64,000 nucleotides of DNA from Chiloscyllium plagiosum (GCF_004010195.1 NC_057733.1:13242586-13306585), one strand, 5' to 3'; positions 1-64,000 are shown, counted from the first letter of the stretch. Notes: generated from the sequence alone by a model not told the origin. Numbers and translations are program-made.

Positions 1-96
1 TCTATCATTCATTGACACGAGTTTCCCTCCTGCCCCTGCTCATCGACCCTGAGTGCACTCTGTTCAGGGTTGAATATCCGCTGGTCTCTAACTCAC

Positions 97-237
97 CGCC
101 GGGGTTGCTGCCGCCAAGTTCCGGGGTGTGAGCTGCTGCCTGGAGCCGAAGTGGAACGGGGTATCGGGGAAAGCCTGGCGGCCCCAGACCCTGGAGAGAG
201 CTCTGCCCCGGCTCCAGAGCTGCACCATCAGCGCCAT
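97..237 (-). CDS. SCO1: Probable first coding exon of SCO1 (cytochrome c oxidase copper chaperone), encoding a mitochondrial targeting peptide; the rest of the gene lies left of the window
   Basis: ATG at 237 reads MALMVQLWSRGRALSRVWGRQAFPDTPFHFGSRQQLTPRNLAAATPA (47 codons, Arg-rich, one acidic residue) and ends at a strong phase-0 donor GCG|GTGAGT, in CpG-rich sequence. The identity rests mainly on the known head-to-head SCO1/ADPRM synteny; the conserved SCO domain is not in the window. Confidence 0.55.
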
Positions 238-2124
238 ACACACACACCCGGAAAGAGAGTGAGAGCCTCCTCCCACCAACAACACTGGAACAACATCCTC
301 TGTGCAGAAAGGTTGCACTTCCTGCAGCATCACAGAGCATTTGACACAGTAAACATCTGAATGGAAACAGCGTTTGGTGTTAGAAAGTCAGGAGAAAAGA
401 TGCTCCTCAGAGAGTTGGGGCCAGACGATGGGCTGATTGGCCCCCTCCTTTATTTCTGTGATTCTGTTGGATGTGCCTGCACAAATTTGATTAAAAGGGA
501 ATATTTTGGGGAGGGAAACAGTCTTATCAGGCCAGTCAAGTACATTGTTAGAAGAGAAGTATTGAAATGTAATAATCACTTTCCGGATCACTTCATTTTA
601 CTGTTCACCTTATAGTTCCTAGTTAACCCACACAGAAGGGTGAAACTAAGAGTCATAGAATCAGCGAGATGTGCAGCACGGAAACAGACCGTTCAGTAAA
701 CATTTAACACTCCAAATTTAAGTTGCATTGAGTCTTCAAAATGATGAGACGGTCCAAAGAGTACGGAGGGAAAGACCGTTGTCACTGGCAAATGAATCAA
801 GTGCCCAGAGATCACCAGTTTAAGGTTATTGGCAAACTGACCAAAGACAAAAATTCCTGTATCTAGTGAGTGCTTAAGAGAATCTAGGATAAAGAGACAA
901 CATCGGAGAAACTATGTTGGTCTGGCTGTATTTGTGGTGAGAGAAACAAAGTTAACGTTCCAAGTCTGGTATGACTAGTTTCAAAGATCATATCAGATTC
1001 GAAATGTTAACTGTTCCTCTCTCGACAGATACTGCCAGACCTGCAGAGTTTCTCCAGTATTTTCTGTGTTTGTTCCAGATTCCACAATACTGTATTTCTC
1101 CTGTATTTGAGGATTTAGTTTACATTTCCTGAGAGTGTGGTGGAGGTATTTTTAAAGGAGCATTGGATTGTCAGAGGATTATGGGGAAGAGGTAGGACAG
1201 TTGCAGTCAGTGAATTGCCCCTTGCAGAGACAATATAGGTACAACAGGCATAATGTCTGTGAAACATTGCTACAACAGCAAAATGTAAGTCCCCAGTTGA
1301 CCTCACTTTGCTATTCACTGTATATACAAACTTATCAGTCTGACTGTATATGTTCAAATTCCAAAATGTTCATATTTCAAAAGGTGTGTTTATTTCAATC
1401 AATATTATTTCCACTCCTTCTCAGTTTTAGATCAGGTAAAGCTTCCATACAGCAAATATTTTTGAAGTTTCTTCTTCCTTCCCAAAAACAAAGAAAAATG
1501 AGAAACAAACTTAAAAGAGAAATAATCATCACAATCGGCCCAAAATGTAGAAACATTTTATAAAATAAGCCGGTTGTTGCTAATCCTGGGGTTGGTCTAG
1601 GGACATCAGGAAAACTCCACTGTTTTCTAAAGTGGGCAACATTATGTCACTGGAGGAGCAAATTACTGCAGATGCTGAAATCTGTGTTGAAAACAATAAA
1701 TGCTGGAGATCACAGCGGTTCAGGCAGTATTCCTGGAGAGAGAAGCTAATGTGAGAATGGTGTGTCTAACTACCAGACTGGAAAGAACAGTCCCCCTGGG
1801 GTAGGGGGAGGGGAGAGAGGACATGGTGACAGAGAATGTAATAAGTAAAGCAAAAACAAAGGGAAGAAATGGGAGTGGGTTCACAATCTGAAGGTGTTAA
1901 ACTCAACTTTAATGCCAGAAGTGAAACCAGGCGGACAGCAGCTAAAATGAACAAAACAGCAGATTAAGCACAAGGAAAAGTATTAAATGTTGAGATTTTG
2001 TGTGAAATGCTCCTGATTTAGCCCTAATCCAGACTGCCAATTGAGAATGAAGTGTTGATATAATTAGGCCTAGGACTATCGTAAAGACCTTGCACAAATT
2101 CAGCAGTTAACCCTGGAGCTGATT

Positions 2125-2460
2125 GTTTCCGGCCAGCATTTTCACAGGATCAGAAATGCTGACGTCACGGCGGACACACTTCCGGGTGTCAACAGGAGGC
2201 GAGGCTATAGGGGGAGGGACTCCGGAGCGGGCGGGGCTGGCAGGGACGCGGAGGTGGGGCTGGTCTGGCGGTGACGCGGAAAGGAGCGGGGCGGGGTTTG
2301 ATGGTGACGCGAAATGCGTGGCGGGCCAGGCGGAGACGCGACAGGAGGCGGGTGGGCAGGGCTAGAAGTGGGGCGGGGCTGGCGGTTATCGGTTGGCTCC
2401 GACCGTTGGGCCGAGGCGGGTAAGTGGAGCAGTTGGCGTCTTAGTGAGTGGACTCATCGG
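2125..2460 (+). promoter_or_regulatory. CpG-island promoter and non-coding first exon of ADPRM copy A, possibly shared with divergent SCO1
   Basis: GC/CpG-rich island in an AT-rich background. It contains a CRE TGACGTCA (2160-2167), an ETS/GABP-type CACTTCCGGG (~2177), many GGGCGG GC boxes and a strong donor CGG|GTAAGT with exon end at 2419. Confidence 0.7.
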
Positions 2461-3256
2461 GGAGAGAAATTCACAGACGGGGTTAATATTATGGGGTGTT
2501 TCGGGTGTAGTATTATGGAATTCTTCTCCTCATGGGGACTGAGCATGGTTACAGCATAGATGGGGGCCATTCGGCCCGTTGTCCCTGGGCTTGCCCTCTG
2601 AGTTAGCAAATGCCGTAATACCACGTTGTTTTTTCTGTAGCTGTGCATGTTGTTTTTTGGCTATAGTCCATTTCCTGCTCCTGCCTTCACCACACTCTTC
2701 ACTCCTTAACCAACTCATAAGTGAAAATATTTCCCTTTAATTGCTGCTTTTCCCAGTTACTCTAAAATCTGTAACCTTGAATTCTCAAATATTTTACAAG
2801 AGGGAGTTATTCCCCCCTACTTACTCTATCTGGCCCGTGATGATCTTCTATCAAATCTCCTTTTAGTTAGCACTTCTCTGGAAAATTTAATGATTAGATA
2901 ATGGCCATTGAGTCCTAACTGTTTCACTTGGGTGTATGTGCAACAACCACTGGGCCATTGCCAGTGTGATGGAGCAGGTTTGATAGTCTGACTTATCTGC
3001 TGCACCTCCTTTTTCTTGCGTTCTTGAAGCCTTTTGTAGGATAGGATAACTGAGCTTCGGCATGTTTTACGTGTGAGCTGAAATTTGGAGAGGTTGAAGG
3101 ATGGAAGGACAAAAATGTAATAATTGAATTTCAAAGTAAAAATAGTACAAGTGAAATGATTGAACTGTTCAACAAGTTTTGGTAACTCTGGTTTTGACCA
3201 AATGGGATTAGCTGTCTAGGAATATGGGAAAAGGAATAGGACCATTCAGCCTATTA

Positions 3257-3716
3257 GAGCTGAAAATGTGTTGCTGGAAAAGCGCAGCAGGTCAGGCAGC
3301 ATCCAAGGAGCAGGAGAATCGACGTTTCGGGCATGAGCCCTGAAGAAAGAGATTTGATAGAAGAAGGGCTCATGCCCGAAACGTCGATTCTCCTGCTCCT
3401 TGGATGCTGCCTGACCTGCGCTTTTCCAGCAACACATTTTCAGCTCTGATCTCCAGCATCTGCAGTCCTCACTTTCTCCTAGAAGATATAGCCTATTAAA
3501 CCTGCTCCGCAATCCAAAATGATGAACAATTTGGAGAAAGTGAGGAATGCAGATGCTGGAGATCAGAGGTGAGAGTGTGTTGCTGGAAAAGCACAGCAGG
3601 CAAAGCAGCATCCGAGGAGCAGAAGAATCAGGAAAGGGCTTATGCCCGAAACGTCGATTCTTCTGCTCCTCAGATGCTGCCTGACCTGCTGTGCTTTTCC
3701 AGCAACACACTCTTGA
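3257..3716. mobile_element. Two adjacent palindromic Penelope-terminus-derived insertions inside a CR1 3' end
   Basis: Inverted arms TGCTGGAAAAGC(A/G)CAGCAGG...GAAACGTCGATTC...CTTTTCCAGCA. The first copy is flanked by direct repeat AGCCTATTA (3248-3256, 3490-3498). Confidence 0.75.
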
Positions 3717-3719
3717 CTG

Positions 3720-4430
3720 ATAATGAATAGTTGGAACTTCAATGCCAGTTACCCAACTATCCCCACACCAATGCCAAAGGTAATCTGTAAACTGCCAAAA
3801 GCACCTTTCAATGTAGTCAAAGACTGAGATTTCCCAGCCATCTGTGCCGGAGAATTTCAAAGATTTACAACTTGGTGAATAAAAAAATTCACCTTGTCTC
3901 ATCCTAAATTGGATCCAACTTATTTTTAAATTGTACCCCTGATTCAAGATTCTCCAGCCAGATAAAACGTCTTACCCATATTTACCTTATTTATCCCCTT
4001 ATGTATTTTATAAAATTCAATGCAATCGCCTCTTATTCTTCTAAATTCCAGAGAATACAGGTTAGATTTGACCAATCTCTCTCCAGAGGACAGTCCCTGT
4101 GTCCTGTGAACAAGTCTGATGACTCTTTGTTGCACTCCTTCTATGGTAATACCAAACTCTTACACAGTTGAAACAAGTTTTCATTACGCCATACTTTAAT
4201 CCTCTTGTGATAAAGGCTACCATTCCATTAGCCTTCCTAATGGCTTGCTGCACCTGCATATTAGCCATGAATGACTTATTGATAAGGAACCTCAGTTCCT
4301 TTGATATATACTTTCCAAATAAGAAGTACTCTGCGCATCTATTCCTCCTACTAAAGTGGATGATCTCGCATTTTTCCAAATTATATTCAATTTCTTGCAA
4401 ACTCAAAGTTTGTCCAAATCCCATTAACAC
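3720..4430 (-). mobile_element. Decayed CR1/HER1-type LINE 3' fragment
   Basis: Minus-strand translations YNLEKCEIIHF, QVQQAIRKANGMVAFITRG and LYSLEFRRIRGD are typical of the CR1 ORF2 C-terminus; frameshifted. Confidence 0.85.
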
Positions 4431-5076
4431 TGTTTCACATCTTCCTCACAGCACGCATTTCTGCTTAGCTTCAGGACACCTGAGGAACTCCACGCTATAG
4501 AAGAGGATGAGGCCGATAATAAAAAGTGTCTTTACATAACAAGATAGATATATTTAGGGAGAAAGTGGATTTTTATTTGGCAAACTTTTTTTTAAGAGCT
4601 GTTATTGTAAAATCCTCCTGTTTTTGCCCACATATCTGCATTACCTCCTTTTTATAGGCAGCATTTACATGAGATAAATATCAAACAGAAGCAGAAATTG
4701 CTGGAGACACTAAGCAGGTCTGTTAACTCTGACTTCTTTCCACAGATGCTATCGTCTCAGGTCCAGTGACCCTTCTTTAGAACCTGAAACATTAGCTCTG
4801 CTTTCTCTCCACAGATGCTGCCAGACCTGCTGAGTTTTCCAGCACATTCTACTTTTATTTCTGATTTCTGGAATGCACAGTTCTTTTTTTTGTTAACATT
4901 AGATTAATGTTGAATGTCTCAGGAACAGCAAATTGACACAAAGGTATGTTCTACAACCTGTGTACTCCATCTTTGCGCCGTAGACATAGTCCGTCTTATT
5001 AAATCCAGGTGACTGTTCTCAGCTACTGCTTTTGTTTTTAAGATGGTGGGCATGTGCAAGTGAAATATTTAAAAGG

Positions 5077-5686
5077 ATGGAGACTGAAGCAGCAGAAGTC
5101 AACCTGTGTTTTACTTTTGGAGTCATAGCAGACATTCAGTATGCTGACACAGAGAATGGCTTCAATTATTCAAGGACAAGAGAACGTTACTATAGAAACA
5201 GCCTCCAGTTACTCCGCAGTGCTCTTCAAGAATGGAATGAAGAAGTGATCACTCCCAGGTTTATTCTGCAGCTTGGTGACATCATTGATGGATGCAATTC
5301 ACAGCTAAAGTCGTCAGATCATGCACTTCAAGTGGTCATAAATGAATTTGCAAAGTCTCTGTCTCCAGTTCACCATATCTGGGGAAATCATGAATTTTAT
5401 AATTTTAACAGGGAGCAGCTACTTAACTCATCTCTCAATAGCAAACACTTAGGAAATGGCAAACTCTTTGACAATGGAGACAGTAACATTAAATCAGACT
5501 TGGACCCTGATGATCCTGATGCCTTTTATGGCTACCATTTTAGTCCATTTCCTAAATTCCGCTTCATATTAACTGACACATACGATCTCAGTGTTCTGGG
5601 AAGGAAAAAGGATAGCAAGAAACATCGCTATTCGCTACAGAAACTGAAATCAAACAACAGAAATGAAAATCTTAATAGCCCCAAAG
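5077..5686 (+). CDS. ADPRM: ADPRM copy A, coding exon 1 (Mn-dependent ADP-ribose/CDP-alcohol diphosphatase, metallophosphoesterase fold)
   Basis: Acceptor ttgtttttaag at 5042, ATG at 5077. Motifs FGVIADIQYAD, RYYR, LQLGDIIDG, HHIWGNHEFYNF, FPKFRFIL, NENLNSP. Phase-1 donor AAG|GTAAAC. 610 nt. Confidence 0.95.
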
Positions 5687-6350
5687 GTAAACAGTTATTT
5701 TACTGTGTGTTTGTCGTACAATTTTGGTTTTGCTTTGTGTGCACTTCCTGTTGATGTTTTCCATTTCAAAAAGGCCAATGGTTAGCTTTAAAATGGAACA
5801 ATCTGTAAAATGGAATGAATTGTGTAAAATAGAGCAGTCTGTATAACATGATGTGTAAAAGCTATTGCGGTTGTAATTACAACTTGCCCTCATGAAGGCG
5901 CTGCACGACCGTATCAGCCAGAGAATGTAATTAGGTTGTCACTAGTTTATAGAGAGTTCCCATTATATTGTGTACATAGGGATTTACAATGGAAATTTAA
6001 AAATGTAGTATTGCTACCAACAAACCATTTTTACTGACCCAAAAACTCATATGTAAGCATATTCAAAATATATGTTGACACCCCTGAAGTACCATCGCCA
6101 CTCCATTCTAAGTCATGTGGGGCATCTGTTTGTTTTTGGACAATAGTCATACGTTGTATTTGCTGTGTTAGCAGATGCTGAGATACTTTCAGAATTCAGT
6201 TATTAGTTTGTTTATGTGAAATTGCAAGCTTCAAAAATAGCAAAATGCATAAACATTGCTACAAATTAAAAGATATATAATTAATAACGATCAATACAAG
6301 TGGCTCAATGTAAGTTGAAAACGTATTAGTTGCATGTATTTGATTGACAG

Positions 6351-6473
6351 GTCTCGATGGACTGAATTCACGCTTTCTGGCATTCAATGGAGGTTTCAGT
6401 CAAGAACAGATGGAATGGCTAAACAAGATACTCACTTTCTCTGATAATAACCAGGAAAAGGTTACAGTTATTG
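6351..6473 (+). CDS. ADPRM: ADPRM copy A, coding exon 2
   Basis: ttgacag| (G)[40 protein letters not shown] |gtaagt; 123 nt, phase 1-1; FNGGFS.EQ..WL motif typical of ADPRM. Not in the ORF track; translated by hand. Confidence 0.95.
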
Positions 6474-7458
6474 GTAAGTAATTACATTCTTGATAAATTA
6501 GGAGATATAGTTTCAGTAACAAAAAAAGAAATTGCTGGCAAAACTCAGCAGGCCTGGCTGCATCTGTAGGGAGAAAGAGGGTTAACATTTCGAATCCAGT
6601 GGCTATTCATTGGAACTCATCAGTTTTTGTTTTAAATATTCAGCATCTGCAGTAATTTGTTTTATTATATATTTTCAGTAACTAGGTTTATCATGTATTT
6701 GTTTTAATGGTAATCTTGGTTTAAATAAATCAGACTTGTTTTCTTGGAGTAGAAATGATGTGTGAATACCAAAACGAAGAGAATCATTAAATCTGAAAGG
6801 CAACTTTAAAAACCAATCCTGGATCTAAGGATGTTATTGTATAGCAGATATGATCTTTGATGAGTAGTATCATGAGCAGGTGATAGGTGCAAGTTTCCTG
6901 CCTCTTTTTGTTTGCAGCGAGTTACATTCCTTCTTTTCTGTGTTCAGGAGTCAGCTCATCCCCTTTATTGCCACTTTGGAAATAAGTCCAAAAACATCTC
7001 TTGCACAGCATTAATATAACGGCATGCTAGAAATGTTCTTCGAACACAAAAGTTAAAGTTTTAGTTGAATTATGTGTGTGTCTTGTGGTAGCTCCTTTGT
7101 TACGGTAGTTAGTTTAGTTCCTCTGACATTTCTGTGTAATCTTGTACAAAAACAGACCTATGCACTTGAAGTTTTATTTTAATACTCTGATCATTGTTGA
7201 GACTGATGTGACCACCGATTGCAAGTAGAGTATAAATTGTGTCAGGCACTTGCATAATTTATGTCTTTCCCACAAGTTATGTGTACGATTCATTTAGATT
7301 TCTACTTGGATTTACTTGAAAAGTATAGACAGTGGCAATATATATGAAGTTGAAGTCCAGCAGACCTTGAGATAAACTTGTAGGTCAAATTAGGCACTGT
7401 TTTCTGTTCTGAGGCAAATATTTCTCTCAGTATATTTTCTGAGAATTGGAAGCATATA

Positions 7459-7805
7459 GGGCAGCACTGTGGCTCTGTGATTAGCACTGCTGTCTCACTG
7501 CACCAGGGACTCTGGTTCGATTCCTCCTTGGCAATTGTCTTTGTGGAGTTTGCATCATTCACCCTATGTCTTTTCGTGATTCTGTCTAGCGTGGGTTTTA
7601 TCCCACAATCCAAAGGTGTGCAAGTTAGGTGGATTGGCCATGCTAAATTGCCCATAGTATCCAGGGTTGTGCAGGCTAGGTGGATTAGCCATGGGAAATG
7701 CAGGGTTACAGGGATCGTGTTGGGGAACAGGCCTGGGGTGGCATGCTCCTCAGATGATCAGTGTGGACTTGGTGGGCCAAATGGCCTGCGTCCACAATGA
7801 TTCTA
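7459..7805 (+). mobile_element. HE1-type tRNA-derived SINE
   Basis: GGGCAGCACTGTGGCTC...TTAGCACTGCTG (A box), GGTTCGATTCC (B box), central GGAGTTTGCA...TGGCCATGCTAAATTGCCC, CR1-like tail. Confidence 0.8.
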
Positions 7806-8034
7806 TGAATTAAAAATAATTTCTTCTGTTCCATTCTTGTACATCTTACAGCTCACCACCACCTTCTCAAGGGCAGTGAAGTACGGGTAATGAATGCTGG
7901 TCTGCCAGCAACACCCAAATCCCCCCCAAGTCAAACAAAAATTAGCTGAGAAGACATTGAACTCATTCTTATCACAGAAACTTACAATTATGGGTACTGA
8001 GCCTTGACTTGTATCGATACTTGTTTTCACATCC

Positions 8035-9140
8035 TCAGGATCCTTACTCACAATTCTTCTGCCTCCACCGCATCTGCTCCCAGGAGGACCAGTTCCACCA
8101 TAGAACACTCCCAGATGGCCTCCTTCTTCAAGGACTGCAATTTCCCCTTCCACGTGGTCAACGATGCTCTCAGCGCATGTCCTCCACTTCACTTACCTCT
8201 GTCCTTGAAACCCACCCCTTCAATTGCAACAAGGACAGAAACCACTGGTCCTCACCTTCCACCCCCACCAACCTCCGGATACACCAATCCTCCACCATTT
8301 CCGCCACCTACACACAGATCCCACCTCCAGGGATCTATTTCCCTCCCCACCCCTTTCAGCATTCCACAGAGATCATTCCCTCTGCGACTCCCTTGTTAAG
8401 TCCATGACTCCCATCCTCTACTCCTGGCCCCTTCCCTTGCCAGTGCAAGAAGTGCAAAACCTGCGCCCACACCCCCCTACTCACCACTGTCAAAGGCCCC
8501 AAAGGATCCTTCCAAATCCAACAGAGATTCACCTGTACTTCCACACACATCATCTACTGTCAGTTGCTGTCTGTGTCGTTTTCTCAACCTTGGGGAGATA
8601 GGACGCCAACTTGAAGAACGTTTCAGAGAATCTCTGGGACGCAAGCACTAAACAACCCCACTGCCAAATGCTTTAACTCCCCCTCCTACTCAGCCAAGGA
8701 CGTGCAAGTCCTGGGCTGCCTCCACATCCAAACTCTAGCCACCCAATGCCTGGAGGAAGAACGCGTCATCTTCCACCTTGGGACCCTCCAACCTCACCGA
8801 ATCAATGTAGATTTCACCAGTTTTTTCTTTCCCCCTCCCTCCACTTATTCCAGAGCCAGTCTTCCAACTTGGTATCTCCCTCTTGACCTGTCCTACGTGT
8901 CCATCTTCCTTTCCACCTATCCGCTCTGATCTATCACCATCTCCCCCTATCTCCCCCCTACCTCCATCTACCAATTGCAATCCCAGCTACCTTACCTAGC
9001 ACCACCCCCTTCCATTTATCCATCAGTACCCTTAGATCACTTCCCCATTCCTAATGAAGAGCTTATGCTTGAAATGTCAACTCTTCTGCTCCTCAGATGC
9101 TGCCTGACCAGCTGTGCTCTTCCAGTACCACATTCTTCGA
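8035..9140 (+). mobile_element. Penelope-like element fragment (RT thumb, CxxC linker, GIY-YIG, terminal repeat), decayed
   Basis: Frameshifted pieces MASFFKDCNFP, PLVLTFHP, CQCKKCKTC, EEERVIFHLGTLQPHRINVDF; homologous to the element at 21720-24010. Confidence 0.85.
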
Positions 9141-10149
9141 TGACATTCCCAGGATACCCCTGAAGTACTTTACAACCAAAGGATTCTCTTTTGAATAGAG
9201 CAATTTTGCATAAGCAGCAAGTGCATGGCTAGATGATTGGCTCTAGTGTTGCCGATTGCAACTCCAGTGCTTTCTGATGTCCCTATACCAAGGCCAGTTA
9301 GGGATGGGCGATGCCCAGATCCATTACCTTTTTGTTTTGAAAGCCTAGGTTAAGAAATTTTGTCCATGGTGAGCTCAGAACCTTCCAGTTTAGGTGTCAG
9401 TACTATCCATTTTCTGACTTGAACAAGCATGCTAGCAACTGAGCAAAGCTGGCACTAAAAATGCATGCGTAAAAAATTTCAACTGAAAGGACTGCACAAA
9501 ATACATGACATGTCCTCTAACCAAGATATACCTATATTTAGAGTCAAAACTTGAATAAATGCAATAATTCCTTTCCCAGTCAGAAATTATTTCATTTCCT
9601 TTTGCTTACTTATCAGTTTATCAGTCCCTTATTTCAGCACATGATCAAAGTTGACTCTGAAGTTTTGATGAAGTACTGCACCATTGTATTTACTAGCTTC
9701 AGTGTAACATATCATTTAAAGGTCACATATACTGATTGGCAATTCAAGGGGGGTGAAGAAGTTATTTCAGCAGTAAGTTGACTAAAAGATCAACAAAGAG
9801 TTTGCAACTTCTTGGCCAACATTCCTTCCTCAATCAATGCTGCAAAAGTGCAGATTAATTGGTCATATCTGAAGAAAGGTCAAATTCGCTGCTGCAAGCA
9901 AACTTTTAGTCACCCTTACATAAGTGACATTGTAACTTATATTGTGAAATTTCCTTTTCTAGATTTTTAGCAAATTTGCAGTTCAGTTTTTTTCCTATTA
10001 TTCACGTTACCTGCCATTCATCCTATAGGCCAGTCACACGAAAGTCTTGGTATCAATGCAAAGAAACTGCAGTTTCATGTTGATAAGCGAAGTCCTGATG
10101 GTATTACTGCTGGGCAGTTAATCCAGAGATCCTGTTAATGTTCTGAGGG

Positions 10150-11985
10150 CTAGAAGACATAAGGAACAGAAATTATGCCATTCAGTCCATCAAGTCTGCT
10201 CTGCCATTTGGTCATGGCTGATAGATTTTTCAACCCCATTTTCCTGCTTGCTCCCTGTGACCTTTGATCCCCTTGGTAATCAAGAATCTCTCTATCTCTG
10301 TTTTAAATATACTCAGTGACCTGGCCTCCGCAGCCTTCTGTAGCAATGAATTCCATAGATTCACCACTCTCTGGCTGAAGAGGTTTCTCCTTATCTCCAT
10401 TCAAAAGGTCTTTCCTTTACCCTGGACTGTGCCTTTGGGTCCTCATCTCTCCTGCAAACATCTTCCCAACATCCACTCTGTCCAGGCCATTCAATATTCT
10501 GTAGGTTTCAGTCAGATCCCCCTCATCCTTCTGAGCTCCATCAAGTATAGTCCCAGAGTCCTCAAACGTTCCTCATATGTTAAGCCTTTCATTCCTGGGA
10601 TCATTCTCGTGAACCTCCACTGGATCCGCTCCAGGGCCAATACATCTTTCTTGAGGTATGGGGCCCAGAATTTCTCACTGTACTCTAAATGTGGTCTGAC
10701 CAGAGTCTTATAAAGCCTCAGAAGTACATCCCTGCTTTTATATTCTACTCCTCTCTAGATGAATAACAACATTGTATTTGTTTTTCTAACTATCGACTCA
10801 ATCTGCAAGTTTATCTTAAGAGAAACCTGGACTAGGACTCCCAAGTTCCTTTACACTTCAGATTTCTGAATTTTCTCCCTATCTAGAGAATAGTCCATGC
10901 CTCTATTCTTCTTACCAAAGTGTATAACCTCACACTTTCCCATGTTGTATTTTATCTGCCATTTCTTTGCCCACTCTCTTGACCTGTCTAAATCTTTCTG
11001 CAACTTTTCCACTTCCTCGCTACTGCCTGCCCCATCACCTATCTTTGTAACATGTGCAAACATAGCCAGAATGCCCTCAGTTCATTCATCCAGATCATTA
11101 ATGTATAAGATGAAAAGTTGTGGTCCAAACACCAATCCTTGTGGAACACCACTAGTCACTGGCTTCCATCCTGAGAAGAACTCTTTTGTCTCCACTGTTT
11201 GCCTTCTGCCAGCCAGCCAAGCTTCTTTCCATGTTAGTACGTGGCCTGTAACACCATGGACCCTTATCTTACTGAGTAGCTTCCTGTGCGGCATCCTATC
11301 AAAGGCATTCTGTAAGTCCAGATAGATAATATCCATTGGCTCTCCTTGGTCTAACCTGCTCATTCCTCCTCAAAGAATTCTAACAGAGTTGTCAGGTATG
11401 ACCTCCCCTTGATGAAACCATGCTGACTTTGCCCCATTTTACCATGCAGTTCCAAGTATTCAGAAATCTCATCCTTCACAATGGTCTCCAAAGGACTGAG
11501 GTCAGGCTAATTGGCCTATAATCTCCTATCTTTTGCCTTGCTCACTTCATAAATAGAGGGTTTTTACATTAGCAAGTTTCCAATCCTCTGGGTTCCTCCC
11601 TGACTCCAGTCATACCACAAAGATCACTGCTGAAGTCTCCACTATTTCTTCAGCTATCTCCTTCAGAACTCTAGGGTGTAGCCCATCTAGTCCAAGCAAT
11701 TTATCCACTTTCAGATCTTTCAGTTTTTCTAGCACCTTTTTCTTGGTGATGGCTACAGAATTACCTCCATTTGCGCCCCCTCCCGAATGTTTGGGATATT
11801 ATTCGTGTCTTTCACGACTGACACAAAATACTTACTCAGTTCCTCAGCCATTTCTTTGTTCCGCATAACTACTTCTCCAGCAGCATTTTCCAGCAGCCCA
11901 ATGTCCACTTTTGCCTCTCATTTGCTCTTTATATATCTAGAAAAGGTCTTGCAATCTTTCCTAATATTACCGGTTACCTTTCTAG
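10150..11985 (-). mobile_element. CR1/HER1 LINE remnant (RT domain), inserted into an older SINE
   Basis: Minus-strand [38 protein letters not shown] and LQKDLDR...KWQIKYN. Halves of a tRNA-SINE lie on either side (~10085-10150 and ~11985-12200). Confidence 0.9.
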
Positions 11986-12321
11986 GTTAGAATCCTGTTA
12001 GGACCCAGGTTAGAATCCTGCTGTGGCAGATGGTGGAATTTGAATTTAATTAAAATCTGGAATTAAGAGTCTAATGATGACTAGAAAACTTCCATTGTTA
12101 CATGTAACTCTGTTTCCCACAGCAATATGGTTGACTCTTAACTCCCCTCTGGGTAATTAGGGTTGGGCAATAAATTCTGACAAGGTCAACGACAGCATGA
12201 ATGACCTTTTTTTAAAAAAAGCATTACAATGTTTAGGCATGAAATTGCACATATTAAGGTGCTTCTTCATTTTGGCAGTCAGTGTATTGAATAACCTCAG
12301 CTTCATTTTAAGATTTTCTCT

Positions 12322-12665
12322 GAGGAGGCAATGGCCTAGTGGTATTACCACCGGACTCTTCACCCAGAAACCCAGGTAATGTTCTGGGGACCCAGGTTCA
12401 AATCCTGCTGCGGCGATGGTGGAATTTGAATTCAAAAAATATCTGGAATTAAAAGTCTAGCAATCCATTGTTGATTATTGGAAAAACCCATCTAATTCAC
12501 TAATGTCCTTTAAAGAAGAAAACTGCCATCCTTACCTGGTCTGGCCTCTGTGTGACTCCAGACCCACAGCAATGTAGTTAATTCTTAATTGTCCTCGCAG
12601 CAATTAGTGATGGGCAATAAATACTGGCCTAGCTAGCAATGCCCTCATCCCATGAAAGAATAAAA
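12322..12665 (+). mobile_element. tRNA-derived SINE (second family)
   Basis: GCAATGGCCTAGTGGT (A box)...GGTTCAAATCC (B box)...GGTGGAATTTGAATTC; 3' tail GATGGGCAATAAAT...CCCATGAAAGAATAAA; related copies near 46560-46990 and 31335-31600. Confidence 0.75.
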
Positions 12666-13009
12666 CCAAAGCCTATTAATTAACTACAAGTATTAAAATT
12701 AAATCAGGATTTGCATGACATGCCTGAGAAGCAGAGACATCCAGAGTTCTTAAGTTACTATTGTTTAGAGACTAACACATTGTGCGGTAACCTCTTCATT
12801 GTTTTATTGGTCTCAATTTAGTACCTCATATACAGCTGCAGCCATTTTTCTTTTTTTTGACTTGGTTTGACTAAAGTACTGGATGACGTATAGAGTGAAT
12901 TTGTTTATGTATATTTGACCAGGTATGACCAACTCAGTTGAAAGCATGAAAATGTGTATTAGAAAATGAGAAAACGGTAATGTAATTGTAAACTGTTTTC
13001 TTCATGCAG

Positions 13010-13308
13010 GTCATCTTCCTGTCCACCCATACTCGACAGATCCAATGTGCATTGCCTGGAACTATGATGAAATCCTCTCGGTGTTGCATGCACACACAAG
13101 TGTAGTGTGTTTTATCGCAGGCCATGATCACGATGGTGGTTACTACTTGGATGATCATGGAATTCACCATCTTACCTTGGAAGGTGTGATTGAAACACCA
13201 CCAGAAAGCCATGCATTTGGTACTATTCGTGTATATGAAGACAGAATGATTTTAAAGGGAAGGGGCAGGATTCCTGAAAGAGTTCTACACTTTGACAAAC
13301 ATAAATGA
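13010..13308 (+). CDS. ADPRM: ADPRM copy A, last coding exon (spliced CDS 1032 nt, 343 aa)
   Basis: catgcag| (G)HLPVHPYSTDPMCIAWNY...AGHDHDGGY...LEGVIETPPESHAFG...GRGRIPERVLHFDKHK*. Frame is continuous with the upstream exons (610+123+299=1032). Confidence 0.95.
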
Positions 13309-14569
13309 ATGAGGCATAATCTTGTGAGGCATGCAGACCATAATCACACGATGCTGTGTACTGTCCAATGAATTTCTCCATTTTAATAACTAAACTCAAA
13401 TGGCAGAGCAATGGAGTTGTATTGGAAAATTAAATGCAAAGAATTTAATAGTAAATTTAGATAGCAGTAATTGAAGTTTCTCACTGCAATCAAAAAAATC
13501 TGGTCGGCAATTTTTACTTTATAGCACTGTTTTACTTGAGCATGGCACTATTTCATCTGAACCCTTCCGTTTTGCATTACCCTTGTGTTGCAGTTCAAGC
13601 AGCTTTTAAGTTAATGCACGTAAACGTAGGCCCTTGCTAGTCACGAATTTCGTGTTGTAAACATATAATATAAATTTTGTTACGTTATTTGAATCTTTGC
13701 CTTACTAAAGATAGAACAGGGTGATCAAGATTTTGCAACATGGGATGGGATATTTATATTATTAATTAGTATTAAAAGGGGATTTACTTGTTCCTCGATA
13801 AATAGACAGACACCAAAACTCAATTCTGAAATGAGTGCTTGTAAAATTGTGCAAAGACAGGCTCAAGTCTTCACCAGTTGTCTTTTTGGAACATAATACT
13901 GGAAATGAGAGTCTCAACTTTGGTTACTTCAAACTTTTCATTTAATTATACACATCAAAAGCTCATGGCAATAATTAGGCTCACGCCTGAAACCTGGCTA
14001 GAGTTTAGAGCTTGCTTCCATACATTTCATAGTGACCATGTGTGGAGGTAGGAAAGATGGTAAAATACCTTGTGGTGTTTGATATTGCGTGGCTATTAAT
14101 GAAGTTAATTAAGTAGAAAGGCACTGCTTAAGGCAGCTTGTTTAATTGCTAAGGATATTTTTCAGTCCATTGTTACATAGTTTAGGGAGTCCAAAAAAGA
14201 AGGGAAAGATTGTTAATTGTTTAGACCAACTCGTGAAAGTGAGTATTTTCCCATCAAAATATTATCTGAGGAGGAGCGTAACCCAAGTCTTTTATATTTT
14301 GATACAACCATCTTATTTCAATTATGATAATGGAGCGAGAGAATACAATACCTGGATAGGTTTAAGATATTTGAAATGTGTACCTCGAAAAGCATATGTA
14401 CACAAAATGAGCTTCCATTAAAAGGAGTGTAAGCCTGAATACTAATGTGCTTAGTGAACATTGTGTTAGAATGAGATTGAAATTATAAGGATAAGTCTGG
14501 CTATAAATTAGCCAAAATCTATGACTCAAAAGATTGAGTGTTCAAATTGATGCACTCTGATGGAGTGTT

Positions 14570-15560
14570 TTTTTTATTTATCACTTATGGGTACTGCTGG
14601 ATGGCCAACATTTATTGTCTATTCCTTGTTGCTCTTGAGAAGGTGTTGATGAGCTGCCTTCTTGAACTGCTGCAGTCCATATCCCTTCGATAGACCCACA
14701 GTGTCCTCAGGGAAGGTATTTCAGGATTTTGGTGCAGCCACAATGAAAGAAATGCAATACATTTCCAAGTCAGGATTATGAGTGGCTTGGAGGGGTGCAG
14801 GTGGTGGTCTTCCCAATTATCTGTTGCCTTTGTCCATCCAGATGGAAGTGGTATGGGTCTGGAAGATGCTATTGAAGGATATTTGCTGAATTTCTGCAGT
14901 GCATCTTATAGATAGTACGTATTGCTGCGACTAAGCATTGGTGGTCAACACAGTGGAAATGATGTCATTCGAGCAGGCAGCTTTGTCCTGGTTGTTCTCA
15001 AGCTTCCTTGTTATTGGAGCTGCATGTATCCTGGCAAGTGGGGAGTATTCTACCATACTCCTTACTTGTGCCTTGTAAATGGCAGACAGGCTTTGGGGAG
15101 CCAGGAGGTGATTTACTGTACTATTCCTAGCTTTTGACCTGATTTGTAGGCACTACATTTTTATGGCAAGCTCAGTTGAGTTTCAGGTCAGTGGTAACTC
15201 TTAGGATGTTGATAGGTGATGATACCATTCAGTGATGGTAACTCTATGGAATGTCAGTGGCCAGTGTTTAGATTGCCTCTTATTGGATTTTGCCAGGCAT
15301 TTATGTGACACAAATGTTACATACCCAGGCTTGGGCTGACTTGGGGAATTATCCAAACCTTGTTGCATTTGGGTCGATCGAGGACCGAAAGGCCTGTTTT
15401 GCACTGTATTGTTCTATGAACAGGAACTACTTCAGTATCTGAGGAATTGTGAATGGTGCTGAACAGTGTGCAATTATTGGCAGACATCTCTGTTGGGCAG
15501 CAACAATCCCCAATTCTGATCTTATGATGGAGGAAACGTCATTGATGGAGCATCTGGAGA
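14570..15560 (-). mobile_element. Old LINE 3' remnant
   Basis: Starts with the antisense 3' tail shared with the second SINE family; degraded RT-like sequence (AAGTTGTTC/CATTGATG blocks); no intact ORF. Confidence 0.55.
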
Positions 15561-15954
15561 TTGTCACCTGTACCACCCTTTGAATCAGCTTAAAACTGAG
15601 GTGCAAATGAAACGTGACATTTTGAAAAGCAGGGAGTTGTTCTCACTATCCTGGCCAATGTTAATCCTCAACCAATACGAAGAGAAACAATAAACAGGTA
15701 ATTCCTCTCATTTGTAGATTGTAGAACCTTGCAAAGAGTAATCATTGGCTATTTTTATCTGCAATACAGCATTACTTTATTGGGAAAATGTGAGACATCT
15801 AAGGATGTGATAAGTTGTTGTATTATTGCAAATTCATCATTTCATGCTGAAGAAGAGAGGAAAGGACACTAACATTTCTACCACCGTTCCTATCACAGTT
15901 CTGGTTTTCTTAGTATGTGTCTAAGGAAGAATTTAGGTGCAGTTTATATCACAT

Positions 15955-16278
15955 TCCAGTGATGTGCAGGTCAGGTGAGTTGGCCGTGCTAAATTGCCCA
16001 TAGTTTTAGGTGCATTCGTCAGGGGTAAATATAGGGTAGGGGAATGTGTCTGGGTGGGTTACTCTTCAGAGGGTCGGTGTGGACTTGTTCGGCTGTAGGG
16101 CCTGTTTCCATACTGTAGGGAATCTAATCTGTTCTGTGTTTTTTGTTTTTGCCGCTGTTTACCTACTATTTACTTATCTCTGCTATTTAATGCCGTGATC
16201 TGCCTGTATTGCTTGCAAGACAAAGCTTTTCACTGTGCCTCGGCACACGTGACAATAAATTCAATTCAATTCAATTCA
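15955..16278 (+). mobile_element. Truncated HE1 SINE fused to a LINE 3' tail with (TTCAA)n end
   Basis: GATGTGCAGGTCAGGTGA...GGCCTGTTTCCATACTGTAGGGAATCTAATCT, then GTGACAATAAATTCAATTCAATTCAATTC. Confidence 0.65.
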
Positions 16279-17759
16279 CAAGTATGTAAGATTATTTGTT
16301 AAGAAAACAATGTAATGTCTTCTAATATTTAAGATACATTTTTAGAACTTATCACATTTAAAATAAAACATGAAATAGATGAAGATTGCAGAAGTAGGTG
16401 AAAGTTGATTGTAATGACCTTAAATTTATATTTGTTCTTGTCTCACTTAAATGTTAATCCAATCACCTTTTGGAAGGTCTGCATATCCAAGATTAATTTT
16501 TCCTACGTGGCTATAGGTCCTTTTGTAAATCCAGAGCTTGGGAAGTAACACAGTTCTGATTTAAGAAATGTGGGATTCAGTTGACAATATTACTAGCAAC
16601 ACAGACATGGGTGAATATCTGGTAAAATTTTGAAAATGCCTTCTTCTAACAAGAATAGTACAATAAACCCATCTGAGATTATTGACGTTATAATTTCTGT
16701 CAGCAACTCCCAAAACTTGGAACCAAATGTCAAAAGAGATCAAGATCAGGTATTTTAAGCCTTACAAAATCCTGTTATCTTAAAGGCCATTCAAAAAGTG
16801 CTATGTCCCTTGATCACCATCTTAGTCATTCGTATTTCAACATGGCACAATTTTAAGCTGCAAATTACAGTAGAAACTGAGCTAAATTTTCTGAGTTTAA
16901 CTAAATGTCAATTTTGGGAGTTTCATTGAGGGCTTCACCTCTGATGAGTCTTCTATCACAATTTTACTTTGTTCACTTCTTTGTATGCATCATTCCTCTA
17001 TGGTGGCACATTGGTGATGGCACAGTAGTATTGACATACAAGCTATTGCCATGATCTTGTGCGTTTCCTGATACCAGCACTATGCTTAAAGCCCAGCCAT
17101 GTGCCAGGTCAAAAGCTACAGGTTAGGAATAGACTTTCACAGTTGCAATGCAGGAGAGATTGACCTTTGATGGCCCATAGAGGCCAGTTGGCATTTCTAT
17201 TTAACTCTTTAATCTCATATTTTACACCTGAGCCTCCCAGCCTTGCAGCTTAGCAATGCCAAAAATCATTGTACACAATACCCCATTAAACTCCAGGATG
17301 GTGGTAACCCTCAGTGGACCTTTCCCCAAACATGACAAGCTGCCCAGTTTTATGTCTGTGCTAAAAGGCAAGGTAGGATAGAAATACTGTGAGCCTTTAT
17401 GTTTTGGCTGTGTGGGCAACAAGCAAAAAAAAGGCAGAAATGCTGTGAGCATTGAAGTAGTTGCAAAGTGCATGAGTACCAAGAGAGAATGAAAAAGCCC
17501 TGATATATGCACTTCTCAGATAATGAGCTGGGTGTTTGACCTTGTGTGCAAAGTGTCCTAGCTTCAGCATTTCAATTATAGGTTTCAGTATACTCCAAAG
17601 TGTATTGGAGTCCAGAACTGTATGATATGTGGATCAGAGATCTGTCATTGCCAGTGCAAAGGGAGTAACACGTGACTGATGCCAACATCTGAGATCTTAA
17701 AAGAAAAATTTGGTAAAAGGGATGAATTTAACTTGCTGATCTCACATTAAAGTCTTTAC

Positions 17760-18400
17760 CTTTTACAATGTATTTGCTGCTGACAGTGTGGTCTCCTCTA
17801 TTTGTCAAGAGTGAAAACAGACTGCAGAACAGCTGCACCTCCCCACAAGCTGACACCATCCTTCCAGTCGCTTGCCATTTGAATACATCTTCCTGGTCTT
17901 ATGCCAGTATTTTGTATTGAGGCCTTTTGCAATGCTCCAGCAAGCCCCATTGCAACTTGAAGAAACAGCACCTCATTTTCTATTTAGACCTTTTACAGCT
18001 TTCAAGACAATATTGAATTCAAGAATTTTAAATCCTGAGTATTATTTTCCCTGTTTCTCCAGCAGCCCATTCCCCCCGCCCACCCCCACAACCACATCTT
18101 GTTTGCCTCTCTTCATTCTCTGCAAGGCCAATCTATTCTCAACTATCCACACGTCTGATTAACAGCTAAATTGTATCTATATCACTCCTTTACCTTCAGT
18201 CGTCCCTTTGTTTTTGCTTTGGGACCTTCACTCTCTGTTCCACTTGCTCCTCATCTCCCTTTGCCAGCAGCACACAAACCCATCATTTTACAACCCTTTT
18301 CAGGTCAGCAGAGTAATTTGACCTGAAACATTAACTCTGTTTTTCTTTCTATAGATGCTGCTAGACCTGCTGAGTTTCTCCAGCACCTTCCATTTTTATA
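17760..18400 (+). mobile_element. Highly decayed Penelope-like GIY-YIG / terminal fragment
   Basis: Residual similarity to the endonuclease region (CAACTTGAAGAAACAGCACCTCATTTT, TATTGAATTCAA) and to the AGATGCTGC...GACCTGCTGAG terminus. Confidence 0.55.
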
Positions 18401-19679
18401 TTTAATGAAGGTACAGCACATTGCTCAGTGCGGTCTGAAGGCCTCCAAGTAATAGGAAAGATGATGAAGGTCAAATATCCAAATAAATTAGAGAAGTACA
18501 AGAATTATAGTATAGTTATAATGGGAGACATTAATTTTGCAAATCTAGACTGAAATACCAATATTGTGAAGGTATGAGAGAGGTAAATGCTCCAGCATGT
18601 GTTCAGAAAGATTTCTTATAGCAGTATATTTCCATTCCAAATAGAAAAGAGATGTGGTTGGAGCTAGTTCTTGAGAATGAACTGGGTCAAGTGTGGATAT
18701 TACTACGTTTAGGACATAGTGATAATGAAGATTTAGTTTAGCGATAGAAATGAGCAAGGAACAAAGAGTAAATAACAGGGGGAGCACCACTTTCGATAAC
18801 TTCAGAATGATTCCAATGTATCTAGGTCAGAACCAAACATTGAGAGGCAAGACTATAAGTGAACAATTGGAAATCTTTAAAAAGCATGCTGTAGTTGAGG
18901 CACAGTGAAGGTGCATTCTTGCAGAGGGTGGGACAAATAATCCAATGATCTCTGAAAGACGATGAAGGGAATAGAGTTAAGATGAACAAACTATGCAGTC
19001 CAACACACCACCCCAAGTTTGCCTGTCCATTAGAGGGAAGATCGCCTTTTTACTTGTTTTTAACATGTGCAAGTATTTATTAAGTTCAAGGTCACAATTG
19101 GAGTTTTGCCTCCTATTGATTGCAGGAAATAAAATCTGAGCACCAACTGCACCAATGTTCTTTTGAAATTGCTCACAAGGTGTACAATTACGGCTGCAAG
19201 GGAGTAAGTTCTCCAAGGTGTGCCCTTCCACTACTTACTGTGCAAAACCTACCCAGCTCAGGCATACTCAATACTTTCATGCTCTCAAGCACAGTGAATA
19301 TTTTTGCCCAGCAGGGATTTCAAACTGGATTACAGCCATCTACTGACTCCTGTGAAAATAAGATATAAAGACTTAGCACTTGCAAATATGTTGTAAGTTA
19401 AATACAATTTCTCATGTTGCAATGAAATGATGCCCTCAGACTCCAGCTGGCTTGATGTCAACTTGCTGTCCAAAAAGGAGCAAGCTGAAGTGAACATGCA
19501 GCAGGACAGGGAGTGTGCAAAAAATGTTTCTGTATGCCCACAAGTCACCTGGCCTTCTTGGTTACCTCAGCTTCATGGGCTAAGTTGCAGCAGCATCTTG
19601 CGGTTGCCTGCTGAGAGCACCCAAACCAGGAATGACATTCTTTGAGAGGGATGTGTTAGGGAGTCCAGGGCAAAAATCA

Positions 19680-20360
19680 GAAGCTTCCGGAACACAAGTT
19701 ATGCGACTGTGCAGATACTGTGCTGGACAGGAGAGCAAAGGGAATTAAGGATATTCGTAAATGCAGTAGAGCGACAGAACCAAAACCTCTCTCCAATATC
19801 TTGATTTGAACTGAAAACAAAAGGTAGTTCCTGGCTTTCAGAAACACTCTTGGTGAAGGAGCTTATGTCAGTTAGCGATTTCACCCTCTGACCAATACCC
19901 AAATATGGAACATTTTGTGCCATTTTCGGATACCTTTCCAGCATAAGCCCACACACATTACCAAGTGAAAAGATTGCTCTTTAAAGGACCGTGGTAGTCA
20001 ATTGTAATTTTTCCAGTTGGCGGAAATGATGTGTATGGGGTTCCCACGTATCGAATCCCTGCAGGAGAATCCAATGGAAACGATAGATTGACTGGATTAT
20101 GTGTCTGTAAGAGGAGAACATCAGTTCCCTGGCTGAGGTGACGGCAAACGCGAAGGATCACTCTGTATGTACATTGTTCAGTGATGGGAACTTTGGTTTG
20201 TTACTTTAGATTTAGTATTCCCGTTAGAGATTGCAGGGTCCCTGCTGCTAGTTAATTTCTCATAGCAGTCACTCTGCGGCCAGCATATAACGCTGGCCAC
20301 TCTGTCCCATTCACAAGGGGCGGTGTATGTTCGTGGGTCTAGCGTCCACAGTAAGTGAAA
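19680..20360 (+). promoter_or_regulatory. Candidate promoter / non-coding first exon of ADPRM copy B
   Basis: Non-repeat stretch with locally raised CpG, ETS-like GGCGGAAAT (~20019) and TTCCGGAA (~19685), and a donor-like CA|GTAAGT near 20352. The position parallels the copy A layout. Inference only. Confidence 0.3.
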
Positions 20361-20814
20361 ATTGCAGGTTTGAATTCATTCAGATGTGCGAATTATAATA
20401 TTATTAGAATTTATATATCTCTTTATCCCGTCTAAATTGTTCAGAGCACTTCATTGGCAGTGGGCGATTGATCCACAGAATGTGTTAAGCCATCTATTCA
20501 CATATTTTAAACGTTAGGTAGAACTGGACCGTGGTAATTTATTTATTTAGTGGGGCAATTGGTAGCTTACAAAACTGAAATACTGCAAGCAACGCAGTTC
20601 CTCCCATGAAAACTGTTTAGTTTAAATTTTCCTGTGTCATGCTCCTTGAAGCAGGAGCCAACTAGGTTAGTAACGATGAAAGGCCAGCGCACTGCTTCGC
20701 TGTGTGTGTATGTACGGAGACGGGAGTGCAGGGCAGCATCGTAATGGGGTTGTGAACTCTGTGAATGCAGTGGAAGCTCTGACTGGATTGTGACATACAC
20801 ATTCCCTCAGTAAC

Positions 20815-21500
20815 AGATTCCCCCACCCTGTGGCGGTTGATTAATTTATCGTTGCCACGAGTACTGAGGTGCAGTGAAAAGTGTTGTTTTGTGTGCTCTA
20901 CAGCAGCTTGCACCAGGCTGGCAGAACAGATTGCAGAACAGTGTTCCAGCCACAGAGAAAATGCAAGAGATCAGAATTAACATTTGAGAGGTCAGTTCAA
21001 AAGTCTGATAACAAACGGAAGAAGCTGTTCTTGAATCTGTTAGTACCTGTTTTCAAACTTGTATATCTTCTGTCTGATGGGAGAGCGTATAACTGGAAAG
21101 TATATCCATTGACTCCATCTATATTTCCTGCGCCCTCAGAAAAGCAACTGACATAATAAAAGACCCCTCCCATCCTGGTTATACTCCCTTCCACCCCCTT
21201 CCATCGGGCAGAAGATATAAAAGTTTCAATACATGTACTAACAGATTCAAGAACAGCTTCTTCTTTGCTGTATTCAGACTTTTGCATAGAGGAGGTGTTG
21301 TCGCCTATCCTTACTGATTGCGTTGGTCAGGAAATCGAGAAACCAGTTACAGAGTGGGGAGGTGAGACCTAGGTGTTAGAATTTAGACATGAGTTTGTTT
21401 GGAATTATGGTGTTGAAGGCAGAACTGAAGTAGGAGCCTGACATAGGTATTCTTATTATCCAGATGTTCCAGAGATGAGTGTAGGGCCAGGAAGATGTTC
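20815..21500 (-). mobile_element. Rex/Babar-like LINE fragments with an inverted duplication of the ORF2 C-terminus
   Basis: LPSDRRYTSLKTGTNRFKNSFF on minus (~21015-21085) and IIKDPSHPG...LPSGRRYK...NRFKNSFF on plus (~21152-21285); RT motif FSSAFNTIIPNKL on minus (~21380-21430). Confidence 0.7.
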
Positions 21501-21537
21501 TCTTTGTTTCTGCATCCCCACAATAAAACTGCGAGTG

Positions 21538-21715
21538 GATTATAACATCTGCACTCCCTTTATAATGGATTCCTGCTGTCTGTCCCAGAGCCAAGAAACC
21601 ATGACAAGATTGTAACATCTGCACTCCCTCTGTAATGGATTCCTGCTCTCTGTCCCTACCCCCAATGAAGCTCTGACAAGATTGTAACATCTGCACTCTC
21701 TCAGTAATAGGTTCT
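21538..21715. repeat. Three diverged copies of a ~70-bp unit
   Basis: GATT(G/A)TAACATCTGCACTC(C/T)CT...TAAT(G/A)G recurs at ~21538, ~21608 and ~21680. Confidence 0.8.
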
Positions 21716-21719
21716 TGCT

Positions 21720-24010
21720 AAATAAAAGCAAATTACTGCAGATGCTGGAATCTGAAACCAAAATAGAAAATGCTGGAAAATCTCAGCAGGGTCTGGCAGC
21801 ATCTGTAAGGAGAGAAAAGAGCTGACGTTTTGAGTCTAACTGACCCTTTGTCAAAGCTAAAAAAAAGGGAGAAAAAGGGGCAGGTGTTGCTCGGCTGAGA
21901 GAATGGCTCCAGAAGCAAAGGTAGCAATATAGACTTGATAATGACAGTGCATAGAGAGATTAGGAGCTGTGAATGACCAAGGCTGAAGCCAGTGCTATAT
22001 GACAAAATATGTGGCAGATGGGGGGGATGGTGAAGCAGAGGCAAAACGGGAGAAGGGTAGCAAAGGGGGAAGAGGAGAGGAAAAAGGTGGTGAGAGAGTG
22101 GGGAGCGAGAAAAAGAGAGACAATCAAGAAATAAGAGGTACAGCACAGTGAAAAAAAAATTACGGAGCAGAATGAAAACAGAGGGGTCAAGATGGGATAA
22201 TCATCTGAAGTTGTTGAATTCAATGTTGAGACCGGCAGGCTGTAACGTGCCTAGTGGGAAAATGAGATGCTGTTCCTCCAGTTTGCGTTGAGCTTCACTG
22301 GAACATTGCAGCAGGCCAAGGACAGACATGTGGGCATGGGAGCAGAATTGTGTGTTGAAGTGGCAAGCCACAGGAAGGTCCGGGACCTGATTGCGTACAG
22401 GCGGAAGGTGCTCAGCAAAGCGATCACCCAGTCGGTGTTTTGTCCCTCTGATATAAAGGAGACCACATTGGGAGCAATAAATGCAATAGACCAAATTGAA
22501 AGATGTAGAAGTGAAACGCTGCTTAATTTGAAATGAGTGTTTGGGGCCTTGGATGGTGAGCATGGAAGAGGTAAAGGGGCAGGTGTTGCATGTTCTGCGA
22601 TTGCATGGGAAGGTGCCGTGTGTGATGGGAGAGGTGTTAGGTGTGATGGGAAGGTGCCGTGTGTGATGGGAGAGGTGTTAGGTGTGATGGGAAGGTGCCG
22701 TGTGTGATGGGAAAGGTGTTACGTGTGATGGGAAGGTGCATAGCTAGGACCCATGCGGGTACCCGTTGCTACACCTTTGATTTGGAGAAAATGGGATGAG
22801 TTGAAGGAGAAGTTGTTGAGAGAGAGAACAAGTTCAGCCAGGCGGAGGAGAGTGGTGGTGGATGGAGATTGTTCGGGCCTCTTTTCGAGAAAGAAGCGAA
22901 GAGCTTTCAAGCCATCTTGGTGTGGGATGGAGGTGTAAAGAGATTGCACATCCATGGTGAATAGGGGTGGTTAGGGCCTGTGAATTGAAAGCTGTCAATG
23001 TGTCGCGGGGCACCAGAGAAATCCTGGATGTAGATGGGGAGGGAGTGAACCAGAGGAGTAAGGATGGGATCAAGGTAGGAGGAAATAAGTTCAGTGGGGC
23101 AGGAGCATGCTGACACAATGGGCCTGCTGGGATAGTCCTTCTTGTGGATTTTGGGGAGTAGGTAGAAACGGGCTGTCCAGGGTTGGGAGACTATGAGGTT
23201 GGAAGCTGTAGGGGGGGAGGCATCCGGAGGAAATGAGGTCAGTCACGGTGTTGGAGACAATGGCTTGATGCTCAGTGGTGTGGTCATGCTCCAGGGGGAG
23301 GTAGGAGGAGGAATCTGAGAGTTGGCGCTCAGCCTCTGCGAGGTAGAGGTCAGTACGTCAGACAACAACAGCACCCCCTTTGTCAGCAGGTTTGATGACA
23401 AGGTTGGGGTTGGACCTAAGGGAGCAAAGAGCAGAAAGTTCGGATGGAGAGAGGTTGGAATGGGTAAGAGGGGCAGAGAAATTAAGGCGGCCAATGTCCT
23501 GTCGACAATTGTCAATGAAAAGTTCGAGGGAAGGAAATTGTCCTGGCGGGGATATCCAATTAGAGGTGGAATGTTGGAGGGATGTGAAAGGATCTGTGGA
23601 GCGGGGGGAGAACTCTTGCCCAAAGAAGTGAGCACGAAGGCGAAGGTGACGGCAGAAAAGCTCAGCATCATGTCGAACCCGGAATTCATTGAGGTGGGGA
23701 CGTAAGGGTACAAAGCTGAGTCCTTTGCTGAGAACAGCATGCTCAGCCTCAGAGAGGGGAAGGTCAGAGGGTATGGTGAACACACGGCAAGGGCTGGGGC
23801 TGGAAGAGATGGGGTTCGAGGGATTGGGACTGTTGGAAGGTGGACGGTGGGCAGGGGTGTGGATGAGAAGTTGAAGCTTGCGTTCCTTAACACCTGCAAG
23901 AAACAGGAAAAGTTTGGAGTTAAGGCGTCGAATGAAAAGACCGAGGGCTGGAAATTGTGGAGCAGGGGGAGGACTCTTGCCCAAAGAACTGAGCATGAAG
24001 GCGAAGGCGA
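21720..24010 (-). mobile_element. Penelope-like retroelement, internally deleted (N-terminus, RT N-half, GIY-YIG endonuclease, terminal repeat)
   Basis: [57 protein letters not shown]; GIY-YIG NLVYCIYCSQCGLLYI...RFAEH...LEEQHLIF.LGTLQPAGLNIEF (22201-22563). The YIDD-type catalytic motif region is absent and there are frameshifts. Confidence 0.92.
22605..22740. repeat. Minisatellite, ~40-bp unit of two related ~20-bp halves, ~3.3 copies
   Basis: GGGAAGGTGCCGTGTGTGATGGGAGAGGTGTTAGGTGTGAT repeated nearly perfectly. Confidence 0.9.
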
Positions 24011-25165
24011 CGGAAGAAGAGCTCAGAGTCATGTTGAAATACTGCAAATGCTCAAAATCTGAATAAAAAAACAAAGTGCTGGAGAAGCTTAAGGAGGTTT
24101 TGTAGCATCTGTAGAGAGAGAAACTAAGTTGATATTTCAAGTATGATATAACTATTCTTCAGAAATACATTTTATTTTTTGAACTTGCCGCTGTTAAATT
24201 CCAAAAGGCAGAGTTTGCTACCCAAACAAAAATTATAGCAAATGGTTTTGATTTAATTTGGTATACAACACAAGAGTAGAGATTCAGCATGCCATCCAGG
24301 GCATTGAGAATTAGCTACCTGTTATCTTAAAGGCCTGAATTTCAATCCCAATGTTTCACCAAGTCCACAGTTAGAGAATTAATACAAATGTCCGATGACA
24401 AGACAGAAATCTGACCTTGTGAGCTGCCTGGGTGAAGTTCCATATTCTCGTTAACCTTTATGTGAAAAGCACTCTCCACATTTCCTCCCCTGCCCCCATT
24501 CTCCTGTTGATAATCTTGAATCTGTGTCTCTTGTTTACCATTTTGTTATCCTCTGAAAAATGCATTTCATTACTGATAATCTCAAAAAAAAGTCTTCCAA
24601 TTTTTCATTTCTTTTTAATTGCTGTAAGTTTTTATGTGTTGATTATTTGTTGTGCCTGTGCCTCTTGAATTGTGTACCCAGGTTTATATGTAGTATTCTA
24701 ACAAGTATCAGATCAACCGGTCTTCTAGAAATTTATTTTATATTCAGTATCTTTAATACACAAAATCCAAATTCCTATTGACCTTTTGTGTAGTCTTTTC
24801 TACATGATGTCCAACTTTTAAAATCCCAGCTTCTTGCAATTTTATTTTACCAACTCTGTTTATACTATGCTTTCATTGTTTTCTTATCCAAAATAGACCA
24901 TTTTGTTTTGCGCATCGAACTGTATCTGTCCATTTTCCACGTCTTAAGATCAGAAACATTTAGCATTGTGTAATGTAAGAGCTGTGCATTTTGTTATACT
25001 GCCATCTCTGCTACTGTCCCTGTTGGCAAAATGTACATAAAATTGGCAACATAGCTACTTACAATTCTTTTTTGGTTTTATTTACACTTCTCCAACAGAG
25101 AGGGCAGTTGCGAAGGCAGTATAACAAAATGTTCAGCTCTTACAATATACAACATGCGCAATTTA

Positions 25166-25539
25166 CAGTAGCACCTAGACTTACGAACTTAATTCGTTCC
25201 GGGACTCGGTTCGCGAACCGAAAAGTTTGCAAACTGAATCAATTTTTCCCATTGTTCAGATAGCGTAAGAACGCTTGGACGTAGCAACGAACGCTGTTCA
25301 CAGCGTACATGCCAAAGACGAACTGAATGAGATCACGCGGGGCCCGAGAGCTTTTGCGTTCAACAAGCGCATAGCAAAGCAGAACAATGAAACCACATGG
25401 TTGCACACGGCCTTTTTACGTTCGTACCTTCGTTCGTACCTTGAATTTCGGACATACATTGAAGCAAAATTTTACGTACAATCCTGTTCGTAAACCAATT
25501 TGTTCATGAACGGGTGGTTTGTATGTCGAGGCGCTACTG
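25166..25539. mobile_element. Tc1/mariner-pogo (Tigger-like) MITE, 374 bp
   Basis: TIRs CAGTAGCACCTAGACTTACGAAC and GTTTGTATGTCGAGGCGCTACTG; TA on both sides (25164-65, 25540-41); CpG-rich interior. Confidence 0.85.
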
Positions 25540-25610
25540 TACTTCTGATTGTCAAGCCATCCAATTTGATAGCTTGAACCAGCCTCAATCTTATATGCCT
25601 TGTACTTATC

Positions 25611-25841
25611 GATTGTTGAGAAGATTTGTAGCTCAAGTTGATGGTAAGTATGTAAGTTAGCTCACTGACCTTGAAGGTTTATTTTTGAACGTTTTGTCAC
25701 CATACTAGATAACATCATCAGTGAGAGTCTCTGGTATACCACCAGCTCTTCACCAGCGATTCTCACTGATGATGTTACATAGTATGGTGATGAAACGTCT
25801 AAAATCAAACCTTACAGCTCAGTGAGCTAACTTACATACTT
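25611..25841. mobile_element. Palindromic Penelope-terminus-like insertion (different family) with hammerhead-like core
   Basis: ~90-bp inverted arms across 25646-25841; direct repeat TTGTACTTATC at 25600-25610 and 25842-25852; CTGATGA...GAAACGTC at 25766-25799. Confidence 0.75.
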
Positions 25842-26314
25842 TTGTACTTATCTTTAACATAAATGTAAAAGGAAATGGTATGGCATAATTACTTGTGCAA
25901 TGACAGAATCTACACCCTTCAAATCCTAGAGATATCGATTTATCTTGATCTTTGCTTTCTATTCTTCATGCTACTCATCATTTAATATATGACCACCTTC
26001 TCATTAATGCTTTGTGTCTTATAAGTGATCTATTCAACAGTCATAGGGCATAGACGTGAGAAAACCTCTTGGGAATGAATGAATTTTGTCACCTTCAGCA
26101 GCAGAAATGCAGAGGGAAGTGATTTGAGGTTGTGCTTCTGTGATCCAAGTATACAATTATCAATAGATCTTTATCAATATAACATTGTCTGGTGAAATGA
26201 GCAATAAAGAAACTTAATGATGCAATGAACTTTATTAGAGCTGGGCTATTTTTAAACCTATTTTTATTTTTTTCAGATAGTGGCAAGGTATGTGGACTTT
26301 AAGCTCATGAAAGA

Positions 26315-26909
26315 ATGGCAACTGACGCAGATGAGCCAAAAAAACTGAATTTTACTTTCGGTGTCATAGCAGACATTCAATACGCCAATACAGACAATGG
26401 TTATAATGGCACACGCACAATGAGACGTTATTACAGGAACAGCCTCCATTTACTGTGCAGTGCTGTCAGGGGATGGAATGAAGAAGTGAACACTCCCAGC
26501 TTTATTCTGCAGCTTGGAGACATCATTGATGGATGCAATTTGCAGCTAAAGTCCTCAGATCATGCACTTCAAGTGGTCTTAGATGAATTTTCAAAGTGTT
26601 CATCTCCTGTGCACCATATCTTGGGTAACCATGAATTGTATAATTTTGATAGGGAACTATTACTTAAATCAGCTCTCAATAGCACGTGCCTGGGAAACAA
26701 AGATAACAGCATTGAGACCTGGTCCAAACCTAATGACTCAGAGGCATTTTATGGCTACCATTTTAGTCCTTTCCCTAAGTTTCGATTCATAATCACCGAC
26801 TCATACGACCTTAGCATTTTGGGGAGGAAATATTCCAGCAAGAAACATCGTGATTCGATGGAAATATTGACGTCATACAACAAAAATGAAGATTTTAATA
26901 GCTCAAAAG
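26315..26909 (+). CDS. ADPRM: ADPRM copy B (tandem paralog), coding exon 1
   Basis: Acceptor tttttcag at 26276, ATG at 26315. Motifs FGVIADIQYAN, RRYYR, LQLGDIIDG, HHILGNHELYNF, FPKFRFII, NEDFNSSK. Phase-1 donor AAG|GTAATT. 595 nt. Confidence 0.95.
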
Positions 26910-26974
26910 GTAATTTAAGGTTACATCTATATGCACTGTTATCGGGTGACCATAAAGTTTTATTCAATTAACTG

Positions 26975-27225
26975 ATAGAGTCTAGAGATGTACAGCACGG
27001 AAACAGACCCTTTGGTCCAACCTGTCCATGCCAACCAGATACCCAACCCAATCCAGTCCCATCTGCCAGCACCCAGTCCATATCCCTCCAAACCCTTTCT
27101 ATTCATATACCCATCCAGATGCCTTTTAAATGCTGTAATTGTACCGGCCTACACCACTTCCTCTGGCAGCTCATTCCATAGACGTACCACCCTCTGCGTG
27201 AAAAAGTTGCCCTTTTGGTCTCTTT
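26975..27225 (-). mobile_element. CR1/HER1 3' terminal fragment
   Basis: AGAGATGTACAGCACGGAAACAGACCC...TCCACCACC/GAAAAAGTTGCC antisense 3' end shared with other CR1 copies in the window. Confidence 0.8.
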
Positions 27226-27467
27226 TACCCAAGTTTTATATTACACAGATGATGACAAGGGATGTGAAATTTAAAATGCTGAGAGAGACAACTGAAATAG
27301 ATGAGGGTAAAACACATTGAATGTTACTTGCTGATTTGAGTTGGGGCAGGATGTATTGTCAATTAAACCAAGCTTGTTTCACCTTCATCCTTATTGATTT
27401 CAATTCATGGGCAATGTACTTAATCTATTTATCTTGCTTATATGTAGACTTTATACTTCTTTATATT

Positions 27468-27650
27468 TGGAGGCAGTGAGGTTTGCAGATGCTAGAGATC
27501 AGAGTTGAGACTATGTTGCTGGAAAAGCACAGCACGTCAGGCAGCATCCAAGGAGCAGGAGATTCGACGTTTTGGGCTGGAAACGTCGATTTTCCTGCTT
27601 CTTGGATGCTGCCTGACCTGCTGTGCTTTTCCAGCAACACACTCTCAACT
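27468..27650. mobile_element. Palindromic Penelope-terminus-derived insertion
   Basis: Same inverted arms as 3257-3716. Confidence 0.7.
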
Positions 27651-28069
27651 TATTTATATTTATCTGCCCATGTCCTACCTTAGTTCATGTATCGGACACA
27701 ATTTTATTGCAAACTTCAAGGGTCCTAACATCGGGCCTAATTAAAGGTATCAGACTGTTGCATGGATAGTCCCAGAGGAAGCTGCCTAACCAGTCTGTTC
27801 TGAACTCACTGAACTAATAAAGGCAGAGTGGGATGTATGTGGATCTCAGTTTGGCCCATCAGAATGCTGGCATGCCTAAAGCCTCTGTTAGAAAAGGTGG
27901 ATCCTACTGACACAGGTCTGAGAGCGTGGAGGAGCCCTCAGAGGGATCAATATAATTTAAAGCAGTGTATCTCCTTCCAACTCACTTGAACAGGACACCG
28001 GTGTCACTGGCATCGTCATTGTGCACCCTCATTATACTGGACCTGGGCATAGTGCTCACTTGTTACTAC

Positions 28070-28230
28070 TTCTCCCTTACTGTTCTGCTGGTCACTCCCC
28101 TGTTGCTGCCTCTCCCTTCCTGTTCTGATGGTCACTCCCTTGTTCCTGCCTCTCCCTTACTGTTCTGCTGGTCTCTCCTATGTTGCTGCCTCTCCCTTCC
28201 TGTTCTGCTGGTCACAGCCCTTGTTGTTGC
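28070..28230. repeat. Minisatellite, ~39-bp unit, ~4 copies
   Basis: CTGCCTCTCCCTT(C/A)CTGTTCTG(C/A)TGGTCACTCCC..TGTT(G/C) repeated. Confidence 0.85.
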
Positions 28231-28602
28231 CTTGTTTGCTATTGTCCTCACCACTGCCTACCATCCTCCAATGCTCACCATTTTCCTCATCCATCATCAG
28301 TGGCCACCTTTAACCCCCTCCGCCCCTCCTCAGCTTCCCTCTCCTCACTATCCCACTGGCCGCATCCTTCACTGCCCAGCTCAAGGACCAAGACAGTGAG
28401 TGAGGGCCCAAAGGGCTTTTGCTGATCACTCCCTCAGTCTTTGTGTTTGCCTTTTTACCCAGAAGTGCTATCACACGCAAGTCAGCGACTTTCCCACCAC
28501 CAAATAGCCATGATGTTTTTTGTTAAATCACTCCTCTCGTTCAACAGTTCTCTAACTCATTTCAGGGGCACCAGGCTGCTATGCGAAATAAGCCTTAAGT
28601 AT

Positions 28603-28930
28603 GGAGTCACGGTGGCACAGTGGTTAGCACTGCTGCCTCACAGCGCCAGAGACCCGGGATCAATTCCCGCCTCAGGCGACTGACTGTGTGAAGTTTGCAC
28701 ATTCTCCCCGTGTCTGCGTGGGTTTCCTCCGGGTGCTCTGGTTTCCTCCCACAGTCCAAAGATGTGCAGGTCAGGTGAATTGGACATGCTAAATTGCCCG
28801 TAGTGTTAGGTGAAGGGGAAAAAGTAGGGGTATGGGTATGTTACGCTTCGGTGGGTCGGTGTGGACTTGTTGGGCCAAAGGGCCTGTTTCCACACTGTAA
28901 GTAATCTAATCTGTAAGTAATCTAATCTAA
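28603..28930 (+). mobile_element. HE1-type SINE, relatively young
   Basis: CACGGTGGCACAGTGGTTAGCACTGCTGCCTCACAGCGCCAGAGACCCGGG; CpGs retained; tail (TGTAAGTAATCTAATC)x2. Confidence 0.88.
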
Positions 28931-30474
28931 ACAGGTCCTGCAACTTTCCTGGCAGTGATACTGCAGTTGCACGGCTGGTGACGGTGTCTCCCACAGTTGC
29001 ATTGCAACAAATACCATTTGTTTAAATTAGTTGCCTGTCTTAGCTCAGTGTGCAGCCGAGCTGCACCTGGTCCTACTGTTGGTAGACTTTCTAAGTAGTG
29101 AGACGGCATGGAGCATCATCTTCAATTAGCTCCTGGCTATTTTTTTTGTCTCAGGCACTTCCCTCGCAGCAGTTGTGATTGATTTAATACAATCTGAAAA
29201 TTAATCACTTCACACTGAATTTCTGAATCCAGTTAATTTGAATTGCTTTTGGTCCCAACAGTATCCCCATTCAATATTTCACACTGCTACGATCCCTCCA
29301 GTTCTGATATAAGTGCTTTAGTGCCCAATACCTTTGCTGCATGCACCTCAGCCAGTTTCATCGTTATTCCTATGATTTTCCAATCTCCTTGTTTAGCTTT
29401 TAGTTTAATTCATTGATTATTCCCCTGTGTGATTTGAAATTCAAGCATAGCACATAATATGTCTTCATTATGTGGATTGTTAATTTTTCAGGAATATCAT
29501 GGAGGTTGGTCAGGTAGTATTTTCTTTTAAATCAATGCAGACTGTTGTTAATTAAGTTATTGGTACAGGGCAGTGTACCCAATAATCTAGCCACGTGGAG
29601 CCAGTTGCTTTTAGTAAATCAGAAATGAATAACAGCACCATTTTGGACACACAGTGCAAGTGTACATTAACCTTTTTGTGCCTTTTTATGCAAATGAAAT
29701 TTTGTCAATTCATTATAAGGGGATTCAAGTAATAGTAAAGAAGTATTGCAATAACAACTGTACAGGGAATTTTTGACACCATTCTAGAATACTCTTTAAT
29801 TTTGCTTTCCATATTTAAGAAAGCCTGCATTGGAGACAGTACAGTGAAAATTCACTAGATTGGGTAATCTTCTCATCCCAGGGACCAATGACAAGAGGCT
29901 GAGTAAATTGTGTCTGTATTCACTGAAGTTTGGAAGAATGTCATGATAACACTGAAACATTTCAAGACTATGAAAAGACTTGATAAGGTAGATACTGAGT
30001 TGCTGTTTCTCCTGGCTAGGCATTTAGGGTAAGAGGGCACAACTTCAGGATAAGAGGCTGAGATAAAGAAAAATATATCTCCATTTAAAAGGTTGTGGAT
30101 CTCAGGAATTCTGTATCCAGAGGGCTACGGATGTATATAATCATTAAATTAATTTAAATTTGGAATAGGTAAATTTACTCTTGCTTCTACTTATGTTTGT
30201 TGGTGTGGTGATAATGCAAAAGACAGTACATGGTTATCACATTGGAGGCTATATTTCAGCTCTTCTGTCTTTGCTCCACTGAGAATGAGTACAGAAGGAT
30301 GGAATTTTATTTTCAAAACCTCAAACCATGACGTTGAAAGTATGGAATAACGACAAACTCCTGCAAAATCTCCATGAAATAGCAATGGCTATTGTAGCTT
30401 TATTGTCTGTCTCTAACTGGCCTTGAACTGAGTAGCTTGCTAAGTTGTTTCAGAAGGCAGTTGACAGTCAATCA

Positions 30475-31335
30475 CGTAGAATCATAGCGTTGTACAGCTT
30501 AGAAACAGACTCTTTGGTCCAACTCACCCATGCTGACCAGATAACCCAAATTAATTTAGTCCAATTACCTTCTAGACTCTTCCCATTCATTTGTACCAGT
30601 ATCCATCACTTACTCTGGCAGCTCATTCCATACATGCAATACTCTCTGCATCAAAATGTTGCCCCTTAGGTCCCTTTTATCTCTTTCTCCCATCACTTTA
30701 AACCTATGGCCTCTAGTTCTGCACTCCCCTATTCTGGGAAAAAGACTTTGGCTTTTTACTCTATCCATGTCCTCGTGATTTTATAAACCTCTATAAGGTT
30801 ACCCCTCAGCCTCCAATGATCTGGGGAAAACAGCCCCAAACCTATTCGGCCTCTCCTTATAGCTCAAACCCTCCAACCCTGGCAACATCCTTGTAAATCT
30901 TTTGTGCACCTAACAGGAAGACCAGAATTGAATGCAATGGTCTAACCAGTGTCTTGAACAGTCGCAACACTCAATGCACTGACCAATAAACACAAATGTA
31001 TCAAACGCCTTCTTTACTACCCTGTCTACCTGTGACTCCACCTTCAAGCGACTATGAACCTGCACCCCAAGGTCTCTTTTTTTGGCAACACTCCCCAGGA
31101 CCTACCATTAAGTGTATAAGTCCTGCCCTGATTTGCCTTTACAAAAGGCAATACCTCACATTTTTCTAAATTAAACTCCATCTGCCACTCCTCGGCCTAT
31201 TGGCTTATCTGATCAAGGTCCTTATGTACTCTAGGATAACCTTCACTGTCCACTACACCACCAATTTCAGTGTCATCTGCAAACTTACTAACCATTCCTC
31301 CTACACACCCATTCAAATCATTTATGTAAATGACA
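30475..31335 (-). mobile_element. CR1/HER1 LINE 3' fragment
   Basis: Antisense CR1 blocks CCCCTCAGCCTCC, CCTGGCAACATCCTTGTAAAT and GTCATCTGCAAACTTACTAA. Confidence 0.8.
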
Positions 31336-31757
31336 GCTGTGGGTCTGGAGTCACATGTAAGCCAGACCAGGTGAGGTTGGCAGATTTCCTTCCCTGAAGG
31401 ACATTAGTGAATCAGATACATGTTTCCAACAGTCAGCAATAGCTTCATGTTTATCTTTAGATTCTTAATTCCAAATGTTTTTTAAAAATTGAACTCAATT
31501 CCATCATCTGCCTGGGTCTTTGAACCTGGATCCTCAGAACATTTGCTGAGTTTCTGGGTGAATAGTACAGCAAAAATATCATTAAGCCATTGCCTCCACA
31601 AATTAATTTGAATTAGGGAATTAGTTTGTGTGGGGAAGAACCAAATACTAAAAAAGAGTACGTCTCCCAGTGGCGTTTCAAAAATGTGATGAGTTTTCAT
31701 ATGTTCAAAATCATTACAAATTTAAAACTGAAAAGTTCTAAAATATTTCATCAACAG

Positions 31758-31880
31758 GGCTCCATGGGCTGGAAAAACGTTTTGTGGCGTTTAATGGAGG
31801 TTTCAGTAAGGAACAGCTGGATTGGCTGAACAAAATATTAACTTTCTCAGATCGTAACCAGGAGAAGGTTACAATTGCTG
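31758..31880 (+). CDS. ADPRM: ADPRM copy B, coding exon 2
   Basis: caacag| (G)[40 protein letters not shown] |gtaggt; 123 nt, same length and phase as copy A. Confidence 0.95.
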
Positions 31881-33377
31881 GTAGGTGCTGGTTATATAAA
31901 ATCACAACGTATTCAATTCAGAGTATATAGCTACACAATGGTATCAATGGGATAAAATTATAGACTTAGCAAGATTTTGTCAGTAAACATTAAACACATT
32001 CTTTAGAAATGAGGTTCTAATCTTATTACAAACAACAAAAAGAAAAAAATTCTCCTATTTCTTTAGAGCTTTGTGATTTCTTTAACAATGGAAATCATCA
32101 TAAATTTGCTAACTTTAATTTTCCTCTCAATGCAACTTGCTCTTTAACATTTTAACAAATGATGTATGATATGCAATACTGCACCTAAAACTCAAATTTT
32201 CTTTTCCATCACTGGTTTTAATTTTCTGGTGTTAACAAATAGAACTCAAGCAATATTGTTCATTATTCTGGCCTGCACTGTGATCCTTAAAAGAGGAAGG
32301 CTTAAAACTGCGAGATCACCTAAAATCCCAAAATTTGTTTTTCTGTAATTTATTCATGGTGTATGGGCATTGCTGGCAAGATAAACATTTATTGCCCATC
32401 CTGTTTACCCTTGAAAAGGTTGTAGTGAGTTGATTTCTTGAACTGCTGCAGTTGATTTAGTGTGGGTTGACCACCAGTGTTGTTAGAGAGTGAGTTACCT
32501 CCTGGTGACACTGAAGGAATGACGGTATATTTCCAAGTTCTGGATGATAAACGGTTTGGAGTCCAACTTGCAGGCAGTGGGGTTCCCAGGGATCTACTGT
32601 CTTGTCTTCTCGGATGGTATGGTCGTGAGTTTGGAAGGTGCTAAGGAGAGTCAGTAATATCTTAAGTGCATTTTGTAGATGGAGGAACCTTAGTGGTGGT
32701 GGTATTCCCGTGCACTTGCTGCCCTAATCTTTCTAGTTGGTAGAAGTCACAAGTTCAGCTTTTTGACTTAAGCTGTAACCTTCAACCTACCTAGAAACCC
32801 CAGTTTCCACCTCTTTGAACAAGGACCGCAGTCTTATTATTTGTTTCTAAGATGGGAGAACAAAATCAAAACAATTCCCGGCTCCACAGGCATAACTCAT
32901 GAGAAAGTGGCTGGGAATGTGAGGTTTTCATTTCAGCGAGGTAGGAGTTCCTTGGGAGTTAAGGCTTGGTGAACCTGGAAGGTGAGCAGAGGGTGCTGTG
33001 TGCAGAAGTGTGCTGAATGGGAGGCGTATCTCCATACATGGGCACTGTTACCTAGCCATGCACCAGAATCACATAGGGGTGGAGATAGCTGCTGATTCAT
33101 ATAGATATGAAATGTGACCCACCTTCATTCCTACAGCCACAGAAATGATGTCCGTCAGAATTGGTAACTAGCTTCTTGTAGCGTTGTACATTCTAATCAA
33201 ATTTTGCTCTTTGTGAATTGTTGTGAAACATCAATTAAAATTTCTATTTCTATTGTCACTATTTGTCAAGGTAACCATAACCTATAAAGTAAAAGCCAAA
33301 GAATTGCAGATGCTGGAAATCTGAAACAAAAACAGAAATTTGAGTTATGAAGAAGGGTCACTGGACTGGAATATTAA

Positions 33378-33735
33378 TCATAGAATCCCTACAGTGCAGA
33401 AGCAGGACATTGGGCCCATCAAGTCTACACTAACTCTCCAAACAGCATCCCATCTGGATCAATTCCCCCACCCTATCCCTGTAACCAATCATTTCCTATG
33501 GCTAACCCACTGAGCCTGCACATTCCTGGATACTATGGGCAATTTAGCAGGGCCATTCAACCTAACCAGCACATCTTTGGCCCCGTGGGAAGAAACTGGA
33601 GTACCTGGTGGAAACACACACAGACACAGGGAGAATGTGCAAACTCCACACAGATAGTTGCCTGAGGCTGGAATTAAACATGGGCCCCTGGCACTGTGAG
33701 GCAGCAGTGCTAACCACTGAGCCACTGTGCTGCCC
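33378..33735 (-). mobile_element. HE1-type SINE
   Basis: Antisense of the A/B-box head and central domain (GCAGCAGTGCTAACCACTGAGCCACTGTGCTGCCC). Confidence 0.85.
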
Positions 33736-34369
33736 TAACTCTGCTTTCTGACCATGGTTGATGTCAGTCCTGCTGAATTTTTCCAGCAATTTCTGTTTTT
33801 GTAACAATAGGCTATCTTTGACTATGGCTGTAATACAGCAATAGCCTCTTTTGCCATTCACCTGTGTTAAACAATAAAGTGAGACTGTACACCCTGATAT
33901 GCCTCCAAATTCCCCACACCTGCCTTTGTCCCTTAATATATTTAAATACGAAAAATGTCTCAATCACAGATTTAAAATTTAGAATCAATTTAATATTAGC
34001 TGCTGTTTGCAGAACAGAGTTCTACTGAGTGTATTCCTACCTCACTCCTACAGGGTCTTGCTTTGACTTCAGACCATATCCCTTTGTCCTAGATTGTCCA
34101 ATAAGAAAGCTCCTGTTTCTCTACCTGCTTCTTTTCATAGCTTGAGAATGTTAAGCAAAACACCCCTCAACTTTCTAATGTCTAGACAGAACAACCCTAG
34201 TTTGTATAACCTCTTCTCCAAAATTAACCCTTGCAGGCTAGTTATCATTCTTATAAATCCATGCTGTATTCCCTCCAATGTCAATATACTTCAGCTCATT
34301 AAGGATATTCTCATGATGCTCCAGGTACGGTCTTATCAGTATAGCTAAGATGGATCTTTCAGAATGAAT

Positions 34370-34642
34370 AGATTAGATTCCCTACAGTGTGGAAACAGGC
34401 CCTTCGCCCCAACAAGTCCATATCAACCCTCTGAAGAGTGACGCACTTTCCCCTCTGACTAATGCACCTAACACCATGGGTAATTTAACATGGCCTGCAC
34501 ATCTTTGGACTGTGGGAGGAAACCCACGCAGACACAGACAGAATGTGCAAACTCCACACAGACAGTCACCTGAGGCTGGGATCGAATCTGGGACCCTGAT
34601 GCTGTGAGGCAGCAGTGCTAACCACTGAGCCACTATGCCACC
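34370..34642 (-). mobile_element. HE1-type SINE
   Basis: Antisense of the head (GCAGCAGTGCTAACCACTGAGCCAC) and the TAGATTAGATTCCC tail. Confidence 0.85.
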
Positions 34643-35002
34643 CCCTTTATTTCAGTTCACTGGAGATAAAGGCCAGCAGAAGTCCATTAGTGTTTTTTTT
34701 GTAAGTGATTGTCAAATACGGCCCCATTTACTTTATATCAAATCCTTAGAAACAGTTAGATACCCTTAGAAATAAGTTACAGATTATAGGGCTCAGCTGT
34801 CAAACAGTGAAGTTCCCAAATGGCACAAACATTTCCTGAAGTTATTCCCTGATCAAATCAGCAATATGATTTATGTCAGCTTTCATGTGTGATATCTGAA
34901 GACCCTGCTGTCTGATCCGGTATTGTCAGGTCAACTGGATTTGACTGCTGTCAATTTCGTACTTCAGAGCAGACAAATAAAACTGTTGTATTTTTATTGC
35001 AG

Positions 35003-35298
35003 CTCATGTTCCAATCCATCCACAGTCTACAAATTCACATGGGATTGCATGGAACTACGATGAGATCCTGTCGGTGTTGCATGCACACACGAGTGTTGTG
35101 TGTTTTCTGGCTGGACATGATCACAATGGAGCTTATTGCTTGGATTGCCATGGAATTCACCATCTTACACTCGAAGGTGTGATTGAAACACCACCAGAGA
35201 GCCATGCATTTGGAACTATCTATGTATATGATGACAGAATGATTGTCAAGGGAAGAGGCAGGATTCAGGACAGGATTCTTCACTACAAGAAAATCTGA
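35003..35298 (+). CDS. ADPRM: ADPRM copy B, last coding exon (spliced CDS 1014 nt, 337 aa)
   Basis: ttattgcag| (A)HVPIHPQSTNSHGIAWNY...AGHDHNGAY...LEGVIETPPESHAFG...GRGRIQDRILHYKKI*. 595+123+296=1014 with no frameshift or premature stop. Confidence 0.95.
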
Positions 35299-37304
35299 AT
35301 CAAATAATCTTTAGCTCATCATAGAAATGTTAATGTTCTGTACCATGTGAATACATTGAAAAAACAAGTGGGATCAAAATTAGATCATCACCTGTTAAAT
35401 ATAGTAGCACCTACAGATTAAAATCTCAGATCCGAAAAGAGTGACGCATTCTGTTGTGTGTCAAGTGTGTGTGTCTTTAATTCAAGATTGTGCTAACAGT
35501 TGACAAATTAGCTTTCTGCCTCATATAATCAAATCTTGTCCCAGGTTTCTTGCTCACTTTCTGATTTGAAAAGTTTTGCTTTCAAGTCTTACTCAACATT
35601 TCAGCACATAATCTTCGAACAGTATCAGTGCTGCATTATGAGAGGTAATACCTGATAAACTAAGGCAATTTTTTTGAAAAGCTGGAGAACTCAAGGGTCC
35701 TGGTCAATTTTCATCCCTGAACCAGCATCACCAACCAAAAATAAGTCTCTGTTCATTAGCCACTTAGTGTTTGTGGGAACATGGCTGCTGTGTTGCCTTT
35801 AAATTAAAATAGTGACTAATCATGGTTAAATGCCTTGGGACAAGCTGAACTCAGAAAGGCCAGTATAAAAATGCAGAAGTTCTCTTTTCTGAGAAATCTT
35901 GAAACATGTTTAACATTCTCACAAGGCTTCCATTTGACATGTGATTGACAATCAGCTGATTTGGAATCGTAGCTATGTAGCATGATATTGGAAGGACCAG
36001 CCAGAGTATAGATAGCATTTTCAGTGTTCTGAGGCAGGGCAATCCTAACAGCACAAATGGAGTAAAATATAACATTTTACAATTTATCATTTTATTTTTC
36101 TCACTTTATAGTTGTGATATGTTCATTCTTTTCAACTAAAATTAGGCCATTGCTTGTTTGGTAGTAGAACCGTTATAGATTGTAAATTAGATAGATTTCT
36201 AGATAACTAGCAAATTCAAATTGAGGAAGTGCCTGACAATATAGATCAGTACTTAAAGCTTTGACTGAAAAGTTTACTATTAACTTATTCATAAACAAGT
36301 TCACTTTTGTCCTTGTGTAGAGACAAATAACAATGTGGAAGGTAAATACTCTCTCCAGCACATCCAATCTCAAATGATGTGTCTGAAAACAGAATCAAAC
36401 ATTCCAAAGGCTTCAAAATAAATTTCAGATACTTGTCAAAAGACTCACATCCTGTGAATCAATTTTTGAAAGTCTGATCAGCTGAAATCTGATTTTGTGA
36501 GGTTGTTTTGTTTACACTTGTCTCTGTTCTATTCAATAGATTTAAAAAAAAAACATTTTTCTCTCTCTCTAGAGCATAATTGTCTCTCTGAAGTTAACAG
36601 TAGTAAGAATCATTTTTGGAAAGCAGTGGCCCAGATTGAGGTCAGCATTCACTGTTATCCTCAAAGAAAGCTCCCCACAAAAATCTAGCAATCTTTGTAG
36701 ACTTCCACTTTCCAACATCTGTTTGAATCTGCTTCCCAGTTAAGGGAAATCTCCACGTTTCCGTAACAGCAGTATCACTGAGCAGGTTAAGCAGAACACA
36801 TCAGGATTCTCAGATGAAGAGTGAACTCGGAAGTAAAATGCACAAGATATGATCTTTACATTTTAATTAAATTTCACAAAGTGCAAAATAAATAATTAAA
36901 ACAGATACATGGAATTGAAGGTACAATACATTTACTCAATAAAAATGAGAAAACAAATGTGACTTTTATCATAATCGAGAAATCCAAAATTTGGTAAATA
37001 AAAAAACGTTTTTCAGGGCTAGTGAGGTTTATAAGCAATACTTTTAACTTAAGATTCCATTTCAAAAGGTGTTCAACTAGATATTTTAAATTCACTTTAG
37101 TTTGTATTTGAGCAGGTCATGCCCAGCCTTAGTCATCACTCATGTTAAGCACATTTGTGGGACAAAAAGTGTTCAAAGTTTGGAAATGACTGAATAAAAT
37201 GATTTCCGTGTGAGTTAGATTTGGTGAGACAAGCACCGAAATATGACATCAAGCTTACAACTGCAGTAATCAGCAAGATTGTGTAAAAGGAATATCATTA
37301 TATG

Positions 37305-37595
37305 GGGTGGTACAGTGACTCAGTTGTTAGCACTGCTGCTTCATAGCACCAGGGACCTGGGTTCGATTCCAGCCTTAGCTGACTGACTGTCTGTGTGGAG
37401 TTTGCACATCTGTGCGGGTTTCCTCCCACATTCCATGACAAAATGTGCAGGTCAGGTGAATTGGTCCTGCTAAACTGCCCGTAATGTTAGGAGCATTAGT
37501 CTGAGGGAAATGGGTCTGGGTGGGTTACTCTTTGGAGGGTCGGTGTGGACTTGTTGAGGCAAATGGCCTGTTTCCACACTGTAGGGAATCTAATT
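37305..37595 (+). mobile_element. HE1-type SINE between the convergent ADPRM copy B and TMEM220 3' ends
   Basis: GTTAGCACTGCTGC...GGGTTCGATTCC...GGCCTGTTTCCACACTGTAGGGAATCTA. Confidence 0.85.
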
Positions 37596-38302
37596 ATATA
37601 ACAATGTCAACAAAGTTTATTTTGGCTGGAAGAGCTGTTTCCTCATTAGAAATATCCTACAGTAAAGTTTACAACTGTTGACTTCAATCAAAATACAGTA
37701 TCTAATTCACAATAACATTATGTTACAGAAGGACATACCCTCCACTCTGGATATACAAAAATACACTTTTCCAAAACAAAGTTGAGTAAATCCATCAGGC
37801 ACAGCAAACCTGTTGCTTTCTGTTAGATCTATAGCATCTGCTGTAAAGGATGAGCTTGTTAGACCCTGCAATTATGAAATGATCCTAAACATTGTTGTAC
37901 ATTTATTGCAGATAGAAATTTTGAGATCTAAGACTTATTGCTGCCCATGATATCAAACATAATAGTGTTTAGCTCAAACTACCAAGGCAGTGAAAACAAC
38001 ATTGCAAAAATGTTTCAACATAGACAAAATGCTGAAGACCTGTAGTGTGGTTTTGATTTGAAACCTTCTGATTCACAGAGGTCATATTGACACATACATT
38101 ATAAAATTAACATAATTTAGTATTAATTAAAAGTTAAATTAAGTACAAAATAGAGAAAAGTAATTTTCTTTCGCATATCTAAATCAGCTGGACTGGTAGC
38201 CTTGAAGAACAAATAAAAACCATTTCTTCAGTTTTAGGTTCAATCCATTTCAAACTTGTTCAAAGCTCTTTGCTTGGTCCGATTGTTGGTTTAATCTCCT
38301 GT

Positions 38303-38432
38303 TTAAATGGTGTTCCTGCAGTGATCTGGCCAGGATGCTCGTAGCTCTTTATTGATGTAGTAATATAGCCATGTTATGAATGGCAGGACTGTAATGAGAA
38401 CTGCAATGGAAAGTCTGAAGCCGCCGAGATGT
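38303..38432 (-). CDS. TMEM220: TMEM220 last coding exon (spliced CDS 525 nt, 174 aa)
   Basis: gtgcag|(K)HLGGFRLSIAVLITVLPFITWLYYYINKELRASWPDHCRNTI*; C-terminal INKE.R.SWP.HC motif; exon lengths sum to 525. Confidence 0.93.
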
Positions 38433-41005
38433 CTGCACAATAGAACAGAATCTTATTCATTTCATCTCTATCTGAGATTACACAAAGGAATAATACTCTA
38501 AGTAATACATTTGTTGGCTGAAACCTGTGATTCAGTGATTTCTTTTTAACTAGATCACTGGGAGCTGGAATCTACACCATGACTCAGCATAAATATTCTA
38601 GGTTCTCATCAGTATGAGCCATTATGATCATGCAAATATTGTTGAGTGTTGTTTTAACTCAACCTCTTCACATACACTTCTGATGCAGTGAGACCTGAAC
38701 CCAGATTTCCTGACTCAGAGGAACATTACCACTCCACCAAGATAATCTACAAATTGCTGGCTTTATTTTTATTCATTCATGGGATGTTGGCATCACGGCC
38801 TGGAATATTGTTTGAATTTTTCTTAAATTCCTCTGGAGCAGTTAGGATTTGAATTATGATCTTCTGCCTCAGAGGTCAGCACACTACCACCACACCACAA
38901 GAACCCTCAACTTGTTGACTGCATTAACTGAAGTTGAGTACATTCGGCAAAGGACGTTTATTTTGATGGTTACTTGAGCCCACATAAAGAGACGCCACCA
39001 GCACAGGATCAAGTGAAGTCAGGCGATATGTAGCTGTCAGCTTTTAATTAGACAAATTCACGTAGTGAAACGTGTGTTTGGTTTCTTTAATCACCGACTG
39101 ATTTTCAGGATCAAGAAACATTCATCCTATAGATTTTCACGTGTTCAAGTTAATGGGGAAGCACTTTGCCTTTTAAAGTATTCCTTTCTGCATTACTATT
39201 GTACTTTAACATATTAGAGATTAACATTCACAGTGACCTTCAAAACCTTTAAAATGTGGGTCAACGTCTACGTTGAGTATCAACTCATCCAGTGTGGGTA
39301 ATTACCATTTTGAAATGCTTCCAATGTAAAGATTGGGCATGAGTTTGGATTTTTCTTAAATTAACTGGTTCGGAGATGTCACAACACATTTTTGGAGCAG
39401 ATGGGATTTGACCATTGACCTCCTGCCTCAGACTGTATGAAATGAGTTTAAGTCCATACAGATGAAGGCATTTATTCAATGATTACTTCACCTTATATAA
39501 AGGAACAGTTACCAGCACAGGCTGAGATACAGTGCAGTCAGGAGACACATACCTTTAATGTTTCACTCTGTGAATAACTCTATTCAAAGACTGTGTTTAA
39601 TCACCAACTGGTTAGTCTTGTGCATCTGAACAACACAGTCTGTATCACTGGCTTGATCACTTAGGCCCAGCTATAAAGCTACTGGTAAATAAACATATAT
39701 TGAGGGGGATAAAAATTGAAGATGACTATTCAGACAAGAATGGCATGTTGTGACTGAAAAGATTGGGCAAATTAGAATTATTCATTTAGTATGTGCAAAA
39801 AACTGGAAGAAGGGATAGACTTATACACCAAGATTTATGGGTACATTCATCAAGAATGCACATGGAAATGAGATGGGCTGCAGGCTGACTGCAGAAAGCA
39901 CAGGGAGAGAGGGTTCTCCAACCAAACACAGAAACCAAATGATTTGACAATTCTTCCACAGATACAGTTTTGTAATCAGTAATCACAAAATGATAAATAT
40001 TGTGTCATATATCTTTAAGTTATCCTGAAACTGGAATCACTCATTAACAGATATCACAGCCTTCCAAGTTACAGGGCTGAGCTATTTGTCTATTTTGTGA
40101 TTTGAAAGTAGCAAGACAATCATCAAACAGAGGAGCTACAATAAATATCTCATATAAACAAGGATTCACATTTAAAAGAAATATAGAATGAAATAAACGC
40201 AAGTTCAATATTTTAAAAAGTCAATAGAGGCAACTGACTTTCTTGAGCGCAATATGTGTCATTATTCTCAAAAATTAAAATTCACAATTATACAACATCC
40301 CATGGCCATAAGAACCACATATATAAAGCATCACACATTTAAGTGCAGCCAGCTTGTTGTATTGGTAAACCCAATACTCAATTTGCACACAACAAGAATT
40401 GGAAAAAAGTTATGGGTGCATTTGCTTCATTAGAGGGTGCCAGATTTTGCTGCTTATCCGGTTGTATTCCGTACAAAATCACAATGAAGCTGAATGATGG
40501 AATAAGTGAAATTTAACTCATATTTCCATAAATGCAGGAGAGGTAGTTGCATTTTTGAAGGACTAGTGGATACCCACTGGGTAGTCTGTGGTTTGAAACA
40601 TCTGCAATGTTTAGCATCTAGTCTGGCCCTTTAAGATCAACATGACTTTTTGTATAACAAACAGCAGTACTGGAGGCAGAACACAATATTATTATCCTAT
40701 GAAACTGTCCTTCAAATAAGACCAATGAATCTGAATGAAGATTCGTTGATGAGGTGACAATATCTTAGGGTCCAATTGCTCTGAAGGATGAAAGCTTCCA
40801 GATTCATAGTTAGCTGCTTCCTCTATCTGTGGCAATGCTATATTAGAAAGCATAAGCTCGTGGTCAGCCAGTCTGAAACAAAAAACTCCTAATTTTGGAG
40901 ATTTTGGACAGAATATCATTGGAATGAATACATTTGATAAAATCTAGAGTATGAATTATTCAATCTGTCAGACGGCTTGTTTGAAAGATATTGAGCTGTA
41001 CTCAC

Positions 41006-41065
41006 TTCCCCGAATGTCGACACAAAAGAGTCCAAATAACGATAATAACTAATCCCAGAAACTCC
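41006..41065 (-). CDS. TMEM220: TMEM220 coding exon 5
   Basis: cacag|(R)EFLGLVIIVIWTLLCRHSG(K)|gtgagt; 60 nt. Confidence 0.92.
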
Positions 41066-41474
41066 CTGTGAGACAACCACAGTAACAAAATTAGTACGAA
41101 ACAACTTTGTGACTTAAAGGTAGCAAAACAATTATTGAATAAATTTTATAATGAGATCTCATGTAATAAGGAACTTATAACCTCGTAAACTGAGAAAAGT
41201 TGCAGAAGTCCAATGTAAAAAAGGACAGCATTCACACATACTGAACTTCTTCTCAAAGTTAACTCACACCAGCATTTAGAGAAAAATAACTTGCAATTCA
41301 ACATCATCTCATGTCCTTGGGTCAGTGCTAAGCACTTTACTGCTTATTAAAGTGCAGCTACTTGTTTTACAGGGGAACCCAACTGGGACATGGCACAGTC
41401 CCACAAATAGTAGACTAACCAGACAGACCTCATTCAAACACATCATCTGAAAAATGACATCTCTGACAATACAG

Positions 41475-41698
41475 GGAGAAAGTGGGGACTACAGATGCTG
41501 GAGATCAGAGTCGAGAGTGTGGTGCTGTAAAAGCACAGCAGATCAGGCAGCATCCGAGGAGCAGGAGAATCAATGTTTCGGGCATAAGCCCTTCATTAGG
41601 AAGCTGTTCCTGGTGAAGGGCTTATGCCCAAAACATCGATTCTTCTACTCCTCCGATGCTGCCTGACCTGCTGTGTTTTTCCAGCATGACACACTCGA
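41475..41698. mobile_element. Palindromic Penelope-terminus-derived insertion
   Basis: Same inverted arms; GACAATACA repeated on both flanks. Confidence 0.75.
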
Positions 41699-41916
41699 CA
41701 ATACATCACCTCATCATACTATAGTGTAACCCTGGAATACATGACATTTCAGATGTTCACAATCTTTTTATCCACAGTTGCAAGTGGTACTAAGTGAGCC
41801 AAACTGAAGATTAACAGCAAAGTTACCCAGTCTACTGTGTAGATTGCCAAGCTGTAGAACACCATTAGCTGGATATTAGACCAGGGAGCATCAAGCTCTG
41901 TCAAAGAATAGTGCAT

Positions 41917-42234
41917 TTAGATTAGATTCTAAACAGCATAGAAACAGGCCACTTGGCCCACCAAGTCCACACCGACCCTCCTAAGCGTAACCCATCCAGA
42001 CCCATTCGCCTACATTTAGCCCTGACTAATGCACCTAACACTACAGGCAGTTTAGCATGGCCAATTTACCAGACCTGCACATCATTGGATTGAGCAAGAA
42101 TACCGGAGTACCCAGAGGAAACCCACGCAGACCCGGGAATAGCCCAAGGTGGGGATCGAACCCGAGTCCCTGGAGCTGTGAGTGCAGTTGTGAGTCCCTG
42201 AGGCAGCAGTGCTAACCATTGAGCCACCATGCCG
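41917..42234 (-). mobile_element. HE1-type SINE
   Basis: Antisense head GCAGCAGTGCTAACCATTGAGCCACCATGCCGC and TTAGATTAGATTC tail. Confidence 0.8.
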
Positions 42235-42779
42235 CATGTCTTGCAAAGATCTAAAAGGGCAAAAATATAAACTAAGTGACGGCATGTGGGATTAATTTCA
42301 CTTATAAAGGATATTTAAGGTGGAAAATGAACCAACTGTGATTGATTATTGCTGAAAAGAGATCTGTTGCCAAAGCTCTTCAACTTGAACTGATCAGGAC
42401 AAACACAAGAATGCCAAATTTCAAATGATCACAGCTATTCATGTTACAGAGGAGAAAGGTGCTTGGGGGGGCGGGCGGTGGGGCTGGGGGTGGCACGAAT
42501 ACTGATTGGTTGAGGTGTTGGACAAATAACAGGGTTCCACAGGCTTCCTGGGAAAAAGGCACAATGTTTGAACATATTTCTTTTGTTTGGAGAGAATCCC
42601 TTCAGTATAAGTTGAAATCTGGCATTCTTACAAACACCCTCCTATGTGCAAGATGGAAAGCTTCGGCAATGTTTCTCCTTTCACAATACTCAAACACGCT
42701 TGCTTTTAAATGAGTGACTGACGTGAGGGGAAATGTTATTGATTGTGTCAGTAATGTTGTGAAAATGGAAGTTGTGTAC

Positions 42780-42903
42780 CGTCCTTCCTCCTCTTGGAAA
42801 ATGTTGTTTGTTGAAGCTTGATGAAGCCGCCAACCCCACAGGATTCCTACCATGGAACACATGTACATGTGCAATTCTGAGAGACTTCTCCAGATGAAGT
42901 TGT
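42780..42903 (-). CDS. TMEM220: TMEM220 coding exon 4
   Basis: ttgtag|(D)NFIWRSLSELHMYMCSMVGILWGWRLHQASTNNIFQEEEG(R)|gtacac; 124 nt; EEEGRE motif. Confidence 0.92.
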
Positions 42904-45526
42904 CTACAAGAGGTTAGAAGGTAAAAATGATGATGAGAGACACAAGAGCAACATTTCAGATAAGCAACTTCAAAGTCTATCCCATCTCTTTCACTGCTGC
43001 CACTGGAATGGATGAAAGACCTTGCAATTACATAGGATCCCTTTCACAGACTTGAGACACCCAAAACCATTTCTCAGTCACTGGTGTGTCTTTGACATGT
43101 TTGCGGTCTTGTAATGAAAGGAACTGCTGCTAAACCATTTGTCCACAGGAAGGTCCCACAAATGATAATATGATAAATGACTGATTCATTTGTCTCAGTG
43201 ATAGTGATTAATTAGTTAAAAGCTGCTGCACATTTCAAAGGAACGTACCTGCTCTTCAGAACTATGCCATCTATGAAGGTTTAACTTCACATTTGAAAGA
43301 TGGCAGCAGTATCAGCTTAGACTACATGCTATATTTCCAGACTGGAATGTGAATCCACAATCCTCTGACCGAAAGACAGGAGAGCAGTAATGAGGCTAAG
43401 TATTATCCAGGTTGTTCCTCCCTTTACCAAGTCCATCAATTGTGAAAGAGTTGGGTTAAAAACATGGATCGGTGCCAGTGAACATTTGAGATGATTTTAA
43501 ACAGGACACTTAGTTCGAAACCCAAGAAGAATGAGAGAGATGACAGTGAGTATTCAATTGTGCTCTGAGATTCCGTAGCTGAATCAGATCTTCTGATAGC
43601 ACAGATGCTGTAATTTAAGTTTTATTTAAGATTAAAGGTCAACCCTGCATTCTTAAAAACCCAGGGGTAGCACACACAGGCAGTTATAGTTTGATCTTGT
43701 GTAGTTTGTGCAGTTAATGATAAATGCACAGAATAAAGGTGAGAGTTCCCACTCAGCTTAAAGACAGCAATCATAAGGAGAAAAGAGGTTGGAGGATTTG
43801 CCTAATTTGAGGCTAGAGGACAAAATCTACAGAATTAAAAGGCAGTTAGCCTGACTTGTTTGCAATTTGTAAGCCCTGAGTTCAGAAAGACAGAGAGGAT
43901 TTCTCAAGACTGTAAACCAGCTGTGAACTAGAGCAGAAAACCAACAAAATGCACGGTATTTTTAAAATTTTCTGTTCAAGGCAATATGTGGGAAATGTAA
44001 GGCTCGGTCCTGCATTGAAAAAGTCACAAATGTTTATAAGGCAACTGGGCAAAACACTGACAAGTTTCCAAGGAAGTGGACAACCTTCAAGAATCACATA
44101 AGTAGCCAAAGATTTTCTAAGGAGAACGATAAATGGAAAGGGAATGTTCAGTACAGGATCTCATTTTAAAGTGTAGCTGACTGTGTTTCATTGTGCTAAA
44201 GTAGTATTTTTTTCACACTGTTTTACTTGACATAGTTCATTTTACTTATTTAAATCATGGAATTTTAGAGCTTCATTCTTTTAACAAAGAAATGAGATTT
44301 TAAATTTCTTTTTAAACATTGATATTCTCTATGGGAACTGGAACACATGGAGATGTATCAATCCATGGAATTTGGTGGTAGATGGCAATCAGTAAGATAT
44401 TTCCATATTTATGTTTGATTTGATGCTCTGTGATTTCATAGTATCTATGTCAATGTTGAGGACCTCCAGGGTCACTGTCTCTTGACTCACTACCACTGTA
44501 CCATCATTTCTGAAATGTCTGCTCTGCTGATGGGATAAGATGGGAGCTGGTGATAGAGAACTCTTGGATATTAATGAACAAATATAATTCAGTAATTATG
44601 ACCATATCAAGATGTTGCTCAACTAGACTGTTGGACAATTTTGGCACAAGTCCCCAGAGGTTAGCGAGGAGGTTTTTTGCAGGATTGACATGGTTGGGTG
44701 TGGCCTTGGCATATCCGATGCATCAGTCAATACCAGGAAGCAGACCTTGTCTTGTTCTTTCCAAATTTTTGGTAGCCAACTGACACAACCAAGTAGCTCG
44801 CTGCCACCACTTCAAAGGGCAGTTTAGAATCAATCACATTGCTAGCAGTCTAAAGTCACATATTAGCCATACTGTTTAAAGATGACAGATCTCATTCAAT
44901 CAAGGACATTAGTGAATCTGATGGGTTTCTAATGACAATCCAGTAATTTCCACACCAACACCGAGATTATTTCATTTTGTTTCAGGTTTACTTAATTCAC
45001 TGAATGCAAATGCCCCAGCTATCATGACAGCAACTTATATCTTTGGATCATTCATCCAATCCTCTGCATTGCTTATCCAATAGCATGACCAGTACCTGGA
45101 ATACTCAATGCTAGTTCAATACATTTCTAATTTCTTTACCATTCTCTATTCTTTGCACGCAACTACTGAGTGTGCAAAAAGATAACTACAAAAACACCAA
45201 TCAAAATGGTATTACTGTGCAGGGAGGGCATTTGTTTTGGGGTCATTTGTAACACACATTGGCCAGAGAAATTGCCTAACATTGCATGTGAAACATAATA
45301 GACTGAAATCATAGAATTTGGAAGAAATTTCTCCCCTTGGTGATGGGATCAATGACCATGGACATAAATTTACAGTAAAGGACAGGAGATTTACCGAAGG
45401 TGGGGGAAAAACCTTTATCCCACCCAGAGGATGGTGGGAATCTGGGACTCTCTGTTTGTAAGGGCGGTAGAGGCAGAAGTTCTCATAACATTTTAGAAGT
45501 ATTTAGATGTGCACTTGTGATACCAA

Positions 45527-45724
45527 GGTAAAAACAAGGTCTGCAGATGCTGGAAACCAGAGTCTAGATTAGAGTGGTGCTGGAAAAGCACAGCAGGTCA
45601 GGCAGCATCCGAGGACCAGAAAAATCGACGTTCCTGATGAAGGGCTTTTGCCCGAAACGTCGATTTTCCTGCTCCTCGGATGCTGCCTGACCTGCTGTGC
45701 TTTTCAAGCACCACTCTAATCTAG
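45527..45724. mobile_element. Young palindromic Penelope-terminus-derived insertion with 14-bp target-site duplication and intact hammerhead core
   Basis: TSD ACTTGTGATACCAA at 45513-45526 and 45725-45738; near-perfect inverted arms; CTGATGA-A-GGGC-TTTT-GCCC-GAAA-CGTC at 45634-45661; sits within a CR1 remnant. Confidence 0.85.
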
Positions 45725-47347
45725 ACTTGTGATACCAAAGCATACAAGTGTTGGAAAATAGGATTAGAATAGTTAGGTGGCTGTTTTTGACTGTTGCAGA
45801 TTCGATGGGCAAAGGGCTTTTTTTCTGTGCTGTAAACCTCTATGAATCTATTCTGGGGATGGCAGGGCTTTGAACACAGAACTAAGGAAAGCACTTGCAC
45901 TGAATAATGTTCAGGAAATCAGAACCAGCATCAAAGGGAAACCTGACAACAGCTCAGTCACAAGCTGCTTAACAGGAAATGAAAGAAGATCACTTTTAGA
46001 CTAGAAGCATGAATGGGTCATCATCATTCAGGACAAATGACCATGTACTTAGAGAAAGCAAGGAACTGATAAATGTAGGAAATTACCTTTCAAGAATATG
46101 GTACAGGTTAAGAGTGGGCTAGGCGAAAATGAGTACTGCAGATGCTGGAGTTTAGAGTCAAGTGGGTGTGCTGGAAAAGCATAGCAGGTCAGGCAGCATC
46201 CAAGGAGCAGGAAAATTGTGTTTTGGGCAAAAGCCCTTCATCAGGAATGAGTGGGATAAGAGTGGGCTAATCAGGTTAGTTGCAGCAGCTAACCTCTTGG
46301 CAGAGAAATAACAAATGCAATAGGATATTTCCATTTTCCATACCAGTTCTGTTTACAGCTTTTCAGGTTTAGATAGCCAATTTAGTGACAAGGACCTGTC
46401 AGTGTTTCTTACCCTGTGGACATTATTACTGAAGCGAAAATTTCTCAGTCCTTAACACACTTTATAAGCATTAAGACCAAACCCTCACACTCGTCAAATC
46501 TGCATAAGAACATTCCACGACAACCAACATTTATATAACTTATGTGCATAAAATTTACTGAGGGGAGGCAATTGATCCAGAGACCCAGGTTCAAATCCCA
46601 CTACGGCAAAACGGTGGTATTTGAGTTCAATAGAGTCATAGTCAAAGAGATATACAGCATGGAAACAGACCCTTCGGTCCAACCCGTCCATGTTGACCAG
46701 CTATCTCGACCCAATCTAGTCCCACCTGCCAGCACCTGGCCCATATCCCTCCAAACGCTTCCTATTCATATACCCATCCAGATGCCTTTTAATATATACA
46801 AAAAAATCTGGAAATAAAAGTCTAACTATGACAATGAAACTATTGTCGATTGTAGAAAGCCCATCAGGTTTTCTCATCTTAGGGAAGGAAATTCTGGTTT
46901 ACATGTGACTCCAGACCCACAGCAATGACTCTAGGGTTTGGCAACAAATGCTGGCTGAGCCAGTGACACCCACATCCTGAGAATGAATAAAGACAAAATG
47001 TAGCCTTTTAAACTTATTAACTTATTAAAATGTACCAAGGAGCCTTACAAAAGTATCAGCAAACAAAATTTGACTCTGAGTGGCAGAGACAAACAAAAGC
47101 TTGGCTAAAGAGGTAGGTTTTAAGGAGCAACTTAAAAGGAGAGCCGTAGAGATGTGGGGAGAGATTTTCAATCCATGGGTCCCAGACAACTGAAAGCACA
47201 GTTGCCAACAGCACAGCAATGAATCTTGGAATATGCAAGAGGCCATACTAGGGAAGCGTAGGAATGGCAGAGGGCTGTGGAACTTGAGGATGTTGCAGTG
47301 TTAGGGAGGGTGGTAACACCATGAGATTTTTCATAAACAGGGACTAA

Positions 47348-48470
47348 TTAGTAAAGTTAGGTCACATGGGATTCAGGGTGAGCTTGCCAGTTGGATAGAT
47401 AATTGTCTTAATAACAGGAGACAGAAAGTGATGGTGAAGGGTTGCTTTTCGGATTGGAGACCTATTACCAGCAGTGTTCCACAGGGATCGGATCTGAGTC
47501 TTCTGTTGTTTGTCATTTTTATAAATGATTTGGATGAGAATATGAAGGCATTGTTAGTAAGTTTGCAGATGGCACAAAAATTGGTGGCATAGTGGATGTG
47601 ATAAAGGCTTTCTAAGATTACAAAGGGATCTTGATCAACTGGGTCAATGGGCTGAAAAGTGGCAGATGTAGTACAATCTGGACAAATGTGAAGCATTGCA
47701 TTTTGATACAACAAATACGGGTAGGACTTATATAATTAATGGTAGGGCCTTGGGTGGTGTTGTAGAATAGAGAGACCGAGGAGTTCAGGTACATAATTCT
47801 TTGAAATTTACGTCACATATAGAAGGAACCAAAAGGTATTTTAGCACGCTTGCCTTCATTGCTCGGTCTTTTGGGTATAGGAGTTGGGAAGCCATGTTGA
47901 GGTTGTGTAGGACATTGGTGAGGTCGCTTCTGGAATATAGTGTCCAGTTCTGGTCGCCCAGTTATAAGAAAGATATTATTAAGCTGGAGAAGGTTCATAA
48001 GAGATTTACCAGGATGTTGCCAGGAATGGGAGGTTTGAGTTCTAAAGAAAGACTGGGCAGGCTGGAACGTTTTTTGCTGGAGCGTAGGAGGTTGAGAGGT
48101 GACCATATAGAGGTTTATAAAATAATAAGGGTTATAAATAGGGTTACTGGTAGTTGTCTTTTCTGTAGGATGGGGTATTTTAAGACAAGGGGGCACATTT
48201 TTCAGGTGAGAGGAGAGAGATTTAGTAGAGACATGAGGGACATATTTTATACACAGAGGGTGGTTCGCGTGTTGAATGAACTTCCTGAGGAAGTGGTGGA
48301 TTTAGGCATAATTACAACAGTTAAGAGACATTTGGATAAGTACGTGAATAGGAACAATTTGGAACGATATGGGCCAGGAGCAGATAGGCGGAATTAGTTC
48401 AGTTTGGGATTATGTTGGCATGGACTGGTTGGACCAAAGGGTCTATTTCCGTGCTGTATGACTCAATGAG
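47348..48470 (+). mobile_element. CR1/HER1 LINE 3' portion
   Basis: SSVPQGS, LEYSVQFWSPSYKKDIIKLEKVHKRFTRMLPG, LERRRLRGD, KTRGH, FYTQRVV...LPEEVV; CR1 3' UTR. Confidence 0.92.
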
Positions 48471-48547
48471 AGTCAACACACAATCAATCTTTCAATTCAG
48501 CAGTAAGTATAATGGAGATGCCGATTTAGTGACAATATGCTATATAC

Positions 48548-48608
48548 CTGTGATTGGTGGATTCAACCCAACGAGGAAGGACAATGCAGCAGGGATTACA
48601 TAGGCAAC
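48548..48608 (-). CDS. TMEM220: TMEM220 coding exon 3
   Basis: caacag|VAYVIPAALSFLVGLNPPIT(D)|gtatat; 61 nt. Confidence 0.92.
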
Positions 48609-48740
48609 CTGTTGGCGAAAAGGGGTCAATTAAAGGTGATTTATAATGAGAGGTTCATTTGTGTTTTGCTGAACATCCATAAATACATGTTACTGGACAA
48701 TTCTTTAAAAAAAATCCAATCTATAATCAAACATACTTAC

Positions 48741-48770
48741 AATCCATATTCCTGCATCTGGATCATTAAT
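48741..48770 (-). CDS. TMEM220: TMEM220 coding exon 2 (30-nt micro-exon)
   Basis: tcacag|INDPDAGIWI|gtaagt; NDPD motif of the TMEM220 family. Confidence 0.92.
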
Positions 48771-51700
48771 CTGTGACAAATGAGAAAAACAAAATACGTT
48801 TTTGAAAAAAGGTTTTGAGGTGGAATCGTACAGAATCATAGAATTTTACAGTATTGAAGGAATGGAGATTCACAATTGTTGGTTGCTTCACTATTGAATT
48901 TCAATTACAATACAAGATGTGTAGTGTGCAAGATGAAATGATGCTAAAAATATGCAGCAACTTGTGGGTATTACCCTTCATTTCTGGGACCTGCACACTT
49001 CCTAGATATGCATAAAATTAAACTGTCATAAAGTCACTATAGTTCCAGAACACCATAAGGCTGCTCTCTCAATACAGAGAGAAGACCGGCTGTGAGTTTA
49101 ACCAGAGGATCACCAGGCCTCAGTCAGGGGCAAAGGTAGGGAAGGTGGGACATTCATGGTGACCCTCAGCCAATACTGTAATTGAACCTTCACCGTTGGC
49201 ATCAAACTGCACCGCAAACCAGTCTAACCAACTGAGCTAATCAACCTCCAAAAAACTGCCAGTAATAGTTAAGATGCTGAAATGTAAGCAATACACAAGG
49301 GGAAACAGTAGGGTGTACTGTTTACCTTATAGTGAGGAGACCCTCAGTACATGCAAAGTACAGCAGTGTATGTGTTGATGGTGTTGCCAGCATAAACAAT
49401 TTAAACCTCATAAAATTGTAATTACATACAGAGTGGTGTTTAATTTTGACTTCTGGGCTTTTCATTACCTTTAAATATCAATGTCCCACATCATTTTTTT
49501 CATTTTGCCTGATAAAATACATATTACAATTATAAGTCTAACTAATAAAGTAATTTTTAAACTACTGACTACATCTACATGGGTTGCATTATAATGGCTT
49601 ACAATGTACTGCACTAGCAGTGTTTCAGTGCCAATAAACATGACAAATGGTTATTAAACATCAAAAATAAGAGCTGGGAGTGGGCCATTCAGCCCTTTGA
49701 ATCAGCTCAACCACTCAATATGATCATGGCTGATCATCCAAGTCAGTACCCTGTTCCCACCTTCTTCACAGTTCCCTTGTTCCCTTTAGCCCTCAGAACT
49801 GTACCTAATTCCTTCTTTAAAACATTCAATGTTTGGCCTCAACTGCTTTCTGTGGCAATGAATTCCACAGGCTTACCACTCTCTGGGTGAAGAAATTTCT
49901 CCTCCTCTCAGAGCTAAAGGAGCATCCTTAGGCTGTAACCCCTGGTTCTGGACTCCCTGGTCATTGGGAACATTTTCCTGTGTTTACCCTGTTCTGTCCT
50001 GTTAGAATTTAAAGCTTTCTAGAGATTTCCCTCTCATTCTTCGAAACTCCAGTGAATATAGTCCTAACTGATCCAGTTCTCTCTCCCTATTCCTGCAGAT
50101 TTCAAAAATACTAAGGCTAAAAGGTTATCACTTTTTCACTAAGTTAAATTATCGTGAACTCACTTGAAACATTTCTGTGGTAAGTGTCATGTCTATAATT
50201 ATTAATACCGGACACAATCTTGGCCTTTTCCTTGCTAGAATGTTGATGTCACAAAAAAGATGTTGTAATTTAGGAACTTAACGTTATAAAGGATCAGATT
50301 GACACAAATAAAGAAACAACATAAGGAAAATATGTGGGCTTCAGATGATAGTTTTCCTCAGTGACTAATGTTTTTCTGGCCATGGACAGAAAAAGCATTA
50401 GTCATAAAATTCCCATCCATCTTTTCAAATTGCTCTGTAGTCTTGCCCTCCCTATCTGTAACCACTTTCAGTATCACAACCTTTCCAGTTATCTAATTCT
50501 TCCCTCTTCAACAACCTCCATTTCACTTGCTTCAGCTCCTGGGTCTAAGGTTTTGGCATTCCCTTAAAACTCTCTGACAAAGTACCTACCTCGCATCCTT
50601 CATTTGTGATGTTCCTTAAAAATCTACCTCTTTGACCAAGCTTTTGCTCACTTGCCTTTAATGTTGCCCTTTGTATCTTAATTTTCTTTTTGTAAAATGC
50701 CTGCATGCAATAGCTTGGGATACTTAATGTTCAAGGTGTTATATAAATGTACAGACACTATTGTCTGGAAGTGTGTTGTCAAATCTTCCTCTGTTTTGCC
50801 ATAATGTCAAACCTGACTGAAAGCATCATGCTACATGAGTTGCATTACAATGGCTCATGGTGAGCTTAGTGTACTGCACTCGCGGTGTTTCAATACCAAG
50901 AAAAAAAACGACAGTTACTAAACATCGAAAATAAGAGCTGGAACAGGCTATTTGTTCCTTCAAGCCTGCTTGCCATTCAACATGATCATAGCCCATCATA
51001 CAACCTAGTGCTCTGTTTCCACTTTCTCCCATAGCCCCAATCCCTTTCACCCGAAGAACTATGTCTAACATCTTCTTGAAAACATTCAATGTTTGAGCCT
51101 TAGCCCCATGCTGGATGGCAGTCAAGGCACAGCCTAATGAGTGTTAGGGTCAGTTTCTGTCTCTGTAATTGCTGCGGACAATAAGTCTATTGTAACTAAA
51201 TCAGTGCTAGCCAAAAGCCAAGGGCCAATGTATTCCATCAAAAGGAAGTAAAACTGTCAAATAGGAAAGGACTACACGTCAATCTCAACACAATGAGGAA
51301 AGACACTGGCAAAAATGTTGAGAATTGACGAGATAATAAGGAATGTGAATTAAAAAATATAACTGCAAGAGTAAATCTTATTGCAGTTTGCATTAGACAT
51401 GTTGACAAAGTGCATATAACATTATGCAGCCTGTTCATAATACATTCCAGAGGTACTACAGAATAGCTAATAAGCCAGAATTATTTCAGAAGTTCACTGT
51501 TCACCAGACTTTGAACTGCAAATATGCATGTCAATGACTTCGGTGTCATCAGAACTTTCTTCAAAAGGTACATCTGCACAAAAACCTTGGTTATCCAGAA
51601 AAAGCAGCACCCCAACCCCCACCACAATATACTTTCAGTACCCTGTCAATATCAGCTTTGTGTCTGGCGTTGTAATGAACCATGGTAATGTTCTGTACAC

Positions 51701-51864
51701 TTTAATCAAAGCATAAATTTCAAACAAAAATATTCTCTATTTTTCTTTCCTGCTGGTTCTGATGACCCAATTCCACAGCAGCTAACTGATCTCTGGTACC
51801 TCAGCCAAGTAGCTATTCCAATGCAATGAGTGTCTGTAAGCTACCTTCACAAGGGCTGAACATG

Positions 51865-52340
51865 GAAATAGAACAATACAGCACAGGAAGAGCCCCTTCG
51901 GCCCATCATGTCTGTGCTGATCTTGATGCCATTCTAAACTAATCCCATCTGCCTGCACATGGTCCGTTTCCCTCTATTCCCTGCCTATTCATGTGTCTGC
52001 CTAAATGCCTCTCAAATGCTGCTTTTGTATCTGCTTCCAACATCTACCCTGACAGCATGTTCTAGGCACCTATACCCTCTGTGAAAAAAACGCACCTCTC
52101 CTTTAAATATTCCCCCTCCTACCTTAAACCAAAGCCCCCTAGTATTTGACACTTACACCCTTAGGAAAAATAACTTGGACTATCCACCCTATTCCTGCCT
52201 GTCATAACTTTATACACTTCTTTCAGGTCACCCCCTCAGCCTCCGATGGTCTAACGAAAACAATCCAAGTTTGTTCAACCTCTCCTTAGAGTTACTAAGC
52301 TCCAATCCAAGCAACATCCTGGTAAACCTCTTTTACACCC
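51865..52340 (-). mobile_element. CR1/HER1 3' fragment
   Basis: Antisense 3' end AGAACAATACAGCACAGGAA...CCCCTCAGCCTCC...AACATCCTGGTAAACCTC. Confidence 0.75.
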
Positions 52341-53019
52341 ATTGTAATAACTTTGTACTCACTTGTAGCCACACATAGCATCAACTGTGTGCTTTTATAT
52401 TCCACCTTTAAAGTTCATAGAGTCAAAACCAGGACAAAATTCAGCAGTTCGTTACATGAAGAGATATTTGAAAAGGTGAGTAAAAGATTGGACAGAGAAG
52501 TAGATAATGTCTTACAAGAAGGAGAAGAAGCTAGAGAGATTTAAGGGAATCCTAGAGGTTAGATCCCAGGCAGCTAAAGGACATACTCACAATGGGAGCT
52601 GGTGGAAAATGGGATGCACAAAAGGCCAGAGATGGAGAAACAATGATGCTTCTAGATTCAGAGGAGCTACAAAGAAAGACCATGGAGGGATTGTAGCAAA
52701 CTGGTGAGATATTAACATTTCGGCATTGTTGGGCTGGGATGTAATAAAGGTCAGTGAGGGCAGGCTGATGGTGAATTAGATTCAGTGTGCATTTAGGATG
52801 TAGGCAGCAACAGAGTTTAATGTGAAATTAAGTTTACAAAGCCTGGGGAATGGGAGGGTAGACAGGGGATGATAGAAGTGAGTGAGTTTGAGGGTGACAA
52901 CAGTGTTGATAAGGGTTTCAGATCTTTGCAGCTATAATTCTTGGGACTATGAGTTGGAGAAAGAACCCCAGCCCATTCCTCCTCTCCATCTGTCCGCTCC
53001 ATATAAAAGCATGGCATAA

Positions 53020-53460
53020 AAAAGCAAAGAGGTTACCTTCAACTGAATGAAACACTGGTTAAATCAGAAATGGAGCACTATATGCAGTTCTGGTCACGGC
53101 ATTATAAGAAGGATATGATTGCACTAGAGAGAGTGGGATCAGAGGAGATTTACTAGGATGCTGCCTGGGTTGGATGGTCTGATGTATGAGGAAAGATTAG
53201 AGAGGCTGGGGTTATTATCTTAGAACAGCAGAGGTTGACAGGAGACCTAATAGAAGTGAATACTTTTATGAAGGGTATTTGTCCATTGGTAGAGGGCAGA
53301 GATTGAAGTTAAAAGGTAGAAGGTTAAAAGCAGGGTTGAGCTGAGGTTTCTTCATCAAAAGGGTGGTAGGAGCCTGATAGTATGGTTGAATCTCCCAATT
53401 TAATTTAAACACTATTTAGATATTCACCTGCATTGCCTTAGCCTCCACGGCTATGGGTGA
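53020..53460 (+). mobile_element. Decayed CR1 fragment
   Basis: GCAGTTCTGGTCAC...AGGAGATTTACTAGGATGCTGCCTGG...GGAGACCTAATAGAAGT. Confidence 0.7.
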
Positions 53461-54242
53461 AAGATGGAAAAAGAGAATAATGTAATATAAAGATCATATC
53501 TTTTCATTTTACTATATTTTGATTGTGATCTAAAATGGAAAAAAACATTTATTAAAACCAAGGGCGGTGTAAAGGATTGCGATACTTTTCCAAAGTAAGC
53601 TACCGAACACTTATTGTCAGTGCTGTTTGTTCAGGCTGGCAGGACGGAGTGCGGTGTCTATTTGCACATAGGTACATGGTTGTATACTTCTGATGATGCT
53701 CAGTGTTCACCATCACAACTATGAAACTGACAGCATTCTCGGGTAACTACACACCAAAGGGTGTCGGTGAATGGAGATTTGGCCAGCAACATGTAGCTGA
53801 CTGGTCTGGGGAGTGGTGTCCCCTTGTTAATGACAAAGGCCTTCTGGTTGACAACAACTTTGCAATTGACTCCCAGGTAGTTGAAGAGCTTGTGGGTGTT
53901 CATGTTTGGATAGAAGCCACCAGACTTCCAGCAAGGTAGGAGTTGTCCTTTCTCTCTGCAGGAAAAAAAACACCTCAAGCCGGAAGTAAGCCAGTTTATT
54001 TTCCCTCATCAGTCGCTGTAAGCTGTGGCTTATAAGTGTGAATCAATCACTCTCTGTTTCTTGCAAACATGTGAATGTACCTGGAGAAGGAATTTCAAGG
54101 AGCAGCAAATGCTGACAAGCCAAATTGAGCATCACAGCAAAGTCTGTGGACATTGATCAGCCTCCCCAGTCTGTTCCTCCACCCATGATACCCATTTACT
54201 TGTGTCTGTCTGTACCTGTGAGTAGGGGTGTTTTATAAGAGA

Positions 54243-55140
54243 TGGAAATGTGTTGCTGGAAAAGCGCAGCAGGTCAGGCAGCATCTAGGGAACAGGAGAA
54301 TCGACGTTTCGGGCATTAGCCCTTCTTCAGGAATGAGGAAAGTTGGTCCAGCAGGCTAAGATAAAAGATAGGGAGGAGGGACTTGGGGGAGGGGCATCGG
54401 AAATCACTTACCCCTCAATTTAAAGCTATGTCCCCTCGTGCGAGCCATCACCACCCGTACTTTGGCAGAAAGACCTTAGATAGTGATTTCTCCACATAGA
54501 TTGTGCTGGACCTGCTGAGTTTCTCCAGCTTGGTTGTTCCGGTGGGTTTGTTGCAAGAAAGAAAACATTGTGCATTTCCATAGCACCCTCGCTGCCACCA
54601 GACACCTCAAAGCACTTTATAGCCACTGCAGTACACTCTGAAGCCGAGCCCCCGCTGTGAGGTAGGGAACACAGCAACCAATCTACACACAGGAAAGTTC
54701 CTGGAAACAGCAATGTGCCTATGATCAGATTATCTGATATCAGTTGAGGGATAAATATTGATCAGGATACAGCAGGGAATTGGCCAGTTCCTCTTCGAAA
54801 CAGAGCCGGCCGAAGGAGGGGGCAATCTGACGGGGGAGTCACGGAGGGAGTGGTCTTTACGGAATGCTGGTAGGGGAGGGGAGGGAAATATATCCTTGGT
54901 GGTGGGGTCCGTTTGGAGGTGGCGGAAATGGCGGCGGATGATGCGCTGTACATGGAGGTTAGTGGGGTGGTAGGTGAGGGCCAGTGGGGTTCTGTCCTGT
55001 TGGCGGTTGGAGGGGCGGGGTTCAAGGGCGGAGGATCGGGAAGTGGAAGAGATGTGGTGGAGGGCATCGTTGACCACGTCGGGGGGGAAATTGCGGTCCT
55101 TGAAGAAGGAGGCCATCTGGGATGTGCGTTTTTGGAACTG
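54243..55140 (-). mobile_element. Penelope-like fragments (terminal repeat 54243-54405; RT thumb fragment 54815-55140) interleaved with a SINE remnant
   Basis: MASFFKDRNFPPDVV...PLALTYHP...FRKDHSLRDS on minus; hammerhead core CTGAAGA-A-GGGC-TAAT-GCCC-GAAA-CGTC at 54330-54303. Confidence 0.8.
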
Positions 55141-57592
55141 GTTTTTGGAACCTGTTTTATAAGAGGGTTAGCGTTTTATTTAGTAGAGTTATATGTCAAC
55201 AGTACATAATTGTTCATCTCTCATCAGCGTTCCCTCTAATATTCTTTCCAACTGCATGGGCCTCCAAGATCCAAGTGTGGCAGCAAATTCCAAACCAAAT
55301 GTCAATGCCGAGATCAATGTGCTGACACATCATCATACACAAACCTTAATGTGCAGTTTAGAGGGACATATTGCAGCCATAAACTATTTGGTTGCAATAA
55401 ATAATGACCATTGTTCGGCACAGAACCTGGCTCCTGCTTTCTGTCAACCTGGGTCTGAAAGAAAAATAAACTGAAGGATTTTGCAAACTTTAATAAAATC
55501 TTTAACTTCTGTGATGTTTTAATGTGCTATCCTAATGTAGTTAGATCTTTTTTGAGTGGTAGATGCGATGGCTGGCCACACCCAGCCAGGCTGCTTCTAT
55601 TGTTCCAACTTTTAAAAAATCTTTGAAGGCCTCCCAAGTTGTTTACTTTATGGGCCTTCACTAGCCAGCTTGGTGCCTCTGTCTTAAAACCTCACTACAA
55701 AACAAAGGATAAAAACACACCCCTTAAAGCCATAGCATTGTCACAATTGAGACCCTAAATGGAAAAAGAGAAAGGCAAACAGGTTTAGGGAGAAAATTCC
55801 AGATTGTAAGATCTAGGAAGCTGCAAGTACAAGCCAGCTATGAGATAACAATTAATATGATAGAAGCACAAGAAATTCATGATCACCATATTCAGTGGAG
55901 CAAAAGGAATGATTGACAGCAACTTGTGGATTTCGATGTTAAATTGAGTATGTGCCGTTACCTGAGGATGCTGTCAGTTTCAGTTGTGGTGATGATGAAC
56001 ACCAAGCATCATCATAAATAACCACAAAATCCTTTTGCAGAATGACAAATATAACAGAGAGCTCTTCCCTGAAGATTTACCAATTACCTTTGACAATAAG
56101 CATCTCTTTAAACTCATTCCCTACAAAATAAGTTTCTATTTTTATTTGTTTTTCCAAGTATGATTACAGATGACGGGACTACTGGATGAGGCAGACCCCA
56201 ACATGAATCATGATTTGATAAATCATAAGTTTGATTGTTTTTGGTTTCTAGTTCCTTAACATGGTGGTTAGTTACAACATGGGGCTGCAGATGTTCTTTA
56301 ATCACAGAATGTAAGCTTTGTACACAAAAGAAAGAAACCCAACAAACCAGCACTAAATATAGTAAAGAGATCTTAACTCAAACATTAAAATGAAATGTCT
56401 CCAACACCATGCATTACACTGGCTCAAGTCAACAGAAATTATACTCCTGTATCTTTATTAAAATTTTTACTTAACATGCTTCTTCTACTTTCTTTTTCAT
56501 GAACTGTAGAAACAATTCCTCTCAGAGTCTGGCATAACATTTTCACAATACCGATAGGCTGTTTTTGTCCCAACTTTAATAGGAAGATTTAGATCTCAAA
56601 CTCCTTGGCTTAGAAGTTTCACAAAAACACTATTGCTCCAGTGATTGTTTCCAATGAATTGAACAAACAGAAAACCTTTTCTCATGGGAACTAAGCTCTT
56701 TGTTTTCTTCTAAACTGTAGTCACAACCACTAATGGCTTTGACCTGTGTATCTGTCATAAATTAAAAAGTAGAAAGATCTTGTCCTTTATCACCCAGGGC
56801 TCTACCAGTCTCTTGACTCAAGTGGTACATCTTCTTGAAACGGGTCAGTGTTCAAGAAACACTTTCTGACTGTTTAAAAAGACCTTTCCCAGCAAAATCC
56901 ACATCTGTTTGTCTCTAGTTCCAAATCAATAACAATATTAATAATATAATTATACATTAAACTTGTTTCATCACAAAAGAACAACAAATTACATTTATAC
57001 AGCACATTTAACAGAGTAAACAATCATTTAGTCATTTCATGTTGCCATTACATTTATAAGACATCAGGTCAGATCAAGAAGATAGCCAGGTCAGACGATC
57101 GAGAGTTTGGCCAGAATGAGATGCAAAGGCGCGAAAAGAGAATTGCAGAGCCTGGGGGCTATCTCAACTGAAAATGTGGCCAACAGCAATCATAATCAGG
57201 AATGCACAGCAACAGGTCACACTTGGATGCAATACTTTATTTCAAATATGAAATACTCTCATTTGGCCTGATGCAGTTTTCTAGTTACAGCCTGGTCTGG
57301 GGGTAGCCTCAAAGAAGTTGGAATTATTCACAGAGTGAAGGAAATTGACCAACAGCTTGGTCACTAGCGAACTCCTCCATGCATTTCAGTGGACAGAGAA
57401 AGTCGGAGGGCTTTTCTTTAAAAATCTCTCCCCGATCAGTACAATGTAAACAGAAGTTAAGGCAAGTGCCAAGAATCCGAAGGGCTTTCCTAATCGTGGA
57501 GTTGGGGCTTTGTCATGCCGACCTGCTCCCTCGGGTGTTGGGGTAAGGTTTCTTGTCCCGCAGACTTGCAAGGAATGAGAGATGGCACTGAC

Positions 57593-57712
57593 CTGCACGT
57601 AGGCGGCGAGCGCGAAAAAGAAAGCCATGCAGAAATTGCAGGCTCTCCAGAAGAGGAGACAGAGCGGGGCAGGGATCGCTCTCTGGAGAACTGCCTGCGA
57701 TTTCACTGCCAT
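57593..57712 (-). CDS. TMEM220: TMEM220 coding exon 1
   Basis: MAVKSQAVLQRAIPAPLCLLFWRACNFCMAFFFALAAYVQ|gtcagt; matches the TMEM220 N-terminal WRACN..MA.FFALAA.VQ motif; 120 nt, phase 0; CpG-rich surroundings. Confidence 0.9.
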
Positions 57713-57960
57713 GTTCCTTCCGCTTCCTATTTCTCCTGAGAAACGAATCTGGGAGGCCTAACGTGCGGAGTGGGCGAACCACCCCTTACGCTTTACGTGT
57801 GCTCTGGAGAACCGGACCTGAATTCCCCCTTGTTCGTGCGGCAGCTTTCTGCCAAAACAGAGGACTCCGTGGAAATTCGCATCAGCAACTCCAAAGCAGG
57901 CTGCAAAAACTGTCTTTCAATGACAGTGCAAGTTGAGAAATGGGTCGGAGCCAGCGAAAC
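57713..57960 (-). promoter_or_regulatory. TMEM220 5' UTR / proximal promoter
   Basis: Moderately CpG-enriched region immediately upstream of the ATG, with an ETS-like GCGGAAG motif on the minus strand. Confidence 0.4.
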
Positions 57961-58496
57961 CAGTAGAACCTATTTTGCAGAATCAAAACTCAAACACACA
58001 TTATCCTAACCTGACCCAGACTGATTTTTTAAAAAACTATTTTGTGGTTAAAGTGACCCCTTGACATTCAGACAACTGTTTGTCAGTGCATAATTTAAAG
58101 GTGGTTTTGTTTAAGAAATCTTTAAAGTTTCTGATTTTTAATACTGTCTAAATGACATGCTCTCACTCCTCCCTGACTCTGCAATCGCCTCCAGACCTAC
58201 AATCCACCAAAACTTCTGCTGCACCCCTAGCTGCAGGCCGCTTCAGAGTCTCCAGTTTGAATTCCTCCGTCAGCGGCACTATGTCGTCAGTTGCCTGGGC
58301 TCCCAGTGCTAGAATTTCCTCCCCACTCCCCTTGTTTCAGACACTCCTTGAGACAGAGATATACAGCACGGAGACAGACTCTTCCATTCCGACCAGATGT
58401 CCTAAATAAATGTAGTCCCATTTGCCAGCACTTGGCCCACATCCCTCTGAACCGTTCCTCTTCATGTACCCATCCAGGTGCCTTTTAAATGGTATA

Positions 58497-59118
58497 CAGA
58501 GGAACCTTGATTATCCGAACGAGATGTGCAGACACTATTTCATTCGGTTAATTGATTATTCAGTTAATGGATTTCAATGCCTTTCCTCTGGTGCTCAGAG
58601 TTTTCTAATAAGTCTGCTCCCTGTTCAGGAGACTAGTAGCAGCACACTGCGCACGGAAGTGCTCGCCTGCCCGCAACACCACCTCCGCCTCTCCAAGGCA
58701 GCTGGACTAGACACCAACAAGGCTGCTACTGCTACTGCTGCCTGTTGGGGGTGACTCTCCAAATAGTTCATGCGCACGCACACGCACACAAAACATTTTG
58801 ACAGGTTCCACCTTTGCCCTATACAGGACAATGTTGGAGAGATTATCTGGGGAAGGAGGGTTTAGGGTACACTCCTGTGTAGAACTTCAGGGAAAGTGTG
58901 GGAAGAGAGAGGAGGTGGGAGGTCAGTCATTTAGAGACGGTGCCTGCGTTCCCATCAGTCCTGGGCTGATCATTGTAAACTTCTAATCATTGTAAACAAA
59001 AGATGCGATCAGTGTTGGACACATGGCTTTGATGTAATGTTTCTGTTGGGACGTCGAGATCTCCTTCGGATAATCCGATTTTCAGATAATTAGTATTTGG
59101 ATAATCGAGGTTCCCCTG
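58497..59118. mobile_element. Tigger/pogo-like non-autonomous DNA transposon, 622 bp
   Basis: TIRs CAGAGGAACCTTGATTATCCGAA and TTTGGATAATCGAGGTTCCCCTG; TA on both flanks; splits a CR1 3' segment. Confidence 0.85.
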
Positions 59119-59575
59119 TAATTGTACCTGTCTCTACCACCTCCTCTGGCAACCCATTTCATATATGCACCCTCCTCTGTGTGGAAAAGTTGCCCCTTAG
59201 GTCCCTTTTAAATCTTTCCCCTCTCAAACTTATCCCCTCTAGTTTTGGACTGCCTTGCCCTGGGAAAAAGACCTTGGTTATTCACGCTATCCAAGCCTAT
59301 CATGATTTTATAAACGTCTAAAAGGTCACCCCTCAGCCTCTGATGCGCCAAGGAAAATAGCCCCAGCCTATTCAGCCTCTTCTGATAGCTCATACCTTCC
59401 AAACCCAGCAACATCCTTGTAAATCTTTTCTGAACTGTCACAAGTTTAATAACATATTTCCTATAGTAGGAAGACAAGAATTGAATGCAACATCTCAAAA
59501 CTGGCTGAAACAATATCCTGTACAATCACAACATGACTACCCAAATCCTATACTCAATGCACTGACCAATAAAGG

Positions 59576-60306
59576 TGTGAGAAACGAAGCTCACTCACTT
59601 CAATAACTTCAGTCTGAGACAAGATCTGAAGCAGTAGTATTGTTTATTACGCTCTTGCAAGAGGGGTGTGGTGTCTATTTAAAAGGTAGTCACACACACA
59701 CCGAGTTTAACAAGTAACACAATATTTATGTAATTCATTTCTCTTCCCTCCCCCCATTGCTCCTTTCCCACTACTCTAAGCATGACGCCCACTACTCTTG
59801 TTTATCTCTGAACTCATCCGGCCTTGTCCATGACAAAATGTTTATCTCTGGCCTCACAAGGCCGTTTGACCACATCCCTCTGTGGTCCTATTGTTATATA
59901 TCCTTCTTCACTATCATCTGTTCCCCTTGCTTTCCAAAACAACATTTCCTTTTATTCTTTGCTTATACTGGGCCTTATGACCTCTTGATTGTGTTTTGTT
60001 CTTGTTTTTGCAGAAGCGGGAAACAGATGCTTATAACTACTGTTTGTACAGGCATATCCAGCTTAACCCCCTGCCCTCACAGCACCTTATCTATTTGTCT
60101 GTAACATCTACCATTGTTTGCAGGCACATTTCATTCTTGTATGCACATTTTAGCTAATACAAAAACAATTATATATTTCCTTCACATAGTTTTCATTCTT
60201 GTTAACTCAGCTCTTGGCTGAAATAATTATACACTGGTGTGAGTTCATTTACCTTGCATACGCAATTATGATTGCAGAAGTAACACTGTTTTACCAATAT
60301 CCCACA
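59576..60306 (-). mobile_element. Solo LTR (731 bp) of an ERV or LTR retrotransposon
   Basis: Starts TGTGAGA and ends TCCCACA (TG...CA, short inverted termini); 4-bp TSD AAGG at 59572-75 and 60307-10. Removing it restores CR1 CCAATAAAGGCAAGCATACC. Minus-strand TATA-like (59684-59676) precedes AATAAA (59648-59643). Confidence 0.8.
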
Positions 60307-60934
60307 AAGGCAAGCATACCAAATGCCTTCTTCACTAAACCTGATAACCATAAACTCCAATTTCAAGGAAAGATGAACCTGCATCCCAAGGTCTCTTTGT
60401 TCAGCAACACTCCTCAGAACCATAGTCCATATCAAAATGCAACACCTCACATTTATCTAAATTAAACTTCATCTGCCACTTCTGGCCCATGGGCCATCTG
60501 ATCAAGGTCCTGTTGCACTCTGAGATAATCTTCTTTACTGTCCACTTCACCACCAATTTCAGTGTTATCTGCAAACTTACTAACCATTCCTCCTACATTC
60601 ACATCCAAATCATTTATATAAATGACAAAAAGCGGTGAACCCAGCACCGAGCCTTGCAGTACACCACTGGTCACAGGCCTCCAGTCCGAAAAGCAACTAT
60701 CCACCACCACCCTCTGTCTTCTACCCTTAAGCCGAGTTTGTATTGGAATGGCTAGTCCTTCCTAGATCTCTTTCGACCAACTCCTAGTCTACTATTTCCT
60801 TGTGTGGCTTGGTGATATATTTTTGTTTTCTTCTTCTCCTGCGAAGCACCATGCAATATTTTAATTTGAACAGATATTCAGTAGCCCTGAATTTGACTGT
60901 TGCTGAACAAAGATAATTTCTGCTAAAGCTTTTA

Positions 60935-61270
60935 TTTAAGGTATATAAAACTCTGAGAGACATGGATAGGTTGGGTTGCCAGAGTCTTTTTCCCAGGCTG
61001 GAAATACTAGGTGTAAGAAGTTTAAGGGAGATGGGTGAGGAACGTTTTGTACACAGAGGGTGGTGGGTGCCTGGAACACACTGCCAAGCAAATGGTAGTA
61101 GCAGATATGATGTAAGAGGATTTAGACAGACACATGTAGAGGCAGGAAATAGAGGGATTATGGACCGCGTGCAGATGGATGGGATTAGCTTAGAATGGTA
61201 TCATGGTCAGCACAGACATGGTGGGTGGAATGGCCTGTTCCTGTGCTGTATTGTTCTGTGTTCTATGTTC
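60935..61270 (+). mobile_element. CR1/HER1 3' fragment
   Basis: GAGGGTGGTGGGTGCCTGGAAC...GGCCTGTTCCTGTGCTGTATTGTTCTGTGTTCTATGTTCTA tail. Confidence 0.75.
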
Positions 61271-64000
61271 TACATTTATCAGGACAATATGCAAGAACAC
61301 AAACTTAAAGGGAAAATGAACCTTTATACTGTATGAGAAGAGAGTGCCAATTGATTGACAAGTGAACTTTGATTGGTAAAGGCATTGCCACAGAGGTTGA
61401 GAGTTATCTAGCAGGTTTTGTTTAAATTTTAAACCAGGCAAGTTGACTGATTGGATAGGGCCTTGTCCAGAGAAATGAAGCAGCAAATAGCGTCAATTAT
61501 TTTGTTGAACTGAAACTGGCACAACTTGTGTAATGTTCACTCTGTTTCCGAAGACCAGGCCTTGTATATTAAAAATGTCATTTTTGGTACATGCAAATGT
61601 GCTGCATTAAAAGCTTGACTTACAATCCTAAATTAATTGTCAGTGTAATACTTTGCTCACACAGCACATCCAGCAAATGCTACTGAAATACAGTAACACA
61701 TCAAATGTTGACCACTGTGTTGGAGATTTTGCAACCATAGACTGGTTGGATATTTGTGAACAACCAAAGGGGTATGCTATTTAATGTGATCCCCTAATCC
61801 TTGGGATATTTGGTTACATATCCAGCTTCGCCTGGTACTGAAACTCATATACCAAGTTACTCATTGTGTGATAGGCAGAACATGTATTTGCTTGAGAGCA
61901 GCATCCTGTTGATGGTGAAGGCTATGTGTGTTGCTGTTGCATAGTAGCTCCCTTCACCTGTTGCTCAAACCTCTGAGATACCTTTCCCATCCAGGATAAT
62001 TTCAGACAGATTTTTCAGCACCTTGAGTAAACACCTTCATAAACGTACTCGATTTGTATCAAGAAGTGAACAGATTAGATTAGCCATTAATGTGCTGGGA
62101 GCTTTGATACATCATATTGCAGCATCATGTTTGTAGGGTGAACAAATAGCTTAAGCAGTATGTATGAGGCTGCTGATAAAGCTAATTTTATGTTATTTCA
62201 TTTTGTTAAAGGAATCACACAAATATAGTTGTTGTAACACCGTTCATATTATTTATTCCACAAAGTTTGCTTCCTGCTATTCAGTAAGTTATCAGTACTT
62301 TATTATGTTTGTTGGTTTATTCAGTCAAATCTTACACTAAGGTTGATGTTTTCTTGGGTCTATTATAACCCAGTCAGTTGCAAAGTTATGTTCAGCAGAT
62401 GGAACGGGCTTGAGATCTTTGTAAATCTGCAAGAAGAAACAAAAGACGTGGGTAGAAAACAGGAAACTCCACACAAGTTACAGATATTTACAACCCTTTT
62501 GGTCATCAGCTGTTTCAGTGTCAAGAACACAGTCCTCTTCATTCAAGGCTACAAAGTGACTTTATAAAGAGCTTCCAGTGACTTTCAAAAAGCTGTTTCT
62601 AATTGCAATTCAGCTACAAATGTTCTGTTTTGACACAGAAATGATAAAGATTATTAGATGATATGATTGTATATTTGGAGCATGATGTTGAAATTGGTCA
62701 CAGCGAATTGCCAGGAATGGGAATTTATATTCATTTTGCTTCTGCTGAGCTTTTCACCAGTAGATGGCATAGATGCATATTATTTTATATTTGTTTGCAG
62801 TAATTTAAAAATAATATAAAATATTACTCTTACAAAAGGAAATCACTTCAATTAGAAACCAGAGCAGTTGAGTTACTGCCAAAGTCAACTACAAGAAACC
62901 GTTAACTGCAACTCTATGAAGCTATGTAGCCAACAATTAAAGATGATGGTTTTATCATTAAAATTGTCACATTTGCCTGCTCCCCTTACAGTGTACAGTT
63001 ATAGTTATTATATTGTTTAAGTATAGCTGCTACGGAACTAACCATTCCAGATTTCTCTCTCCTGCCTCCCATCTGTTCCAACAGACAGCTGAAGAAATAA
63101 GAGTCCTATAAAATACTTTTGGAATCTGCTGCTGATATTTAATTAAAGGTAAGTAATTCAGATTTATAAATTCAAATTGTGAATATCCCTTAGTAAGTGA
63201 ATCCAGTATCCAATGCATCTTGTTTAAGAATGATTACTGTTGATCCTATTTTGAATCCAATTGTATTTACAAAGGAGAGAGAGAGTCCAGCCTGCCCTTT
63301 GCAGTGGGACAACAATATTTTCCAATCAACCTGTTCAGATGCACTTTGACACAGTTTTGGGGCAAGTAGGATTTAAACCCAGAAACTTCTAGTCCAGAGG
63401 CAAGGATACCATTGTTCCATCACAAAACATCCTATTGTGCAGTGTTAATAGCAATGAAACTGTCAGCATTCGCTAAAATTACTCCAACGAAACTGCAAAG
63501 GTCTCCTGGAATTTGCATGTGAGCAGAATAACTTGGATATTCAGTTATGCTATACTTTTCCAGACTGTTGAGACAATGCCACACCCCTATTTACCCCACA
63601 CAGGCAACAATCAGTGAAAATCCATTGAATCAATGATTTTTTTTTTCCATTTTTTACACTGTTAGTCTCACTGTGAGAACCCACAAAAGTTATACCCTGT
63701 TATTCAAGGGCACAACTGGGTTTTTAACAGCATTTTACATTCAAGGTACTTTTATATTGTGAAATGTCATTCATTTCCCCCCAACCCCCCTGGAATAAAA
63801 TTACTTCCACATTAATAAAATAAAAATCAAACATTCCTAGTCAACTCTACCATATCCAATCTATTATTTATTTAGCTTCTGGGAAATTGAAACTAAGAGT
63901 GGAGAATATTCCCTATTGTAGCTATGTGGACTCTTAGAGCAACTTAAAACACTCTGGACAGCCTTTGCTGTATTGGTGGTACTGTTGTCTTTGATTTGGA

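Follow-up and report, generated by a model that had tools for sequence, protein, structure and literature searches.

The window, the whole 64,000-nt stretch of Chiloscyllium plagiosum DNA analysed here, contains two intact ADPRM genes in tandem, copies A and B. Copy A comprises a first (5077..5686), a middle (6351..6473) and a last coding exon (13010..13308), all on the + strand, whose splicing yields a 343-residue protein that is canonical in carrying Tyr37, Leu196 and Asp-Pro-Met-Cys253. Copy B, also on the + strand and likewise built of three coding exons, joins 26315..26909, 31758..31880 (123 nt) and 35003..35298 through GT–AG introns in phases 1/1 to give a 337-residue protein with no internal stop. 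The two spliced proteins show no residue difference from RefSeq XP_043570387 (P0124) and XP_043570383 (P0134). The first coding exon of copy B follows an acceptor AG at 26275-76, the exon starting at 26277, and carries Asp20, Gln22, Gly32 (human Phe37), Arg38, Asp69, Asn105, His106, Phe194 (human Leu196) and Ser197 (human Pro199); the middle exon carries Phe210, Ala239 and the first base of the Ala240 codon; the last carries His241, Val242, Asn250-Ser251-His252-Gly253, His278-Asp279-His280 and the TGA stop. RefSeq holds at least four accessions for the identical copy-B protein in this species, and several accessions for one protein are the usual sign of multiple transcript models.

Additional ADPRM copies in the C. 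plagiosum genome were sought and rejected: seven candidates were obtained with the last exon, two of which were matches. Copy B as a recent or decaying duplicate was likewise rejected, given an A-versus-B dS of 0.69, a dN/dS of 0.25 and nine intact orthologues. Support from synteny amounts to one weak single-exon match, and a whole-genome search for the TMEM220 family gave no match.

A CpG-rich, putatively promoter-like stretch lies 5′ of copy A (2001..2500, + strand), with TGACGTCA at 2160, ACTTCCGG at 2178 and GC boxes at 2288 and 2370. No CpG island or comparable stretch was found 5′ of copy B, where there are just three weakly CpG-enriched bins (22551-23850). Similarity to the copy-A promoter was sought upstream of copy B with no convincing hit (best E 0.21), and a search for an upstream copy-B exon with the horn-shark N-terminal extension gave no convincing match (best score 16).

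Active-site residues of copy B

Residues are numbered after human ADPRM (Q3LIE5; P0255) by global alignment, in which copy B is identical to the human protein at 174 of 331 aligned residues. A sequence-only reading of this DNA had proposed that copy B is intact and retains the metal and catalytic residues, and the full set does align to Q3LIE5 (Asp25, Gln27, Arg43, Asp74, Asn110, His111, Phe210, His241, His278 and His280 at human-alignment positions). The ADPRibase-Mn-like family of the MDP superfamily is defined by the motif DX[H/X]...GDXX[D/X]...GNH[D/E]...[G/X]H...GHX[H/X], with D[V/I]Q in region I, and by the family-unique regions s2s3, h2 and h7h8, with Arg43 invariant and Phe210 conserved. 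Copy B presents all five parts (DIQ, GDIID, GNHE, AH and GHDH), matches PF00149 (E 2.3e-10) and, in the family-unique regions, is separated from the human protein by a sole gap, a 2-residue insertion common to copy A. In common with vertebrate ADPRM/ADPRibase-Mn (EC 3.6.1.53; human Q3LIE5, rat, zebrafish 2NXF), copy B has every one of the metallophosphoesterase motifs, D[V/I]Q, Arg43, His111 and Phe210; it differs from these enzymes by a non-aromatic residue 37, Gly253, Asn250-Ser251 followed by a polar residue 252, Ala239/Ala240/Val242 and Ser199, and by being a second tandem gene beside a canonical one.

Copy-B Gly32 (GGC, 26408..26410), Phe194 (TTT, 26894..26896) and Asn250-Ser251-His252-Gly253 (35032..35043; CAT for His at 35038-40, GGG for Gly at 35041-43), all on the + strand, align to human Phe37, Leu196 and Asp250-Asn251-Val252-Cys253, which confirms the codons and the equivalences to Phe37, Leu196 and Cys253 that had been put forward. 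The accompanying statement that three pocket positions separate copies A and B was mistaken, as far more differ.

An AlphaFold model of copy B (pLDDT 92.5) places a short helix at 251-253. Foldseek ranked 2NXF first for this model (E 2.7e-47, TM 0.89/0.95; next match E 9.7e-14), and 2NXF was the sole match in a PDB sequence search with copy B; the predicted fold is of the 2NXF type.

Copy-B orthologues in sharks

Nine shark copy-B orthologues carry G/F/G (three), D/F/G (four, white and basking shark among them), D/V/G (one, horn shark) or D/L/G (one, sawshark) at positions 37/196/253. A lack of conservation of G/F/G had been named beforehand as refuting the proposal and, taken literally, applies: the exact set did not extend beyond three of the nine, all Hemiscylliidae, the other six having Asp37; a non-aromatic residue 37 with Gly253 is constant in 9/9. 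Also constant are Asn250, Ser251, Ala239/Ala240/Val242, Ser199 and a polar residue 252 (Gln in five, His in two, Asn and Glu in one each), as are all catalytic residues, Arg38 and Phe210 among them. Residue 196, Phe in seven orthologues, is Val or Leu in the two basal ones, and Asp37 is present in both basal lineages. Gly37 is a late replacement of an ancestral Asp, and Phe196 was acquired after the duplication and is not basal in B.

Phe or Tyr at 37 is widely conserved in animals and plants (PMC4334965). Both Phe/Tyr37 and Cys253 are found in copy A and in all shark A (13/13), batoid and chimaera (10/10), teleost (36/36) and mammalian (16/16) proteins tallied, and the copy-B orthologues have neither. 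Gly253 occurs in 9/9 B proteins but in none of the 205 remaining full-length family proteins of a redundant, mainly vertebrate set (Cys in 194, a gap in five, Ser and Thr in two each, Ala and Asn in one each). In a diverse set of 148 aligned representatives, 22 of which lacked anchor residues and were excluded, one of the 126 scorable proteins combines a non-aromatic 37 with Gly, Ala or Ser at 253; the three with Gly253 all have an aromatic 37. Asp279 is shared by 9/9 copy-B proteins and 35/36 teleosts, the mammalian residue being Thr. Copy B resembles mammals (16/16 each) in lacking Pro251 and having Ile244, which weakly favours a reading in terms of cyclic ADP-ribose (cADPR).

No copy B turned up for catsharks, Mustelus, Heptranchias, batoids or chimaera, and certain lineages can apparently do without it. 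When shorter proteins were searched for, 46 matches were obtained, none with a shark label; the best identity was 75%, and the top match was not B-like. Orthology of copy B to a divergent amphibian paralogue was rejected, as the two formed separate clades in a quick tree.

Phylogeny and constraint

The copy-B clade, spanning sawshark to bamboo shark, is recovered with 100/100 support on a stem of 0.16. Copy B is a shark-lineage ADPRM duplicate; it postdates the divergence of chimaera and was present by the time sawsharks and galeomorphs separated. Its date relative to rays is only loosely constrained: a tree made to hold shark A and B together was not rejected (p-AU 0.22), and none of the trees resolves the backbone. 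After the duplication, 25 changes fell on the B side versus eight on the A side (p=0.005). Fourteen of the 25 B-stem changes lie in the pocket regions defined in the literature (88 of 314 sites; p=0.002, or p=0.003 on variable sites alone), and four of the 11 residues mutated in published work were altered on the B stem (p=0.007), as counted under a strict tie rule that leaves positions 196 and 209 off the stem. Within the nine species, B proteins differ from one another by a p-distance of 0.153 on average and A proteins by 0.139, copy B being slightly faster in 28 of 36 non-independent pairs. Copy B, which appears to have respecialised early, shows afterwards a constraint close to that of copy A.

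Comparison with measured enzymes

The human mutagenesis of Phe37, Leu196 and Cys253 cited in the earlier proposal agrees with the papers. In the human enzyme, F37A raises the Km for ADP-ribose 19-fold and costs 50-fold on this substrate, whereas C253A, the only gain-of-efficiency mutation, raises cADPR efficiency 11-fold (PMC5773619, PMC4334965), a gain absent from the bulkier C253V. V252A enhances cADPR activity and D250A is the worst loss for it (PMC5773619, PMC4334965); the measured effect of L196F is minor (PMC4334965). The triple mutant F37A+L196F+C253G reaches a cADPR/ADP-ribose ratio of 15, with cADPR up 12-fold and NAD+, NADH and FAD down 18-, 30- and 120-fold (PMC5773619, PMC4334965).

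The window's copy B matches this enzyme and F37A+L196F+V252A+C253G (PMC5773619, PMC4334965) at 37 (small, non-aromatic), 196 (Phe) and 253 (Gly), and the traits at 37 and 253 extend to all nine orthologues. It differs from them in His252, ancestrally Gln (theirs being Val or Ala), in Asn250 and Asp279 in place of Asp250 and Thr279, in a background sharing about 53% of its residues with human, and in the Asp37 of most orthologues; the engineered enzymes were measured kinetically, and copy B is known from sequence. In line with the caveat raised earlier over a bulky residue 252, the Gln, His, Asn and Glu found there are larger than Val and run contrary to the V252A gain.

Zebrafish ADPRM has Tyr37, Cys253 and Asp279, the same residue types at 37 and 253 as in mammals, yet its kcat/Km on cADPR is 28 versus about 4000 M-1 s-1 for mammalian enzymes. 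Enzyme background can therefore shift cADPR activity 150-fold. When we applied the fold changes of the human triple mutant to the zebrafish values, cADPR came to 336, fifth of six substrates, with CDP-glycerol first at 4800 and ADP-ribose at 1889.

Discussion

Our data make it likely that the preference of copy B has moved away from ADP-ribose, and equally likely that it has a new, selected specificity. The earlier proposal of a natural cADPR phosphohydrolase stands in part: the determinants of largest effect, a non-aromatic 37 and a small 253, persist in 9/9 orthologues, but residues 250, 252 and 279 do not follow the engineered design. Together with the 150-fold effect of background in zebrafish, these departures make a cADPR enzyme a good lead and not a result. 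We tentatively favour cADPR as the best substrate of copy B. It is conceivable, if somewhat doubtful, that sharks evolved a dedicated cADPR phosphohydrolase by ADPRM duplication near the origin of the living shark groups, through the same two key changes as were engineered later.

If copy B works as mutagenesis suggests for the human enzyme, two Mn2+ ions would activate a bridging water for attack on the pyrophosphate, with Arg43 stabilising, His111 orienting and Phe210 bracing. Loss of the aromatic ring at 37 would abolish the contact with adenine to which linear ADP-ribose owes its low Km, and Gly253, the reshaped 250-252 turn and the changes at Ala239/Ala240/Val242, which adjoin the metal ligand His241, could open space beneath the second ('northern') ribose. 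The likeliest beneficiary would be cADPR, cleaved to N1-(5-phosphoribosyl)-AMP (pRib-AMP), with copy A presumably remaining an ADP-ribose/CDP-alcohol enzyme. The bamboo shark genome contains two ADP-ribosyl-cyclase-family genes (PF02267), which makes a source of cADPR plausible. Since the same pocket residues would change with any new substrate, the case for cADPR in particular lies solely in the direction of change, which is mixed: in our analysis, the large polar 252, Asn250, the fish-type Asp279, the ancestral Asp37 and the non-basal, minor-effect Phe196 would all argue against it.

Copy B might instead be specialised for another ADP-ribose relative, one whose second ribose bears bulk or charge; we regard this as unlikely but credible. 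Gly253 would give room, and the fixed polar Asn250-Ser251-Gln252 and Asp37 could bring new hydrogen bonds or charge; indeed, the fixed changes add polar groups and do not merely remove bulk. Candidates would include O-acetyl-ADP-ribose, ADP-ribose-1''-phosphate or 1'',2''-cyclic phosphate, a 2'/3'-cADPR isomer and an NAD/NMN-type cation. Each is a deduced possibility; of such compounds, the published panels cover NAD+, NADH, NADP+, NAADP and FAD, and the human triple mutant, which gains cADPR, loses NAD+, NADH and FAD.

A role as a diphosphatase of CDP-alcohols (CDP-choline, -ethanolamine or -glycerol), in which loss of the ring at 37 ends the ADP-ribose preference and Asp37 may bind a cationic head group, seems improbable. 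It would agree with CDP-choline being the best substrate of the human single mutant F37A (PMC4334965), with the first rank of CDP-glycerol in the zebrafish background and with Asp37 in six of nine B proteins, both basal lineages included. The hemiscylliids, however, have lost Asp37, and replacing C253A by C253G in the triple mutant lowers CDP-choline efficiency about 6-fold (22000 to 3870; PMC5773619, PMC4334965), so that the strict conservation of Gly253 would go unexplained.

We give as little credence to copy B being an ADPRibase-Mn of broader or lower activity with an unchanged substrate ranking, retained for dosage or tissue-specific expression, its pocket changes having become fixed during early relaxation. 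Relaxation also predicts an early burst after duplication, and the absence of copy B from the proteins found for several shark lineages and of a CpG-island promoter like that of copy A fits this account; against it, the changed sites are near-invariant elsewhere (Cys253, Phe/Tyr37, Pro199), cluster in the pocket and were then frozen in 9/9, and F37A is costly to the human enzyme on ADP-ribose. That copy B has poor catalysis or is silent, serving to bind a ligand or to regulate copy A, or going untranscribed in this species, is very hard to credit: although its first exon and promoter were searched for and not located, its catalytic residues are invariant, its frame is unbroken, its splice sites are preserved, its constraint equals that of A, and RefSeq lists it repeatedly.

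Turnover of cADPR is attributed to CD38/BST1 (PF02267), a family unrelated to copy B whose role in cADPR removal would be the one proposed here; CD38/BST1 release ADP-ribose by cleaving the N1-glycosidic bond, and pRib-AMP is what pyrophosphate cleavage by ADPRM-type enzymes yields. The phosphohydrolytic route is so far known only as a minor side activity and an engineered tool (PMC5773619), and a passage in one review describes a cADPR phosphohydrolase used to lower cADPR in injured axons. Our literature search, with subscription journals mostly outside it, found no natural dedicated cADPR phosphohydrolase and nothing on a shark ADPRM paralogue. Plant ADPRibase-Mn-like proteins with a natural Ala253, whose possible superiority as cADPR enzymes was termed speculative in PMC4334965, share a small residue 253 with copy B, which adds a non-aromatic 37. 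The authors of that study called for natural family members without Phe37 or Cys253, and shark copy B is one. It comes with a built-in control, the canonical sister gene A, and with a graded series (D/L/G, D/V/G, D/F/G and G/F/G) over nine species.

Should the cADPR reading be true, copy B would be the first naturally occurring enzyme dedicated to terminating cADPR signals via pyrophosphate cleavage, pRib-AMP would be a real vertebrate metabolite, and evolution and engineering would have converged, with a second off-switch for this messenger in nature. Should copy B prefer another nucleotide, this would point to a so far unnoticed substrate in a family of uncertain physiological role.

Two ADPRM genes in tandem

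The plus strand of the window carries two complete tandem ADPRM genes, copy A (coding exons 5077–5686, 6351–6473 and 13010–13308; 343 residues) and copy B (26315–26909, 31758–31880 and 35003–35298; 337 residues), with GT–AG introns in phases 1/1 and no internal stops. The encoded proteins match Chiloscyllium plagiosum XP_043570383 and XP_043570387, respectively, at every residue, and a genome search with the last exon recovered these two copies only. Copy B is already entered in databases as 'ADPRM-like', the identical protein appears under at least four RefSeq accessions, an indirect sign of transcription, and we found no paper on it in the open-access literature searched. The two proteins share 244 of 336 aligned residues (Nei–Gojobori dS 0.69, dN 0.17, dN/dS 0.25), and alignable homology between the genes is limited to the three coding exons, which is consistent with an old duplication. 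The introns and the spacer (21000–24200, 47300–48400, 54700–55200 and elsewhere) hold ORF remnants and repeat fragments, presumably of LINE and Penelope type.

We searched for the promoter and first exon of copy B and did not find them. Short out-of-frame ORFs lie just 5' of the start codons of copy B (26290–26310 and 26307–26348, one overlapping its ATG) and copy A (5043–5063), suggesting possible translational damping; in horn shark copy B and several copy A proteins the annotation instead reads this stretch in frame, as an extension of the N terminus. Minus-strand pieces resembling exons of TMEM220, which we expect downstream of ADPRM, occur near 57700, 48770, 48600, 41055 and 38380 (about 38300–57750), one giving a weak PF15071 match below the cut-off (E 0.0055). 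The expected neighbor SCO1 was not confirmed, since the sequence directly upstream of the window (locus L003:3500–10000) is mostly N (6,476 of 10,000 bases). An ORF-like stretch at 5–379 had no Pfam match.

Pocket residues and orthologs of copy B

Alignment to human ADPRM (Q3LIE5) places copy B Gly32, Phe194, Asn250, Ser251, His252 and Gly253 at human Phe37, Leu196, Asp250, Asn251, Val252 and Cys253. This upholds the 37/196/253 equivalences of the sequence-only reading, with codons at 26408–26410, 26894–26896 and 35041–35043. Asp25, Gln27, Arg43, Asp74, Asn110, His111, Phe210, His241, His278 and His280 are all retained, and an AlphaFold model (76-sequence alignment; mean pLDDT 92.5) has zebrafish 2NXF as its top PDB match (E 2.7e-47).

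Homolog searches and cluster look-ups yielded nine copy B proteins, from two Chiloscyllium species, Hemiscyllium, Stegostoma, Rhincodon, Carcharodon, Cetorhinus, Heterodontus and the sawshark Pristiophorus. They form a single clade (support 100/100; stem 0.16–0.18 changes per site) nested within elasmobranchs and separate from Callorhinchus. The duplication thus took place no later than the galeomorph/squalomorph split, which occurred roughly 250 million years or more ago; as to its order relative to rays, a tree keeping shark copies A and B together was not rejected (p-AU 0.22). Copy B is missing among database proteins of Scyliorhinus, Mustelus, Heptranchias, the listed batoids and chimaera, a database absence that does not prove loss.

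Gly253, Asp32, Ser199, Ala239, Ala240, Val242, Ile244, Asn250 and Ser251 (human numbering) are each present in 9/9 copy B proteins, and residue 252 is always polar (Gln in five, His in two, Asn and Glu in one each). Seven proteins have Phe at position 196, where Heterodontus has Val and Pristiophorus Leu; position 37 is Asp in six and Gly in three, all Hemiscylliidae. Conservation of Gly37/Phe196/Gly253 as a set was thus not borne out. This exact combination arose late, in a single family, from an older Asp/Leu/Gly. Beside the last metal motif (codons 281–283; 35125–35133), Asp281 is replaced by Asn or Ser in the five carpet-shark copy B proteins and Gly283 by Ala in the three hemiscylliid ones, both residues being near-invariant elsewhere; these lineages later gained Gly37, so pocket change continued there.

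Candidate substrates

The mutagenesis cited in the sequence-only reading agrees with PMC4334965 and PMC5773619. In the former, human F37A increases the ADP-ribose Km 19-fold, so that CDP-choline becomes the preferred substrate; F37Y resembles wild type, C253A increases cADPR efficiency 11-fold and L196F has a minor effect. The same paper calls for natural proteins without Phe37 or Cys253. In the latter, F37A+L196F+C253G reaches 46,500 M-1 s-1 for cADPR versus 3,100 for ADP-ribose, V252A doubles cADPR activity, V252G brings no gain, and D250A is the mutation most damaging to that activity. Zebrafish ADPRM (Tyr37, Cys253, Asp279) cleaves cADPR at 28 M-1 s-1, 150-fold below rat (PMC3407115). Asp37 is absent from the mutants tested in these papers.

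Copy B joins intact chemistry residues to a rebuilt pocket. Two metals and a bridging water would attack the pyrophosphate by an unchanged mechanism, linear ADP-ribose would be demoted once residue 37 no longer contacts the adenine, and Gly253 would open space at the second ribose. Copy B would work like the engineered triple mutant F37A+L196F+C253G, but it does not match the quadruple mutant. Because the same 37/253 pair favors cADPR and lowers all other tested substrates in the human enzyme, conversion of cADPR to pRib-AMP is our best single answer, though somewhat less likely than not; a dedicated cADPR phosphohydrolase is slightly less probable still. The altered copy B is confirmed as an observation, and its interpretation as a cADPR enzyme is partly supported. 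Against cADPR, the direction of the differences is mixed: position 252 holds a bulky polar residue, position 250 has Asn, and position 279 carries the Asp typical of fish. Human fold changes applied to zebrafish values rank cADPR fifth of six substrates, but this ignores the other fixed changes of copy B, two of which (no Pro251, Ile244) parallel mammals. Which positions changed says little by itself, because adaptation to any other substrate would also alter the pocket. A different relative of ADP-ribose, one whose second ribose is decorated, is a less probable substrate than cADPR. CDP-alcohols are unlikely, and so, to the same degree, is an unchanged substrate ranking.

Cyclase genes and other ADPRM lineages

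The genome holds two tandem ADP-ribosyl-cyclase (CD38/BST1) family genes about 40 kb apart (loci L007–L010 on contig G000:C1, about 115.10 and 115.14 Mb). An exon at L008 reads PLGDSL and one at L009 PLESTL; the Gly of the former would putatively stand at CD38 Glu146. Mutation of Glu146 makes CD38 cyclase-like (PMC2785692), so one of these shark genes may be a stronger cADPR maker.

A divergent amphibian ADPRM form (collected proteins P0075/P0269, P0084, P0068, P0082, P0083, P0092, P0095, P0223 and P0272) falls apart from shark copy B in a quick tree. It has lost the aromatic residue at 37, although Trp occupies the next position, and its 190–205 loop is shortened or altered. It often carries Lys or Arg at 249–251, keeps Cys253 and mostly shares Val242 with shark copy B. 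Specificity may therefore have shifted independently a second time here, perhaps toward a more phosphorylated substrate. Residue 196 is Leu in 16/16 mammals, 36/36 teleosts and 13/13 shark copy A proteins tallied; batoid ADPRM (P0142, P0137, P0226–P0234, P0241–P0254) has Pro, Thr or Ser.

Probable selection on copy B

We counted stem changes strictly, where both basal copy B proteins agree and differ from the shark copy A majority, with outgroups polarizing. There were 25 changes on the copy B side versus 8 on the copy A side (p=0.005), with five unassigned. Fourteen of the 25 fall within the pocket as delimited by the published work, which covers 88 of 314 sites (p=0.002, or p=0.003 for variable sites only), and four of the 11 mutagenized residues changed (37, 250, 252 and 253; p=0.007). 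Gly253 occurs in none of the 205 other full-length proteins collected. Among 126 scorable diverse representatives it occurs in 3, each of which keeps an aromatic residue at 37.

After the stem, copy B is about as constrained as copy A: its mean p-distance is 0.153, compared with 0.139, and 220 of 336 columns are invariant, compared with 230. An inactive or silent copy B is very improbable. At the protein level, such a burst in the pocket followed by long stasis fits the emergence of a new specificity under selection.
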